NCBI GenBank assembly: GCA_000708835.1
Contig: DF237240.1
Coordinates: 43,697-107,696, forward strand
Direction of reading: 5' to 3'
Source of the DNA: Klebsormidium nitens
Lineage: Eukaryota > Plantae > Klebsormidiophyceae
DNA: 64,000 nt
The notes under the pieces were generated by a model. That model searched no databases. It saw nothing but the letters and a program-made list of their open reading frames with translations, and was not told where the DNA came from. A program made the translations under genes and the position numbers. Numbering within the stretch: the first letter of the stretch is position 1; each line of letters begins with the position of its first letter. This document shows, one piece after another, positions 1 to 64,000 of this stretch.

Positions 1-352
1 CGGATTTCGCGAACAGCGCATTCGCCGGAAAAAATCGGTTCCCAAAGGTTCCTCGATAAGAAGCAAGGGAAGCGCATCACTCGCACATGAGATTGTGGTG
101 TGGCTGACCGCAGGCCGACACTTTCTGTTCGTCACAGTCTTCCTAACCAATCCATATTACGGATGCTCTGGCTGTGCCTTACCTTCCTCCTCTCCTCCTC
201 TGATCACATTCAAAATCTGATAGCGTCGGGCTGGTCTTCTGCTTTGGGACTTGCTGGAAAACCAGCACCTGCTCGTCAAGTCAATTTTCACGGGCCTTTG
301 TATCCTCCAAAGGTCCGTTGCGGTTGTTTCTCGTTTGATAGTCGGGCTGCTC

Positions 353-734
353 CCTGCCAGGTAAGGGACGTGTTGGAGAACCAGGAGGTGGTCCTTGTCA
401 GTAGTGAAGACTTCTTGTATCTTGTTCACAGCTGAATGCTTGCAGAGGCTTACGTCTTGTTCGAAGTCAATGCCGCCCCCCCCTGCCAGGTGTGGGACGC
501 GCTGGAGAACCAGAGGAGGTCCTTGTTAGCACCACAGATTCTTGTTGTGCTGTCTATGAGGAAATGCCTGCAAACGCTAAGCCCTTGTTCAAAATCGATC
601 CCCCCCGGTGCCAGGTGTGAAACATGTTGGAGAACAGGAGGGGGGCCTTGTTAGCACCACAGATTTCTTCCGTGCTGTCCATAAGTAAATGTAAACGTTC
701 AAACCTTGTTCACATCGATCCCCCCCGGTGCCAG
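353..734 (+). repeat. Three degenerate intronic tandem copies (~120-130 bp period) of the PP2C splice acceptor plus the first ~30 nt of the exon
   Basis: The motif (C)nTGCCAG-GT(G/A)(T/A)GGGAC..TGGAGAAC(C)AGGAGG occurs at ~353, ~483 and ~607, ahead of the true exon start at 735. Confidence 0.85.
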
Positions 735-1289
735 GTGTGGGACGTGTTGGAGAACCAGGAGGTGATACAGCTGGTCGCCTCGCTGGCCGCCCGCAAGGAC
801 GCCGCCAACCGCGTCATCCAGACCGCGGTGCGCACCTGGCGGGAAAAGTACCCGTTCTCCAAGACCGACGACTGCGCGTGCGTGGTCCTCTTCTTGGACG
901 GGGGCATCGATGTCGAGGGCCCGCTCGTAAAAGTCGCAGCGGCGCAAGCAAAGCTGGGGGCGCCCAGCGCGCAAGCGAAGGTTGGGGCGCCCAACACGCA
1001 AGCAAAGGTGGGGTCACCTAACGGGGTGGGGGAACGTGGGCCGTCGTTAGCGGAAATGGGCCTGCTGGGGAAGAAGGCGGAAAAGGGGGAGAAGGGGGAG
1101 AAAGTTGGGGGAGAAAAGTCACCCCCGAAGGAGTTGCCGGAGGAGAGTTTGATAGCGCGGGCGGACAGCGTTGTGAATCTGTCGGCGGTGGTGCGGGCGA
1201 TGGATGACGAAGCCCCTGCGGACGAGGACGGCGGGAGCGCTCTCGTGGCGCGGGCCGACTCGGTCACCACTATCACTAGGAAATTGTGA
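735..1289 (+). CDS. Protein phosphatase 2C (clade E-like), last exon; upstream exons lie outside the window
   Basis: After the CCAG acceptor the frame reads VWDVLENQEVIQLVA...AVRTWREKYPFSKTDDCACVVLFL. This matches the C-terminal PP2C motifs (DG)VWDV and DD-x-A/T-V-V. A low-complexity tail follows, with TGA at 1287-1289. Confidence 0.85.
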   Translation: MWDVLENQEVIQLVASLAARKDAANRVIQTAVRTWREKYPFSKTDDCACVVLFLDGGIDVEGPLVKVAAAQAKLGAPSAQAKVGAPNTQAKVGSPNGVGERGPSLAEMGLLGKKAEKGEKGEKVGGEKSPPKELPEESLIARADSVVNLSAVVRAMDDEAPADEDGGSALVARADSVTTITRKL

Positions 1290-2322
1290 TAGAGGTGACG
1301 AAGTTGTGAGGGGCGGAAAGCGGATTGTTCGCTGCAATCAAGCCATGATTGCCCAGTGAGCGCACTCGAGAGGCAACGCAGGTCCAAGCGGGCGCTTCGC
1401 ATCAATAAACGTTGCAAATGCAGATTTATGTTCGACCAGAGTTGTGGCAGAACGTCAGTTGTAAATTTACACGCGTTGCTTCAAGACAAATATGTTAAGT
1501 ACGGTACAGGTCTGCTAGGTTCGTCGGATTTACAAGTGACTCCAGTCTTTTGACGTTCATACAAACTCAAGCTTTACAAGGAAGAGACACGTATACTTGA
1601 TGCAACTCACTAGCCGCGCGTCTCAGTCTCACACTGTGACAACCCTGCACGGTTTCTTGACGCGCATGCATTGTTACAGTACGTTATGCATAAGAAAATA
1701 GGGAGCTAAGAGCTCGCTCCAACCGTCATATATGAATAAGCAGCTAGCCTGGTGAATCATACACGTGATGGGGTCGCCGCGCGTATACTTAATGTGTAAG
1801 GCCGTCTAATTGACTCTTGAACTTAGACATATGCGTATGCGTGCTATACGCTCGCGCATGAACAGGCCCGCTCAGCTATAGCTCCGACATGTTGCAGTGC
1901 ACATGTTGGGCTCATGTACACGAGGCCGTCTCGATCAGCAATGATCACGACTCAGATCCTATATGCCATGTGTTGCGGCGGTATGTAGGAGCGGTAGCCA
2001 ATGCAATCTCAGGCTGTCGGAAGGTGTCCGACTCCGATTGAATCATACATGATGGTGCTGCTGCGCTTACGCGACCGCAGTCAGAAGCTTGATCGGCTCC
2101 AAAACGGATTAGTTTAAGACGGCTTGTCTCGAGCATCACGAATTGCGATCGAGAATCACGTCCGCCCCTCAGTCGCCTTGACACCTGCTCCGGTCATGCA
2201 ATCGGACACTCAATATCGAGTCCGTTCCTCGTGAGCGACCGGACAAGTAGGAAGAGTGCCGACAACCAAAACCCCTGTACACCAATCAGGCAGTCTAGCA
2301 CATCCCCCTCTGCAGGCGTTTC

Positions 2323-3339
2323 TCAATCTGGGCCTTGTTCGTGAGCATACCGATCAAGTAAGACCGGCACTAAGGAGACGGCTGCGAATACTACCGCTCC
2401 TGCACCAACGTATCGCATCGTTGCACTCTTCACAACACGTTGTTTGAACCTCTTCTTCTGCATAAAACCACGAGCACAAAAGTAAGTGCCAACATTCTCA
2501 ATACGCAACTTCAGCTTCTACGCAAGCCTCTGCAGACTTTCGGCAGATGCAAATCACTAGCTGCCGCGTGCTTTTCCTGATCTGACAATCTCCCGCTGTG
2601 ACAAAGCTAAATCACAAACTCCCACTCTGTCAAAGCATTTCCACAACAATCGCTTTGAAAAGAATCGCTCCTGACACCAGACGTACTCCGCCACTGCGCA
2701 GCTTACCCGTGCCTTACAAGCATGCCAGACTCAACGAACGCAACTTAGCACGAGACTGAAACAAACGGCGAGAGGACATGCGCTGAGGATCAGGCAGGAC
2801 GTAACTTACCTCTTGCGTTGCCACGTACTCCGAAATGGCCCCACTCGGTATCGACAGCTTGCCAGAGACCGGGCCTTCTACATAGGAGACCCTGAACAAG
2901 GGGGAAAATGCTGTTCTCGGTAAGTGGATGCAGGTTCCAACAACTTTCTGACTTCTGTCCATTTCCAACTGTCGTCGCTCCCACTAAAAGCGTGCTCTAG
3001 CGACCCGCATAAGACGCTGTCGCGGTGTGCACCTAGATCCCTTAAAAGCTTCGCAAACGAAGGCCGCTTGCCTGACTTGATGTTCACGGCTTGTCAGCAC
3101 AGAAAAGACAGCATCTTTCATTTACCCAAGCGCAACTTCGAGCAACGTTTTAGGAAGGCTGAGCTATAATGCTTCTCGCCAAAGCTTGATGATAGAGGAA
3201 AGCCACAGCAGAGGCAGTATTGCACAGGCTCGTCTGCCGACCAACCCGGGCTAAACGTAACCGCATGAGAAGGTACGACTAGAACGACCAGTATGACTAT
3301 GACGGTAAGCTGCGTCAGGAAAGCTGACACCTGGAGCAA
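2323..3339 (-). CDS. Putative multi-exon gene for a small secreted or membrane protein (exon chain unresolved)
   Basis: Hydrophobic signal-like N-terminus (MLQVSAFLTQLTVIVILVVLVVPSHA). Plausible donors at ~3126 and ~2808 and acceptors at ~3073, ~2892 and ~2460. The last exon has a TM-like stretch (YVGAGAVVFAAVSLVPVLL). I could not join all exons in frame. Confidence 0.3.
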
Positions 3340-4459
3340 GCCACCTGAAAGAGTCCACTAAGAAACTTTCGCGGGCAGCAGGCACTTGTCTTAAGCATCG
3401 AAGATCCAACAAACATGTGGAATACGAGGAGAAGAAAGATCTATCACCGGGAACTTTCGGCTGCTAACCAGGTCAATCACCAGCCTTGAGTTTCAGATTA
3501 CTGGGAAAATGACCGGTCTTTAACTTTGTTTAAAGGCCAGACTTCGATACTGGACACAAAACCACTTTTCAACCAGCCCATAACGATCCAGGATTAACGG
3601 CAAGCAATTTCTGTGTATAAGCGGAAACATCCGACAGTGAGAGCTTACCTAATGGAAGTAAGGAAATTCTTGACTACTCTCTGGAGCGCTGCCGGCCTGC
3701 ATAAGAACTCATAATATTATTCGGCTTGCCGACTCCTCTCGACGCCCTTCCGAATTGCGTGATGCTCTCTGGGTTTAGGTATGAGAAGCTCAATATATGA
3801 TAATGGGGCGGGTAGGGTTGGATTAGGGATTAGGGTGGGTTCGAAGCTGGTGATGACTCGGGTTAGGCTTTCGATATTGGCTTCGTTCTCAAAACACTTT
3901 GAGCCTACTATTGACTTTTTCAAGAAAATGAATCTCGTGCTTTGACCTTGACTGAAACTGAAATCTGGAGATCGTGACAATGCCCGTCGTTGAACGAAAC
4001 AAACGAACTAGCTTCGTGGCACATGATACTTGGTTCAGGAACGACCGACCGTCCTAACTTAGAAACGAAGACTCGATCAATGGAAAATTGGTGGGAAACG
4101 AAGCACTCTGGGGGCAGACAATGAAAAGCAGCTTGGCAAAGCGGTCTGCCGGCTCCGCCTAGGAAGAAGCTAAAGTGCGCAGGTGAAAAGGCGACAGGAG
4201 CTTCGACCAACTTGAACGCGTTCAACATGCTTGCGAGATTTGAACCGTTCAGTTGCCACGTAGGGGGATCTTGTCCTAACCAGGAAAAAAAAAGGACTCT
4301 CAGGATGCACGGGGTAAGCTGCTGGTACAGGGGTTCAAGGCTGTATGTTTCACGACCCTTTGCTCCGTATAGAAAGATTCGAAATGATGCTTTCTTTAGC
4401 ACAAGCAGACTCTGGCTCAAGAACGGAATTGACGAACCAGTCCAGACAGGAGGCGAGTC

Positions 4460-6788
4460 TCACCCGTTATTTTCTATGTGGATCGTCAGCCCAGGTTTCC
4501 GCTCCGCATCCTGTCGCGCGAGCGCCTCCAGCTTCGCGTAGACTTGTTGGCGAGTATTTTTAGCGGAATAACTTTGCAGGTCCAGAAGCCATTGGGACCC
4601 CCTCGGTGTCGGGTTTCTTCCCGTTGCTACCTTCTCGAGTCTCCGCCAAAACCCCTGACCTAGGCTCGAGTTCCCCACGCTGTGATCGAGAGCTTGGGCG
4701 TCCGTTTCTACGTGCCGAAAGGGCTCCCGCTCAACGTCCGTTTCATGGGGGTTCCTTAAGGAAGCGTTGTCCTGGAGGGGGGGTGTATCTGAGCTGGTGT
4801 CGGTTTCGCGGAAAGGTTCCAAAGGCTGGCGTGAGGAGCCGAGCTTTTGGGAGGCTCGCCGCTTAGCGCTTTTGGGCCTGGATGGTTCGAGTTTGGTGGA
4901 ACTTAGCCATGCCTTCAGCGCTAAGCGAGTTGCGTCAACCCCTCCCTCCCCGGAATCTGCGAGCGGAACCCCAGCATCGGCGCCCTGTTTCTCTGGTATT
5001 GGAGCTGTGGGGACCTTCTGTTCAGATTCGCCTTCAACCCCTACTCTCGACTTTGAAACAATAGGGGGGCTAGAGCTCGCACACCCAGTCTCTGCTGGGG
5101 CTCTGACTCCCTTCCTGGCTTTGCCCAAACCCGGTTCTCGACCTGAAGAGCTTGCCTCCTCCCCGGACGTTCTGCGCTCTTTCAGATCCTTGGACTTTGC
5201 TGTCACTCCCGATCCATCTTCCCCGTTGCCTGGAGCCACTTCTCTATCTAAACCGCTTGCCTCTGTTCCAGACGCTCTGCGCTTTTTCGGTTCCTTCGAC
5301 TTTGCATTTTCAGTAACTGGACGATCGCCCCGTTGGTGAGGCACATGCCCGCTGCCAGGCGCTGAGACCGCAGCAGACGCAATCATCTCGGAGAGCTCTT
5401 TGCAGATTGCTTGAGCTGCTGGATCCGAAAGAGTAGCAAACGGCCGCAGGGTTTCCTGGGTGACCCAGTTCGGCCGAACGCCTGCCGCTTTGAAAGCAGA
5501 CCAAGCCTGAAGGGCCGCTTGCACGTCGCCCGCTTTGACACAGGCATGGAGCCAAGAGTTGTATGTATGGTAGAAAGCTGGGGAAGCGAGACAGATAAGG
5601 ATGCTTAGGGCAAGACTTAAGAAGTTGCTGGCTAAAAAAGCCAGCTATATGGTCGCGGTGTTCACTTTTGCGCCTAGGGCAACTCATATCGGAAGGCAGC
5701 TAGGATATTATGTGGACAAGAAAGGGACAGGGGTCGATGCTTGTATGCAGGGAGTCAATCTGCAGGTGGAGAAACCTGTGGAAGAGCTGACTGTAACCTT
5801 ACATTGACGCTCCTAGCTGCTCATGAAGTGGAAAGAAGGTTAAGATGCGTAAAGTTCAACAGCTGCATCATCAGCATTGTTTTCAGAAGGCAACGAGTGC
5901 AAAGGAAGACACTATTTCCTGCAGCAGTTCTGGCTGCACCAACCTCTGCTATACCCACGGGCTTTGCAAAGCATGGGCGACGTCGAGAACAGCACTGGTT
6001 GGGCTTGATTACTTCATTCGCTACATTAGACTGTTGCGTCTCCAAGCTCATCAGACTCTTCGACGTTGGATTGAAAGGCTTAGTGCTGAACGCTTGCCTT
6101 GTAATGCAGGCCCGAATCATCCAAAACATGCAACTCGAAGGTGGTGTGACCAGGAAGATGTGGCAGGGGGCACGACTAAGTTCAGGGAACCACTCCAAGG
6201 AGCTGAAGAATCTGAACTAGAGGAGTTTTCAAGCCATAGCTTTCGATTGAACTCACGTTTTAATGATGCAGCTGGGATTTCCACAAGCACAATGTTGGCA
6301 GCCTCGTCCGGACGACTGTTTGCAACAAGTATGCTGAAAGCTTCGTCTCGCTGCACACCTTCAGCAGCCATTCTGTCCAATACTCGCCGTGCCTCCGGCA
6401 AGTTCGCAGCGAAGATCCACGCCTTCATGATGGCATGAAAGTGAGCTTTTGTGGGGAGGATCTTGTCTTCTCTCATCTCACAAAGCAGCTTTTCAGCTTC
6501 GAGTGGCAGCTTAGCTTTCCAAGCAACTCTCAGGCATACTGCGTAGGTCAAAGGATCAGGTGGTATCCCATGCAATCGCATCCTGCCGACGATCTCCTGG
6601 CACGTTTGCCACTTGACACGCCCCGGTATGAACATAAGCCTCTCAATATCAAGCAGCACTTCATTGTAGAAACAGCGACTGTGTGGCCTCCCAGCTTGCT
6701 CGCGCTCACGCAGTGCTCTGTCTTTCAAATCCAGCTCAGCTCTCGCAGCAAAACTCTGAGGAGAGAGAGACCTCTTTTGCAAATCCAT
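4460..6788 (-). CDS. Pentatricopeptide repeat (PPR) protein with a long low-complexity C-terminal tail, at least 2 exons
   Basis: PPR-like motifs include RMRLHGIPPDPLTYAVCLRVAWKAKLPLEAEKLLCEMREDKILPTKAHFHAIMKAW...EARRVLDRMAAEGV (6117-6788). A further motif, YNSWLHACVKAGDVQAALQAWSAFKAAGVRPNWVT, follows an acceptor at ~5579. The donor position is uncertain. Confidence 0.75.
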
Positions 6789-7506
6789 GGCTGCATCTCA
6801 GAGAAAGTGTGGAACACCCTACCCCTAGCTCAATGCTGACGCTGCTGCTGCATGTCCAAATGCTTGGAAGACCTCTTCTTGAAGGGCATGGTTGTCAATG
6901 CTGGCAACAGACGGCTCTGATCCTGCCCATGGGAAGCTTGCCGATTCGATTCTTCATAATGGCACCCAATGGCACCCGGATATCTTAACATATCTGGTGC
7001 AGGATTTGTCAAACTAGTATGTTAATTGCGCAGGCTCTGATGAAAACAAACCGAAAGTGATATTATTCAACCCATTCTTTGGAGCCGCTTTCTAAGCAGA
7101 TTTGTCGTATTTTTAAGATATATTGCTTCGATTTAAAGAACTCGATGTTCAGCATTTCACATGGACCAAAAAATGAAGCATGAAGAAAGTCACTTGAGGA
7201 ATTGGAAGGTTTAACTTTAAACAATGGAGGTGAATGGAGGGCATGCATTGCAATCTGCAGCGGTCGCAAGGCTCACTTCAAAGGAACGTTCAGATTGAAT
7301 TTAGAAGAGATGCTTCCTGCAAGAATTGTAGTCACTGATTGCTTTCTGCGAAGGAGGTTGAAAGCTTGGCTTAACCTGCCATAGCGGTGGTGATTCCTTC
7401 TGCAGGATATCAAAGGCGCTCCTGCAATTGCCCCCTAAATCCCTTCGAATGTTCGGCATTTGCCGGTCATTCAATCATAAGTTGTATTAAAGATCAAAAC
7501 TGCACC

Positions 7507-10500
7507 ATGGTCACTGAGAGTGAGGATCAGATCCCTGAGGAGACCGAGGGCGGGGGAATTGACGAAATTCCTTTCCGCCAATTGGCCGACAAGACACTTC
7601 TGTCTCCAGTAAGGATTGCACCACCATGTCCCCCATTGAATGCTCAAAGACCGCTCTCCTCTAGGCCCCAATTGAGGTTGCCGCTGAAGACTGGGTGCAA
7701 TTACGATCACATCATTGGTTCCTTCTATGTTGATGCATTGAGGCTTCCTTGCACTGTGCAGTGGGAAATTCCATTTATCGCATAGCGATTGATATGTTCA
7801 GAACTGGTATCACCATTTTAATCAAGGGCTTTCCTTACCCTTGCTGATGGTTCCTCTGGATCCTATGTCTCAGTAGTCTGGCTAGCCTAGAATTGCGGCT
7901 CGTTTGTAGTAGTTTCAGAGTCTGGCAACTCAACTACGGACTTTTCATCAATCACTCACGGAAAACTTGTTCGGCATCATGCACACCACCCTCATCAAGA
8001 CAGCGCCAAAGGGCCATTCACATTCCAGAGCTGGTTTTGAAGGAAGTTTCATCAATCATGCACAATCATTAGGAACCATCAGAAAGTGTACACAACTCCA
8101 GCTCTGCATTTCTGTGTTATGCAATCTTCCCTGTCAAACCGGCTCCAATTCATTGCTGGTTGACCACGTGCGCTCTAGCTCTTGAGGTGCCAAGCTAAGG
8201 AAGGAGGCCACCGGCCCCTGGAACCTCACGTTCTGTGCATCTTCAGACCCGTGAAGACCTAACGTTTTCAGATGTTAACTAGTTAAACAACTTGACATGA
8301 GTCTTATCTTGCCCCACTCCCCAGGTGCTGATTGCGTCATGGAGCCCCACCATGGACTTGCTTGCGATGGCCACCGCCGATGGCCAGCTGATGGTACACC
8401 GGCTCAACTGGCAGAGGCTCTGGACTGTGACCCCAGGTGATACTTCCTTACTTTACTTACCTTAGTTCGTTCAAAGCAGCCCAAGCCTTCACTGTTTTTG
8501 CAGTTCCTGGTCCTTCTGCCTGGTTTAAGAAGTAGAGAAACTGGTCCTGTATGCCGATCTTGAAAAGCCCCAGCTTTGCCTCCAGCTGCCCTTGTTATTG
8601 GAACTTTTGATCGGAAGGAGCTCTTGCCCTTGAAGACGTTTCTTCTAAGGTTCCGCAGAAGACCTTTCGTAGCTTTCTGGTTTTGAAGCAGCCTCTTGCA
8701 CCTTTGTGCCTTCTATTTCATTCTAGAAACATGCCAAGCTTCGTGAAAAGCTGATTTTGCTGATGAGGATTTGAGATGCTTTGCAGCCCATGCGGTGACC
8801 GCGCTTTGCTGGCAACCAAACGGGAAAGTTCTGGCGGCAGGACGGGAGGACGGCGGGGTTGTGCTGTATGACGTGGAGGTGAGATGAGCACCTGTGCAAC
8901 CTTGTGTTCCTGGGGTTGTACCATGAGTGATTGGATTCGGCTGGCGTCACGTAAGAGTAAGTGCTTGAACACCTCACAACAGACGCGCGGTGATATTCTG
9001 TCCACATGTGAAGATATTCTGTGGGTCTCGAGTCACAGAGATCAACGACTTGCAATTTCGTATTTATCGGCTAGTAGGATTGATGCGACAACCTGCGTCA
9101 AGGGCCTTCTATGCGCCATTGCCACAGTAGCTGGTTGAAGTACAGCTTTCAAGGCGTCCGGTTGGGTGACTCCTAAAAGACCCTGACAAACATTACTTTA
9201 CTTTACTCACAACCTTCGAAAATCAAGTCATCTTTGAGGTACGAACTGTTCTCTGTTGGTACAGACCGGCGAGGTGCATCGCCAGCTGGCGGAGCACAGC
9301 GCCGCCGTCACCTGCATGGAGTGGGTGGAGGAGGACGCTGAAGTGGGGGTGAGTTGCTCCTGCTTTTCTAGACCACTTTCCTCAAGAAGGTTTCTGCATA
9401 TTGTCAGCGCGACGGCTGCTCGCTGACGTCATGCCTACAGTCTTGAGCGATCCGAGAATCCATGGACAGACTTAAACGACTGATGTTCTCTCATGTACGA
9501 CCAGCCCTTGCCGTAAACCCGAAATGGCACTTCAAACGCTTCTGTTCGACCGGATGTACGATCTTTCAAAGCGGAAGGCTTCATGTTGAAACTTTTGTGG
9601 GCGACCTCTGCATTATAAAAACGCACGTGGTCGTTCTGGAAAGCTGAACAACTTCAATCCTTGTTATTAGTTTTCTCGTCCCGCCCTCAATTATCGCCCT
9701 CCGGCCCTTCTTCAGGCCTCCCCAGACAGCGTCTTCAGCTACACCGACCGCACCGCCCGCTTCTTCCCCCTCTGCCCCCCCCCTCCCCAAGGCCCCGAAT
9801 CCACCCCCCTGGCCGCATTTGACGTCACTGCCAGCAGCGAGCCCGGCGCCGCCCCTGCTGACAAGGCCTCCGGCAGCCTTTCGTCAAGATTGAGCATCCT
9901 GAGTAGCGCCGACAGTCAGGGGCTGGTCTGCTTACAGGCTCTGGGGGCGTTCCTGATCGGGAAGGTGAACCTGAGGGAGGTCGAGTTTCAGGAGCCGATG
10001 GAACCGGGGAAGTTCACCGGGGTGCTGCCGCAAAAGATGCGCGACGCGGAGGTCGTCAAGGTGAGTGACGGAGGGTGGGGGTGTGAAGCTGCTTATCAGT
10101 AATATAAGGCGAAAAGTCAACCATTTGCTGGTCTGCGGCACATATGCTTCACTGACGTGCTTCCCCCTGTCAAAATGCTGACAATCTGGGCGTTCCGTGA
10201 GGGACGACTGGATGCGTATCTGAGGGGTCGCCTGTCGCTTATGTCAGCCCTAAAGCTAGAGCACGGGAGGGGATTGATTGTCATCTGGTCTCTCCTTATA
10301 CTTTGATTGCTGGAACGAGGAAACATTTCATCCGCTGAAGCAGCTTCAGCATACTTGCTTTGCCCTCTGATCTTGTTGGTTGTAATTCATCCATCAGGCT
10401 CTCTCTCGTTAACCTCCGCTAAATGCAGATGGTGCCCGCACTTTCGTGCTTCAACCTAAGGGAATGAAATCAGTTCGACCTTTCAGCTTGTATATTTGAA

Positions 10501-13500
10501 ACTCTCGAAGGAATTGTGAAAAAAGGCGGTAGGAGGGAGGCAACCGGCTCGACAGTCGGCAGAAGATATCCCAAACGTTGCGCGTGCGCTGAGCCGTTTT
10601 GTGAATGGAGTCCGCCTCTCTTTGAGCACTCGAACCATGCCCGGAAAATTGTTTTCTGGACCTGTCAACAGAAAGCAAGTTCAAAGGGGAAGATTAGCCG
10701 ACCAGTCGGCCACACTCATATCCATTCCTGTGTCCTGCATGCAGACCAGCCTTTCTTCCGACCTTCGCCACCTGTCCATCGTCGCCCGGGGAACTTTCGG
10801 CGTTGTCCCGGTCACTCCTCCCGGGCGGCTCAAGTCTCGAAGCGCCCCTGCTCCGAAGCCGGTACAGGGCCCCCCGGGGCTGTATATGTTGTCGGTGGAT
10901 GCGGGGCTGCTGGGGGATCGGAAGAACGAGCTGTTGCAGGTCGCCATCCAGGTGAGAAGTAGCGGTGTGTGCAGCCAATTCACCAATTGTGGACGTCTGC
11001 AAGTTACTCCGGTAATTCTCGTTTGTTTCAAGGGCCGATTGCTTTATGATACGCACCCGGGGGACGGTCGGGTTTAGTTTGGGGGTAAGGGTGGGTGCGG
11101 GTGCAAGCACGTAGTATCTTGGGTCAGGGGTTTTTAATGAAGTGCCCGGGGCTTGTGTATCCTGAAAGAGTTTCCTGTTGATGCAATCTCGACTTACCAG
11201 TATCTGCAAGTCGTCGTTTGGAAAGACTTCGGGAACTGTAGACCATGCGGTCCCCTCTTACGTTAAGGCGATGACTGCTCAGGGTCTCGTCGAGAATGTA
11301 GGATTGGGTTTGGATACTCGTAGTGTATTATAATAATGTTTTCTGCCTTCTGTTCCCCCCCAGTATCTTCACACTTTCATTCAATATCTCAGTCCACGTC
11401 CCTTTAGCTTTGCAACAACACGCATCTTTCTCTGGTCCCTGGCATCGCTGTTTCTGTCCGTGATATCAGACCCCACTCTGATCTACCGTCTCCACTCCTG
11501 CATCAGTTTTTAACTTCCATCCTCAGGCCTCGACGTGCGCCCGTCCTTGACGCCGTATCGAAGACGCTAAAACTCATATTGCAACGGCAAGATACCTATC
11601 CCCTTCGTCATCTGACTCTTACAACCGCTCCCCCGGTTGCCCCTTTCAGGCCTCCAGTATCACGACTCTCGTCGACACCGCGCAGCAAACCCTCGACGCC
11701 ATGATCAAGCAGTGGGAAGGCGCGTACGGCGACTGGAAGAAGCGCATCGTCGAACTGATCCAGATTCTAAACAAGCAAGAACGGGAGGGGTTTGAAGCAA
11801 ACCCCCGGGACGAGTTTCTGGCGCTGCTGTCGTGCGGGCTGGCAACGGCGGGGCTGCACCAGTTCCTGACGGGGGCGATGGGCGAGCAGGGGGTCAAGCG
11901 CCTCGCGAGGACCATGGACGTCGCGTGTGAGTCGTGGCTGACGTCACTCGTTTGCGCGCAACTGTCTGGTGCCGTGTGCTCCGCGTCTGTCATAGAATGA
12001 TCCATCGGCCGTTAAGGGAATATGTATTGGGCGTCTGGTTTTTGTGTGCGCATTGGGTGGAGGAGAATGCAAGCAGCAAGATGGCGGGGAACACGGAGGT
12101 TGGTGTCTGGGTTTGCTCGACGTCCTTTTTATGAGGGCGCTCTTCGGGGCAGTTTTGGCTCCCGGGAATGTATTCCTGAGGCAAGTAAGGACCAGGGAGC
12201 GGCTTTCAGTCGTTAGGACGGAACAATCTATTCCGCCTAGAGTTACTGGTCCAGGTTTGCCTCTGCAGCACACAGTAACGGAACGTTAGGCGGGGCGCAT
12301 AGTTTCCCAAGACGCTGGATTGACCACAAAACAGTGCTCTTGCCTTGCTGACGACGCTCTCGTGCCCCTCTCCCTGTTGCTGTTGTCTTCTTAGCGGCAC
12401 CGTTGGGTTGATGGCTCAGGGCGGTTCTGCTCACCCCATTCAAAGCACATGCGCACGTTAAGTGCGTCCTTTCCCGCTCAGGTGCAAACATCCACGCACT
12501 TGCGGCCGAGACGCTTCAACCGGTCCTTGAAGTGCTGACGTTCCGGTTGGGCGAGCTGCGCGGCCTTGCCCGGTGGAAGGCCCGCCTGGGGCCCCTCGGT
12601 GTGAATGAGCTCGCGCTGAACGAGCCGCTCGAGTACGCGAAGCAGACCATGGTGCACACGGAGCGGCTGCTGCGGAAGACGGCGACCATGTGCGGGGAGG
12701 TGAGCGTATTCACATCTTTGCCAGGCTGTGATCTTTTGGTGCACGCGGAACGGCTCTTGCGAACGACGGAAAGCATGAGCGGGAGGGTGAGCGTATTTAC
12801 ATCTTTCCTAGGTGCTTTGTGCACACGGAGCGGCTGCTGCGGGAAATGGCGACCATGTGCGGGGAGGTGAGTGTATTTAGAATTGGAGCCCAAGTCTGAC
12901 AACGGAGAAAACTGGTGATCGATGTGGCAAAGGCAGCAAACCTGATGGGAAGGCAACTCGTTCAGAATTGAATACGGCACAGATTCGCTGGTTCGCTTAG
13001 TGTCACGTAGCTTGCGCCAGCTTTACATTTGTAGCCACATAGTGCAGGTAGTGTCGCTTCTTTCACTGGCTACTACAAAAGTCAACCTTTGAGCATTTTC
13101 AAGAAAAATCAAAAAAGAGTGTAATCCTCGACAAACTCGTTCCGGAGTACCGCGTCCTCTTCACGCGGTTCCTCTGCCGCTCCCACAACCCGTTCGTATT
13201 GAGATCTTTCAGGAGATTGCTGTCTAAATGAACCCAGGATATCACTTGGTCCTTAAGGCCTGGCATCATCCCTTCCGCGTCTTCTTCGCTTGGCTCCTCG
13301 CCTGAGTCACGCTTTTCCGCATAACAACTCCACTCACTGCAATGCCACTCAATCATTCCAAGCAGTACCGCTCCTTTCAGTGGCTTCGTCCGACGACCGA
13401 TTGATTTCGCATCATGTATGAAGGATTTCAACTCCCAACATACTCTTGTTGCATTATCGCGTCTTCTTCACGTGGCTCCTCCGCTGCATCAAGATGCCTA

Positions 13501-16500
13501 GACAATCTGGGCCTTTATAACGAGACCTCTTAGAAACTTATAAACGATTCTAAATTCGCTGAAGATTTCAACTTTCGACGGCCCACGAATTGGCAGTTTT
13601 TTCGGAACGCGCCCAGCATGTTTCTTACATCTGTTTCTTACATCCTTACGTCCTGGCATCCCTCCGCAGTACCGCGTCTTCTTCACGTGGCTCCTCCGCT
13701 GCATCAAGACGCTCAACCAGGAGCCCCTCCCCGCGCCCACTGCCAACGACGCCCTGCCCCCCGTCAGCACCGAAGCGGTCGCCGACTTTCTGCAGCCCAA
13801 GTTCGACTGGGACCCTTTGGCTGATCTGCTCAGCCGAAAAGACATGGACCCGTTACCGGCGATGGACGAGCAAGGAAAGGAGTTGATGCAAGGGTTGGCG
13901 GCCATGGGGGGTTTCCAGGATTACATGTTCCTGCACAACAGCTTGCGACAACAGCTGCAACGACTAAGGCACGGGTGAGATGGTTAGTCTTACTTGGCGT
14001 GTTTGAGTCTCTTTTGCTGGTGTAGTGCCTCAAAAGTTGCTTGTGAATTCTGGTCTTCAGTGACAGGTTTGTTGGTGTAGTGCCTGAGATTGGACGTAGA
14101 CACCGGTTCTGGTTAGAAACAATGCGCTTCTAAATTCAAAGGTTCCAAGGTTTCGACCACCGGTAGTCAGAATTTGGCAGTGCCTTTGCAGAACGCGGTC
14201 GCAGAGGAGTTCCTCTGCTCAACCAGCTTGTTCACTTGTCCCGAGAACTCGCCTTCAGCTCGTGAGAAGGAAGCTTCACGGCGTAGCAATCCGTTTCATT
14301 CCACCGCGGCTCGAAACACCACATGAAGTAAGCTCTTCGCAGAGCGGCAACAGATTCAGAACAGCGCAAAGAAGACGAGATGATGTCAGAACTCTCGACG
14401 TTCCCGCACATCATCCCAACCCCCTCCTCGAAAATCTCCGGATCCTCTTCCTTTTCCGCAGGTGCGACGTCGCTCTATCCCTCCCGTGCAAGGTCACCTC
14501 GTCCGCTCTCCGCATCACAAGCACGGTCCTTCTCTGCCCGTCCCCCTCCGGAGCTTCTGACCCCGCAAAGAGGCCCATGCTGACGTCAGCCTTCGTGAAA
14601 GCGCCGGCGGCGCGTGCCGACTCCAACGCGGAGGCGTCGACGGGCATGGAAGAGGACGAGGAGATGGGGAAGGGACCCTGGGAGTACTGGTGCTTGAAGC
14701 CAGGTAGGATTGCGACGTCCCCGAACTCAGGAATTCGAAGCTGTTGGGTTTTGCAGTCCAACTTGCAGGGATCGCGGGGTAGAGAACTGGAAGTCAGAAT
14801 ACTGGGTAAGAATTGGGAGAGTACTGAGGAGTAGATTTGTGGGATAGCTAGTGACTTGCAGGATCTCGTGGGTCGGACACTGTTGTTGGTGCTGAAAACC
14901 CAACATGAAAAGTCCAACATATCCAGTCACACCCATCTGTTGCTCAGAGAAAATGAGTCGGAGTCGATAGAATGGGCTTCAGGGATACTAACAACAGCAT
15001 CGTTTTTAATGCTTCAGCGGAAGCGTTAATCTGCGCTTTGAGGCTTGGGCTCAGTCTCCGTCGTCTTCCAGCTCAATACTGCAGGGGCGGCTCTGGTAGT
15101 CCTTGTGTTGACCAGATGGGTGCACTTAGACGCTATCCAACAGTAGACAGCCTTTTCGAGCTCGTTCAACATTCTTCCCGAATCAACCCGGAAGCCGCCT
15201 TCCTCAAAGCACAGCAAGAAGCACGTTCAGTCACCATACTTGGAATTTGATACCGGCTTCACCAGATTGCCTCTTCTGAGTTGCTCACAATCTGGCAGTT
15301 GAAGGCACTTCTCACAAGATTTCATCATCCGTAGCATGTGCAGGAGCGAACGCCGGTGACGCCGCTTCGTCATGCGACCCCCAGCACTCTCGACCCCTGC
15401 TCGTGCTCCGGAGACGGCCACCCAGGGACGGACACGTGTCGCCCGAAGACTGGCCGGCCGCTGCCCGCGAGATCACCCCTTTGGATCCGGAGAGCTTCTC
15501 CTTTGACGCCAGCCCGCAAACCGACCGGCAGTGGAAAGAACTGGCGGCGCTGAAAGTCCCGGTGTGGACGCAGAAAGGAAGTCTGGTGCCGTACGATGAC
15601 CGAGCGTTCGAAGCAGTAGCGGTAGCGCTGGGGAACTGGCCGGGCAACGGAGGGAAGACGATCGTCGATTTGGGGTTCTACAAGGTGATTCTATGGTCCG
15701 AGATAAAAGCTATTTCCCCTCGTTCGTGTTGTTTGGCGGGGGATAACTAGCATTTTTTGATATAAGAAGCGCTGAGCAAAATGGTGCTTCTGGCCTTAGT
15801 TGCTCGGTTCAATTGGTGAACGCCCAACTTCTGCTTTTCCTTTCACGTGAGATCCGGACAAGTTTACGCAAATTCTGCAATCTTGCTGTACTGCAAAAGT
15901 GCTGTTTCTTGGTCTGCCCTAGCCTCTCTTTTCCTGTTTCCTTCGACTACCTTGCTGAAATCTGCTACAGTAGCTTGCGCAAGGCAGGCAGGCCACCCTT
16001 CTCAAACTCAAACCAGAGCTGCTGTCAGCCTGGCATTGTCGAGGTGCAAGCGGCGTTGCCCTTGCCCGCGGGGGGCGTTTCCCTCTCTATATGTTCTCCC
16101 TCCAACATTTTCTGCAAAGGCTCTCCTTTTGGGACCGTGATCTTGACTGACGTAATATGGTACAATTCCGCAGGACGGCGAGATCGCCGTTCTTGTCCGG
16201 GACGAGTCTCCGGACGCTCGGTCGTGGCTGCTGCTGCTGCCCACGGGCGACCTCCCCTTTGCTCCGGTCGGGAATACGCTCGTGGACAAGGAACCGATGG
16301 CGCTGCTCGCGCTCTGTTTGGAGACGGTGAGCGAAGCAGACTCTAGCAGTTTGTGATTCTTGGGCTTGCCATTTTGATTCTGATCTTGAAATCCTGTACC
16401 GCAGGTTGGCTTCCCCTTTTTTAGCTCGCCTAGATTTATGTATCTGCTTGGGGGCCTTCTGGTGATCCGCCGTTATTATCTGGCGAATGCTTTTGAATCT

Positions 16501-17547
16501 CTGTTGGGTTAACTGGGATCTTTTGGAGACCCAACCGGGATTTTGTGGGAGAGTGCCTAGTTGCACTCTTGTGAAGATGGTCTGTTGATACTTTACCGGC
16601 GTCCTTCTCGGTACAGTGTGTTAGTGCCCTTGGCATACAACGATTCTTAAACCGAAACGCTGGATAAGTTCTTACGCCGTCTACCATACAACAGAAGACG
16701 ACATAATCGATACACTTTGCTCGAGACATTCACCCCTGCGGACCTCTAGGAGGGATGTACCTGAGAAGGAACAGTCATTCAAACCCTAAGCAACCGTAAT
16801 AGCCCCGCGCGTTGTTGGACGGTAAACTGCTGGCCACGTAGAGTGGGTCAGTTTTTCCGGTGCGCAGACTGCTCAATCGTGTCTGTTTTGCAGGAGGCTA
16901 TTCACACCGTCGACTGGGGTGAAGGCAAGCTGAGAGAGCTGTCGCTGCATGCCGCCATCACGCCCCTAGCCGTCAGCGGTACGTTTTTCCGTCTCGAGCA
17001 CTTTTTTCATCACTTGCTTTGCTTGAAGCTCCCAAAGCTGGCCGTCTCTTGTTTGAATAGTGGACAGAGCTGGCCGAAACACCGGCCCCGTGATACTGCT
17101 GGAGTGTCTCTTCCGCTATGCTTGTTCAAAAGTTAGATTCGGCCAAATTTTGTGTGGCGAAAGTAGGAGCTGGTGTCCCAGAGCAGGGGGGAAAGGTCCT
17201 GATGTCTGACAGATCTGTACCAGTGTCTTCATGACTTGGCATTCCATTTTGGCTTCCAGGAGTCGTGCAAATGGCCCTAATGATATTTGATACCACGATA
17301 TTTGGTTTCCTTTTGTTTCGTTTATTTTGTAATCACGCTGATTTGGTCCTGTCATCCAGTCATTGCAATGGCCTGCATCGGGGACGTGAAACGTCATTGG
17401 TGATTTTGTTGCTTTCTAAATCACTAACGCATATCTTGTTTCTAACCTTTTGCAGGAAAGCGTGGCGTCGCTTGCGTATCTGCTGGACATCGGCGCATTC
17501 TACTGTACGACTTGGAGGATTCCGAGAGCAACGAAGACGAGATCTGA
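7507..17547 (+). CDS. APC4: Anaphase-promoting complex subunit 4, ~14 exons
   Basis: Approximate exons: 7507-7608, 8325-8436, 8787-8878, 9265-9348, 9716-10060, 10745-10951, 11650-11926, 12482-12699, 13670-~13975, 14461-14702, ~15337-15624, ~16173-16327, 16894-16978, 17456-17547. They give APC4 motifs: [62 protein letters not shown], and C-terminal RGVACV..RRILLYDLE. Confidence 0.93.
12652..12880 (+). repeat. Three tandem copies (87 and 80 bp period) of an APC4 exon end plus splice donor
   Basis: GTGCAC(A/G)CGGA(G/A)CGGCT...G(G)GGAG(G)|GTGAG(C/T)GTATT starts at 12652, 12739 and 12819. Confidence 0.9.
13146..13494 (+). repeat. Intronic echoes of the start of the APC4 exon at 13670
   Basis: 13455-13494 is a 40-nt near-perfect copy of TACCGCGTCTTCTTCACGTGGCTCCTCCGCTGCATCAAGA. 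More degenerate copies lie at ~13146, ~13275 and ~13365. Confidence 0.8.
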
Positions 17548-18931
17548 AACCTATGTGGCAAGTGCTAGATAGTAAACAGCCGGACAATTGCCGAGCCACA
17601 AATGTCTTCACTGGAATCGCAGTACTAGATGACTCGAGCATTGAAACATGCAAGAATCTGCGCCATGACCATTTTATATATCTGAGCATGACTTGGATCT
17701 CCAACATTCATTGGCTCAGCTCAACATGTACCGTAGTCGGACAGCGGCTATACTTTGTTTAGCAATGCAAGCGACAAACAGAACTTAGAAGCCGTTCTCG
17801 CTCAGCGTGCAGTCATGTTCAGCATTTTCTTCCATTTTGGTATGGCTTCTCAGCGCCAAATGATTGCAATTTGCAATGTGTGGCCACCTGCATTTATACT
17901 GGATGGCAATCGGAATCCATCTTTATCCTTTTCTTAAAAGCGCAAAGCTTGATAGCCGTTGGACAGAGAGGATGTTGCGATCGGACGGTTCATAGAGAAT
18001 GAGAAAAGGTCTTTTACCGTGATCCAAGACCGGTCAAATATTTGTGGCGGATGTGGGGGGCCATTCTTCAGGATTTTGGCTCGGCGCCCTCCCAAAACTG
18101 GCCCCCCGGTTGACCCCGAGCATCATGCCCGGAAGTTCCGGGGGGATTCTTCTCTTCCTTGTGGAATCTTCTCAAGCGAGTCAAGGTGCTCATCGGTGAC
18201 TGCAGTTCGAGTCTCGACTCCCCTTTCGAAGGTTCAAAAGTTCGATACCGACCGCACCTTTGTCGGTACAAACTGCCATGCGTTCCCGGTTGCCCCCCCT
18301 AGCTTTTCGCACATGTGTTGTGGCCCCGGTAGTGTGTTGTCGCCGCCGGCGGCCAGCAATTTACGGGAGAGGGTACATTTACGCTGAGATCTGGGCGACT
18401 CTTGTGACCGGCCGAAGTTATCAGTCGCTTGTACGGTCACCGACTGAGATCAACTTGTGCCCCTGGTACGGTACACGGTACCTACCTGTTCCCCTATCAC
18501 CTCCCAAGGCGACCAGGGCAAGGTTCGACGACTAATGACATGTCGACCGGCTTGTATTCTGTCGCCGGGGCCACTCGTCGAACGTCCGCCAGCTTGGGGC
18601 GAGCATTTGGGACACGTTCGTCGTGCATGCTCTGGAAAGTGCACCCCGAAGTTTTGCCAGCTGGGGAGACGGTGCATGGCGCTGTGTGAATCGTGGACGA
18701 AGCTGGGCAGGAAGTCGATGAGCTGACGCGGCGGCGCCCTTGCATTTCATTGGGGAACGAAGGGTTCAGTCGCATTGCATCGTTGAGGGAAGCGCCATTA
18801 CCGCCAAGCCTTCCTCATTTGACCCTGAGAGCATTTTGATAGTGCTTAGGCCTTGGGGAGGCCTTAAGAGCAGGCCTTTGAGAGCAGGCCCTTCGTTCCT
18901 CCACTCTCTGAGGGTAGGCGCCAGAGAAGTT

Positions 18932-20847
18932 ATGGCCATGGCGTCCTGCAAAGCCTTCAGCACTTTGGGGTCATCGCTCGCTCTAGGGCCCCTCAGATCC
19001 CAGTCCGCTGGTTTTGCTGCCCCGTCGAAGCCGGTAGCGCTGCCAGGTTTTCGAAATAGTGTCGGCGGTGATCTCCAGGTCGAGCTGCGGAAACGGTTGG
19101 AGTGCTCTTGCCCCGCCGTCCGGCCGTGTGCGCACCAGGGCGCCAGCCCGACCTCCTCTGTTGTGCACGACGTCCGAGATGCAGACAGCGAGAGCGCACA
19201 ACTAGAGCGGGTGCAGAACTTCAAGGAGTTGTTTGACCGGAGCCTGGCGTTGAGGCCGAGGGAGCGAGTGGAGCGAGTGGTGCCCGTGCCTGACTACGAC
19301 TCGGATGGCACGGGCGAGCAACGGTGGCCGGAAAAGGAAGAGGGGGTAGCTGAGGGGCCTGCCTGCGGACGCCCTGAAGTGGACCTTGGACAGCCGTCCG
19401 ACTGGCTCTGGCAAGAGATCCGTGCCGAGGCGCGCAGGGACTCCGACGCTGAACCTGCACTCGCTAGTTTCCTGTACTCCACGATCCTTGCGCATGGATC
19501 TCTTGAGCGGGCGCTAGCTTTCCATCTAGCTAATAAGCTGTCCTCCAGCACTCTTCTAGGCACGCAGCTCTTCACCATCATCGCAGATAGCTTCTCAGCA
19601 GATCCGGACTTGTGGGATGCGGTCAAAGCTGACATCTGCGCTGTCAAAGACCGGGATGCAGCATGCACAAGCTACTCCCATTGCCTCCTCTACTTCAAGG
19701 GCTTCCTAGCATGCCAGGCGTACAGAGTGTCCCATAGGCTATGGAACCAGGGCCGCATTTACATGGCGCTCACGATCCAGAGCAGAGTTTCAGAAACCTT
19801 TCACGTAGATTTTCACCCGGCCGCCAGGATAGGAAAAGGAGTGCTTTTTGACCATGCCACGGGGGTGGTTGTCGGGGAGACGGCACAGATTGGAAACAAT
19901 GTGTCAATTCTGCACCATGTGACGTTGGGAGGGTCAGGCACGCTGGCAAAAGTGCGGCATCCGATCGTGCATGATGGGGTCCTGATTGGGGCAGGTGCAA
20001 CTCTACTCGGGCCGATCGTTATAGGAGAAGGTGAGCAGTTTGCTGCTGATCATGTTTTTCCCTTGGTTCAGTAAGTGTGGAAGTCTTTTTGGCTTGTATC
20101 TTTCATTTACCCTGCTAAAAGGTTGTTATGCAGAGACCATCAGCGAGCAAAGACAGCAGCCAGAGTTGTGAAAGTTGCCCGCTTGGTCGGCTCGACTCGC
20201 AAGGATTCTGGTCGTTCTTTTGAGGGAACAATGTGCAAGTTTTGTCTCCTTGGTGCATTGTCAGCACGTCATACTGCATTAGATGTAGACGCACATCTCG
20301 CACAGAGATCTAAACGCTCTTACTTCGTCTGCTTGAGAATGAATCTGGGGTATCAGCATTCTGGTGGTAGATTGAGACAGGATAGGACTTTAGACTGGAT
20401 CGCTTTTCTAGGTCAAATGCAGGTATCACTAGTGTCAAAACAATGAGTGGCAGAAAACGTCTGGTTTTTCTGCTGCATCTATGCACAGCATGCCTACAGT
20501 GATAGTTTCTTGCGCTCACCCTCCCTTTTCCGAGTTTACCCCTGAATCAAGCATTTGGAATCTCGACAAGAGGAGCTGCAATAAAATGGTTGTTTCCATG
20601 GCAGAAAGTTCGAAGTGCATAGGCAGCATCTGAATTATGCTGACTGTCGTTCCCTCTTCTATCTTCAGGAGCCAAAATTGGAGCGTGCTCAGTAGTCCTG
20701 ACTGACGTGCCTCCACACACCACTGCTGTTGGGAATCCGGCGCGGCTCATGGGCGGCAAGACGAACCCAACTCAGCTGAAGGAGGTTCCGAGCGAGAGTA
20801 TGGATCATACGTCTTTCATTGAGAATTGGTCGGACTATATTATATGA
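18932..20847 (+). CDS. SERAT: Serine acetyltransferase (plant type, N-terminal organellar-targeting-like extension); exons 18932-20030 and 20669-20847
   Basis: Motifs LWQEIRAEAR..EPALASFLYSTIL, FKGFLACQAYRVSHRLW, DFHPAARIGKGVLFDHATGVVVGETA, and RHPIVHDGVLIGAGA. The spliced C-terminus is ...HTSFIENWSDYII*, the typical plant SAT tail. Confidence 0.96.
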
Positions 20848-22223
20848 GGTTGCTAAGGCAGTATAAGTAGGCGAGATGTTATCTAGGTTGGCAGGGTAAT
20901 GGCGAAGAATAGTGGCAAGCTCTCTAGTTTTAGAGGTAGAGATGGTGAGATCTACAGACATTGAGGAGACAGCGCGATATACAGAGATTGGGGTGTAGCC
21001 AGTCAAGTCCCCGGTGTAGAGGCAAAGCAGATGCACCGGAACACAGAGTTTTTGAATGTCACGGGCAAAGAATTGTTGAAATGGAAGAGCCTTTTGTGCA
21101 AGTAAGGCTTTTGATGATGACTTTCCGATCAGTTTATTGTTTCATAAAATCGGATGCCGCTTTAAGGTAGCATGTCAGCGTCCATTTCTGCTTCTTGGCA
21201 TGTGGATTATTTATAATTCTTATGGTATACTGTAATCACCATGCCCTTTATCTGAGAGCTATTTCGTATTGAAGCATGAAAGACGGAACAAGTGTCTGAC
21301 TTAAATCCTCCAGATAGAATCATTCTTGCTATCTTGACCGGACCGCAAGTGGTGAGAATGCTTCCGGCTCTGCCATTCGTATTGCCTAGGCCAGGCTTAC
21401 GCCCCTATGCATAGATTCATGCTGAAGCTGACATGCTCAGAATCCTCATATGATGTACTTAGTGACTGTGACAACCATACATCTCATGTAGATGTCTTCT
21501 TTCATTGAAAGACATGTACCTGCAATTGCATGCCATATATATATATCCACATGCATGTACATGCTGATATGCATGGCACGCAATTAGTTGTCAAGCTAAT
21601 CTGCATGGTACGTATAGAATGTGCTGCCGCAATTTGATAAGATACGTGCCAGATATACATATTGCCGTCAAGCTGCAATACAGTTTTAGCACCTGCGCTC
21701 GGAGACATGGTTTGATCGAATTAATTAGTTAGTAGGACATTATGCCGTCGGCCGTCAGAGCCGGCCATGCATTATAATGGTACGTAGTCATGTTCATGTG
21801 CATGCTGTCGGAAGCATGCCATGGCAGCTCGGCAATACTAATTCAAGTTCTCAAATTTGGCCAGCACGCACCTTAAAATTTATTGGCCCATGGAATTGCG
21901 CGGCCCAAACAATGTGGAAATTGCCTGCTACCTACGATAACGACAGGTCACTCCATGCAATACTTAAAGTCAACACATGTGGAATCAGTGTGATATTGCA
22001 TAGGAAGTTTGGTATGACAGCCGTAATTCTACTGTTTATATCTTGTGATCCTCGGGACTCGCAATGTGCGTACCAGCGTACCAGCGCGTACCTCTGCTAA
22101 ACTCTGACGGGTATTTGAACCATTTGAAGCCTATCTGAGCACTAGCGCCGAACTCAAAACGGGTCAAAATTGACTGCGTGCCTAAGAATAGTTTGCGTGC
22201 ATTTATAAATATGATTTCACCAG

Positions 22224-25200
22224 TCAGGTCAAATAGATATGTTTCAGATCAGAGAGTCTGCAAGTATGCAACTCGCAATTTTCGAACTCCTTACCTGTTA
22301 AGGAAAACAAAACTCCCCAATGGCTGACAACCTGCAGGACAACACACAAGATGTTTTGCCAGGATCGTTATCAAACCGCATGTTTGCGTTGCGAGGTTGA
22401 ACTTGACGGACTGGTAGCTCACTTCAGACAACGAGATTAAACGTACATTGCAGGGGTCTTCTGGGTAACAAAGTTGAAGCAAGACGTCAGCTGATTCGCC
22501 GTTCTTTCCACGAAAACGTTAGCCTATACTTGGCCTTCAAAAGACTAGAATTGACCTTCAATCAACCTAGTGAGGCCATGACAAAGTTCAAGTCTCAAGG
22601 GCGTGACAGGACAGAATCGACAACCTCAGCCAATAGCTTTTCAAAAAACTGGAAACGCAGTTGTCTCGCCTTTGACCGCAGATCTTCCTCACTTCTTTCA
22701 AGTGACTTCGTCAAGCAATCACCTGCCGTTTCAGATCATTCCTGGACTTCTCTTGATCCTAAGCTGCTCAGAGAAGCCCTTCCCGATGAATAAAACGCAG
22801 TCACGCGCCGGCTGGACGACCAAATAGCTCACCGCAATCGTCCGCTCCGGCCGTGCCGCCAGCCATTCCTTGAAAGCTGCAACGCGCGCCCGGAAGATCT
22901 CAGGCGACTCGGGAAAGATGGCCAGCGGGTCGCCTTTCCCGTCAGTGTGCCACCAGATATCTGCACGTAAAGGCAGGTTCCACTGTCTGGGGTCGCCCTT
23001 CGACGCACGGGCTTTGCTTTCCAGCGTGCTTCAGGGTTCCAGAGAAAGGATCATGCCGGCAGATGTACACCGAAAGGACGACTGTCCGCAGGAGAAATCT
23101 TTCGGAGAGATGCACGCGTCCGCTGCTAGAATGGGAACGTGCAAACGCGAGGAGCGACGAACGTCAGATGCAGGAACACAGCACTCCCAAGGCAACCCGG
23201 TGGGGGTTCAATATTCTCGAACTTGTCAAAATAGAGCGTTGAAGAAACAGACCAGGATTGCGACTTTCGCCAAGCTGCCTGTATATGTGGTTGTCATCTT
23301 TGACACTGGATGCCTCTCAGAGTCTCAATAAGGTTGTTAGAAGAGATACCGTGACAAGGCCACAGGCGCTGCCGACGATCCTCTTCGTCGAAGACAACCG
23401 CAGATTTTGTGGTCAAAGAACATGCTGGACTTTGCACGAGGCCAGTTGAAGGAGTTGCCTTCCTCCGAGCCTGGTCGACGTTTCTGACCCTCTTCCCAGC
23501 CCAGCGACCAATGCTTATTGTCCGTCAGGAGTCCTCGAAAGTTCTACTCCGAAGGCCAAAACCTTTCTACCGCTCAACCAACACCATCAAGATGACTCAA
23601 CCGTCGATGCTTCCAAAGAAACACACAAGCAGCTGACGTTACGCTGACAACGGCGAGCTACTCACCGGCCAGCGAGGAAAAATCGAGGGCCGGGTACTCG
23701 AGCAGAAGGTCGTTCGGGTGGCGCCCAATGTCGGACGCCATCCACAGCCTTTCTCGTGCAAGCTCACACACTACCTGCTTACCACCGCAGAAGTAAAGTC
23801 AGAATCCGTGGATCAGACGACTGGTACTCGTAGGCTCGCTTCGTGCACACAATGATCAAAGTGATTTTGCAAATCCAACTTCCAGTCTCTCTGCTGGTCG
23901 AGGGGGTCTTGGCTTACTCCTTAGTGTCTCGAAGCAAGAGCACGTGCATGCCATTGAGACTGCTCGAGCCGAATCTTTGTGCAAGCAAACCCAAAAGCAC
24001 TGAAAGTGAATCAGATAAGTGTCTCTGCTTTCGAGCTCCGACGAACGGAGCTGCATTCTGGGCCGCTACAAAGCCCGGCCAGACTACGCCGTATGAAAAT
24101 CAAACACTGGTTCTAAGAACCCACAAAACCGCTGCTCTGGTTTGTAAAAGCTGCAGGGGGCGACTGCAGATCTTAGAAGGCCATCAGAATCTTCCACAAA
24201 ACCCCAGCTTTGCAATTCTCTCGCAACAAGCACGACCAACACGACCCTCATCAGACATTAGCAACGCTTGACCTGATTGCGAACTGCCACAGTCTGGCTG
24301 GCTCCACAAGCTTCTGACGTCTTAAGAGCGGCCCTTCCAAAAGCGCCTTTACTCAAACTTGCTTGCGCAATTCCACTCCAGTTTCCGAGAAACTTGAAAG
24401 GCTTGACGCATATCCTTCCACTCCAAAGGCCTTACCGTTACGCAATCTCTGGGAAATATATATCCTTGACCCTTTTGATGAGCCGAAATCCCGGGTCGGT
24501 ATTTTGCAAACTGTCAAAAAGTCTCACCTTTGGGGCGTCAACGCCAGCAAAGGCCAGTTGCATGGTGTCCATTGCACGCGTAAGAGGTGATGTCACTATC
24601 AAATCGATTGGTCCCAACTCAGCCACCTTCTTGTTCACCGACTTGGCCTGCACAGAAGCCTCCCCATTTGTCATCTCATGAGCCAGCCCGAGCAAACAAA
24701 GTCACAAAGACAACGAGCTATCGCCTGAGGATCTGACAGAGCAGCACCGAGAGTGTGGTACAATTTCAAGTGGACGTCCTTACAAGGGCCTTTCAAGTGT
24801 GGCCAATCTTGCTCACTCCACCTAGATGAAAGACTAAGGTGTCCGGCAGGTTTGTTTTGTCGCACACTGTCTGTAACTGCAAGCAACTTACCTGTTCTCG
24901 ACCTTCTGGTGTCAACCGTGTGTCATACATCAATGGATCTGTAAAACCTGCACATACAATCTTGAAATTAGTGCATCACACTAAAATCAAACCACTGGCA
25001 GGATTCAAAAATATGTAGGTTGCAGGAGAAGATACTCCTAACCGGTAAGGCACAGCGAATGTGGATTTTTGTTAAGAGGTAGAGAATCTGAACCATTCCA
25101 ATTGTGTCCAGTGACAAACTGTAATGATTGTGGCTTACTGGCAAAATCACCCTCTTTGCAGGTTTGATTCTTGCAGAAGTTGCTGGCCTTTAGGTGGTCT

Positions 25201-25886
25201 AGCTATTGAGGTCCCTCTAGTACGAGTTTCATGTGTCCTTTCTAAATACACGCTGGTCCAACTAAAGTCTCTTTGAGAAGCAATACAAAGTATTGTTGCC
25301 TTGACTGAGTGGGGATCCGATCTTTTCAAGCAGCTCTTACTCGCCTACTAGCTCGATTGTATTTCAACAATCTTTTGCAAGTTTACCCTCAGCAGCCAAA
25401 TCCCCTCCGCTTACAGCAAGAACACGCTGCACCCTAACTGAGTAAAAAATAGAAGCTTGATCATGATATTGATTCAGCTGCTCCTTGCTATGATTGTGCA
25501 ACGTATCTCCTAGATGAGTCAGGACGGCGCAGCGCTGGCTCGGGGTCATAACCTACAAGATCGACAAGCGTGGTGGTAATAAGTACAAAAGTGGGCAAGT
25601 AAGATACCGTACCTTGCGGAGCAGATCCCAGGAACACATTCATCTCAGTAACTCCATGCCGCACCAGATGAAGAACCTTGTCGTCCTTAGAGGCTGCAGT
25701 ATTGCTCTTCATTTCCTCCCCGCTCTTCTCGCTTCTGATTTCAGAATGTCCAGATTGTTTATCTGACGTTGCCCAAGGGGTATATTTCTGCAACATGGTT
25801 TTCTGCTGGCAGAACGAACAAGGCAGAAGAAACTGCTTGAAGGGTTTGAGCGATGGGGCGCACCGGCTCGCTATGGCCACCGCCAT
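22224..25886 (-). CDS. Histidine phosphatase / phosphoglycerate mutase-like protein, multi-exon
   Basis: Exons give VLHLVRHGVTEMN (RHG motif), DPLMYDTRLTPEGREQ, LIVTSPLTRAMDT, RERLWMASDIGR..YPALDFSSL, ESPEIFRARVAAFKEWLAARPERTIA and VVSHWGVLFSLTGKEFENCEL. Some internal exon boundaries are approximate. Confidence 0.88.
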
Positions 25887-26260
25887 GACTCTGGTACCAT
25901 GCAGCGCATGGGTTTTTTGCGAAGCCCCGTCAGGGCGAAGCCTAGGATATAGGTCACCCTGTCTGTCCGACCCGAACGTCCAATCAGTTAGGGTGTCCAC
26001 GTGTCACGTCTCAAAACGTCGAGCATTCTCCGAACAGCTAGGCCCAGGACTCGGAAAGACATTCACCGGTCGAACGTTCTAAGGGCCCGCGTAGTGACGT
26101 GCAGTACTCGGTTGACTTTCAAATGCCCCGAGCATTCTCTGGACCAGCGCCTCACTTTGCTTCCTGAGCCGTCGATTAGAAAGCAACAAAATTTGGGACG
26201 GAGGATCAAGTGCATTGCGGACTGCGGACGGTTCCCAATGGTGCCAGCCGGCCCAATAGA

Positions 26261-26407
26261 AAGCGGGGGGGTTCGGGGGGCAGCAGCCCCCCCGATTCAT
26301 GAATGTTGTATAAGTTGTGAGCCTAGCTGCTCGCTAAAGTAGGTACCGGTAGGTTGATCGGGTTTTTCATTGAAGTCGGGGGGGTTTGGGGGGGCGGCAG
26401 CCCCCCC
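26261..26407. repeat. Two direct copies of a G-run/C-run hairpin motif (~112 bp apart)
   Basis: AAGCGGGGGGGTTCGGGGGGCAGCAGCCCCCCC (26261-26293) and AAGTCGGGGGGGTTTGGGGGGGCGGCAGCCCCCCC (~26373-26407). Each contains a GGGGGGC-N4-GCCCCCC stem-loop. Confidence 0.8.
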
Positions 26408-26577
26408 AATATCGTTTGAGTAGAAAACTTTTGGACAGGGGGGGTGCGGGCTTCGCTTTTTTGCAGACGAACGTCTGCCCAAGAAACTAGTCAAGATCAG
26501 ATTTCAGATCTGCTGGTGCCAGCTAAAATTTCAAGATGCTCTCCCGATTTCCGGTGCCTATGTAGGTACCGGGGATG

Positions 26578-27306
26578 GCAGCGCAAATGATGCAGCATTT
26601 TGGCTTATAGATTTAAGTTGGTGTAATTTTGTTTCATGTTGAAATAATTTTGTATCGAGTTGCTGGAGTTTGTAATCGAGTTGTTGGAATTTGTAATCGA
26701 GTCGTCGGAGTTTGTAATCGAGTTGAAGTACTTCGTAATCGAGTTGTAGTAGTTTGCAATCGAGTTGTAGTACTTTGCAATCAAGTTGTTGGAGTTTGTA
26801 ATCGAGTTGTTGAATCGACTCGCGGGTGACGGAGCACCACCTAAATTCGCGGAGTAAGTCGATGATATACTTCTGTGCCGTCCGATCAGAGACAGCAATG
26901 ATCGGACGGTTGATCGCAGATCTGCTTTTAGCCCCAAGCGAAATTTCTCCGGACAGGTTCGAACTGGGGTTAGCTGTTGATTAAAAACTGGTTGCGACAC
27001 AGGCGGAAGGTTATTCAAGCCAAAACCGCGGCGATATCAAAGTCTTCCTCAAACTGCAAAGATCAGGATTTTCCAGCAGCCCGTTTAGGCAAACTAGACC
27101 CGGCCACTCCTGGGTTAAAGAGTGCGGGGGCAGGAAACCCAAAAAATGACGGGTGGCGCTCGCCGCAATGATTGTAGCAATTTGACAACTACCCAAATCA
27201 ACTTGGTTACAAATTACAACAACTTATCCAATAAGTTAAACGAGTACAATTTAAACTCATTTGGCGTATACGATCGCAACATGAATTGTTGCATCATTTG
27301 CGCTGC
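26578..27306. mobile_element. Foldback/MITE-like non-autonomous element with diverged inverted arms and 21-nt tandem repeats
   Basis: Exact 17-bp inverted pair: GCAGCGCAAATGATGCA (26578-26594) and TGCATCATTTGCGCTGC (27290-27306). About 8 copies of a 21-nt unit (TGTAATCGAGTTGTTGGAGTT-like) lie at ~26650-26815. A related unit appears reversed at ~27200-27230. No target-site duplication was identified. Confidence 0.45.
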
Positions 27307-27935
27307 AATAACCGGGTCCGTACGCATGCATGAATGCGCGAGTGGGCAGTTTGAAGAGACGGCCGTTAGGGTGACTCGGGCACCGGGCATCTCTGCCTTT
27401 TCACCGGGCCCTACCAGTGAGAATTACCGGTCGGTATCCTACTGGTATACGAGTTGGCATGCCGCATTAACAGTCAGGACCAGCCGGTTACTCATAGCTC
27501 AAAGGCCGGCTTGTCTCCCGGGGTAGCACCTTGCAAGGAAAAGACGGTGGAAACGAACGGGTCAGCCGTCTGGACCGTGATCTGGCTAGCGGTCGCCGGT
27601 CCTCGACTGCAACTTCAAGCTCTCGAAATGCAACACAGAACTCTGATCGACTCTGACTCCGAGTCTTGGTCCCAGCTGAAACTTGAAAGTTGAAACCATA
27701 GGCCCGTGATGTTGGGGGCCAGCGTGCCATTCTAATTTCTAGAGGCATTGTCAATGATCGTCTTTATACTTTAGATCGCGTGTTAGCCAGCGATTCTAGA
27801 GCAGCATTGAGCAGTTCTGGGGCAACCTGGTCACCTGTGGCGGTGGTGGTTGGGAAATGTGATGGTCTTCGGTTGTGGCAAAATATAGGTTGGACTTCGT
27901 GACTTGCTTGTCAGCTGATGCTGCATTCTTGAATC

Positions 27936-29474
27936 ATGGCGCACAATGTGTCTGACAAGAAGTTGAAGAAGGGCGCCAGAGCTGCAGAAAAGATTGATGT
28001 CAAGGACTTCCCACTTCCGTATGAACTCTTTCCACCGCCGCTGCATCCTAATCTTATCAGAACTCCCTTCAGTGAGGAACAAAAAGCCAGGGTTGCAAGG
28101 CTTGTAGCTATCGTATCTGAGATGCTTAGTTCGTGGGCTGAGACCATTTGGGGGATTGAAGAGGACATGTGGCCTGAGAAAGATATTCTCATGTGGGAGT
28201 CTGCTGTGAACTCTTATGAGGAAGTGTTGCGACGACGGAAATTGAAAGTAAGCAGGGGCCAGGCTTACTCTTCCTAGGACAATCTGCATAATCGGCTGGA
28301 TATAGAGGGTAGAAACTCCATGAGTTTGTGAACAAACTTCTGGTCTACCTTTAGCTCAACGACTGCACAACAGCCGCTTGTGCTTGTGCTTGTGTTTGTG
28401 CTTGTGCTTGTGCTTGTGTCTGCCGAAAAGAAAAGGTGCGAGTTGGCAGAATGGTGCGTTCACGGACTGTTCCTTATCCCTCCATTCATACCTGCTTCTA
28501 GATGTTTGCATTGTCTCCATTGGGATAGTGGTGCCTGAAGCGAGGGGCTGCGGGTGTTCTTCTCATGCAAAGGGTGAAATTATGAGCCGCTTCGAATCTA
28601 TTAGGAGACCACTATGAATTCTTTGCATTGGGATAGGAACATTGATGCAATCTGAATGTTGAGGCTGTCAACCAGATCGCGTAGTAGAGTCTCCCAGCTT
28701 CAGCAGTCAGTTGTTTCTACATTTGCTTGAAACTCTCTACTCGCTTGTGTCATCTCAGGTCAAGCCAAGCACGCGCAGTGAGCGGCTTCAGATCTTGAGG
28801 CAATGCTACAGATTTTACACAGAAGACTACGGCCCTCCTGACAAGATGCAGCTGGAGCGTCTCGTATTTGAAAGCTGTCAGGCCATTTACGAGGAGCGCA
28901 AGGGTGTGATCCAACAAGCAGTTGAGAAAACAAAGGCCTTGCTGGCTCTAGCGGACTTCTGCGAACTGTGCCATCTGCACAATGTGGGCTTCCGGCTATG
29001 TGGCAGGTGAGGATGACTGCCTCTGTGCAACTCTTTTTTGTTTGTGTCTTCTCGTCATTCAACGAAGCAATTGTGGAGTGGGTGCAAGTTTCATCAGTTG
29101 TGGACAGAATTGCTTCAGTTTGCAGAAGCGTCGTGAAGTTGACAACATGAACGAACAAGCAATGGCGATAGTTAAGTCGTTCATGCTGTCCATTCGAGTG
29201 GGATTGAACTTAATGCTGATCACGGAAGCCTTTGAAGATTCCCTCCCTGTCGTGCAGGTGTAAAGCTGTGAAGTACTGTAGTGAAAAATGTCAGAAGGAA
29301 GATTGGAAGAAAAAGCAGGGCGGTCATAAGGAGGTCTGCAACGCTGTTCAGAGGGGTGAATTGAAACCTGAAAATGTTCCACGGTTGAAAGTAATGACCA
29401 TGGTGCCAACGCACGCCGCTAATGCTCTCATTCCTGCTTACGTGATGACCCCTAAGTTCGTATATAAAGCTTAG
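27936..29474 (+). CDS. MYND-type zinc-finger protein, 3 exons (27936-~28248, ~28759-29008, ~29259-29474)
   Basis: The spliced finger reads FCELCHLHNVGFRLCGR|CKAVKYCSEKCQKEDWKKKQGGHKEVC, with GT-AG junctions in frame. Confidence 0.85.
28376..28418. repeat. (GCTTGT)n hexanucleotide microsatellite in an intron
   Basis: About 7 near-perfect GCTTGT units. Confidence 0.9.
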
Positions 29475-30297
29475 AGCAGTCGCAGGTATGGTCGATTAAG
29501 AAGCTCGCCACGCACCGGACTTCGAAACATGCGATTGTCGAGTATATAACACACTGACATGGTCGATTTGAGGCCTGATATGCACTTGAATCTTCCAACA
29601 CGTACCGTCGTCACATGGTTGGCCAGATTCGAGGAAAGTTGGTCTCATTAACACAAATAAGTTGGTTATTCGATCATCAACATAGACGAGCCTGCGATGT
29701 GGCTTTCGATGCCGTTCGAATTATTTGATAACTCATGCAGAACGTCGGACTACCATGAACTACCATCACTCTGGTCGGATCCTATTCGGTAGCATGCAAC
29801 TTACGGACTGGACATCCTTGCTGCTGCTTAATAATTCATTAGCAGCACGTGCACGACAACATTGATTGGTGACATGTCACACAGTCATTCGGATATATTT
29901 CTCATGCCTCCAATGTGGCTCATGCAAGCCTAGATTGAAGCGCTATAACATGTACTAACCCTGAAATTCTGATAGAGACTTTGCCGCCCAGTCCTTGATA
30001 CAAAGGGATGCACACGATCATCAAATCGATGAGCTACTGATACATGGATCACCGGTTTTTTCAAGCCTCCTCTGAAGTTGACAGAGATACAGAATCGGAT
30101 AATTGACTTTAAAGGGAATTCTGCAAAGACCACATATGCTATGTACCTACATGGGCCCGGCCAATGATACTGCACAAACCTCGACTTCATATGTGCCTGA
30201 GCTTGCGCAAACACGCCCTTGCGGAACAAGTCAACCCGTGCGTTGCCCGATTTACGGCAACAGAAATGAATCGAGGGGGAGCTTCTGCAATCGCGTA

Positions 30298-33200
30298 TTA
30301 ATCGGCCAGCAAACTGGCCAGGATTTCTCCCATGCTCTTGCTGTCGGAATCACCAGATGATTTGCCCGTGTCCGTCAGGACGGCTGCATCCAGGCTGAGC
30401 TTGCGGTTCGCAATCTCCAGAATGCTCTCGTCCACCGTCTGTGCCGAAACCAGCCTGCAGAAAATGCGCTGCATGAGCTTCGGCGCCTCCTCTGGTTAGC
30501 GAAGGGGCCTGGATATACTATGTACACAAGCTGAGCAGCATTGGATGAACAGATGGATGTCGGCGGGGAAAACAACAAGCTCCACCTGACGACCGGAGTC
30601 GGTTTACTGAGTCTCCAACTCGCTGGCTGGTCAGCAGAAACTCGCCTCGAAAATTCGAGGCTTCCATGATTTGACCTTGCAATCAAGAAATCAGGCCGCA
30701 ATCCGCAGGTTGTCCGATTGAACTGCTCGATTCTCAAAGGGGGAAAGTTGCTTGGCACGGCGCGGAAGCGGAATCAGGCACAAAAGCCCCGATACATGGA
30801 GGCAAACGACGCGGCAAGAACGTTCCAGCCGGCAGGACGAACGCCGACCATCTCACTCGTAGACCTTGACGGGCCTCGTCTAATCGTCCAAATCAAACCA
30901 AACCCGCAACCGTTCCTCATGCGAATGCCGCTTAACAAAGAATCCATACAACACACAGAGAGGGTCCAGAGGACGTCACGAAATACGCGACTTTGACCCG
31001 TTAACAGTGACGGCCGCGTCTGGCCGCCGAGATCGTATACGGCACCGTCTTTCTTCTTGGAGACGTCAGCCAACAAGTTATACCAGCACAAGGACGGTGA
31101 AATGACGTCACGCGGTAGAGGAGCCTGACCTGTAGACAGTGACGGGCCGCGTCTGGCCGATACGGTGGCAGCGGTCCTCCGCCTGGCGGTCGACCTGCGG
31201 ATTGAAGTCCACGTCGTGCAGAATCACCGTGTCAGCGCCCGTCAGATTCAGGCCCTGCAGTAGCCACGAGAAACGATTGCTGACGTCAGCCTAGCGTGAG
31301 CATGGGAGTGAGCGTTCAGAGAGTCGTGCCATGCTGGGCAGGCGGTTGCTCGGGGGCGATCGGGCGGGGCGTGGCGTCGAAGGGGCAGTCAGCACAGCCC
31401 GGGAAAGGGAGCCGTGCCTGTCGAAGGGGGAGAAAGAGGCGGAACAACCATCGACTGGCTTACAACCGGCCTTATTACATAGGAAATCAAGAAAAAGGGA
31501 CAATCTAAAAGAAGCGGCTGATCTAGTTGACTCCCTGCTCTTGCTGGTCCGGTAAAGCAAGCAGGCTCTTATCTATAAGGTAGCTCAAGTCGCGAGCAAA
31601 GCTAGCTGCTTTGAAGAGATGCTCTCGGGGGCACGGGGATGGGGTCCCCGGCCCATAAGAAAGTCGCGCCGGCAGTCAAGGACGACCGGGTGTTTCCTCC
31701 GGGAGGGTCCCTCAACTCCGACTGCCAACAGTAAGTGAGCCAATTTCCCAAGATAGCTTTTTGCAGCCCCAAAGAATCAGCCCGTCTTTTACCTCGAGCA
31801 GATTTGTTCGCTCCCCTCCTTCTGCAGGCTCAGGTGCCGGGCAATGGCTCAGAGAGAGACATCACTGAGAAGAGCAATTGCCCTTATAAGACGATTATTA
31901 TCCTACTCGAAAACCAGAAACGACTAAGGTGAACAACCTTACCTGCCCCCCCGCTCTCGTTGACAGCAGGAACGCAAACAGATTATCGTCCTGGTTGAAG
32001 CGGTCCACCAGCGCCTGGCGCTCGGACACCTGCGTGCTGCCGTCCAGTCGGACGTACGAAAAGCCGAGCAGCTCCAGCACCCACTCCAGCACGTCCAGCA
32101 TCGCCGTCCACTGGCTGAAGATCAACGGCCGGGAACTCTTGGCGCGCAGTGCGGGGAGGAGCTGGGTCAGCACCTGGGGGACGGAGGAATCTGGTTTTGT
32201 CGAAGCTTCACAGTTCGTGTCCGAACCTTCTGCGATCGAGTAAAGTCACACAATTTCTGTACCTTCATTCAGTGTTGAAGCTTCAAGAATCAAACTCTGC
32301 GGTCAATCATCGAAGTTCTATACTACCGAGAAATTCGTGCTTCACTTGCATCCCGCTCATAACCTCGACGTTAAAACTGCGGTACGATGAAAGTAAAATC
32401 ATGAAACAATGCTGTGACTCGAGGACGTCAGGGCGAAGAGCCTTTGAGTGTAAGGAGCGACGCCTCACCTCGCACTTGCCGGATGCCAGGGCTTCTTCCC
32501 GGCTGAGGGTCTTCTCGGCTAGCCCGGGGTACTGTCCGCATACCTGCATTGGATATTTTTGAGAACTTAGAGAACATGACAAGGGCCGTGCCTAAATATG
32601 CAATCCGTCATTCAGATTCGTTGACTTTGCCATGTCCGAAAGAGAGAGCGTGCACAGAAGCTCGACTTCGTCGGCAAAACCGTCACTTTTGAAAGCCCGT
32701 TCGAGGATCTTCGGTCGGTTTCTGCAGCCAAATTGTTGCCACGTGGCTCGCTGCGACGTGTATAGCGAGGCCGTACAAATCGAGGAAGCCTCTGTTTTGG
32801 CTGGTCGCTTACCTGATGCAAATCGTAGTCGCTACTACCTTGCAACTCATCGTATATCTGCGAAAGACAAACGTAGGATATGGAATTCGAGGTGAAAGCG
32901 AGCAGCCAAAAGCACGTCGCCAAGATCCGTTCATTGGAGCTTCCGACGAGTGGGTGAGAATGCAAAGCTCTCAAAAAAGAGATCTTTCGATTGAGCGAGG
33001 GCCGAAAACAAACGACATCATCAAAAAGCGGACGAGGTGATACGCGAAGAATCAGAGGAGACAGAGAGGGCCCTGCAATCTCCAGAATTGCGACCGCGCT
33101 CAGAGGAGGTGCAGCGCTTAATCAGAACAGGCTGATGGGCTCACTCTATCAACGGACGCTTCAACGTTGTACACTCCCCAAGAGTGCAGCTTCTCCGCAA

Positions 33201-36200
33201 TGCTTCGGACGTCCGAGTCGGAGAACTTCGACCGGACGAGAAGCGGGTGGTTGGCAATCTGCATCGGGTGGATAGTCAGGAGCGGCTTCAAAAGTTAGTA
33301 TAGAGACATGCGCTCAAAAAGTCCAGAATATCATCCAGCAGGGAATGCTTAAGGAAGTTTTAGAATGAACTTGTATCAGGTACGACTCACACGGTCAATC
33401 AGATTCCAGCGGATTCCTTTCAAGGAAAGTAGACCGGAGGCGCAAAACAGATTTCGGGCCTCGGCGAAAATTAATCGACGGGTCACCAAAATCTTGATAA
33501 GCCTTACGGGCAGGAAGGAGACGGCGACGCAAGAGAAACAGACAATCTGATGGTCGAACAGATTGAAATAGGAGGCATGGTCCCTATGTAAGTGTAAGCA
33601 ACCAAGCGAATGCAGCCCCTTGCAAAGACTGACAGTTTCATTCATGCTTACAGTATTCTGGACTGCGTTGCAGTCCAGAGAAACGTGTTGGCAAACAAAA
33701 CTTTCCTACGAGGAACCAAATTGTCGGGCAGAGAATGTCCGTTCGACCCAAACAAGGACTCGTCGTCAAATTCCACTTTTATCCTCGATAACGCTGTTCG
33801 TCGTGCATGTATTTCGAAGAAAAGGCAGATCATCCGACTCGCTCTCTAGGCTACGTGCTCGCCTATCAGATTGCTCGCTCTCTAGGCTACGTGCTGTCCT
33901 ATCAGATTGGCCTCGTCGAACTGGAACAGCGCAAGTATATGCCTTTCGGATCGCCCGAAAAATTGGACAGACGGGCTTTCCAGCACAGACCAAGGTAGTA
34001 AGAATCAGTCTGCTCAGTGAACATTCAGTACTGCTGGTTTCGGAGTCGCACCTTCCGCAGGTGCGTAAAGATGTTCGCCACCTGGCGCTTGGGCATCTTG
34101 TTCACCCGCCCCGTCGGCCCGGCCTGCGCCCGGTACTCGTCGAGCGCCGAGCGGTAGAGCTCCGCCTGGGCCGGGTGCATCGCGAGCGTTTCTACCTACA
34201 CACAAAAGACGGAGGAGGATGTGTGAATGCGCCTAGAACGTTCGGACAGAACGGTGACGCTCCTGAACCGGGTGCGTTTGCGACGGTTTCTACCTACACA
34301 CAGAAGACGCAGGAGGAGGTGTGAATGCGCCCGGAACGCTCGGACAAAGAGGTACAGCTCCGCCTGAGCCGGGATCGTTTGTACCTACACACGGAAGACG
34401 GAGGACGAGGTGTGAATGCGCCCGGAATGTTCGGACAGAGCGGTGAAGCTCCGCCTGGGCGGGGGCGGAAGAGGAGGGAGTGAATGCACTGGGAAAGTTG
34501 GGCGTGCGACTTCTATATGGAGAACGTCGGAGAAAATCAATCACCCTTTCCACAACCGAGAAGCCCGGAGACAGCTTTTCCGTCATCCTTTTCGTGACAA
34601 GAATGAGACCCAGTTTAGTCCTCGATGGTCGCCATGCCACGTAACAAGACCTAGATTGACCTTCTTAGAAAAGAAGCAAACGTCAAAAAAGTTGGACGCT
34701 GCCGTAACATCCTTAGTCAGAATCAAAATGGACATGGACCAGACGACTGAAGACTGCCTGAGGAAATCCAAACGGCGACATTGAGTTGACGCTCAAAGCA
34801 GCAGAAACAGCGCACCTTTTGCTGCTTCGCCACGAGCTGCTGCATGACGTCAGCTTTCACCCTGCGCAGCACGAAGGGCGCCAGGATCGTCTTCAGCCGT
34901 TCGATGAGGCCAGTCTGCGTCTCCGGACTGTCCGATCGGCTGCCGGCCGCCTCAAGGTCCTTGAGCTGGAAGATGTCAGGAAGCAGAAAGTTGAGCAGCG
35001 TCCACAGCTCCTGTACAGCCAAGAGAAGAGCGATTAGCAGGTGAATGTAATCGGAGTTAGGGTTCTTATCGCCCAAACAGCGGCCAGCGTGGCACTGCTT
35101 AAACTCAGTCAAAGTAAAACTCAAGTCCTGGACATTTTCAGGGAGTTTCTTCGGTTCGATGTTTTTCTCCTTCGAAGCAGATCTGAAAGTCTCAGCCCTC
35201 GGATCAAAAGGGAAGACAGGCACGCCGCTAGAGAAATACGGTTACAATGGCGGACGAAGAGGGACACCCGCCCAAGCGTGCTTTCACTGGAAAGGTTCGG
35301 GTTCTGGCGAAGACCGGTTTCCAGACGAAAGTACATTCTTGGCTCTGAAAGCACCAGCTCAGCGGCTGTCCGTGAGCTACGAAGATGGACCCGGAAGGCA
35401 ACAGTCCAACCAGTCATCGAACCATTTTTTGAGAACAGCTTCAGCTATTTGACGCACTTTGAAGAATGACAGAGAAAGTTTACCTGCAGATCGTTCTGTA
35501 GAGGCGTCCCCGTCAGCATCAGCCGGCACTTGGCAGCGGACGCGATTTTCCGCAGCTTCTTCGTCCTCGTACTCGAGTGGTCTTTCAGCAGATGCGCCTG
35601 TGAACCGCATCCGATTATGAAAGTCAGACCGGAGACGTCAGACGGCTTTGCACTGCACCAGATTCGCTCAGCGTGCATCCAGGGAGGGTCGCAATGTTGC
35701 AATCAAAATTTCCGGACCATCAAAGGCAATGAGCTCTAGCACCTGACATCAAGCACGATACGATGGTCTGCAGAAGTTCAGGTTGGGAAGTAAGTAACGT
35801 TATGTTGTCGTTTACAATGATTCGAAGTTCGAGCCAGCTTGGTAAGCACTCAGGAACCGTATGACCTGATGTTACACGCTGGATAGATGGAACCCGGGAA
35901 GAGACGTCGAGACTGCAACGAGGGACTTGCCTCGTCCATCACAACACAGTTCCAGTCGAAGCGCCTCAGGAAGCTGCGGTCTTCCACAGCCAGTGTACTG
36001 AGACAATGGAAAGAGAACAGTCAGCTTCGACGAGCCGCTTCCCGTTTGCTTGGCCGTGCTCAGCCGACGATTTCCCAGCAAGCGAGTGCGAGAAAGTATG
36101 GCAGCATACCAAAAACAGGAAGCGAGGGAAGAAGTTTTGGCTGCAGGCTTCTACTCTACCACGGCCACTAACCAAGACTCGGCGCTGCCTGATGGACTGA

Positions 36201-38077
36201 GCAGCTCTTTTCACAGCAGTCAAGGGCAAGACGCTGAGTAGTCCTCTCGAAAAATACGTTGAAGTCTCACCTGCTCCTTTCGAAGAGAGAGTACGTCGTG
36301 AGGAGGACGTCGAACGGAGGCGGCCCTCCATTCCGGCCCTCCATTTCAATGCCGTGGCGCACATGCGCGCGTTCAGGCCCGTGGTACACCACTAGAGTTA
36401 AGGCTGGACACCTGAAAACACACAAGAAGGGGCACAATATTCGTGACTATACTGGTAGATATGTCAGAACCTGGAAGGGCCTTAAATGTATGCAGAAGGA
36501 GACAGGAGATGATGAGACTTGAGCTTTGCAGCTAAGCCTCTCTCACACAAGGTCCAAGACGAAGCTTCTGAGATCAACATGAGGGCCAAGTAATAACCAG
36601 TTGGGTAACTTCTCTTGCACAGAAAAGATTCCTTATGAGCAGGGATCGGGAAAATACACAGACGTTTTCGTTTGCAGTCTGGCGCCCTTACCAGAGCTGA
36701 AACTCCCTGCTCCAGTTTTCGAGAAGCGATGCAGGGCAGACAACTAGGTGCGGCCCCTGGCCAGTGTCTTGGCTCAGGATGCCCAAATATGTAATGGCCT
36801 GGACCGTCTTCCCCAGTCCCATCTCGTCAGCGCAGATTGCCCCTCCAATGTTCTGCTGCCGGAGCAGCAGCAGGAAGTTGACACCGATGAGCTGGTAGGG
36901 CTTAAGGAGAGGGGTGCTGGCAGTGGCAGTGTCACCGGACGCGCAGACCGCTGTGATCTCAGCCTGCATAAACCAAACTTCATGCTTTTCGCTGCCGAAT
37001 ACTTTTCAGTGCAAGATGATGGGTCCCGTTGCGAGGTATGTATTGTTTGTTCTTTTGATAGTGCCCCCTGTAACAGAGTTTGAGCACATCAGAATTTCTC
37101 TGATGATAGTCTCCAGGATCCTGATGCTTGCTTGAGGAACCTCAATAGTCTTTACCCAATCCTCCAAATAAATCAGAGGTCCTCTTTGGAGATGCAAAGC
37201 CATCATTTCAAAAGATAAGGAGCCAATGACACCTTCAAAGAGACGTGCTACTCAAAATCGATAGAGAAGCAAGTACAAGGGAAGCGTAAGCGCTCACCTG
37301 AGTTACCAGCCTCGCTGCAGCTGCATCAACTTCACTGTACCCCTCGGTGGCTCCTTCTGCAGTATGCAGCTGCTTTCGCAGCATGGCTGCAATCTTCTCG
37401 CACTCCTTGAGCGCATGTAGCACCGGGTCCTCTAGCAACTCGACCCCATTGCTCTTGGTCGCTTCTAAGTCTACGTAAGGCACAACCCGTTCCTTCTTTT
37501 CCTTGTCATCTTCCTTGGACTCCAAGTCAATCAGAGTTCTAGGTTTGCTGAGCTGGTCAGCCGTGGCGTAGAAGCTGCCGGGCTTGATCTCACACCGCTG
37601 CGCTTTAGGCTGGGCGATGAAGTGCTCTGTCGCTCCTCTACTGGATGCTCCTGCCTCAGCGGCATTGCCTTTGGCAGGCGTATCTTCACTTGTTTCAGGC
37701 ACCACTTCGTTATGTAGATGACTCACGGAGTCGCCCCTTGAGCTAGATCTCCAACTTCCTTGAGGCTGGTCCTCAGTTGCAACCTCTTCAACATGATGGT
37801 CGTCGTCATCATCGTCTTCAAGAATGACCCTTCTGCGCTTTGCCCTTCCTTTGGTTAGTCCTGGCGAGCCACCACCCTCCGCTTCTTGCTGACCACTGCC
37901 GCCTTCCTTTTTGGCTGTTTGGCTCTGTGGCCCCCTGCGTCTAGCCTGTGAGGGTTTGGCTTCTCCAAACACTCTTGAGGCTCTCAGAACGGTCTGTGGT
38001 GCAGCATCATCATCATCTGAGATCTCCAGACCACCAACCACAAGAGTGCCCCCTGGTTTCTTTCCGAAGAAGGACAT
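30298..38077 (-). CDS. CHR19: SNF2-family chromatin remodeller of the Fun30/SMARCAD1/ETL1 (CHR19) type, multi-exon
   Basis: Motifs [12 protein letters not shown]...[31 protein letters not shown]...[14 protein letters not shown]|[76 protein letters not shown]|[34 protein letters not shown]. The last exon ends ...[11 protein letters not shown] at 30298. Confidence 0.93.
30972..31170 (-). repeat. Intronic duplicate (132 bp period) of a CHR19 exon end plus donor
   Basis: + strand TGACCCGTTAACAGTGACGGCCGCGTCTGGCCG (30994-31026) mirrors TGACCTGTAGACAGTGACGGGCCGCGTCTGGCCG (31126-~31160). Both are preceded by GACGTCACG. Confidence 0.8.
33838..33909. repeat. 36-bp tandem duplication in a CHR19 intron
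   Basis: CTCGCTCTCTAGGCTACGTGCT(CG/GT)CCTATCAGATTG occurs twice. Confidence 0.9.
34150..34462 (-). repeat. Three tandem copies (~95 bp) spanning a CHR19 splice acceptor and exon start
   Basis: + strand TACCTACACAC..AAGACG(G/C)AGGA..TGTGAATGCGCC.(A/G)GAA..TCGGACA..GCTCC repeats at ~34193, ~34292 and ~34382. The true exon starts at 34195 (minus strand). Confidence 0.88.
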
Positions 38078-38978
38078 AGCGATTGCTTGCTCTGACCTCA
38101 ATCAGGCTCAGAAACCCTTGCATGCAATCAAGTTGTAGCAGAGGTTTGCTGGTGACCGCTTGATTAGGAAAGATCCGGAGTTCTCAATGTGCAGCGGCGA
38201 GCATCGCGCCGAACCTTATATGTTGACGCGCTGGCAACATGATCCAAGGTGGGAGGTCAGTGCAGAAAGACACTGAGAAGCGGATCGGTCCTTCCGTCAG
38301 CTAGGCGCCTGTTCAAGTCATTCCTGGCTCCGCTATGACCAGGCGTCTGCCGTGTTCCCTGGAGCAGCCTGTGTCGTCTGCATTGCGCTTGCCGGCCATT
38401 GGCAATGGCATCAAGGCATTGCCGTACGTATTACTGTTGGCATTGCCCCGCGGATCGAGTCCGATTTAATGCAAAGCTGGGGTCACGAAGTTGCGAAACT
38501 CCTGTGTTTCTCCCGGTTTCAGATCGTCGAAAGAAATCCTAAGTTGTAACGGACGATCCCCAATGATCGAGAGTCGCTCGGCAATTCTATGGCAAGCCCT
38601 GCTGCCGGTTTCTTGCACTTCGTCACGGCCGCTCAGCAACAGCCAGACATCCGTACAGGGACAGTCGAGAGTTGGTTCAGATTGCCGTTCTGAACAACGG
38701 CATTTGATACGGCTGTGCGCTTCGAGTCTCAGGCCCCGGAGGGCTTTCACTGTCCGCCCTTTCCAGTTTCCCACATGGTGGAACGTGCTCGCAATGCTAG
38801 GGCATTTTGCAGCTCTGATCGATTGGCTCTGTTCGCAGTCACAAGTCCTCAAGAAGTCGGATTAAATTGTGACCTGGATAAGTGAATGCTGCAGCTCGGT
38901 GCCGGCAGATCTACGCGAAACAGTTGCCTTGCAAGAAGAGAAGAGGGAAAGCAGCACTTTCACTAAGTTTGCTAATCA

Positions 38979-40270
38979 ATGGCGCCCAAGCGGAAGGCTG
39001 CAGCGGCAGCAAAGGAAGAGGCTGCTCCCACAAAGAAAGGCAAGGGAGGGCTAGCGATTGGCGACGACTTTCCCAATCTGCCTGAGCTAGAGTTTGATGA
39101 ATCCACGCCGGAAGAGAAGAAGACCGTCAAGCTGAGTGATGTCTTGAAAGACCATGGCATCATCCTCTTCTTCTACCCAAAAGCAAACACTGGGGGCTGC
39201 ACAAAGCAAGCCTGCGGGTTCCAGGATAATTTGTCTGAGATTGAAAAGGCAGGGTACAAGGTGTTTGGAATGTCTGCAGACAAGCCAAAGAGTCAAGCGG
39301 GCTGGAAAGCCAAGCGAGGCTTCAAGTACAACCTGCTGAGCGACCCCAGCTACGAGGTCAGTGTATTGCCCTGGTAAACTGTTCTCGAGATAGTTTACCA
39401 TTGCGTGCCAAGATGGCCTTTTAGTCTTTAGATACTTTCCCCCTCCCCAGCTACGCAGATGTGTCGGACAATGTGCAATGCTGCAGATCATCAGCCAGCA
39501 CTTCAATCAACAGAGACCAACTTCAGGGACATCAAATATGGTGGAACTCACACGAGCAGTTTCAAATGTCCTGAGGAATATTTACCTGCTTGAGATCAGC
39601 AATGTTGTTGTGCCCTTGATTTGTTGCAAGTACCCTTGATTCTCCCCTGTTGACACTTATTGACGCCATTGCCCTTTTCAGGTGTTGAAGACTCTTGGAG
39701 TGACCAAGGGTGCCAAGAGCATAAGCAGGTAAGCTTCCATCACATTCCGAAGAAGCAATCTTGGTGGGTTCGATCTATGGACCTGCCTGTGGAACTACTG
39801 TAGAGCCATTGCCCCCACTGATCACAGAAAACCCCTATACCAGTACACAATCTCAAGGCTTCTAGTAGGGTAGTAGGGATGGCAGCGTGACTTCTATTGG
39901 TCAAGACGCAGGCAACACAAGCACTGGTAAAGCAAGCAGAAGACTTTGCGGGAACATGGTCAAAGAAAATACCTGATCAAGGTTGCAAAGGCTACTTATC
40001 GTGTTCCCCATCAGCGGGCCCCGCCGGATAAGCTGCTTCATTTGAGGGGATTCCAAGCCGTTGAAGGGGCTTTTCAGTCCAGAATGTCTTGCGTGCCTGC
40101 ACACTGTTGCATCTGATTAGTGGCCCAGACTTGTCCTCCTGCGGATCATTTCTTTTTGTGCTCGCAGGTCGCACATTGTGGTCGAGAAGGGAGGAAAGAT
40201 CAAGGATGTCCGCATTGGCATCAGCCCTGGCGACAGCTTTGCAGAGGCGTTGAAGACAGTGACAGCTTAG
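38979..40270 (+). CDS. BCP: BCP/PrxQ-family peroxiredoxin with a basic N-terminal extension (Dot5-like); exons 38979-39357, ~39682-39728, ~40168-40270
   Basis: FFYPKANTGGCTKQACGF (PxxxTxxC with a resolving Cys in CxxxxC), VFGMSAD, LLSDP, RSHIVV. The N-terminus is MAPKRKAAAAAK. Confidence 0.92.
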
Positions 40271-41577
40271 ATTCAACCATAGGGGAGACAGTCAAGTGCT
40301 TGACCGGGCCAACATGCTCTGTTTGAGAGAAACGTTCTGGAGTTGCTCCAATCGGGGCTTGTCGTCCAGAACTTTGTGGACCTAAATTGTTTGGGGTCTG
40401 GCCAGGCCAGCGACTGGCCTGCCGGCCTTGATGAGACACTCGCGTTGTAGCTGTGCCACAGATCTCGAGTCGATTGTGTTGGCGAGCTTGCCCAATCACT
40501 CATCGGTCAGAAACTTATACGGAGTTGTATAATTAGTTGGGAGTGGACTGCTTAAAATTACTCAGAAAGTTCACAAATTTTCTGCATGCTTCCAACGAGG
40601 GCAGGGTGCACCTGGTCGGAGTTTCCGACTCAACTTACCTCCAGATCAAACTGGCCGCGCCTACGCCACACCGGGGACCACCTGAGCACGTTGCTTGATT
40701 TCGATTGAATCTGTTGTTTGAAAGTCAGTATTTGAGATCAGAGGTATGTCGTCGTGAGTTAACAAAACAGCAGATGAGATGCATGGCCACGACTTCGCCT
40801 GGCACGGATGCAGTCTACGTACCAGCCGCCCTCATCATTATTAGATTCAAAATGTGTGCATGACATATATATGCATACATGCAATACACTGGACGCATCT
40901 ATGCTGTAGCAAGTATACCGTTGACAAAAAAGCCATTGCGAATGCAGTGACATAGATCGTAAGTCAATCGCAGATCATCAGCTGCTGATGCAGATCAACG
41001 GCCAGTGCAAAACGCCGGGTGGTAAGATCGATCAGACGTACTTCTCATTCATAGTGATAGGCCTGCGCGGCATGCAGATAATGCGCTCGACGTACTCAAT
41101 GTTAGTGTAGGCAGTATGCAAACCGACCGTCAAAAATCACGTGTTTGCAACACAAACGCACAGAATCGACACATCGAATAGCGAGATCGAAGTTAACAGC
41201 CCTTCGCGGCAACGACTTCCCTACGTTGGCAAGACTTGTATATCAGAGGGAAAGCACATTCGGGCATGAGCGGTACATTTGGTGGCAGCTTAAATCTGAG
41301 TCAAGAAAAGTCAATCCCCAAGCACCCGATGTCAGCCGCTGGGCCAATGCAGTCTCGAACACAAAGAAAAGAACAGATTGAGGCCTGCATTCGTGCGCAG
41401 CTCCTTGAAGAGACAATATTCTTCAATTTCGAATCGTATCTCCTCAAGGTCTTTGCTCCTACCTCTGATCAACTTCATTCCACTGTTTTTGAACTTCGTA
41501 TCATGCATTATGACGCTGTGCCACTATTGATCCTCCATCAAGATCAAAAATTGCTTCAGACCACAGCGTCCAGCGAT

Positions 41578-43252
41578 TCACTGCGCCTGAGAGGGGGCCG
41601 CGTTCTCGGGAAGGCAGTGCTTCTTGTGGGTTCGCCAATGAAGCTTCTGGTGTTCCTTACTGCATGAGATGGCAAACGTTAAACACTGTGTCAGGCTACG
41701 CGACGCATGCCCACGAACAACATTCGCGAAATCACATTGATACTGACTGGATAGTGTTTCTTCGTTGCTTTCTTCTGACAGTCGAGGTAAGAACTTGGTA
41801 GCCTTTTGCGGGCCCGATTCGAACCTACTAGACAGGGTTGACACTGCTTGCATCAGAGGGTATGTGGTGAAAGATATATGCATTTCAAAAGGAAAGGAAT
41901 TCGAAGAACAAAGAAAGTCTGATCATGCCTGATGCAACTTTAGTCGATGAGTGTTCCAAGACAGGGTGTGGCACTTCGCTTGAGAACAGCAGCTTATCGA
42001 GGACACGGTCGTTGCTGGAATTCCCTTGACCTCGAAACCTGAGCTCCATCATACTCGCAGTCAGACGAAGTATTTGTACGTACCTGCAGTAGTAGGCCAC
42101 CGTGCAGCGTGCACACCTGTTGCAGCTCGTTCCCTGATCGTCATCGGCAGTTTTTGAGCAGCCTTCCCAGGAGCAGACCGTTGGGAGTCCAAGCAGCTTC
42201 GCTTTGGCATGTTTCCACACCGCTTTTCTGGAGATCTCCGAGACATACGGAATTTTAGAAGGCCTCCTTGCAAGCGTGGCTAAGAGTTCTTCCCAAAGTC
42301 CAGGGCAGTGAGAGTTGAGGAGACTCGCATACGGCTCAAGAAGAGACGGCATCCCAGCTCCTTTCAGTGTGTCGACCAGATGCAAGGCTCCACACAAGCG
42401 CAGAAGCACAACGAGGCACGTCATCACTGCTCCTCCGGATATTTGGTCAGCTTGCGTGCGGCTTGCTCTTTGGAAGATGCTTGCTAGAAGCCCAAGATAC
42501 CCCGTTCCTATCGCCCACTCTTGGCTGTCCTTGTGAAGAACAAGTGCGAGAAGTAGCCTGGCCACTTTCTCCTGGGCGTTTACGAAAGCGTGTGAAGGAA
42601 TCTTCTTGACGACCTCATCCAAAAAGAGAAGCTGAAGCGAAGGAAGAAGATCGTCGGCACCACGAATCAGTTGACGAAAGTTTTCCGAAGCCCGTGCGTA
42701 GTTCACCAGGCCCGCAAGGCTTGGGGTCAGGAGCGGATCAGGTCCAATGATTGAAGGTCTTTCATTGCCTCGAGGATCCTGGGAACGAGGAAGATTCTCC
42801 ATGAAGCAGCGCAGAAGCTTTTCACCGGTGCCCTCTTCTCTGAGGGTGAATATCGCCACTGACTTGCTTGCCGCCAGGGAGGTGATGGCGAGGTATGATG
42901 CATGAGCAACCCCCTCTTTCTCGTTCTGGAATCCAGCAAAGAAGAAGCCGGTTGACCCCACAGGCTTGAACTCCATGGGCTTGCGGTCTTCAAGTACCTG
43001 GCTCAGTAACTTCTTCGATACTGATCCTTGCTGATAAATTGCTAGCTCCTGAACCAACCTGGGAGTGCTAGGATTGCCGGACACCTTTTGATTGATTGCA
43101 TCTTGAAGAGCTGATGCTGCGTTCATTAGAACCATCGGATCGTCCGAGAGAAGCTTCGAGCCAAATGCAGCCACTGTTTTTTCCATTGTGGTCTCTTCGT
43201 CGGCTATTTGAGGCCTGCAGATTCCAAAAGCAGAGCATATGGTCGAGGACAT
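41578..43252 (-). CDS. Protein with a helical (ARM-like) N-terminal region and a C-terminal MYND finger, 2 exons (43252-~42082, ~41661-41578)
   Basis: The spliced finger reads CSWEGCSKTADDDQGTSCNRCARCTVAYYCS|KEHQKLHWRTHKKHC, with a GT-AG join. The ARM-like assignment rests only on helical, Leu-rich character. Confidence 0.82.
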
Positions 43253-45686
43253 CAGATTGGCTTGAAAACTTGTGTTGCTACACTAAGTGGTGTGCCATTC
43301 AAAGCTCTGCTTTTAATTTACCGTAGTGCCGGGTGCTTCGACGAAAGGAAGAGAAAAGAACTCTCAAGGTTCTGGGTTTGTAACAGTAACAATGTTTTTG
43401 CCGTCAGACAGTCAGCGGTAGCATTTCCAAAGATTTCATGCATTATTTCTCAGTCACTTTGCAACCAAGAGAACCTTTTCTCCAAGATCACAGTTGATAA
43501 AACATCAAGACCAAATCGATCGAGAAAAGAGGCGGCAAATCATTGATCGTATTCACTCCTTCTGCAAGGGTTGTTGAAGAGACACTAAAGAGTACTTGGA
43601 TGATTCTTTTTAAGGGACGCAGAGCTCGCAAGTTTTGCTGAGCCCTTGTCGCGTAAGCATGCACAGAAAAGCTTCCTTAGCAAAGTAGTCTTTAAGAAGT
43701 GACCTGCAAGTATTCGCGCAAGAACCCAAACAAACTTAAAAACAAAGACTTGGATGCACAGAGGTAGTCGTCGCTAGCGGCTATTGTGCTTACCGTTCCA
43801 GGCTTCAGGCTTCTAGGTATGTCGGCTTCTTGCGTTCAAGAACTTCAAAAGCGAATCATGCATTAGCACTCGAACGCGTGAACTGAATCCTGCGTTTCAA
43901 AGTTTGTTTTCAGCTCTCTCTCCTTCCAGCATCAACCCTTTGACCTCCTGGCTTCAGAAACAACGATTCAATGCTATGCTCCTCTAAGGACTTGTGAGAC
44001 CTTTGGACGCTGATCTGCATGAAGGCAGCATGAAGGTCGCTCCAGGTCGCTGCTGGTCTCCTGAGGTTTGGCAGATCCTTCTTAGTCTTCTGAAACTCAT
44101 GGAGGACTCCGTTTGATCAAAGAAGTCTTTGCGCTCACGCAGCTCTCCCTGTAAACTTAAGCAGGTTGGGTTGTTGTCTGGTCGGGGTACAGACGCACGA
44201 GACTCGTCTGCCTGTGTGGAGTCGCAGGTGATACTTTGCAGGTGCTCGGAGGACATTGAACCGGCCGCTACTTAGCAGATTCGAGCGCGGCTTTTGAAAG
44301 CCAAGTGATTGCAAGCTTGTGGACGTAAGCAAGGCCTGGATTTGCAGTTAATGTTGACATCATCGTCCAGAGCCAGCGCATGGTACCAACGTGACATTGC
44401 ACGCTGGCAGGGGAAGCTAGAGCGACTTCGTCCCAGCTGCCTTGAGAGATCCTTGAAGCTCCAAAAGCTACATTAGAGAGCTTGTTGAAGAGCGCACAGT
44501 GGTCCCTCGCGCACTCCATGATTTCTGCAGACGCACGACGGTCATATCGAATTGTGACATGATTTGCTGGCCTAGGATCGACTAACCGTGCTCAGGAAGT
44601 TGGCCTGGTACATGTAGGAAGGCTTTACAATGTCGCCCGAGCTGCATCATTGCTTTGCTTGAAGCAACACTCTGGCAAGCTAGCCACGCGAACTGCGAGT
44701 GCATGGTTTTATTGCCGCTAGCGCTGCGGGCGGCGATAAGAGAAAACTTAGCAGCTTGCGGCGCAACCGAATTGCGCTGATATATACGAGGGGGAATAAC
44801 AACGTATCGTTTACCCATTGGCATGCCATGGTACAAGTGTACACGTAGCATTCATAACTCGATTGACATACACCGCCACATGATGCGTTGCAGCGCATGC
44901 ATGCAAGGTGCATTTCAATGTATCATATAAGATGCTTCCTGAAGTGCTCATTTGTAAGTCGGTTGAGCCGCCGCCATTATCGCGTTGGCGGCCGTGCTGC
45001 AGACATCATGCCATGCATCATTAACATACGTGCGCGCGGGCCGCGACTGCGCCGCTCGCTTGCAATTGGATGACGGCGGACTTTGACGGATGACTTCGGC
45101 GGACTTTGATGTAAGAACTTTCGGATGGTCACGTGCTCCCAAGTCATCCGACCTGCCAGCAGCTAGGTAGCTAGTAACCTGCCTTACTAACATAAGGCAA
45201 GCATAGCTCCTGGCACATACCAATGCTTCAAACCAATGATGTTGTTAGAAACCCGTGTATCGTTCCTTAAGCTAGATACCTAAGAAAGTAACGTTAGCGC
45301 TTACTCACTATCGAATTTAGTACAATATGTACAGCTCTTCCAATTCTTCAAGTTTCCTAGCCGCTAAGTAACTGGAATTGGGGCTCGATCGACTTCACTC
45401 CGTCGGAGCCTCGCTCTGAACGCGATCTCCGATCCCAGCGCAGCCTCGAGGTTGATGCAGGCAGGCATCAGACATAATGAGAACCAACAAACGAACCTAT
45501 ACTTAAAGCAACAGATCAGAAATTGTGAAATATTTTTCGGCTCATTTTAGGCTATAGGTCTAAGCTTCTGCCACAGGATATAGGCATCTTTCAATAACCG
45601 AACCCCTCTGCGGAACCAGCACCCGCGCCACCGACCCTTACTGCGGGAAGAATCGCCTGGTGCTATGGTCCTCAAGGGAACACGTG

Positions 45687-48600
45687 TCAAGAGTCAAGGA
45701 CAGGTTGCCCCAACCGGTAGTCGGCCCAAAGCGCCATGATGTGGTCCCGGTCACTGACGAAATACGCAACAATGCCCAGAGCGAACGCAGCGCTGATGCA
45801 CCCCTGCAGGAAACACATAGCATACCGTCAGAATTGCCGGGCAAGATCCTGCGGGAGCGTCCTGACTCAGGTGCTTCGGTTGTGACATAGCGCCTTGTTT
45901 GTCTGAACAAAGAAGATGAGGGCATGTGTAACTGTTGAATCGATCGTGCAGATGTCAAAAAAGCGCTCCTAAGCTAGTGGTAGGCGGATACTTGCGCAAA
46001 GTTGGTCACTCCACCTGAAACGGAAGAGTGCCCCGAACAAGATATCATCCCAAACAAGGACTAAGAGACACACAACCCCTGCGGTTCTCAGTCGCTTCAG
46101 CGCGGCTGGCGACGAGGCACACGCAGCTGGTCACAGCAGTGAAGTGCTAGATATACTCTACCAGTAAAACTAGTAAAGCAATTGCCCAATCTGAGATCAT
46201 GTAGAAGATAGGACAACTGGGTGACATACTAGCGCGAACCGATAAGTGAAAAGGATGAGAAGGAAAACGATCGATGAAAAAGGCACCGAAAGAGCGCTTA
46301 CTGCAACAAGGCTCGCCGTTAGGCCTGGCCGCTCCCGGGGGTTGTGGGGGAAGAACCAGAGAATCGCGCCAACGTACCAGAGGAGGTTGAAGAAGAAACC
46401 AAAGATGAACCTGTAACACAGAAAATGGGCTTAAAGCAGGTGCAGGCAAAAAGCCCTCTTGACGCTGACTCGAATGCAGGGGAGAACCTCGACAAAGAGC
46501 AAACATGTTAAGGTTCGAACGAGAGCCACATTAAAATCCGACAAAGCCAAGATCAGAAAACCGTATCAGAGGCATTCCCAAATGACGACAATGCAACACC
46601 GATCACAAGCCGGGGTCTAAGCTCTTCGAAAACCATCTAAGACGCTGGCTTTTGAATCATTGCCGAAGGATCGCTGGAGTTGCTGGAGCTACACCAAGTA
46701 CAGCGCATCTGCCTAGAACTTGAAGACACAAGGGGCTATTTTGAATGTGGTAGAATGAACGTAGATTGGCAACTGCCTAGAACTTGAAGACACAAGGGGC
46801 TATTTTGAATGTGGTAGAATGAACGTAGATTGGCAAGAGGTAAAAAGTGAAGGAATTAGGACAATAGCAGTACTGAGAACGAGCTTGCTTAGGCACCTGA
46901 CGTGGCTTGGATTTCAGAAGGGCGTGAGAAACACTTTATGTGAGTGCTGGAACGGGGAAGCTGAAAGCAGAACAGGCGACACGTCACCAAACGTCCCCCC
47001 TATGCTGGGACTTGGGGGTTCACTGCTCCTGGCCGTTTCAAGCCGCTGCGGACTTGTTTAAAGGACACAAGACGGAATTGCTCACCGATTCCTAACGAAA
47101 GCTGCAAGGCGATCACCGACGCAAGCTTCTCAGAGTGTGCTGGCAAGATGATTGGAGCGTAATCTGTAGAGCCTAACTTAATCCCGTATCGGAGGCCAAA
47201 TGACCAACCATAATACGAGACGTCATCCTAAAGACAAACATTGTAAGAGAATGCAATATTTAAAGGGGGCACAGATGCTCACAGGAACCACCCAATACCG
47301 CAACCGCAGCACGGCAGGGGCCTGTCGTAACCGTACTCTCCGCTCAGCTCGTGATACTCGTAACCACCCGGTCCGGTCTGCAACAAAAAGGAAGAGTGGT
47401 TTCAGACTTGGTTGTTCTTGAATAGTGTCAAAACTGCAAATAATGGAAGAACAGTGGGGACTGAGTCTGGTGGTAGATTCTGACAGCCCGAACAGACATT
47501 TTCCTCATCCCGCAGGTGAAATGCTATTGCTCGTGAAGTAAAGCTGCACCAATGGGGACCAGACTGAGCCAGAACACTCTTGATATTGTTGCACAGAGTA
47601 TACAAATTGATATGGACTGCAGTCAATAAACCCTGGAACTGGTTCATTTTTCTAAACACTGGCTGCGACTCTGTACCCAATAACTTTAGTGGGGAAGTTG
47701 CAGCTGGACGCAGTACACTGTCTTGAGCTCCACAAGCTCCTCCAGCCACTACACTCCCTCCACTGGGCATTGCAAACAAGTGGTCACTTCGTCGAGTCAA
47801 AGCAAGATTCTGCACCATTGAACACAAGGACCCACCACAGAGTAGCCGGGCTGCGGAGGCGCCTCTGCCTGCCAGTACTCAGGACGCGATGTCATCTGTG
47901 GCTGCTGCTGATAGTGCGTTTGCGACTGGGGCCGCCCCCCCCGAGTGTACTGCTGATATCCCGTATAAGGTATATAAGCGGGCGGCTGCGCCTCCGTCAA
48001 TGGGGGGGCAGAAGGGGCCTCACTGCTACTAGGGGCAGCCTGCAGAGAATCAGGACAAAGTCAAACTCTGGGTCTAAGCAAATTGAAGAAAGACCCTCAC
48101 CACCTGCTCTTCTGATAGACTACTCAGCATTGAGGAGCGAATGGTAGCTCCTTGATAAACTTCTGTGGCATTTGGCAGCATCAGAATCACAGTGCACAAT
48201 CTCTGTTATGGTGGCATGCTGAGGAGCGGCATGTCAGGTAAGGGGCACTTTTCAAGCTCGCAGAAGGAGCAGGATTGTGCAGGTAATATGCAATGCCGGA
48301 ACCACATGCCCTTCCTCTGCACCAACTTCTAATCGAGGCAGTCAAAAGTGCACGGTATATGTACAAACGGAGCCTTTGATGCGCAGCGGTTCTTGAAGCT
48401 TCGAGGAGCACAAGGAAATAAGCGGCTGAAAATTGTTGTGACGGCTCTCGAAGGAGTCTTGACAGCTTCAGGCAACACACTCTTACCTTCATGGGTACTC
48501 CTCCAAAACCCTAAAACTCGACTTCAAAAGTGGACCTCAACATGCGGTGGAACGTGGGGCAAAGAACAACTTGGTCATGCGGAGTATGAAAACCCAGAAC

Positions 48601-48826
48601 CACGTCTACAGCTAACACACTGTATCAGCATTGCCACAGTGCATGCAGGATGTAGACCAAGCAAGTACATAGAGCAACCACGAACGTGACTGTCGCTTGT
48701 TATGCACAACGACGTACACAACACAGCCTGTGTACGACAGGGCAGAAGGAACCACACTTTTCGGCTGCGCTGTTCAAAGGAAGCAGAAAACCATACCTGC
48801 TCCTGCGATGGGTCGCCAGCCGCCAT
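45687..48826 (-). CDS. Putative multi-exon gene: Pro/Gln/Tyr-rich N-terminus and a C-terminal TM segment; middle exons unresolved
   Basis: Clean junctions give MAAGDPSQEQ| (48826-~48797) and AAPSSSEAPSAPPLTEAQPPAYIPYTGYQQY...PGYSV| (~48040-47836). A terminal exon GCISAAFALGIVAYFVSDRDHIMALWADYRLGQPVLDS* spans 45803-45687. Linkage of these pieces is not shown. Confidence 0.35.
46709..46836. repeat. Perfect 64-bp tandem duplication
   Basis: CTGCCTAGAACTTGAAGACACAAGGGGCTATTTTGAATGTGGTAGAATGAACGTAGATTGGCAA at 46709-46772 and 46773-46836. Confidence 0.95.
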
Positions 48827-50638
48827 GAAGGCCCCTGTAAAGTTTTTGCACTCCCAGAAGAGACCTGTCAACCTGAAGCATGCAACCCTAGCCCCCTGCC
48901 AACCACTCACACGCTCTCCCTCTCCAAAGACCGTCTTCCTCAGAATCCAAGTTCTCGCGCCCTCAAACTTCAACACGATTTCGAAGTGCTCAGCAATTCA
49001 AGAGCCAGCGCAAGCTACACAGTGCAGAGGGCACAAGTGCGAAGGTTGCGGGTCCAGCTGGCGCGCGACCGCGAGGCGCGCCGCCCGCGCTAGACTCTGA
49101 GAGTGCAGTTGCCCAACTCCCTCGGGGAATCGCCCGTAGTATAAGCTATCCGCCATAAGGGCTCTGAGGGCCAGCACTCACCATTACCGCGCTGTGGCGG
49201 ACCGTTCCCATCCGGTTCCTCCTAAAGCACTCCCTCAGGCCCCACACACAATGCCAATTAGCCAATGGTCATCAGCAGAGAGAGCAGGCTGGGTAGATTG
49301 TGGTTGAAGCTTTGCTTCAGCCTTCAGCTCATAAAAGTCAGTGTGGTTGGCACTTCAAGGCGTTGAAGCAAGTCCGGCCACAGAGCCGGCTCCGAGGCTC
49401 TGTGGCGCCTTGCGGCAGATCTCTAACCTGCTTGCACCACTGCCAAGTGTCATTCCAGAAGCAAGAAGATGCTTCTCTGAGTCAGCAACTTGATGACTCA
49501 GCACAGCTGGCGGCGGCACCCGATGGCGCTGCCTGGCGTCCTCTGGCAGCTTTCTGAGCTCGTTTTGATGGGTTGCAATGGTCTCCAACTACATTTCTCA
49601 AAAGAACAAAGGGTCCATTTCTCAGGAGAGTCTTGTGGCAAGCTCAAAAGCAGGAAGACTGTGGTCGGCGCGTTGTGTACGCACGCGTTTAGACATGCTC
49701 AGGTAAGTGTTTTGCTTCTGTAGCTCTCAAACATCAGGATCAAGCACCTCTTGTACAGGGCCGCGCGCTTGGGAATTGCTAACCAGCATTCAAAACACTT
49801 GATGGTCTGTGCTGTCTGCTGTAAGTGGAATGCTTTTTGTCTGCCGTAAGTGGAATGCTTTTTGTCTGCCAGAAGGGGCTTTCTGTCAGGCCTCCTTAGT
49901 ATACTGGGTCAGCCTGACGATTGTGGACAATACCAACATGCACATGTGCCATGTGGGATCGCCGCCAGTTCCAGAGTAATGGGTTTGCAAATGCATGTTG
50001 GCGAGCGCCATGAGCTCTCAAACACGTCTCCAGCCTCATGCATGTCCTGCACTCATCACAATGGACTTCCTTTTTCCATGGGTTTGTCTCCACACAAAAG
50101 CACTTTGGTCAGGGGCAGGGATCAGATCACCTGAGGCTTTGATTCTGATCCGTTAATACTTTTCTGCATGCAGGGTGGTTGCCCACAAACAGCGGAGTGT
50201 GTGGTCAGCAGCGCCGCGCACCGGGCTTTGAGGTAAGCCCTGTGCTTAGGCTTCTACGCATCTGCTGCCTGCCGACCTGCGCACTTGCAGGCTCACAGAA
50301 TTGTGTTATCAAAGCAGGAGTCACTCAGGCGATGGCCAACATCCACCCCCCGGGCCACCAGGATCATCGCTCAATCATGCGTCCGTCAACTCCGAGGGGT
50401 CCCCTGAGTATTGTCTGGTCGTGTTTTGCAGCAGATGGCAGAGACAACTACACCGCCGCAGCAGGAGTCGGCAGCCTCACTGTTTGATGGCACCCCTGCC
50501 GCTGAATTGCTGCCTTCGACTCTGGTGAGCTCACCAAACCTGATGGCTCAGATTCTGTTGCGTGGGAGGGGCGCATAGTCAAGTCCTGGGACATGGCATG
50601 GACCAAGGGAGCGATACGTGCTGTACAAGTGGAGTGCT

Positions 50639-51326
50639 GACAATTTGCATTGGCGTAGAAGGTCGAATGCATAGATCAGTGGGTGCAGATTGACGACCCC
50701 ATGCCGAGCGCTTTCTGGGTTCTTGTGAGAGAGAGGGATTCGAGGAGCTGACAAATTGCATGGTTTTAGAGGCTTGAATGCATAGACCAGTGAGTGCAGA
50801 TTGTCAGCCCCATGCCGGGGGCTCTCTTTGGTTGTTCTTCAGTTCATGGACCGAGGGGCTGACAATCTGCATTGGTTGAGAAGCGACAATGTAAAGACCA
50901 GTGAGTGCAATTTGTCACCCCCATACCGGGTACTTTCCTAAAGGGCTTCTGTGGAGGAGCTGACAATTTGCATTGGTTAAGAGGCTTCAATGCATAGACC
51001 AGTGAGTGCAAATTGTCCGGCCCCATGCCGGGCGCTTTTCTTGGTTCGTCTGGAGTTATCTAGCTGACAATTTGCATTGGTTGAGAAGCTTCAATGCATA
51101 GACCAGCTGTTGCAAATTGTCGAGCCCATACCGGGCACTTTTCTGGTTCTACTGGGAGCGATAGAGGGAGGTTCTGTCAATCTGCATCAGTTTAGAGGGT
51201 GGATTGCATAGACCAGCTGGTGCAGATTGTCACGCCCATGCCGGGCACTTTTCCTGGTTTTACTGGGAGCGATAGATCTAGGTTCTGACAATTTGCATTG
51301 GCTTAGAAGGTCGAATGCATAGACCA
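50639..51326 (+). repeat. Array of 7 palindromic units (104-115 bp period): 11-bp arm, 34-nt spacer, inverted 11-bp arm
   Basis: Left arms G(A/T)CAA(T/A)(T/C)TGCA at 50639, 50750, 50861, 50962, 51066, 51176 and 51287. Right arms TGCA(G/A)(A/T)TTG(T/A)C at 50684, 50795, 50906, 51007, 51111 and 51221. The last unit is cut by the N gap. Confidence 0.93.
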
Positions 51327-51680
51327 NNNNNNNNNNNNNNNNNNNNNNNNNNNNNNNNNNNNNNNNNNNNNNNNNNNNNNNNNNNNNNNNNNNNNNNNNN
51401 NNNNNNNNNNNNNNNNNNNNNNNNNNNNNNNNNNNNNNNNNNNNNNNNNNNNNNNNNNNNNNNNNNNNNNNNNNNNNNNNNNNNNNNNNNNNNNNNNNNN
51501 NNNNNNNNNNNNNNNNNNNNNNNNNNNNNNNNNNNNNNNNNNNNNNNNNNNNNNNNNNNNNNNNNNNNNNNNNNNNNNNNNNNNNNNNNNNNNNNNNNNN
51601 NNNNNNNNNNNNNNNNNNNNNNNNNNNNNNNNNNNNNNNNNNNNNNNNNNNNNNNNNNNNNNNNNNNNNNNNNNNNNNNN
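51327..51680. other. Assembly gap (354 N)
   Basis: Run of N directly after the palindromic array. Confidence 1.
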
Positions 51681-54600
51681 ACTGCTGCGAGCCCAGCGCA
51701 CGCTAGCCCAGCTGCCACGAGCCAGGCCCGGCCCCCAGCTGGTGGCGCAACCAGGAAAGCGAGGAGAGCGAGGGAGGAACTGGCCAGCTACCTCTTTGGG
51801 GACAAAGGTGAGAGCGGCACCTTGATCGGGTTGGGCTGATCGAAGCACCTGATCGGCCCTTTGCGGGAAATCAGATTCAAAGCGTTGGGGGGGCACTTTT
51901 GCTTAAGGGTCCTTGAGTTTGCAACTGTTCAGGACCTCAGAGCTCTTGTGTGTATGTCTAGGAATACGAGAAGGCGAGCTTCTACGCCCACACGAGTCAA
52001 CCAGGGCTTCACCTGTTCTCGTTTTTGATCCCAACTCTTCGTGCTTTCTTTTTCAGTTCCACACAGCTACCTCTGCGGAGAATGCAGCAACCCCGCGACC
52101 TTTGCGGTGCGCGGGAGCAAGGAAGGGAGCAACCTCAAGTACTTCTGCGGTGTGCATCGCGAGGTCACGGGCTGCTTCAAGATCGAGAAGACCCGGACAG
52201 GTGAGCCCTGTGCAACTGCCGGTTTGTGTACCACCGACACATTTGTATTGATCACTCGGCCAAGAGCTGCACCAGGCCCAAGCATGCAAGTATGCAGAGT
52301 TTGTAGGCATGTTGGCGGGCGTTCGCCGGCCTGTGTGTCCTGCATGTGAGCGCTCGTAGTAAAGACCTGTGCTTCTTGCTTTTTCAGAGTGGGCACGTGA
52401 CTGTGGAGTGTACAAGTTGAAGGCAGAGCTGGCGCGAGCGCTTGACGAGGAGTCGCGGCTGAGGTGCAATCGGGGTGAGGGTTTGTTTGGTGCAGAAGAA
52501 CGTGCCCTTGACTTTTGATTCAACGGACAGCACAAGATACCCTACTTTGCCAAGGCTATCCTCAAGTCGCACTTGACCTCTATTGACGCGCAGCTGTTTC
52601 AACCTTGTCGAAAACGAACACCCGTCAAGCTCTCGAGCTGTTTGCTTACATCTCCAGTTCGATGCGACCTTTCTACTAGCATGCAGAACATGACACTTTC
52701 CTTTTCCTCCACAGATTGTAACGGATGGCAGGAAAGCGGATACTGGGGGGATGCAACACCAAAAAGCAGACTCCTGATAGGTAAGTCGCTCGGATCATCA
52801 GATTGGGGCGATGAGACTCGGCTCACATCTGGTCCCCGAACCATAGGTGTTGCGCTCAGCATCTGTTGAAACTTTGAACGTTGGGCGGCGGTTCAGAAAA
52901 GGTCTCAACTTGTGCGCAATATGGTGTTTGAAGCTCAAAACGGCAGCTTGAGCCTTGACCCTTCAAAAGTCCGCGCTTATGTAGGCGCCTGCTCTTGCTC
53001 CGTTGAGTTTTGTCAATTCTTCACGGTCGTGAATGAAGGTCTGCCTATCTGTGTCAACAGCTAATGCTGTCCGGCTGACCCTTTGCAGCAAAGCTCTTGA
53101 TCATGGGTGGAATCGAGAGCAACCCAGGATGGTCATCGTCAAATGAAGCCAGCCCGGAAGGAGAGCGTCCTTCAGCATCAGAGGAGACGCACCAGCATCT
53201 GACGGCGGCGTGGCCGGAGCTCCGCATCCTCGTGATGTGAGCAACCTTTGACGTGTTTCAGTCAATCTCAGGGATGACATTGCTGTGTCGGAACCAGTTG
53301 ACCAGTTGACCAGGCCCAGCAGGCAATAGCCCCGGATATCAAGAAGTGGGCTGTCAAGCCTCTGTCCAAGGGCTTTCTGGGCACGGAGAAGACAGAGGGA
53401 AGGGGTCGAGTCAATTTGCACTGGCTTGAAGAATTGACTGTATAGAATCTGAGGTGCAAATTGACAGCCCAGGCATTTCGCTTCCCATCCTACGACCTTG
53501 GTTTTGATTCAGCGAGCAGGTGTATTGACCCCGCGCATGCCATCGTACCTCATTCGACCCACACACCCCTTGCATGATTGCTCCCTTAAAAGCGTACGTA
53601 TGTTATTAGGCCGCTTAAAATCATTGAACAAAAGGCTGCAAGACGGGACCGCCAGAATATGGAAGCTCCAGAACGTAACTCTCTATCTCTGCTTGCAGGC
53701 CGCAGCCGTAACTTCTGACGCCAACGGCGCCCTCGCAGACATGATCGCACACGCTGAGGTGCAAATGAACTTGCCTGCATCCGATGTGGACACGAGAAGG
53801 CCGCCGGAGCAGGTAAGAGGCCCATCATCTCTAGTGTACTTCCCTCCACGAGTGATAGATCCCTTCAAGCTGCGTTTCGTGACCAGGCATGAAGTTTTGG
53901 TCGTTGCTTCGTGAGCTGGTCAGCTTGTGGGCCTAATATGCATCATCCAGTGTTACTGAATAGGGGGGGCAGGGTGTGCAGGTGTCGTCAGAAGCGGGAC
54001 CGTCGAAGAGGAGGAGGAAGAGACTCGTCAAGGTCTCAGAACTTGCCAGCGGAGCCTCGGTAGAACTTGCTGCAGGCAGCGTGGCCCAACCCGCTGCCCG
54101 CACTGGCGCAGAGTAAGCACATGTGCCCGACTTCTAGACACGGTATCAAGCCTTGCTGGGGTGTTGCTAGGAGGGAGTTGCGCGCGCACAGAGTGGTTAT
54201 TCTAGTGGAAGCACATGCAATTATACGCATCCCAAGAACCTGTCAGGTTGATCACCAGTGGGTAATCAACCCCCTGACCGTGCTCTCCTTCTGCTTGGTA
54301 TCCAGGGAAGCAGGAGAGTTGGAAGAGGACCTTGATGATTCGTCCGAGCGGGCCGCGGGCAGCCGGCGCATCAGGCGCAGGGCAATGGAGGAGCGAGTGG
54401 TCGTCGACTTCTTTGCAGAGCGCAGCCAGCAGAGAGAGGCTTGGGCGGCCAGAGAAGAGGAGATGTTCGGCCCACCCTCCTCACTAGAGCAACACGATTC
54501 TGCTACAGATGTTCCAGAATTGGAGGCCTTGGCAACGTGAGGCCCTGCTCTAAACTTGGCTTATCCTACTGTCTCTCCAGGAAGTCGCTGCAGTCAATGA

Positions 54601-57600
54601 AGTCTTTCAGCCTGGTCAAGTAGGTTCCAGTTGCGAAAACTAGTCGCATGCTTTTGCAATGGTTCCAAACCCCGGGTCCCGAACCCATTGCCAAACAAGG
54701 TCTGAAAAGTGTGGTTGGGAGGTCAGAGCTCAACCGCTTCTTGCCGCTGCAGCGACGATGCCGAGGCCGAAGAGCAGGAGCCGCTGGGGAGGCATAGTCC
54801 AGCACCCACTGCGCCCGACCTGGTGAGCCCAGCGCTGCCTTTCAAGGAGTACGGACCGTGCCTTTGAATCTTATTAGAGCGGTCTGTAGAATTTGACTTG
54901 CAGGATTTTCCGTGCAAGGCGGGGCCTGGCACGATCGTGGCGAGTTTGAAGCGAAGCGGACTGCTGACAGATCTGAAGTATTTCATGCAGCTCAGTAATG
55001 CTTCAATGATCGAATGTGTGTTGGGTTGTTGTTGGCATTCACTCTTACACGGAGTGGGCTGCAAAGCTGGCTTTGCTTTTTGGGAGCTCACCCTACCGCA
55101 CACACCCCCCCGCATTGAGACCGCCGCAGTTTCTGGTGCTCGTCCAAAGCTCACCCATTTGCAACCTGTTGGCCGTCAGGTACGGAGCCAGACAGCGAAG
55201 CAAGGCCATCGACGCCAGTGGCTCCGAAGACTGGTCGGCCGACATCCAAAAAGCGACGGTAAGCTCGTTGGTCGGTATTTAACACGTATCTTCGCGTCCC
55301 CGACACAAAGGCGACTCTTGTGTATATATTGTATTCCGTCAGTTGCTTCCTTGGGTACTGTGAATAACAAAGGCATCCTTTGGGGTCCACTTGATTCCCT
55401 GGAGTTCTCCCAGACTGCTGCTTTAGGTCCCTTCAGCAGCAAACCGTTGACCAACAGTGGCCTGCATGATTGTCGTGTATTGATCCACTCTCTCTTCTTG
55501 CGCATCTACAGCAAAAAGGCAAAAGCGAATCCTGTCCCCATGGACGAGGCGGCTCGGGAGGCCGGTCGAGCGGCTGCGGCAGCTCATCTCCAAGCTGTGG
55601 GGGCACTGAGGCCCTCGAGAACGCAGCGCGAGGGGCAAGCCGTTCATCAAACGGAGCTGGGTGATTTCGGAGGCCCGCCTCATGCACCCGCCGTCGTAAG
55701 TTGCCGTGGAGCATACTTTTTCATTGAAGCGGTTGAGACTTTCGGGCACATGTGTTTGCCGTTGTCTCACGTCAGTTAATCAGCTTGTGCGCACAGTTGT
55801 TCCGCTTGGCCTTGGCAGGCATCTAGGCGACCTTTCTTCTGAGCCCGAGGCTTTAAGTGCTGTCAAACATGCAGTTTGCTGTGATAGCCCTGGGCGTTGA
55901 AGACTTGCGAGCCTTTTCCAAATCTCCATGCCTGACTCTGCATAACTGGTCCGGCTTGCTCTTGAACGTGAGTGCGAACCCCTTTTCTTTGTCTTTCTGG
56001 CGCAGGGGCTGGTGACCGACGCTCCCATCCAAAACGTTGGGGCCCTGGTCGACCGCCTGAACGCCAAGCGGGACGCCGAAGAGGCGGCCGCGCGCGAGGC
56101 GCGGCTGAAACGCTACCGGCGCGCGCGACCCCTGGGTGCTCCACGTGGGGCGGGGAATTCCCTGGCCCGCACCATCCAGGACCCGAGCCCTTCCTCTCCT
56201 TTGCCCCCTGTCATCCTCTCTTCTCGGGAGGAGGAAGAAGCCGCCCCAAGCACAGCGCAGACCCCCCCAGCAGCCTTCTCTTCACCGGCCGTGGAAGATG
56301 AACGGGCCCCGCCGTCGCCGCCGGCCGACGATCCGGGTTCGGTTTTCTCCCTCTCGCAGCCCCATGAGCCCCCCTCCCCCGCCCGGCACCCACCCTCTCC
56401 CCCCCTCGCTGACCAGCCCGAGGAGCCCCCGATCATAGCCCCGCCTCTCCTCGAAAACGCACAGCCCGAGGTGGTTCCCAGTCAGCCCCCAGCAGCCGCC
56501 CCTTCCCCTTTCCCAACCCACCAGGAGCAGCCGCCCGTCGACCAGGCGCTTGCAGCCGACCCGCCAAACCAGCCCCGGGCAGCGGAAACAAGCCGGCCCG
56601 CTACAGCGGAGTCGTCCGCAGAGCTGTCGCCCGCACTTCCGCCCACGGAGCCGCCCGCGCAACTGCTTGGGAATCCCCCTCAGGCTGCGTCGGTCGAAGA
56701 TAGTGGGCCCGGCTGGTGCAAGAAGCTAGTGGAGGCGCTCCGGCAACGGCAGGCAAACGGGCGTGCAATCGTGGTGGCGGAGGATGTGCACCAGGAGGGG
56801 GCAAAGCGCTATGGCAGCTTCAAGGATGTTGCGGCCTTGGTGGCGCACCGGAGGTCGCTCGGTGCGTTCGCGCACCTGTACGAGCTCATCCAGGACGATG
56901 CCTGCTGGCGCATCTACTTCGACCTGGACTTTTCGCTCCCAACCGAGGACCCGAGCGACTTCGAACGGCGCCTGGAGGCTTTCCACCTGGTCAGAGACCG
57001 GGTCCTAACCTCGGTGCTGACTGTCCCCGAGGGTGCGCTCCGTTTCCAAGCTTGCGAGGCGCACGGTCCAGCGCGGCCCCCGAAGCAAGAGTTTAAGTAC
57101 AGCGTGCACGAGGTGCTGGAGGGGTTCTACCTAAGGGGGCTGGAAGCCAGGAGGGCATTCGGGAAAGCCTTTCGGTGCTTCTTGGAGAATCCCCCGGACG
57201 ACCTAAAGCCGAGCATCGAGCTCCTCCGGAAGGACGGCGGATCCGCCTACATCTGGGACGGGTCCGTCTACGGGCAACATCGCTGCTTCCGAATGTTGAG
57301 GTCCTCCAAGTTCGGGGACCGTTTCCGCTCCCTCCTTCCCTCCGAAGGCAGCTCCGAGGCGATCGCTGACCACCTGGTCTGCCTCTACTCGGAAGCGGAG
57401 CTGGCTGGGTCCACCCGGATCAGCGCCGACCTTCTCGGAGAGTGGGCGTCCGCGCGGCGCGAGCCGCCTGCCCCGGACCGCGTGGGGGCCTTCCGGCAGA
57501 GGGCGCTCGCCCTCGACGAGGCGAGCACCTCGGAGGGGCCCGGCGAGGACCTGAGCGCGCAAGAGCGGGCCGTCCTCCTCGCCCGCTACCAGGAGGACCA

Positions 57601-60600
57601 CGCGGGGGCCGAGATCGACCGGGTGGTGCAGGAGCGGCCGGGGCTGTTCTTTGTCCACTTTCGCGCGCCCCAGCCCACGTGTTGCATCGCGGGCAGGCGC
57701 CACACGTCCCCAGGCAACCAGAACCCGTACCTGATCTACAAGCGAGACGAGCCGCGCATCGCCCGCTACCAGTGCTTTGCCAACAGCTGCAGGTAAGGCG
57801 CCCTTGTAGTGAGCCGAAATCTGAAAAGCGCCCAGCATGGCTCGGTCGACAATCTGCACTGGTCGCTCTTTACATGCGAGATTAGAAGGTGGTGCAGATT
57901 GTCGGGCTCTTTCAAGGTTGACCAGCTCAGCAAATTGGAGAAGCATCAAGCATGGCCGTGGGCTGTCAACTTGCACAAGGGTCTCTACACCGAAGCCTCT
58001 TAAACCAATGCAGATTGTCAAGCTCTTTGAAAGCTTCTCTGAACCTGGTCTTAGCAGTTTTAGAGAAGCGGCAAGCATGGCTCGGCCGTCAATCTGCACA
58101 GGCCGTTCTTTACATTCATGCTTGTAAGTCGGTGCATTTTGTCAAGTTCTTCGAATTGGATCGGCTCTGTACTCCACGAAAGCGCACGGCATGGCTTGGC
58201 CGTCAATCTGCACATGCCGTTCTTTACATTCATGCTTGTAAGTCGGTGCATTTTGTCAAGCTCTCCAAGTTGGATCGGCTTTGTACTTCAGGACGGCATG
58301 TTTTGGCCGTCGATATGCACAGGTTGTTCTTCACATTGAAACTTAGATGGTACTATTCTCAAGGCCAAAGTCAGGTTTCAGGCATTTTCAAGGCCACGGT
58401 AAGGTTGCTTTTGCTACGCTGTGGGCCTGGTTGCGGGTCTGTTGTGGACTTAGGTTCAAGGCTGCGGTCAGGCTAGTTGGGGGGGCGCGGTCGCGCTTTT
58501 GTTGAGGCGTGGTGAGGCTGAATCGGGAAGGCTGTAGTCAGGCTGTAGTCAAGCTTCTGCGGGCCGCGTTTGAAGACGCAAACCCGGCTAATTTAAGGGC
58601 CTCGATCAAGCTCTCTTGAGGGCGCATCAGACTGGATTCGGCTGACTGGTGTGACCGACATTACGACACCCTGCATGGTGTTAGGTGCTTGGGCTGTTGT
58701 TGAGAGCGCCTCTTGTTCCCTCTTTGCAGGGGCGAGTGCCGCGTGCTGCCCCTGGACATCCTCACCACGCTGGGATGGACCGAGGACTACGAGGAGAACC
58801 TGGGAATGCGCCCCTACCCCGCGTTCAAGCTCGCTCACGTGCGCAAGCGAACCATCCTGATTTCGGCCAAGAAGGGGGTCGGAAAGTCGAAGGCTTTCAT
58901 GGAGTGGCTGGTGGCCATGGTTAAGCTGAACCCCGGCCTCTCCTTCGTCCTGATCGGGGCCAACATCTCGCTGTCCCGCAAGTACCATCAAGATCTGGTG
59001 GACGCGGGCGTGGAAGGCGTGGTGCTGTACCTGGAGGCGCCCCCAGGGCCAATCACTGCCTCTCGTGCCGTGGTCTGCATCAACTCCATTCACCGCGTGC
59101 GCGCCAAAATGGACGTCGTGGCAATGGACGAGATGGACATGGTGCTCACCAACCTCAACTCTGAGGTCATGAGCCAACGGGGCCGGGTGCTGTCCTGCTT
59201 GGAGGCGGCTGTGGCGGGGGCGAAAGTCGTCATCGGCATGGACGCCAACATCGACTGCGCGCGGGTGATGGAGTACCTGTTCATGGCGCGGCCGGATGGG
59301 GTCCTCCACACCATTCGGAACAGGGGCCTGTACCCGGCCAAGCGGCAAGCGACCATCCGGATCTTTCCGCCAGGGAGCGGGCTGCTCGACTGCATCGGCG
59401 CCGCAGTACGGGATGTGCTGGACAGGGTCGCTCGAGGCACGAAAGTCGTCGTGAGTTCTTCTTAAGACCCTCCTGGCACTAAGAAGCCTTATGCACAGCG
59501 CGCTCGATTTCATCCCTGTGATCTTCTCAAGCACAATGAGAGAGCGTCTATGTCCAAGGTATAAGGCAAGTCATGCGAAGCATCTTCTCTGCATATTCAC
59601 CTTGTGGCTTTGGGGATAGGTGTAGCATGGAGTAGCTGTTTCTGTGCACTCCACCTATGATGGGAGCCTAGTGAGCACTGTCTTGCCAAACATGACACAA
59701 TTTGTCTTTTGAGGCCGTTTTGGGGGGCAGCTCTGGTGAAAGGCCGGTTCGGGGGATAGTTATAGGGCCAATTTTGATGAGGGTCAGTTTGGAGCCATTT
59801 TTTGGGGCCAGTTTCAAATTGAGTGTACGCCAGTGCGAACGGGTCTCTGTAAGGAACGATCGCATCAGCTGCTTTTGCCTTAGGTCTTTACGTTCTAAAA
59901 GCTGACGACCGTGCTCTCGACTCTTGTTGCGCAGTGCCCGTCGACCTCCAAGCGCTTCGTGAAACACCTCGAACACGATTTCAACGTCGAGAACCCACCT
60001 TCCGAGTCCGATCGACGCGGCGTCTTCCTGCACGCCGACAAGAGGTCGAAAGCCGACGAGGAGTTCTTCCAGAAGGCGATGGCCGACCCGGACACCTACT
60101 TGGAAGCGGACTGTGTGGCTTTCTCTCCAAAGCTCGGCCCGGGTGTCTCGAAAGAGAAGCCGTATGCTGAGGAGACGGTCGCCTTCGCCCTCAACAACCT
60201 CAACGGCCCTGCCGTTGAGACGCTGCTCCAGCAGCATGCTCGCTTCAGGACGGTCACTAACTCCACCATCTACTACAAGCAGGCGGTGAGCACTGCAGTG
60301 GACCTGCCGCGCTCTACTGAGGCGGTCTTTCAAGCCATCGAACGGGACGACAAGCAGATTGTCAAGATGCTCGGCGACGCAGCCGGCTTCCAGTTCCTGA
60401 GGGGTTCGCAGGGTATCTGCGACCGCTCCTCCGCGAGCTGCGTCTTGTACGCAAACAACATCCTCGCCAAGGTCGAAAGCTATCTGGAGTACGTGCCAAA
60501 GCTGAAGGCCGACCTCGAAAAGCAGGGCTACGAGGTGACGGTCGAGCACGTCGAGCCAACGGTGAGGGTGCCGAGTAGTGAGGCGAAAAACTGGAAAGCG

Positions 60601-62816
60601 CCCGGCATAGCTCGGTCGACAATCTGCACAGGTTGTTCTTTACATTCCAGTCTATTAGGTGGTGCAGATTGTCAAGCCCCTCAGGTGGCCCTTACAGTTG
60701 CAATGATCAAGTACTAGGCTTGAGTAGGGTTAAGCTAATGGACTGCTTTTGGGCCGCGGTCAGCGTGATCTTGGGGCAAGGTCAGGCTGGTTTGGCGTCT
60801 GCTGTGGGCATTGGTTTTGGTCGGGTGTGGGCTTGGGTTCGGGGCACGGTCAAGCTGTTTTGGGGTGGGGCTTCAGGCTGATTTGTGGCCGCGGTGAGGC
60901 TGGTTCTGTGTTTGCTGTGGGTCTGGTTCCGGGGCAGATTTCGGGGCCGTTAATAAGCAAACTTGGGGCGCAGTCAGGCTGATTTTGAAAGCGCGTTTAG
61001 GCTGGTTCGAGTCTGCTGTGGGCCTGGATTTGGGACTACTTAAATTGGAGCCGCGATCAAGTTGGTCTTTGAGGCGCGGTCNNNNNNNNNNNNNNNNNNN
61101 NNNNNNNNNNNNNNNNNNNNNNNNNNNNNNNNNNNNNNNNNNNNNNNNNNNNNNNNNNNNNNNNNNNNNNNNNNNNNNNNNNNNNNNNNNNNNNNNNNNN
61201 NNNNNNNNNNNNNNNNNNNNNNNNNNNNNNNNNNNNNNNNNNNNNNNNNNNNNNNNNNNNNNNNNNNNNNNNNNNNNNNNNNNNNNNNNNNNNNNNNNNN
61301 NNNNNNNNNNNNNNNNNNNNNNNNNNNNNNNNNNNNNNNNNNNNNNNNNNNNNNNNNNNNNNNNNNNNNNNNNNNNNNNNNNNNNNNNNNNNNNNNNNNN
61401 NNNNNNNNNNNNNNNNNNNNNNNNNNNNNNNNNNNNNNNNNNNNNNNNNNNNNNNNNNNNNNNNNNNNNNNNNNNNNNNNNNNNNNNNNNNNNNNNNNNN
61501 NNNNNNNNNNNNNNNNNNNNNNNNNNNNNNNNNNNNNNNNNNNNNNNNNNNNNNNNNNNNNNNNNNNNNNNNNNNNNNNNNNNNNNNNNNNNNNNNNNNN
61601 NNNNNNNAGCCTGGTTTGGCGGCTATTTGTGAGGTCCTTAGAACTTGCAGAGCATAACGTCTTTTGAGGAGTCGACATTTGGGGCTCACCCCGCCACCGG
61701 ACTGTGTTTGCTTCCGTGGAATGATCGGACGTCCCACCATTTCCTTTTCCAGGACGGCGTCGGGAGCCCGCCCCCGGAGGTGCCCCTCGGCTTCGACGCG
61801 GAGCCAGAGCTCCTGACGGCCGAAGAGTGGCGAGCGAAGTACATCATCAGCTCGGAGCAGTACGAGATCCTGTGCGAAAGGCCTGAGGACCTGAGCCCAA
61901 AGGAGCAGCTCCAAGAGTTTCTGTTCGAGATGGTCACGAAGGAGTACAAGGTCGACCCCAACCGGGTTGATCACGACTTCTACACCCGCTTTTGCGCTGA
62001 CGAGGACGAGGCGAAGGCGACAAGAGAGGCCCACGCAAACTATCTCAGGTAAGCGCCTCATTCCAGCTGTGCCCCGTCTCTGGAGCAAGAATCGAAGCCC
62101 TCTTGCCGCCATCAACTTATGTCCAAAGTGAACGATTAGTGAACTTCAAGTCTGCAGCATTTGTCCAGAGCCAAGGTTTCCGCTCATCTTTCTTCTTCAG
62201 CAGCAATGACGTCGTACGTCCGAAGTCTCATGTTTTTGCTGTCCCTCTGACGCTTCTCGTGACTTGCAGGTTTCGTGAGCACCGCTTCGATGCCCTCGTC
62301 GCGGACCTGGACAGAGCACTTGGGCATGCCAACGAGGAGGGCGTGGTTCAGGAGTACGTTCAGGAAATGCGCGACCCTGCCAACCGTGTGCCGTTTGCGG
62401 TGCGCGTGCTTGCCTTCCTCCTTGAATGCAGGGAGGAGCAGCTGAATCATGAGGCGGAGCGGTGGGAGGTCTCGGAGGAGCGCGTGCAGGCTGCCTATGC
62501 GGAGCACATCGGGCCCAGCAAGACCCGGTTGAAAACCATCTTCAACCTGTACGGTTTTGTGCAGCAGACCTCCAGACCCTCGCAGGCTGCAGATGGAAAG
62601 GTGAGGGAGAAGAAAGCTCAGAAACGGAATGCAGTAGGGAACGTGCTCAGAGCGGGCCTCGGGATCGAGCTCCATATGGGCTCGAGGAGCGGCGGCAAAT
62701 TCAAGCATCCCCACGTGTTGACGCCCGCCATCTGGTTGAGTCTGCATGAGCGGTACGGTTGGTTCAATCCGGAGACGGTTGCTAGGGAGGAGTGCATGAT
62801 CGATCCAAGAAGGTAG
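51681..62816 (+). CDS. Intron-rich primase-helicase fusion: Cys/His finger, linker, PrimPol/NCLDV-herpes-type AEP, UL52-type zinc finger, UL9-like SF2 helicase (>=1827 aa; 5' end upstream or in the gap)
   Basis: Exons: 51681-51807, 52057-52200, 52388-52474, 52715-52780, 53089-53231, 53699-53812, 53982-54112, 54306-54536, 54581-54619, 54753-54822, 54904-54994, 55180-55258, 55512-55695, 56006-57792, 58730-59450, 59935-60561, 61753-62048, 62270-62816. All are GT-AG and phase-compatible (5484 nt). AEP motifs: RIYFDLD, KYSVH, WDGSVYGQHRCFRMLRSSK. Finger: CCIAGRRHTS..N..YQCFANSC. Helicase motifs: SAKKGVGKS, AMDEMD, IGMDAN, VVCPST, CVAFSPKLGPGVS, QQHARFR. The core (56006 onward) is high confidence; the small 5' exons are less certain. 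Confidence 0.85.
53410..53465 (+). repeat. Single palindromic unit (11-34-11) in an intron
   Basis: GTCAATTTGCA-N34-TGCAAATTGAC, a perfect inverted pair. Confidence 0.9.
57848..58319 (-). repeat. Four palindromic units plus a half-site, in reverse orientation, in the intron between the primase and helicase exons
   Basis: Arm pairs at 57848/57893 (34-nt spacer), 57965/58009 (33), 58088/58133 (34) and 58202/58247 (34). The flanking AAAAGCGCCCAGCATGG is the reverse complement of the CCATGCCGGGCGCTTTT trailer seen in the 50.6-kb array. Confidence 0.9.
58370..58660. repeat. Degenerate G/T-skewed minisatellite (GCGGTCAGGCTG/TTTGGGG-like) in a helicase-gene intron
   Basis: Recurrent GGTCAGGCT, GGTGAGGCTG and GTCAAGCT words. 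A similar sequence occurs at 60720-61081. Confidence 0.6.
60618..60673 (-). repeat. Single palindromic unit (11-34-11), reverse orientation, in an intron
   Basis: GACAATCTGCA-N34-TGCAGATTGTC, preceded by AAAGCGCCCGGCATAGCTCGGTC. Confidence 0.9.
60720..61081. repeat. Degenerate G/T-skewed minisatellite running into the second gap
   Basis: Recurrent GCGGTCA(G/A)GCTG, TTTTGGG and GCTGTGGG words, related to 58370-58660. Confidence 0.6.
61082..61607. other. Assembly gap (526 N)
   Basis: Run of N inside a helicase-gene intron; it could hide an in-phase exon. Confidence 1.
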
Positions 62817-63073
62817 TGATTCATAGGCATTGTGGACAGTGCGCCAGGTGAAGAGTCGATCAATTTGCATCGCAGTGCGTGAATAGCGTCTTAGAAGGCC
62901 ATATTTATTATTGGTCTTAAGATTTATTGGAGCGATAAGGCAGATACAAAATTCAAATAAGATTGAAGGATGTCGCAATGAGACTGGCCGCCTGTGCTCG
63001 TTTGACTTTGCCCTGAAAGCACGCAGTGCTCTACTTTGTGACATGCATTGTTCTGAATGGTACGAGCTAAGCC

Positions 63074-63621
63074 GTCAATATGCACTGCTGTGGAAGCTTC
63101 GTTGTATAGCATCATGGTGCAAATTGACCCCCACCTTCGAACCAAACCGGGCACTTTGTGTTGGTTTTAGCGCATAGCTTGAAGCCGTCAATTTGCGTTG
63201 TTGTGAAGGCTTCTTTGTATAGCACGATGGTGCAAATTGACGGGCGTTCCCTCTAACCATGCCGTGCGCTTTTTACAGCGATGTTGTACTTGGATAGGTA
63301 GGAAGCCGTCAATCTGCACTGCTGTTAAGGCTTCTTTGTATAGCACAGATGGTGCAGATTGACGGAGGCCCCTTTGAACCATGCCGTGCACTTTAGTGGA
63401 TGGTAAATCCTGGTATATGCAGCCGTCAATTTGCCCCCTGGATAAGGTTTTGCTTGTTTAGCATGACGGTGCAAATTGACAGCCGCCGGGGGCCCCTCTC
63501 CAAAAGATCCGACCAGGCCAATTACTTCCTCAAATGGTGTCGTAAGATATAGTACGAACTCGTCAATATGCATGTGTGATGTGAAGACTTGCTTGTATAG
63601 TATATGATGGTGCAGATTGAC
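63074..63621 (+). repeat. Five palindromic units downstream of the primase-helicase gene
   Basis: Arm pairs at 63074/63118 (33-nt spacer), 63187/63231 (33), 63308/63353 (34), 63425/63470 (34) and 63562/63611 (38). Confidence 0.9.
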
Positions 63622-63728
63622 TCAGGCCCAGGCTTTGTGTGGGCCCATATCATTCAAGCTCGCGGGTCGCATACATACTTAGGAAAGAGCTCCGCTGAAT
63701 ACATCAACCTCGGGCCTTGAACCCTCCA

Positions 63729-64000
63729 ATGGAGCAACTTCCAAATGGACGCATGCTATGTCGAGCTGTTGGAGTCAGCTTTGAAGGCCGCCAAGACCTC
63801 GTTCGCAAGCTCCGACCCGGCCAGGATCTCGTGCTTCGAAAGCATTCGGGGAACGAACATGACATATACGCCATCGCAATATTCGACCCGGCGGATCGTG
63901 AAACTCCGTTAGGATTTGTTGGACGTGACATCAAACATCATAGAGTGTTCGACCCAGTTCGTAAAGAGACAGAGATGCCAGCACGAGTGCACCGCATCAA
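63729..64000 (+). CDS. HIRAN-domain protein, 3'-truncated by the window end
   Basis: Open from ATG 63729 to the end: MEQLPNGRMLCRAVGVSFEGRQDLVRKLRPGQDLVLRKHSGNEHDIYAIAIFDPADRETPLGFVGRD. This matches the HIRAN pattern V-G-x-x-F/Y...L-x-L-x-R...N-x-H/Y-D-x-x-A-I...L-G-F/Y-V. It is absent from the ORF track because there is no stop in the window. Confidence 0.75.
   Translation, partial: MEQLPNGRMLCRAVGVSFEGRQDLVRKLRPGQDLVLRKHSGNEHDIYAIAIFDPADRETPLGFVGRDIKHHRVFDPVRKETEMPARVHRI

What the first reader, a model, noticed from the sequence alone, without database searches (positions are those of the whole stretch)
50639..63621. Element-specific palindromic sites with fixed geometry (11-bp arm, 33-34-nt spacer, inverted 11-bp arm), about 17 paired copies
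Seen: the consensus G(A/T)CAAT(T/C)TGCA-N33/34-TGCA(G/A)ATTG(T/A)C occurs in the upstream array (6 complete units plus 1 cut by the gap), at 53410, at 57848-58257 (4), at 60618 and at 63074-63621 (5). Spacers and inter-unit DNA diverge strongly, yet the arms and spacing hold (16 of 17 complete units have 33-34 nt). Units sit only outside the predicted exons, and I found no convincing pair in the first 50 kb. Established: HSV UL9 binds inverted boxes flanking a spacer at oriS/oriL. Inference: these are selected cis-sites (origin-like iterons or hairpins) for the co-encoded UL9-like helicase-primase, or recombination sites. A tiny MITE that targets this locus is the alternative.
Basis: partly seen in the sequence, partly recalled or inferred. 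Interest (0 to 1): 0.85.

Follow-up and report, generated by a model that had tools for sequence, protein, structure and literature searches.

The report
Algal primase-helicase element with origin-like repeats
A multi-copy stretch of DNA in what is likely a Klebsormidium alga encodes a primase fused to a relative of the herpes origin-binding protein and carries 17 rigidly spaced inverted DNA sites outside that gene's exons, which would most plausibly be the protein's own docking sites for copying the element, although binding is untested.

Summary
Observation confirmed: 17 complete pairs of inverted 11-bp arms (13 x 34 nt, 3 x 33, 1 x 38), none in the first 50 kb, all outside exons. They are not independent palindromes. 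They are polar copies of one ~101-137-bp repeat: arm, 18 nt, conserved 7-nt core, 9 nt, arm, variable gap, third box. Seven arm bases are invariant in 34 of 34 half-sites, but only 6 of 17 pairs are perfectly complementary and the arms do not co-vary. That fits a protein site better than a hairpin. The host gene is an intron-rich PrimPol-like primase fused to a UL9-like helicase. The isolated C-terminal domain of an 80%-identical paralogue best matches the HSV-1 origin-binding domain (Z 6.3). Paralogues are numerous in Klebsormidium, and a 79%-identical HIRAN neighbour on other contigs has the same unit upstream. Best reading (0.45): cognate origin-like sites for the co-encoded initiator. Against: the spacer is not AT-rich, two introns share one copied repeat cassette, the unit resembles Helitron2 ends, no genome-wide scan was possible, and binding is untested. 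A classic MITE is rejected. Ten literature searches found no description.

The parts
49060..49175 (.). Approximate left edge of the multi-copy segment (not resolved to the base)
   Evidence: Contigs of other copies run off into unlike sequence at 49171-49174 in X2, X3 and X6, and at 49112 in X3, with only 9-22 loose letters
50639..51326 (+). Array A: 6 complete units plus one cut by the N gap, period 101-111; intronic at least in a paralogue
   Evidence: RNA-guess contigs of X10 and X15 skip 50490-52055
52057..52199 (+). Exon with a Cys-x2-Cys...Cys-x2-His motif (weak EsV_1_7_cys hit, E 0.026, below cut-off)
   Evidence: 47% to P0157 residues 288-332
53091..53242 (+). Exon with a 2A-like peptide motif (label recalled); one-base frameshift near 53180 relative to the laid runs, likely an assembly error
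53410..53465 (+). Single unit B, perfect 11-bp arms, 34-nt spacer, intronic
56006..57792 (+). Exon: proline-rich linker plus AEP (PrimPol-like) primase with DxD, sxH and a Cys/His zinc knuckle
   Evidence: PrimPol E 8e-4; family profile vs PrimPol E 1.6e-15
57806..58640 (-). Intronic cassette: 4 complete units (57848-58257), one degenerate unit (58293-58345) and a GT-rich ~23-nt repeat tract
58730..59450 (+). Exon: UL9-like SF2 helicase, first RecA domain (Walker A and B)
   Evidence: PF02399 E 1.7e-17; HSV-1 OBP E 4e-6; splice phases checked; RNA-guess contigs end at or join across the donor
59935..60561 (+). Exon: helicase second RecA domain (motif VI)
60575..61081 (-). Second copy of the intronic cassette: unit D (60618-60673) plus GT-rich tract; 85% identical over 99 bp to the first copy, both starting 14 nt after the splice donor; cut by the N gap
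61753..62048 (+). Exon: start of the C-terminal domain
62270..62816 (+). Last exon: C-terminal domain; in paralogue P0003 this region best matches HSV-1 OBP residues 536-820
63074..63621 (+). Array E: 5 units, period 113-137, between the stop codon and the HIRAN gene
   Evidence: same unit read through in P0163 and P0175 from other contigs
63699..64000 (+). HIRAN-domain ORF running off the window; the shared segment continues beyond 64000
   Evidence: PF08797 E 3.4e-5, just under cut-off; an X1 contig of 3738 bp covers 62472-64000 and extends past the end

Best explanation
The 17 paired sites are copies of one fixed-geometry repeat inside a multi-copy, intron-bearing algal DNA segment that encodes a primase fused to a UL9-like helicase, and they likely serve as binding sites (origin-like iterons) for that protein. 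SHOWN: the geometry; base-specific conservation without arm co-variation; confinement to the segment within this window; recurrence of the unit beside the HIRAN gene on other contigs; intact primase and helicase motifs. PREDICTED: a C-terminal fold like the HSV-1 OBP DNA-binding domain (modelled on an 80%-identical paralogue). INFERRED: a dimer of the protein would bind each gapped half-site (G-W-CAA-n-n-TGC-A), with the 45-bp centre-to-centre distance fixing two binding domains on the DNA. The helicase would open the duplex and the primase would prime host polymerases, re-copying the segment locally. Copies would re-enter the genome by host repair or by an integrase encoded beyond the window. 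Tandem arrays would act as multiple loading or copy-control sites, as iterons do (established for phage P4 alpha and plasmids; array detail recalled).
For: (1) 7 arm positions invariant in 34 of 34 half-sites, but only 6 of 17 pairs fully complementary; arm concordance equals the within-array shuffle (p 0.4-1.0). (2) Spacer 33-34 nt in 16 of 17; core at +18 in 14 of 17; the adjacent gap is 4-15 nt and periods 101-137. (3) 0 pairs in the first 50 kb; 35 of the 37 half-site matches after 50 kb belong to units. (4) HIRAN homologues P0163 and P0175 (one cluster, 79% identity; contigs of 1.2 kb and 193 kb) read through both arms with a 33-nt spacer. The scan of all 184 stored proteins gave 5 hits: these two, P0165 (near-identical copy, 34 nt) and 2 chance-looking hits with 28 and 36 nt. 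(5) The helicase-plus-CTD model (pLDDT 83.8) ranks HSV-1 OBP first, E 4e-20. The isolated CTD model (pLDDT 88.5) has HSV-1 OBP 536-820 as its only match with Z >= 5 among 48,161 chains (Z 6.3, rmsd 4.7, 176 aligned; next 3.5). (6) OBP binds inverted boxes whose helical phasing matters (PMC12543377, PMC13458718, passages). (7) Multi-copy: 12 K. nitens entries on 9 scaffold numbers, and a second near-identical copy with an insertion at 49366-49396 in X2 and X3.
Against: No binding data. The spacer is not AT-rich (55%), unlike oriS. Z 6.3 is middling for a helical domain, Foldseek gave the isolated CTD no match at E <= 1e-3, and the sequence profile matches OBP only over residues 85-416. Whether the SAP subdomain itself aligns was not seen. 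Two introns hold one copied cassette, so there are about 4 independent sites and the units move as part of a larger piece. Paralogue P0168 (81%) shows no arm translation in its 22-codon read-through of the intron that holds unit D. Only 2 of 25 viral AEP-UL9 loci have a >=3-copy fixed-spacing dyad family, against 2 of 48 control loci. No integrase or transposase was seen in the window. A genome-wide scan was impossible.
Confidence: 0.45

Rival explanations
1. The unit, or the unit plus GT-rich tract, is a short non-autonomous mobile element of Helitron2/Helentron type. Its arms are asymmetric terminal inverted repeats read by a transposase encoded elsewhere; it merely accumulated in, and travels with, this segment.
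For: Helitron2 has 8-15-bp asymmetric inverted repeats, the 3' one 20-30 bp from the end and upstream of a hairpin (PMC3627910, passages). Array A units have arm 2, then a 3-6-bp stem-loop, then a T run. No target-site duplications. A cassette was copied between two introns at the same offset. It occurs in both orientations and in tandem.
Against: The 3' stem-loop is not kept in arrays C and E, where the third box survives as sequence (folding energies mostly -0.3 to -3 kcal/mol). Spacer length stays fixed while its non-core bases fall to 42% identity. In X2 the summed contig depth over array bins (96-165) is like that over exon bins (115-145), not many-fold higher (weak, only copies >=85% alike count). 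None in 50 kb of intron-rich host DNA.
Confidence: 0.25
2. The sites are bound by a different dimeric protein (a host transcription or chromatin factor, the element's N-terminal Cys/His domain, or a recombinase or transposase encoded beyond 64 kb). They would regulate expression or serve as recombination sites rather than as origins.
For: All DNA-side evidence shows only that some protein likely reads the sites. The segment continues past the window. Directly oriented arrays flank most of the gene and inverted ones lie inside it. A Cys/His motif is encoded upstream.
Against: The only co-encoded protein seen with a fold known to read inverted DNA boxes is the UL9-like one. The 33-34-nt spacer is far longer than the 6-8-bp spacers of tyrosine-recombinase sites (recalled). 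No recombinase domain appeared in the Pfam scans of 7 window ORFs or of P0157 and P0005.
Confidence: 0.2
3. The units act as single-stranded DNA or RNA hairpins (for example primase start sites), not as duplex binding sites.
For: 11-13-bp stems can form; cores fold at -2.7 to -14.5 kcal/mol as DNA. Hairpin-bound OBP exists (PMC12543377, passages).
Against: 11 of 17 stems carry mismatches, and arm variants do not co-vary beyond array ancestry. No Rfam match at E <= 1. The units are spliced out or lie downstream of the stop.
Confidence: 0.1

Closest known systems
[quoted passage not shown]
   Same: SF2 helicase homology; predicted C-terminal fold; inverted 11-bp boxes at fixed spacing near the gene
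   Different: Fused primase; spliceosomal introns; spacer not AT-rich and 33-34 nt; 17 or more sites in arrays and introns rather than a three-box origin; nuclear multi-copy algal segment, with no virion genes seen in the window
Giant-virus AEP plus UL9-like helicase proteins (mimivirus R8 type; endogenous OBP genes in Ectocarpus, PMC2373305)
   Same: Same domain order; top viral fold hits are Pyramimonas orientalis virus, Marseillevirus and Samba virus proteins; nearest Atlas clusters are from Mucoromycota and Nucleocytoviricota
   Different: Belongs to a separate 22-row clade (SH-aLRT 97, quick tree) holding all the Klebsormidium-named proteins in the tree, with a shared intron position; fixed-spacing dyad arrays were rare beside viral homologues (2 of 25)
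Satellite phage P4 alpha protein and D5-type primase-helicase-origin-binding proteins (PMC4889955, passages)
   Same: One polypeptide with primase, helicase and a C-terminal origin-binding domain; repeated cis sites (P4 iterons recalled)
   Different: P4 alpha uses a DnaG primase, an SF3 helicase and a winged helix; no homology was tested or claimed
Helitron2/Helentron non-autonomous elements (PMC3627910)
   Same: Short asymmetric inverted repeats, a downstream stem-loop and T run in array A, no target-site duplication, tandem copies
   Different: Hairpin not conserved across arrays; rigid internal length; no RepHel gene seen in the window

Membership tests
UL9/OBP-like initiator | SF2 helicase homologous to UL9 with intact motifs | tested here: met
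   PF02399 E 1.7e-17; Walker A/B and motif VI present; family profile vs OBP E 3.5e-57
UL9/OBP-like initiator | C-terminal dimerisation/DNA-binding domain fold | tested here: inconclusive
   Best of 48,161 chains is OBP 536-820 at Z 6.3, next 3.5, but Foldseek found no match; modelled on paralogue P0003; SAP subdomain alignment not seen
UL9/OBP-like initiator | Sequence-specific binding of the cognate inverted boxes | not testable with these tools
   Needs EMSA, footprinting or DAP-seq
oriS-type origin | Two inverted boxes at fixed spacing | tested here: met
   16 of 17 at 33-34 nt
oriS-type origin | AT-rich spacer between the boxes | tested here: not met
   55% AT vs 47% window and 49% introns
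oriS-type origin | Initiates replication | not testable with these tools
   Only assembled contigs were available; depth is no copy number
Classic MITE | Target-site duplication flanking terminal inverted repeats | tested here: not met
   Flank match 0 in 13 of 17 units, 1-2 nt in 3, 4 nt in 1
Classic MITE | Homology ends at the inverted repeats | tested here: not met
   Third box conserved beyond arm 2 in 14 of 17
Helitron2 non-autonomous element | 5' and subterminal 3' asymmetric inverted repeats followed by a 3' hairpin | tested here: inconclusive
   Fits array A; hairpin weak or absent in arrays B, C and E
Helitron2 non-autonomous element | Dispersed genome-wide with an autonomous RepHel partner | not testable with these tools
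   No genome held
Endogenous giant-virus insert | Neighbouring viral core genes in gene-dense, intron-poor DNA | tested here: inconclusive
   The gene is intron-rich, and ORFs in the first 44 kb read by eye as ordinary plant-type genes (not scanned against a family library); the right part lies outside the window
DNA transposon (any known class) | Transposase or integrase gene, defined termini, target-site duplication | tested here: inconclusive
   None found in 7 window ORFs or in full-length paralogues; left end not resolved; right end outside the window

The most novel reading that the evidence does not exclude
This is an undescribed class of eukaryotic self-copying mobile element. It is built on a giant-virus-derived primase-UL9 initiator that gained introns, carries its own arrays of cognate origin sites and a HIRAN gene, spreads without a recognisable transposase, and has recently moved between Klebsormidium strains. 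Three runs of one study hold it at 99-100% identity, while the host pieces they show are about 96% identical.
Probability: 0.3. Interest if true: 0.9.

Novelty: new variant of a known kind. Interest (0 to 1): 0.7.

Why it matters
AEP-UL9 fusion proteins are common in giant viruses and in some fungal and algal genomes. I found no cognate DNA site described for them in my searches. Here 34 natural half-sites define the invariant bases, the tolerated changes and the exact spacing next to such a gene, so the question of whether these proteins are origin-binding initiators becomes a simple binding experiment. If the sites work as origins, the segment would be a nuclear element that multiplies by its own replication initiation, outside the usual transposon classes.

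Tried and rejected
Genome-wide scan: no assembly is held, so element specificity is shown only within the window and through protein read-throughs. The best unit-profile hit among all 154 loci has E 0.006. I treat these as unrelated; the collections simply gave no Klebsormidium copy. Close relatives of the gene were not found in viral contigs or prokaryotic genomes. Dyad arrays beside 25 distant viral AEP-UL9 genes: 2 of 25 vs 2 of 48 controls with a strict detector, which recovers only 3-4 copies per family in the window itself. A looser self-BLAST saw palindromes or repeats near many of them but had no control, so this is inconclusive. Rfam: nothing at E <= 1. ARAGORN: no tRNA. Classic MITE rejected. 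Hairpin selection not supported. Read-throughs of exon-C paralogues mostly stop before the unit position and tell little. No RNA holder is on record; the RNA label of X10 and X15 is a guess. Lack of cover of the host flank in X1, X6 and X7 proves nothing by itself, because records are filtered and depth is low. Contig depth cannot show over-replication. The Atlas look-up of the C-terminal domain did not complete. The tree is the quick version. Literature: searches found no description of this element or repeat; two searches were for background. Subscription papers, Repbase and supplements were not seen, and a Klebsormidium repeat library could already list it.
Full report
OBSERVATION. Allowing two mismatches per arm gives 17 complete pairs between 50639 and 63621, with spacers 13 x 34, 3 x 33 and 1 x 38 nt, plus a left arm at 51287 cut by an N gap. 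A pattern built only from the invariant bases, with any spacer of 20-60 nt, returns the same 17 and none before 50 kb; Markov simulations give 0.015 pairs on average, maximum 1 of 200. A unit profile adds one degenerate copy at 58293-58345 and nothing convincing in the first 50 kb.

WHAT THE UNIT IS. The pairs are polar copies of one repeat with period 101-137 bp. Its layout is arm, 18 nt, a 7-nt core, 9 nt, inverted arm, 4-15 nt, a third box, then a T-rich run. Arrays at 50.6-51.3 kb and 63.1-63.6 kb and the single unit at 53.4 kb face one way; those at 57.8-58.3 kb and 60.6 kb face the other. Seven arm positions are invariant in all 34 half-sites and three vary freely. Only 6 of 17 pairs are perfectly complementary, and left-right concordance is what array ancestry alone predicts (within-array shuffle p 0.4-1.0; global shuffle p 0.02-0.04). 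Between arrays the non-core spacer is down to 42% identity, yet its length holds. Fixed bases with free pairing and fixed spacing is the signature expected of a site for a dimeric protein (inference). The spacer is only 55% AT. There are no target-site duplications. A finding against independence: the introns starting at 57793 and 60562 contain the same cassette, a unit followed by a GT-rich tract. It is 85% identical over the first 99 bp and about 70% in the tract, and starts 14 nt after the donor in both. So there are about four independent sites, and units have been copied within the locus.

THE GENE AROUND IT. Phase-consistent exons at 56006-57792, 58730-59450, 59935-60561, 61753-62048 and 62270-62816 encode an AEP primase (family profile vs human PrimPol E 1.6e-15) and a UL9-like helicase (PF02399 E 1.7e-17) with intact motifs. 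Further upstream exons map from about 52.0 kb. Contigs from runs guessed to be RNA end at or join across these splice sites, some identical to the window and some from paralogues, and two skip 50490-52055, which holds array A. A HIRAN ORF follows at 63699. The only full-length close relatives found are Klebsormidium nitens proteins, 72-93% identical (6 hits among 2194 candidates). In all, 12 K. nitens entries on 9 scaffold numbers turned up, plus K. subtile transcripts. They fall in a 22-row clade (SH-aLRT 97, quick tree of 59 rows). In 8 of 9 aligned fragments the reading frame leaves homology at the same point as the window's exon, which suggests an old shared intron. The window is therefore likely Klebsormidium (inference).

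DOES THE PROTEIN HAVE AN ORIGIN-BINDING DOMAIN? A model of paralogue P0003 (helicase plus C-terminus, pLDDT 83.8) ranks HSV-1 OBP first in the PDB (E 4e-20) and giant-virus proteins first among viral models. The C-terminal 250 residues folded alone (pLDDT 88.5) had no Foldseek match. In the exhaustive alignment, however, their only match with Z >= 5 among 48,161 chains was OBP residues 536-820 (Z 6.3, rmsd 4.7, 176 aligned; next Z 3.5). That range is OBP's dimerisation and DNA-binding domain (PMC12543377 and PMC13483431, passages). The score is middling and shows fold, not function.

IS IT A DISCRETE, MOBILE UNIT, AND DOES THE REPEAT TRAVEL WITH IT? X2 and X3, which match the window throughout, hold a second near-identical copy with an insertion at 49366-49396. 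Contigs break away near 49171 in X2, X3 and X6. In three runs of one study (X1, X6, X7), listed pieces from 49.2-54 kb are mostly 99-100% identical, including the non-coding array, and X1 continues so to 64 kb. The few host pieces listed from 34-38 kb differ by about 4%. This hints at recent movement between strains, but mixed samples and filtered records leave it unproven. Gene callers reading upstream of HIRAN homologues on other contigs translated the unit by accident. P0163 and P0175 (79% identical HIRAN) show both arms 33 nt apart, and P0164 shows a left arm and spacer by eye. Paralogue contigs in X1 and X2 also lay on array A with rearranged units. The reverse test, whether the unit occurs away from the element, could not be run; public pattern scans returned only unrelated hits.

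MECHANISM. Best reading (0.45): the units are cognate sites for the element's own primase-helicase. It would bind the two half-sites, unwind and prime, so that the segment is re-copied; how copies re-insert is unknown, and no integrase was seen. Rivals are a Helitron2-like non-autonomous cassette (0.25), sites for another protein (0.2) and hairpins (0.1). The Helitron2 rival gains from array A's stem-loop and the copied cassette, and loses on hairpin conservation and rigid length. Earlier AI notes reported dyad or hairpin arrays beside giant-virus AEP-UL9 genes. My test on 25 other viral loci found fixed-spacing families at only 2, the same as 2 of 48 controls, so I do not count those notes as support.

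COMPARISON AND NOVELTY. It works like, at best, an initiator-plus-iteron replicon (HSV UL9/oriS; P4 alpha). It is not an oriS (AT-rich spacer not met), not a classic MITE, and not shown to be a Helitron2 or a giant-virus insert. The AEP-UL9 fusion is known, also in an algal genome (PMC2373305, passages), and NCLDV inserts are known in K. flaccidum (PMC5294986, passages and section 8). UL9-like helicases are also fused to AEPs in prokaryotic mobile elements (PMC5862659, passages) and occur in Borgs (10.1101/2023.08.01.549754, passages). An intron-bearing, multi-copy element with its own fixed-geometry site arrays did not appear in my searches, which do not cover subscription papers or repeat databases. 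Verdict: real feature, new variant of a known kind, interest 0.7; a new class of self-copying element is possible at about 0.3.

Noticed in passing
window 53091-53135: A 2A-like (ribosome-skipping) peptide motif lies in the N-terminal half of the gene. It ends NPGW here and in P0005 but NPGP in paralogue P0157, so some copies may split a Cys/His-motif protein from the primase-helicase. The 2A label is recalled.
   Followed up: partly
window 57806-58640 and 60575-61081: Two introns of the same gene share a repeat cassette starting exactly 14 nt after the splice donor in both; the reason for the shared offset is unexplained.
   Followed up: partly
window 49171-64000, runs X1, X6, X7: The element is near-identical, introns included, in runs whose listed host pieces differ by about 4%: possible horizontal transfer or a free form.
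   Followed up: partly
window 63699-64000: HIRAN-domain gene directly after array E; its two close homologues come from unnamed contigs. HIRAN binds 3' single-stranded DNA ends (recalled) and could be part of the replication module.
   Followed up: partly
window 49060-49093: GC-rich hairpin followed by CTAG near the left edge, like a Helitron 3' end on the plus strand; may be chance.
   Followed up: no
Atlas clusters: The nearest clusters to P0002 are PF02399 proteins of Mucoromycota fungi (268 and 51 members; phylum known for few), which may be similar nuclear elements.
   Followed up: no
L136, L140, L143 just after the AEP-UL9 ORF: Single 85-128-bp palindromes directly after the stop codon in three viral loci.
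   Followed up: no
window 476-758, 26649-26812, 34181-34457, 46705-46836: Unrelated tandem repeats in the host part of the window (periods 125, 21, 91, 64).
   Followed up: no

Follow-up and report, generated by a model that had tools for sequence, protein, structure and literature searches.

The window analysed here is a stretch of 64,000 nucleotides from the alga Klebsormidium nitens (contig DF237240.1). Its right-hand part holds a spliced gene on the plus strand which codes for a predicted primase-helicase of viral type. The gene is interspersed with and followed by a short inverted repeat, and behind it starts an ORF with a HIRAN domain. To the left of the primase-helicase gene, a spliced gene on the minus strand diverges from about 48.8 kb and codes for a small membrane protein rich in cysteine; the remaining window contains ordinary host genes, i.e., PPR, APC4, serine acetyltransferase and SNF2. 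The features are as follows.

49400..50524, plus strand: probable additional exons at the 5' side of the primase-helicase transcription unit (about 49400-49703, 50174-50232 and 50432-50524), putatively coding
50639..51326: array of about 111-bp repeats with six complete 56-bp inverted-repeat units and a seventh cut by a gap, within a 5' intron
51681..55695, plus strand: 11 upstream exons of the same gene, from contig joints and loose ends and tblastn of P0008, P0001 and P0002
51681-51807, 52057-52200, 52388-52474, 52715-52780, 53089-53236 and 53699-53812, plus strand: upstream exons 1-6 of the model
53982-54112, 54306-54536, 54753-54822, 55180-55258 and 55512-55695, plus strand: upstream exons 7-11 of the model
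53410..60673: six intronic inverted-repeat units, at 53410, 57848, 57965, 58088, 58202 and 60618
56006..57792, plus strand: exon 12, proline-rich linker, AEP primase-polymerase domain (motifs I-III) and C-H-C-C zinc finger
58730..59450, plus strand: exon 13, UL9-like SF2 helicase, its first RecA domain with Walker A, Walker B (DEMD) and motif III; PF02399 at E 1.7e-17; splice joints seen
59935..60561, plus strand: exon 14, second RecA domain with motifs IV-VI; splice joints seen
61753..62048, plus strand: exon 15, start of the helical C-terminal region; splice joints seen
62270..62816, plus strand: exon 16, C-terminal region up to the stop, predicted DNA-binding part; splice joints seen
63074..63621: five more inverted-repeat units, arrayed downstream of the gene
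63729..64000, plus strand: start of the HIRAN-domain ORF (matches PF08797 at E 3.4e-5, slightly below the curated cut-off; the database record has 138 aa)

The five 3' exons, which a sequence-only reading had described as an intact gene, comprise 1,325 codons without an internal stop; their AG/GT borders are canonical and the phases match. All four introns between them are skipped at GT..AG in transcript-like contigs from four public runs of three studies: contigs of X2 and X8 skip introns 1 and 2, those of X1 and X2 skip intron 3, and intron 4 is skipped in all four runs (X1, X2, X5 and X8). The intron-3 joint spans the N gap 61082-61607, thus no exon is hidden in this gap. The five exons form the 3' portion of a larger gene with 16 exons or more (at least 15 introns). 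Its start lies before 51681, and the first modelled exon enters the N gap 51327-51680. The upstream exons encode a CxxC..CxxH finger, a short helical region, a 2A-like motif (about 53097-53132) and an acidic/basic linker; they match the N-termini of annotated paralogues, and the link from 55695 to 56006 was observed in a divergent copy (run X14). The probable 5' exons are based on a joint 50228-50434 and on a divergent-copy contig that joins 49400-49656, 50450-50489 and the region of 52087.

The runs with spliced contigs are RNA by guess; the evidence for transcription is the spliced joints themselves. Run X20 carries the introns unspliced at about 100% identity, so the joined forms in the other runs are best read as cDNA. 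The spliced contigs may derive from the window locus or from near-identical sister copies, which they do not tell apart. At this level the reading as a spliced gene is borne out, and the gene is transcribed.

The 16-exon model yields a protein of 1,786 aa with an X at two one-base breaks, 53180 and 55191, at each of which the assembly lacks one base in comparison with paralogues and transcript contigs. The extra base is present at 53180 in contigs of X1 and X2 and at 55191 in contigs of X1, X2 and X3. Because the missing bases are present in the contigs and the frame is kept in the paralogues, both frameshifts are likely assembly errors; a real lesion of the window copy is possible. The earlier description of a gene free of stops and frameshifts consequently holds for the catalytic part only, as the 5' part is longer than had been seen and carries both breaks. 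The GC3 of the primase-helicase gene is 0.74-0.85 vs. 0.52-0.65 in three host ORFs.

The translated exons contain every catalytic signature which had been listed from the sequence, i.e., the AEP motifs YFDLD, SVH and D-x-SVY..RCFR, the C-H-C-C finger and SF2 motifs I-VI. Of the profile matches that were anticipated, Herpes_ori_bp (PF02399) is found in exon 13 (E 1.7e-17, 63.3 bits vs. a cut-off of 20); the AEP exon matches no Pfam family at E<=0.5, hence neither Herpes_UL52 nor DNA_primase_S. The AEP assignment rests on a family profile and on the predicted fold. Compared with solved structures, the profile, built from 100 sequences, matches human PrimPol with an E of 3e-15 and the HSV-1 origin-binding protein with an E of 2.6e-49. 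The residues of the C-H-C-C finger between AEP and helicase are conserved; the finger is putatively of the 'UL52 type', and the Herpes_UL52 Pfam profile gives no match.

An AlphaFold model was made of the paralogue P0004 using a 100-sequence alignment (pLDDT 83). Residues 37-286 of the model align to PrimPol (Z 21.8, rmsd 3.1, 232 aligned residues), and residues 416-1085 align to residues 42-811 of the HSV-1 origin-binding protein (Z 24.4, rmsd 13.6, 529 aligned residues), the domains being shifted. The latter alignment extends to the C-terminus of the HSV-1 protein, by which the region of exon 16 is predicted to bind DNA. Among the named entries of a viral structure library, origin-binding proteins of giant viruses match best. 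Profiles, structure library and fold agree on the architecture suggested initially: as judged from sequence and predicted fold, the protein is a member of the viral AEP/UL9-like SF2 primase-helicase family (R8/F1055L type), with predicted primase, helicase and origin-binding activities. A Pfam search of the exons and of full-length paralogues found no transposase, integrase, HUH or capsid domain.

For the N-terminal 345 aa an Atlas search returned no informative match. The 2A-like motif ends in NPGW in the window copy, P0001 and P0008, and in NPGP in P0002 and P0089. With Trp instead of the final proline the window copy is predicted not to skip, i.e., it lacks the NPG/P which the accessible part of PMC5009743 gives as the skip site of 2A (StopGo) peptides. 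The CxxC..CxxH finger and the 2A-like motif recur in the distant paralogue P0089, which is 45% identical over its AEP stretch.

A sensitive search returned 353 relatives at E<=1e-3. Two come from large viral contigs (234 and 548 kb), of which the 548-kb one has an NCLDV capsid and PolB, and two from smaller viral contigs (28.7 and 25.7 kb), of which the 28.7-kb one has an A32 ATPase and a weak capsid match. The relatives on the 548-kb and 28.7-kb contigs suggest that these proteins serve as a viral replication gene. The capsid-like protein of viral contig L049 has no sequence match in the PDB. A protein-pattern scan found no close relatives in the viral and metagenome contigs searched. In the Atlas, similar proteins are listed for Mucoromycota-rich eukaryotic clusters. 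A cellular PrimPol orthologue is ruled out by the helicase fusion and by the closest relatives.

For a helicase tree 52 rows were chosen from about 110 usable ones (LG+G4, a quick, unrooted tree). A branch with SH-aLRT 100 splits 36 rows, including both giant-virus anchors, from 16 rows with the Klebsormidium clade; the latter side also contains two small-virus proteins and unnamed proteins on contigs of up to about 22 kb. An AEP tree agrees weakly (83). The helicase thus groups in this unrooted tree with virus-like replicons of 20-29 kb and away from the giant-virus anchors. As the small-virus branch is long and a root is absent, the tree counts against a giant-virus donor without proving a small-virus donor. 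The giant-virus origin that had been proposed at the outset is therefore not favoured: the grouping argues against specifically such a donor, and a small-virus donor is unproven.

It also has to be considered that the gene is what is left of a giant-virus insertion in decay, that the contig is a contaminant or that the assembly is at fault. In favour of this, K. nitens is reported to contain methylated virus-derived genes (PMC12344493, in its accessible part), the nearest neighbours in the viral structure library are giant-virus proteins, and the assembly shows two frameshifts. Against this, all introns are canonically spliced, the catalytic motifs are intact, contigs supply the missing base at both frameshifts, and in the same window host genes and no other viral gene are seen. 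We consider such an origin very improbable and already largely refuted. Contamination in particular is ruled out by the host genes and by the splicing.

Eleven named paralogues are present in K. nitens: KFL_010460010, 009210030, 003010140, 001560170, 002280190, 011930020, KFL_001380250, 004140030, 005100080, 002040040 and 004310010. They are located on 11 different contigs; with the window copy this makes at least 12 dispersed copies which are 36-96% identical, and dispersed multiple copies are what is expected of a transposable element. The helicase model of the window locus itself was absent from the matches. In seven close copies the helicase is 73-96% identical to that of the window; two deep copies share 36-41% with P0004. 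K. subtile expresses one copy, the transcript being 92% identical to P0159/KFL_002040040. All Klebsormidium copies form one clade (12 rows, SH-aLRT 100; 21 rows including exon fragments, 98), in which short-branched young clusters, 93-96% identical, are nested within deep subfamilies. The family is multi-copy and dispersed, and the 20 relatives looked up by name were either from Klebsormidium or without a name; a conserved single-copy host gene across green plants, the outcome by which the sequence-only reading would have fallen, is ruled out.

Close copies are 78-88% identical in the AEP domain and 76-99% in the helicase vs. 41-71% in the proline-rich linker, and the catalytic motifs are kept across close copies and in the deep subfamilies. 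There are also defective siblings, which fits mobile copies: the helicase is missing in P0002, P0003 ends after motif IV and the Walker B of P0001 reads DEMN, with the reservation that some truncated or altered annotated copies may be gene-model errors. Near-identical contigs bear one 2-base and one 59-base deletion. Among 20 variants listed from near-identical contigs of low depth (two substitutions beside a gap excluded) 5 are synonymous and 15 non-synonymous, giving no sign of recent constraint.

The introns are informative with respect to the mode of copying. Of 47 short non-transcript matches 28 have their start or end no more than 8 residues away from an intron position (four introns), when ~12% is expected, and with three K. 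subtile transcript models added the count is 31 of 50, down to 30% identity; introns 1 and 2 are close to the borders of domains, at which alignments often stop as well. Five short matches terminate in a stop exactly at intron 1. The model of P0001 runs through a stretch which is intron in the window copy (84% identical over 63 aa). Intron positions common to copies down to about 30% identity indicate that the introns are older than the radiation of the family and that copying proceeded as DNA, not via mRNA. So the family appears to have been copied as DNA, introns included, over a long time. Retroposition is ruled out by the shared introns. A recently endogenised virus is not supported either, since the introns predate a radiation reaching about 30% identity and the flanks are host genes.

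The palindromic sites that had been noticed at the locus are real and confined to it. A typical inverted-repeat unit has 56 bp (range 55-60 bp) with arms of 11-12 bp and a spacer of 34 bp. Between 50639 and 63621 there are 17 paired units, none in 1-50638 and none in 5 shuffles. Significant co-variation of the arms is absent (p 0.08 and 0.20). Four of seven folded units have z below -3, the units having been chosen as palindromes. In 43000-64000 there is no Rfam match. Two scans for the inverted-repeat pattern elsewhere gave 41 and 5 loci; none is similar to the element by blastn/tblastn, and we read them as chance.

Our preferred reading, with a rough probability of 0.5, is that the window gene encodes the replicase of a selfish DNA element which is old, derived from a virus and without a capsid, and which copies as DNA together with its introns. 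Its features are not one-sided: at least 16 exons, expression, a high GC3 and the 92% copy in K. subtile equally fit a long-domesticated host family. According to the latter proposal a gene of viral origin was taken over by the host at an early stage of Klebsormidium ancestry and grew into a host family with a role, e.g., in replication restart, repair or antiviral defence, the repeats being unrelated small intronic elements. An intron-rich gene expressed in several studies, old subfamilies common to K. nitens and K. subtile, catalytic domains conserved above the linkers and host genes at the left are in line with this. Yet the copies are dispersed, not tandem, several are truncated or changed at catalytic sites, and there are the young clusters. 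Furthermore, inverted-repeat units flank the gene on both sides and occur in its introns but are absent from the other 50 kb, and the relatives looked up by name lead to Klebsormidium or to no name. We regard domestication as unlikely.

The borders of the proposed selfish element can be indicated roughly. Run X20 has cover at about 49.6-63.4 kb and none at 46.0-49.6 or 63.4-64.0 kb, which is a mere lead to the ends; in all, the candidate element spans roughly 49.2-63.6 kb. Between the candidate ends 48830-50620 and 62820-64000 there are no terminal inverted or direct repeats above the level of shuffles. Within the window, the right end of which (64000) lies inside an ORF, genes for a capsid, a packaging ATPase or an integrase were not found. 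The initial statement that neither capsid, integrase nor PolB is visible thus stands; there is no other viral gene in the window, and host genes are found instead.

The ORF at the right end is that of the HIRAN protein. Its 7 matches comprise the cluster to which it belongs and six proteins without a name (68-77% identity), two of them apparently frameshifted. The HIRAN ORF is without contig cover in 7 runs, which is neutral for either reading.

With the right end open, the repeat array reaching to 63621 and an ORF running past the window, the gene could be a module of a larger integrating element, either a derivative of an endogenous Polinton-like virus or a large transposon, with the HIRAN ORF as the next module and an integrase, perhaps also capsid genes, past 64000. 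The grouping of the helicase with small virus-like replicons would suit this, and the HIRAN relatives, by their identity and apparent frameshifts, suggest that this ORF is itself mobile. Endogenous Polinton-like viruses of 15-30 kb are described with a primase-helicase and a tyrosine recombinase or rve integrase in the accessible text of PMC10120064. However, the same text describes endogenous viruses without introns, whereas the window gene has at least 15. Membership of the HIRAN ORF in the unit is conjectural: among the 7 matches of the HIRAN protein (49-158 aa) there is no named K. nitens paralogue vs. 11 annotated paralogues of the helicase, and the GC3 of the HIRAN ORF is 0.48 vs. 0.74-0.85. 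At the left, the neighbour is a spliced membrane gene of host type. A larger element is thus conceivable, although we rather doubt it.

Assuming a selfish replicon, a mechanism can be envisaged by analogy. The origin of HSV is laid out with paired boxes for UL9. In a similar manner the C-terminal region, predicted to bind DNA, would bind the paired arms of the inverted repeat; the SF2 domain would melt the site, the AEP domain would prime, and host polymerases would extend (a polymerase is not encoded at the locus). Extra copies may arise by local re-replication or as circles. Host repair, or a recombinase provided in trans, might carry out the insertion at new sites; this is the least supported step as no recombinase is visible. 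In copies which have kept the final proline the 2A-like motif may release an N-terminal zinc-finger peptide from the replicase.

A bolder version, which we put forward tentatively and consider somewhat unlikely as a whole, is a new class of eukaryotic DNA transposon without a transposase. Here, a viral origin-binding primase-helicase would have turned into an intron-rich autonomous replicon, amplifying from 56-bp inverted-repeat arrays as putative origins and inserted by host repair. It would be as old as the Klebsormidium lineage, possibly with parallel expansions in Mucoromycota fungi.

Endogenous viral genes are usually silenced, intron-poor and decaying. By contrast, the window presents a replicase gene with at least 15 introns and deep subfamilies that is still transcribed and apparently still copied at the DNA level; the alga which carries it stands at the base of the land-plant lineage. 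The protein family as such is known from viruses; its spliced, dispersed, multi-copy algal form is unusual. We know of no origin sequence for the AEP/UL9-like primase-helicase family outside the herpesviruses. If the element is autonomous, the repeats are a candidate for one, and an AEP/SF2-driven mode joins the short list of mechanisms of eukaryotic DNA elements (DDE, HUH, tyrosine recombinase, PolB). If domesticated, the gene represents a virus-derived second PrimPol with its own helicase. In the literature searched by title and start of abstract, a scope outside which most subscription papers and supplements lie, no description of the family was found. Gene lists such as that of PMC12344493, accessible in part, may include these loci.

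How does the window gene compare with known systems? The AEP/UL9-like architecture is known in mimivirus R8, ASFV pF1055L, yaravirus SF2_hel and ostreid herpesvirus (10.1101/2024.02.29.582850, accessible part). The window protein shares with these the collinear order of AEP, zinc finger, UL9-like helicase and C-terminal region, at about 25-30% identity to viral-type relatives. It differs by a 700-aa N-terminal extension with a zinc finger and the 2A-like motif, and its gene differs by at least 15 spliceosomal introns, a chromosomal location, multiple copies and the absence of a neighbouring capsid or PolB gene. As far as the window reaches, it is not a giant endogenous viral element, as there are host genes and an intron-rich gene instead of a gene-dense, intron-poor cluster of viral hallmark genes. 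Among solved structures, the HSV-1 origin-binding protein UL9 matches the helicase and the C-terminal part best. An AEP domain is missing from the UL9 of mammalian herpesviruses (10.1101/2024.02.29.582850, same part), and in the window protein binding to the repeats is putative. Cellular PrimPol has in common the AEP fold and the C-H-C-C finger, yet the identity is about 20%, the window AEP is fused to a helicase, and the best matches by sequence are viral-type proteins that are fused as well.

Endogenous Polinton-like viruses and virophages are likewise integrated, multi-copy and similar in size, and some have a primase-helicase in place of a polymerase; in contrast, as far as the accessible part of PMC10120064 describes them, they have capsid genes, an integrase, often terminal inverted repeats and no introns, none of which was encountered in the window. 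An endogenous Polinton-like virus as described there is excluded by the introns. Helitrons and Replitrons are, according to the accessible part of PMC10288648, copy-and-paste DNA elements derived from replicon proteins, with introns and hairpins or palindromes, in which an HUH endonuclease cuts and joins, whereas the window protein combines AEP and SF2. Absence of an HUH Pfam match in exons and full-length paralogues, together with AEP and SF2 folds, rules out a Helitron or Replitron. The RepA proteins of the linear-plasmid prophages phiHAP-1 and VP882 give weak matches to the helicase part (E 2e-3, or 2e-5 when starting from a relative). They are bacterial and very distant, and their prophages depend on a protelomerase. 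Functionally, however, RepA of the N15 type offers a parallel, being a primase, helicase and origin-binding replicase in a single protein.

The leftmost 38,100 nucleotides of the window hold genes of ordinary host kind. These and the other features considered here are:

4460-6797, PPR protein
12412-12870, APC4
18938-20029, serine acetyltransferase
26569-27315, 21-bp tandem array (26617-26826) within an imperfect inverted repeat pair
34723-38101, SNF2 helicase
41885-43282, minus strand, long ORF
45.7-48.9 kb, minus strand, spliced gene for a small membrane protein (exons 48797-48826, 47836-48039, 47283-47377, 46303-46410 and another ending near 45810)
58340-58700 and 60680-61081, degenerate G/T-rich repeats within the helicase gene, in the first and third introns of its five-exon part
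63729-64000 (window end), plus strand, HIRAN ORF

The inverted repeats around the tandem array are 32 bp long and 683 bp apart; the ensemble looks like a small non-autonomous transposon. The long ORF has a lower GC3 (0.55) and ends in what we take to be a MYND-like cysteine pattern; a Pfam search with it gave no clear match.

The membrane-protein gene is arranged head-to-head with the helicase unit, i.e., they are divergent. Its small product has a cysteine-rich motif and transmembrane segments and presumably resembles the plant 'L18a-like/eL20z' membrane proteins. One intron contains a 64-bp tandem duplication (46705-46836, 98% identity). Contigs from two public sequencing runs, supposedly of RNA (X3 and X14), match this gene at only about 88-96% identity, whereas element contigs from the study of X3 reach at least 99%. 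This gap could reflect a diverged paralogue, another strain or a recent transfer of the element.

Within the helicase gene each G/T-rich repeat follows an inverted-repeat unit, and the two are 69% identical over 131 bp. This likeness in sequence and position suggests an intron-to-intron duplication.

The HIRAN ORF shares 68-77% identity with six relatives, which lie on contigs of 19-102 kb and of which two appear to be frameshifted. Together they may constitute a separate mobile gene family.

Two AT-rich viral contigs, L049 (28.7 kb; region 1195-13321) and L050 (25.7 kb; region 1707-13354), each carry an AEP/UL9-like helicase gene together with genes for an A32-like ATPase and a capsid-like protein. 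In both, helicase transcription points away from the other two genes. They are candidate Polinton-like or yaravirus-like contigs.
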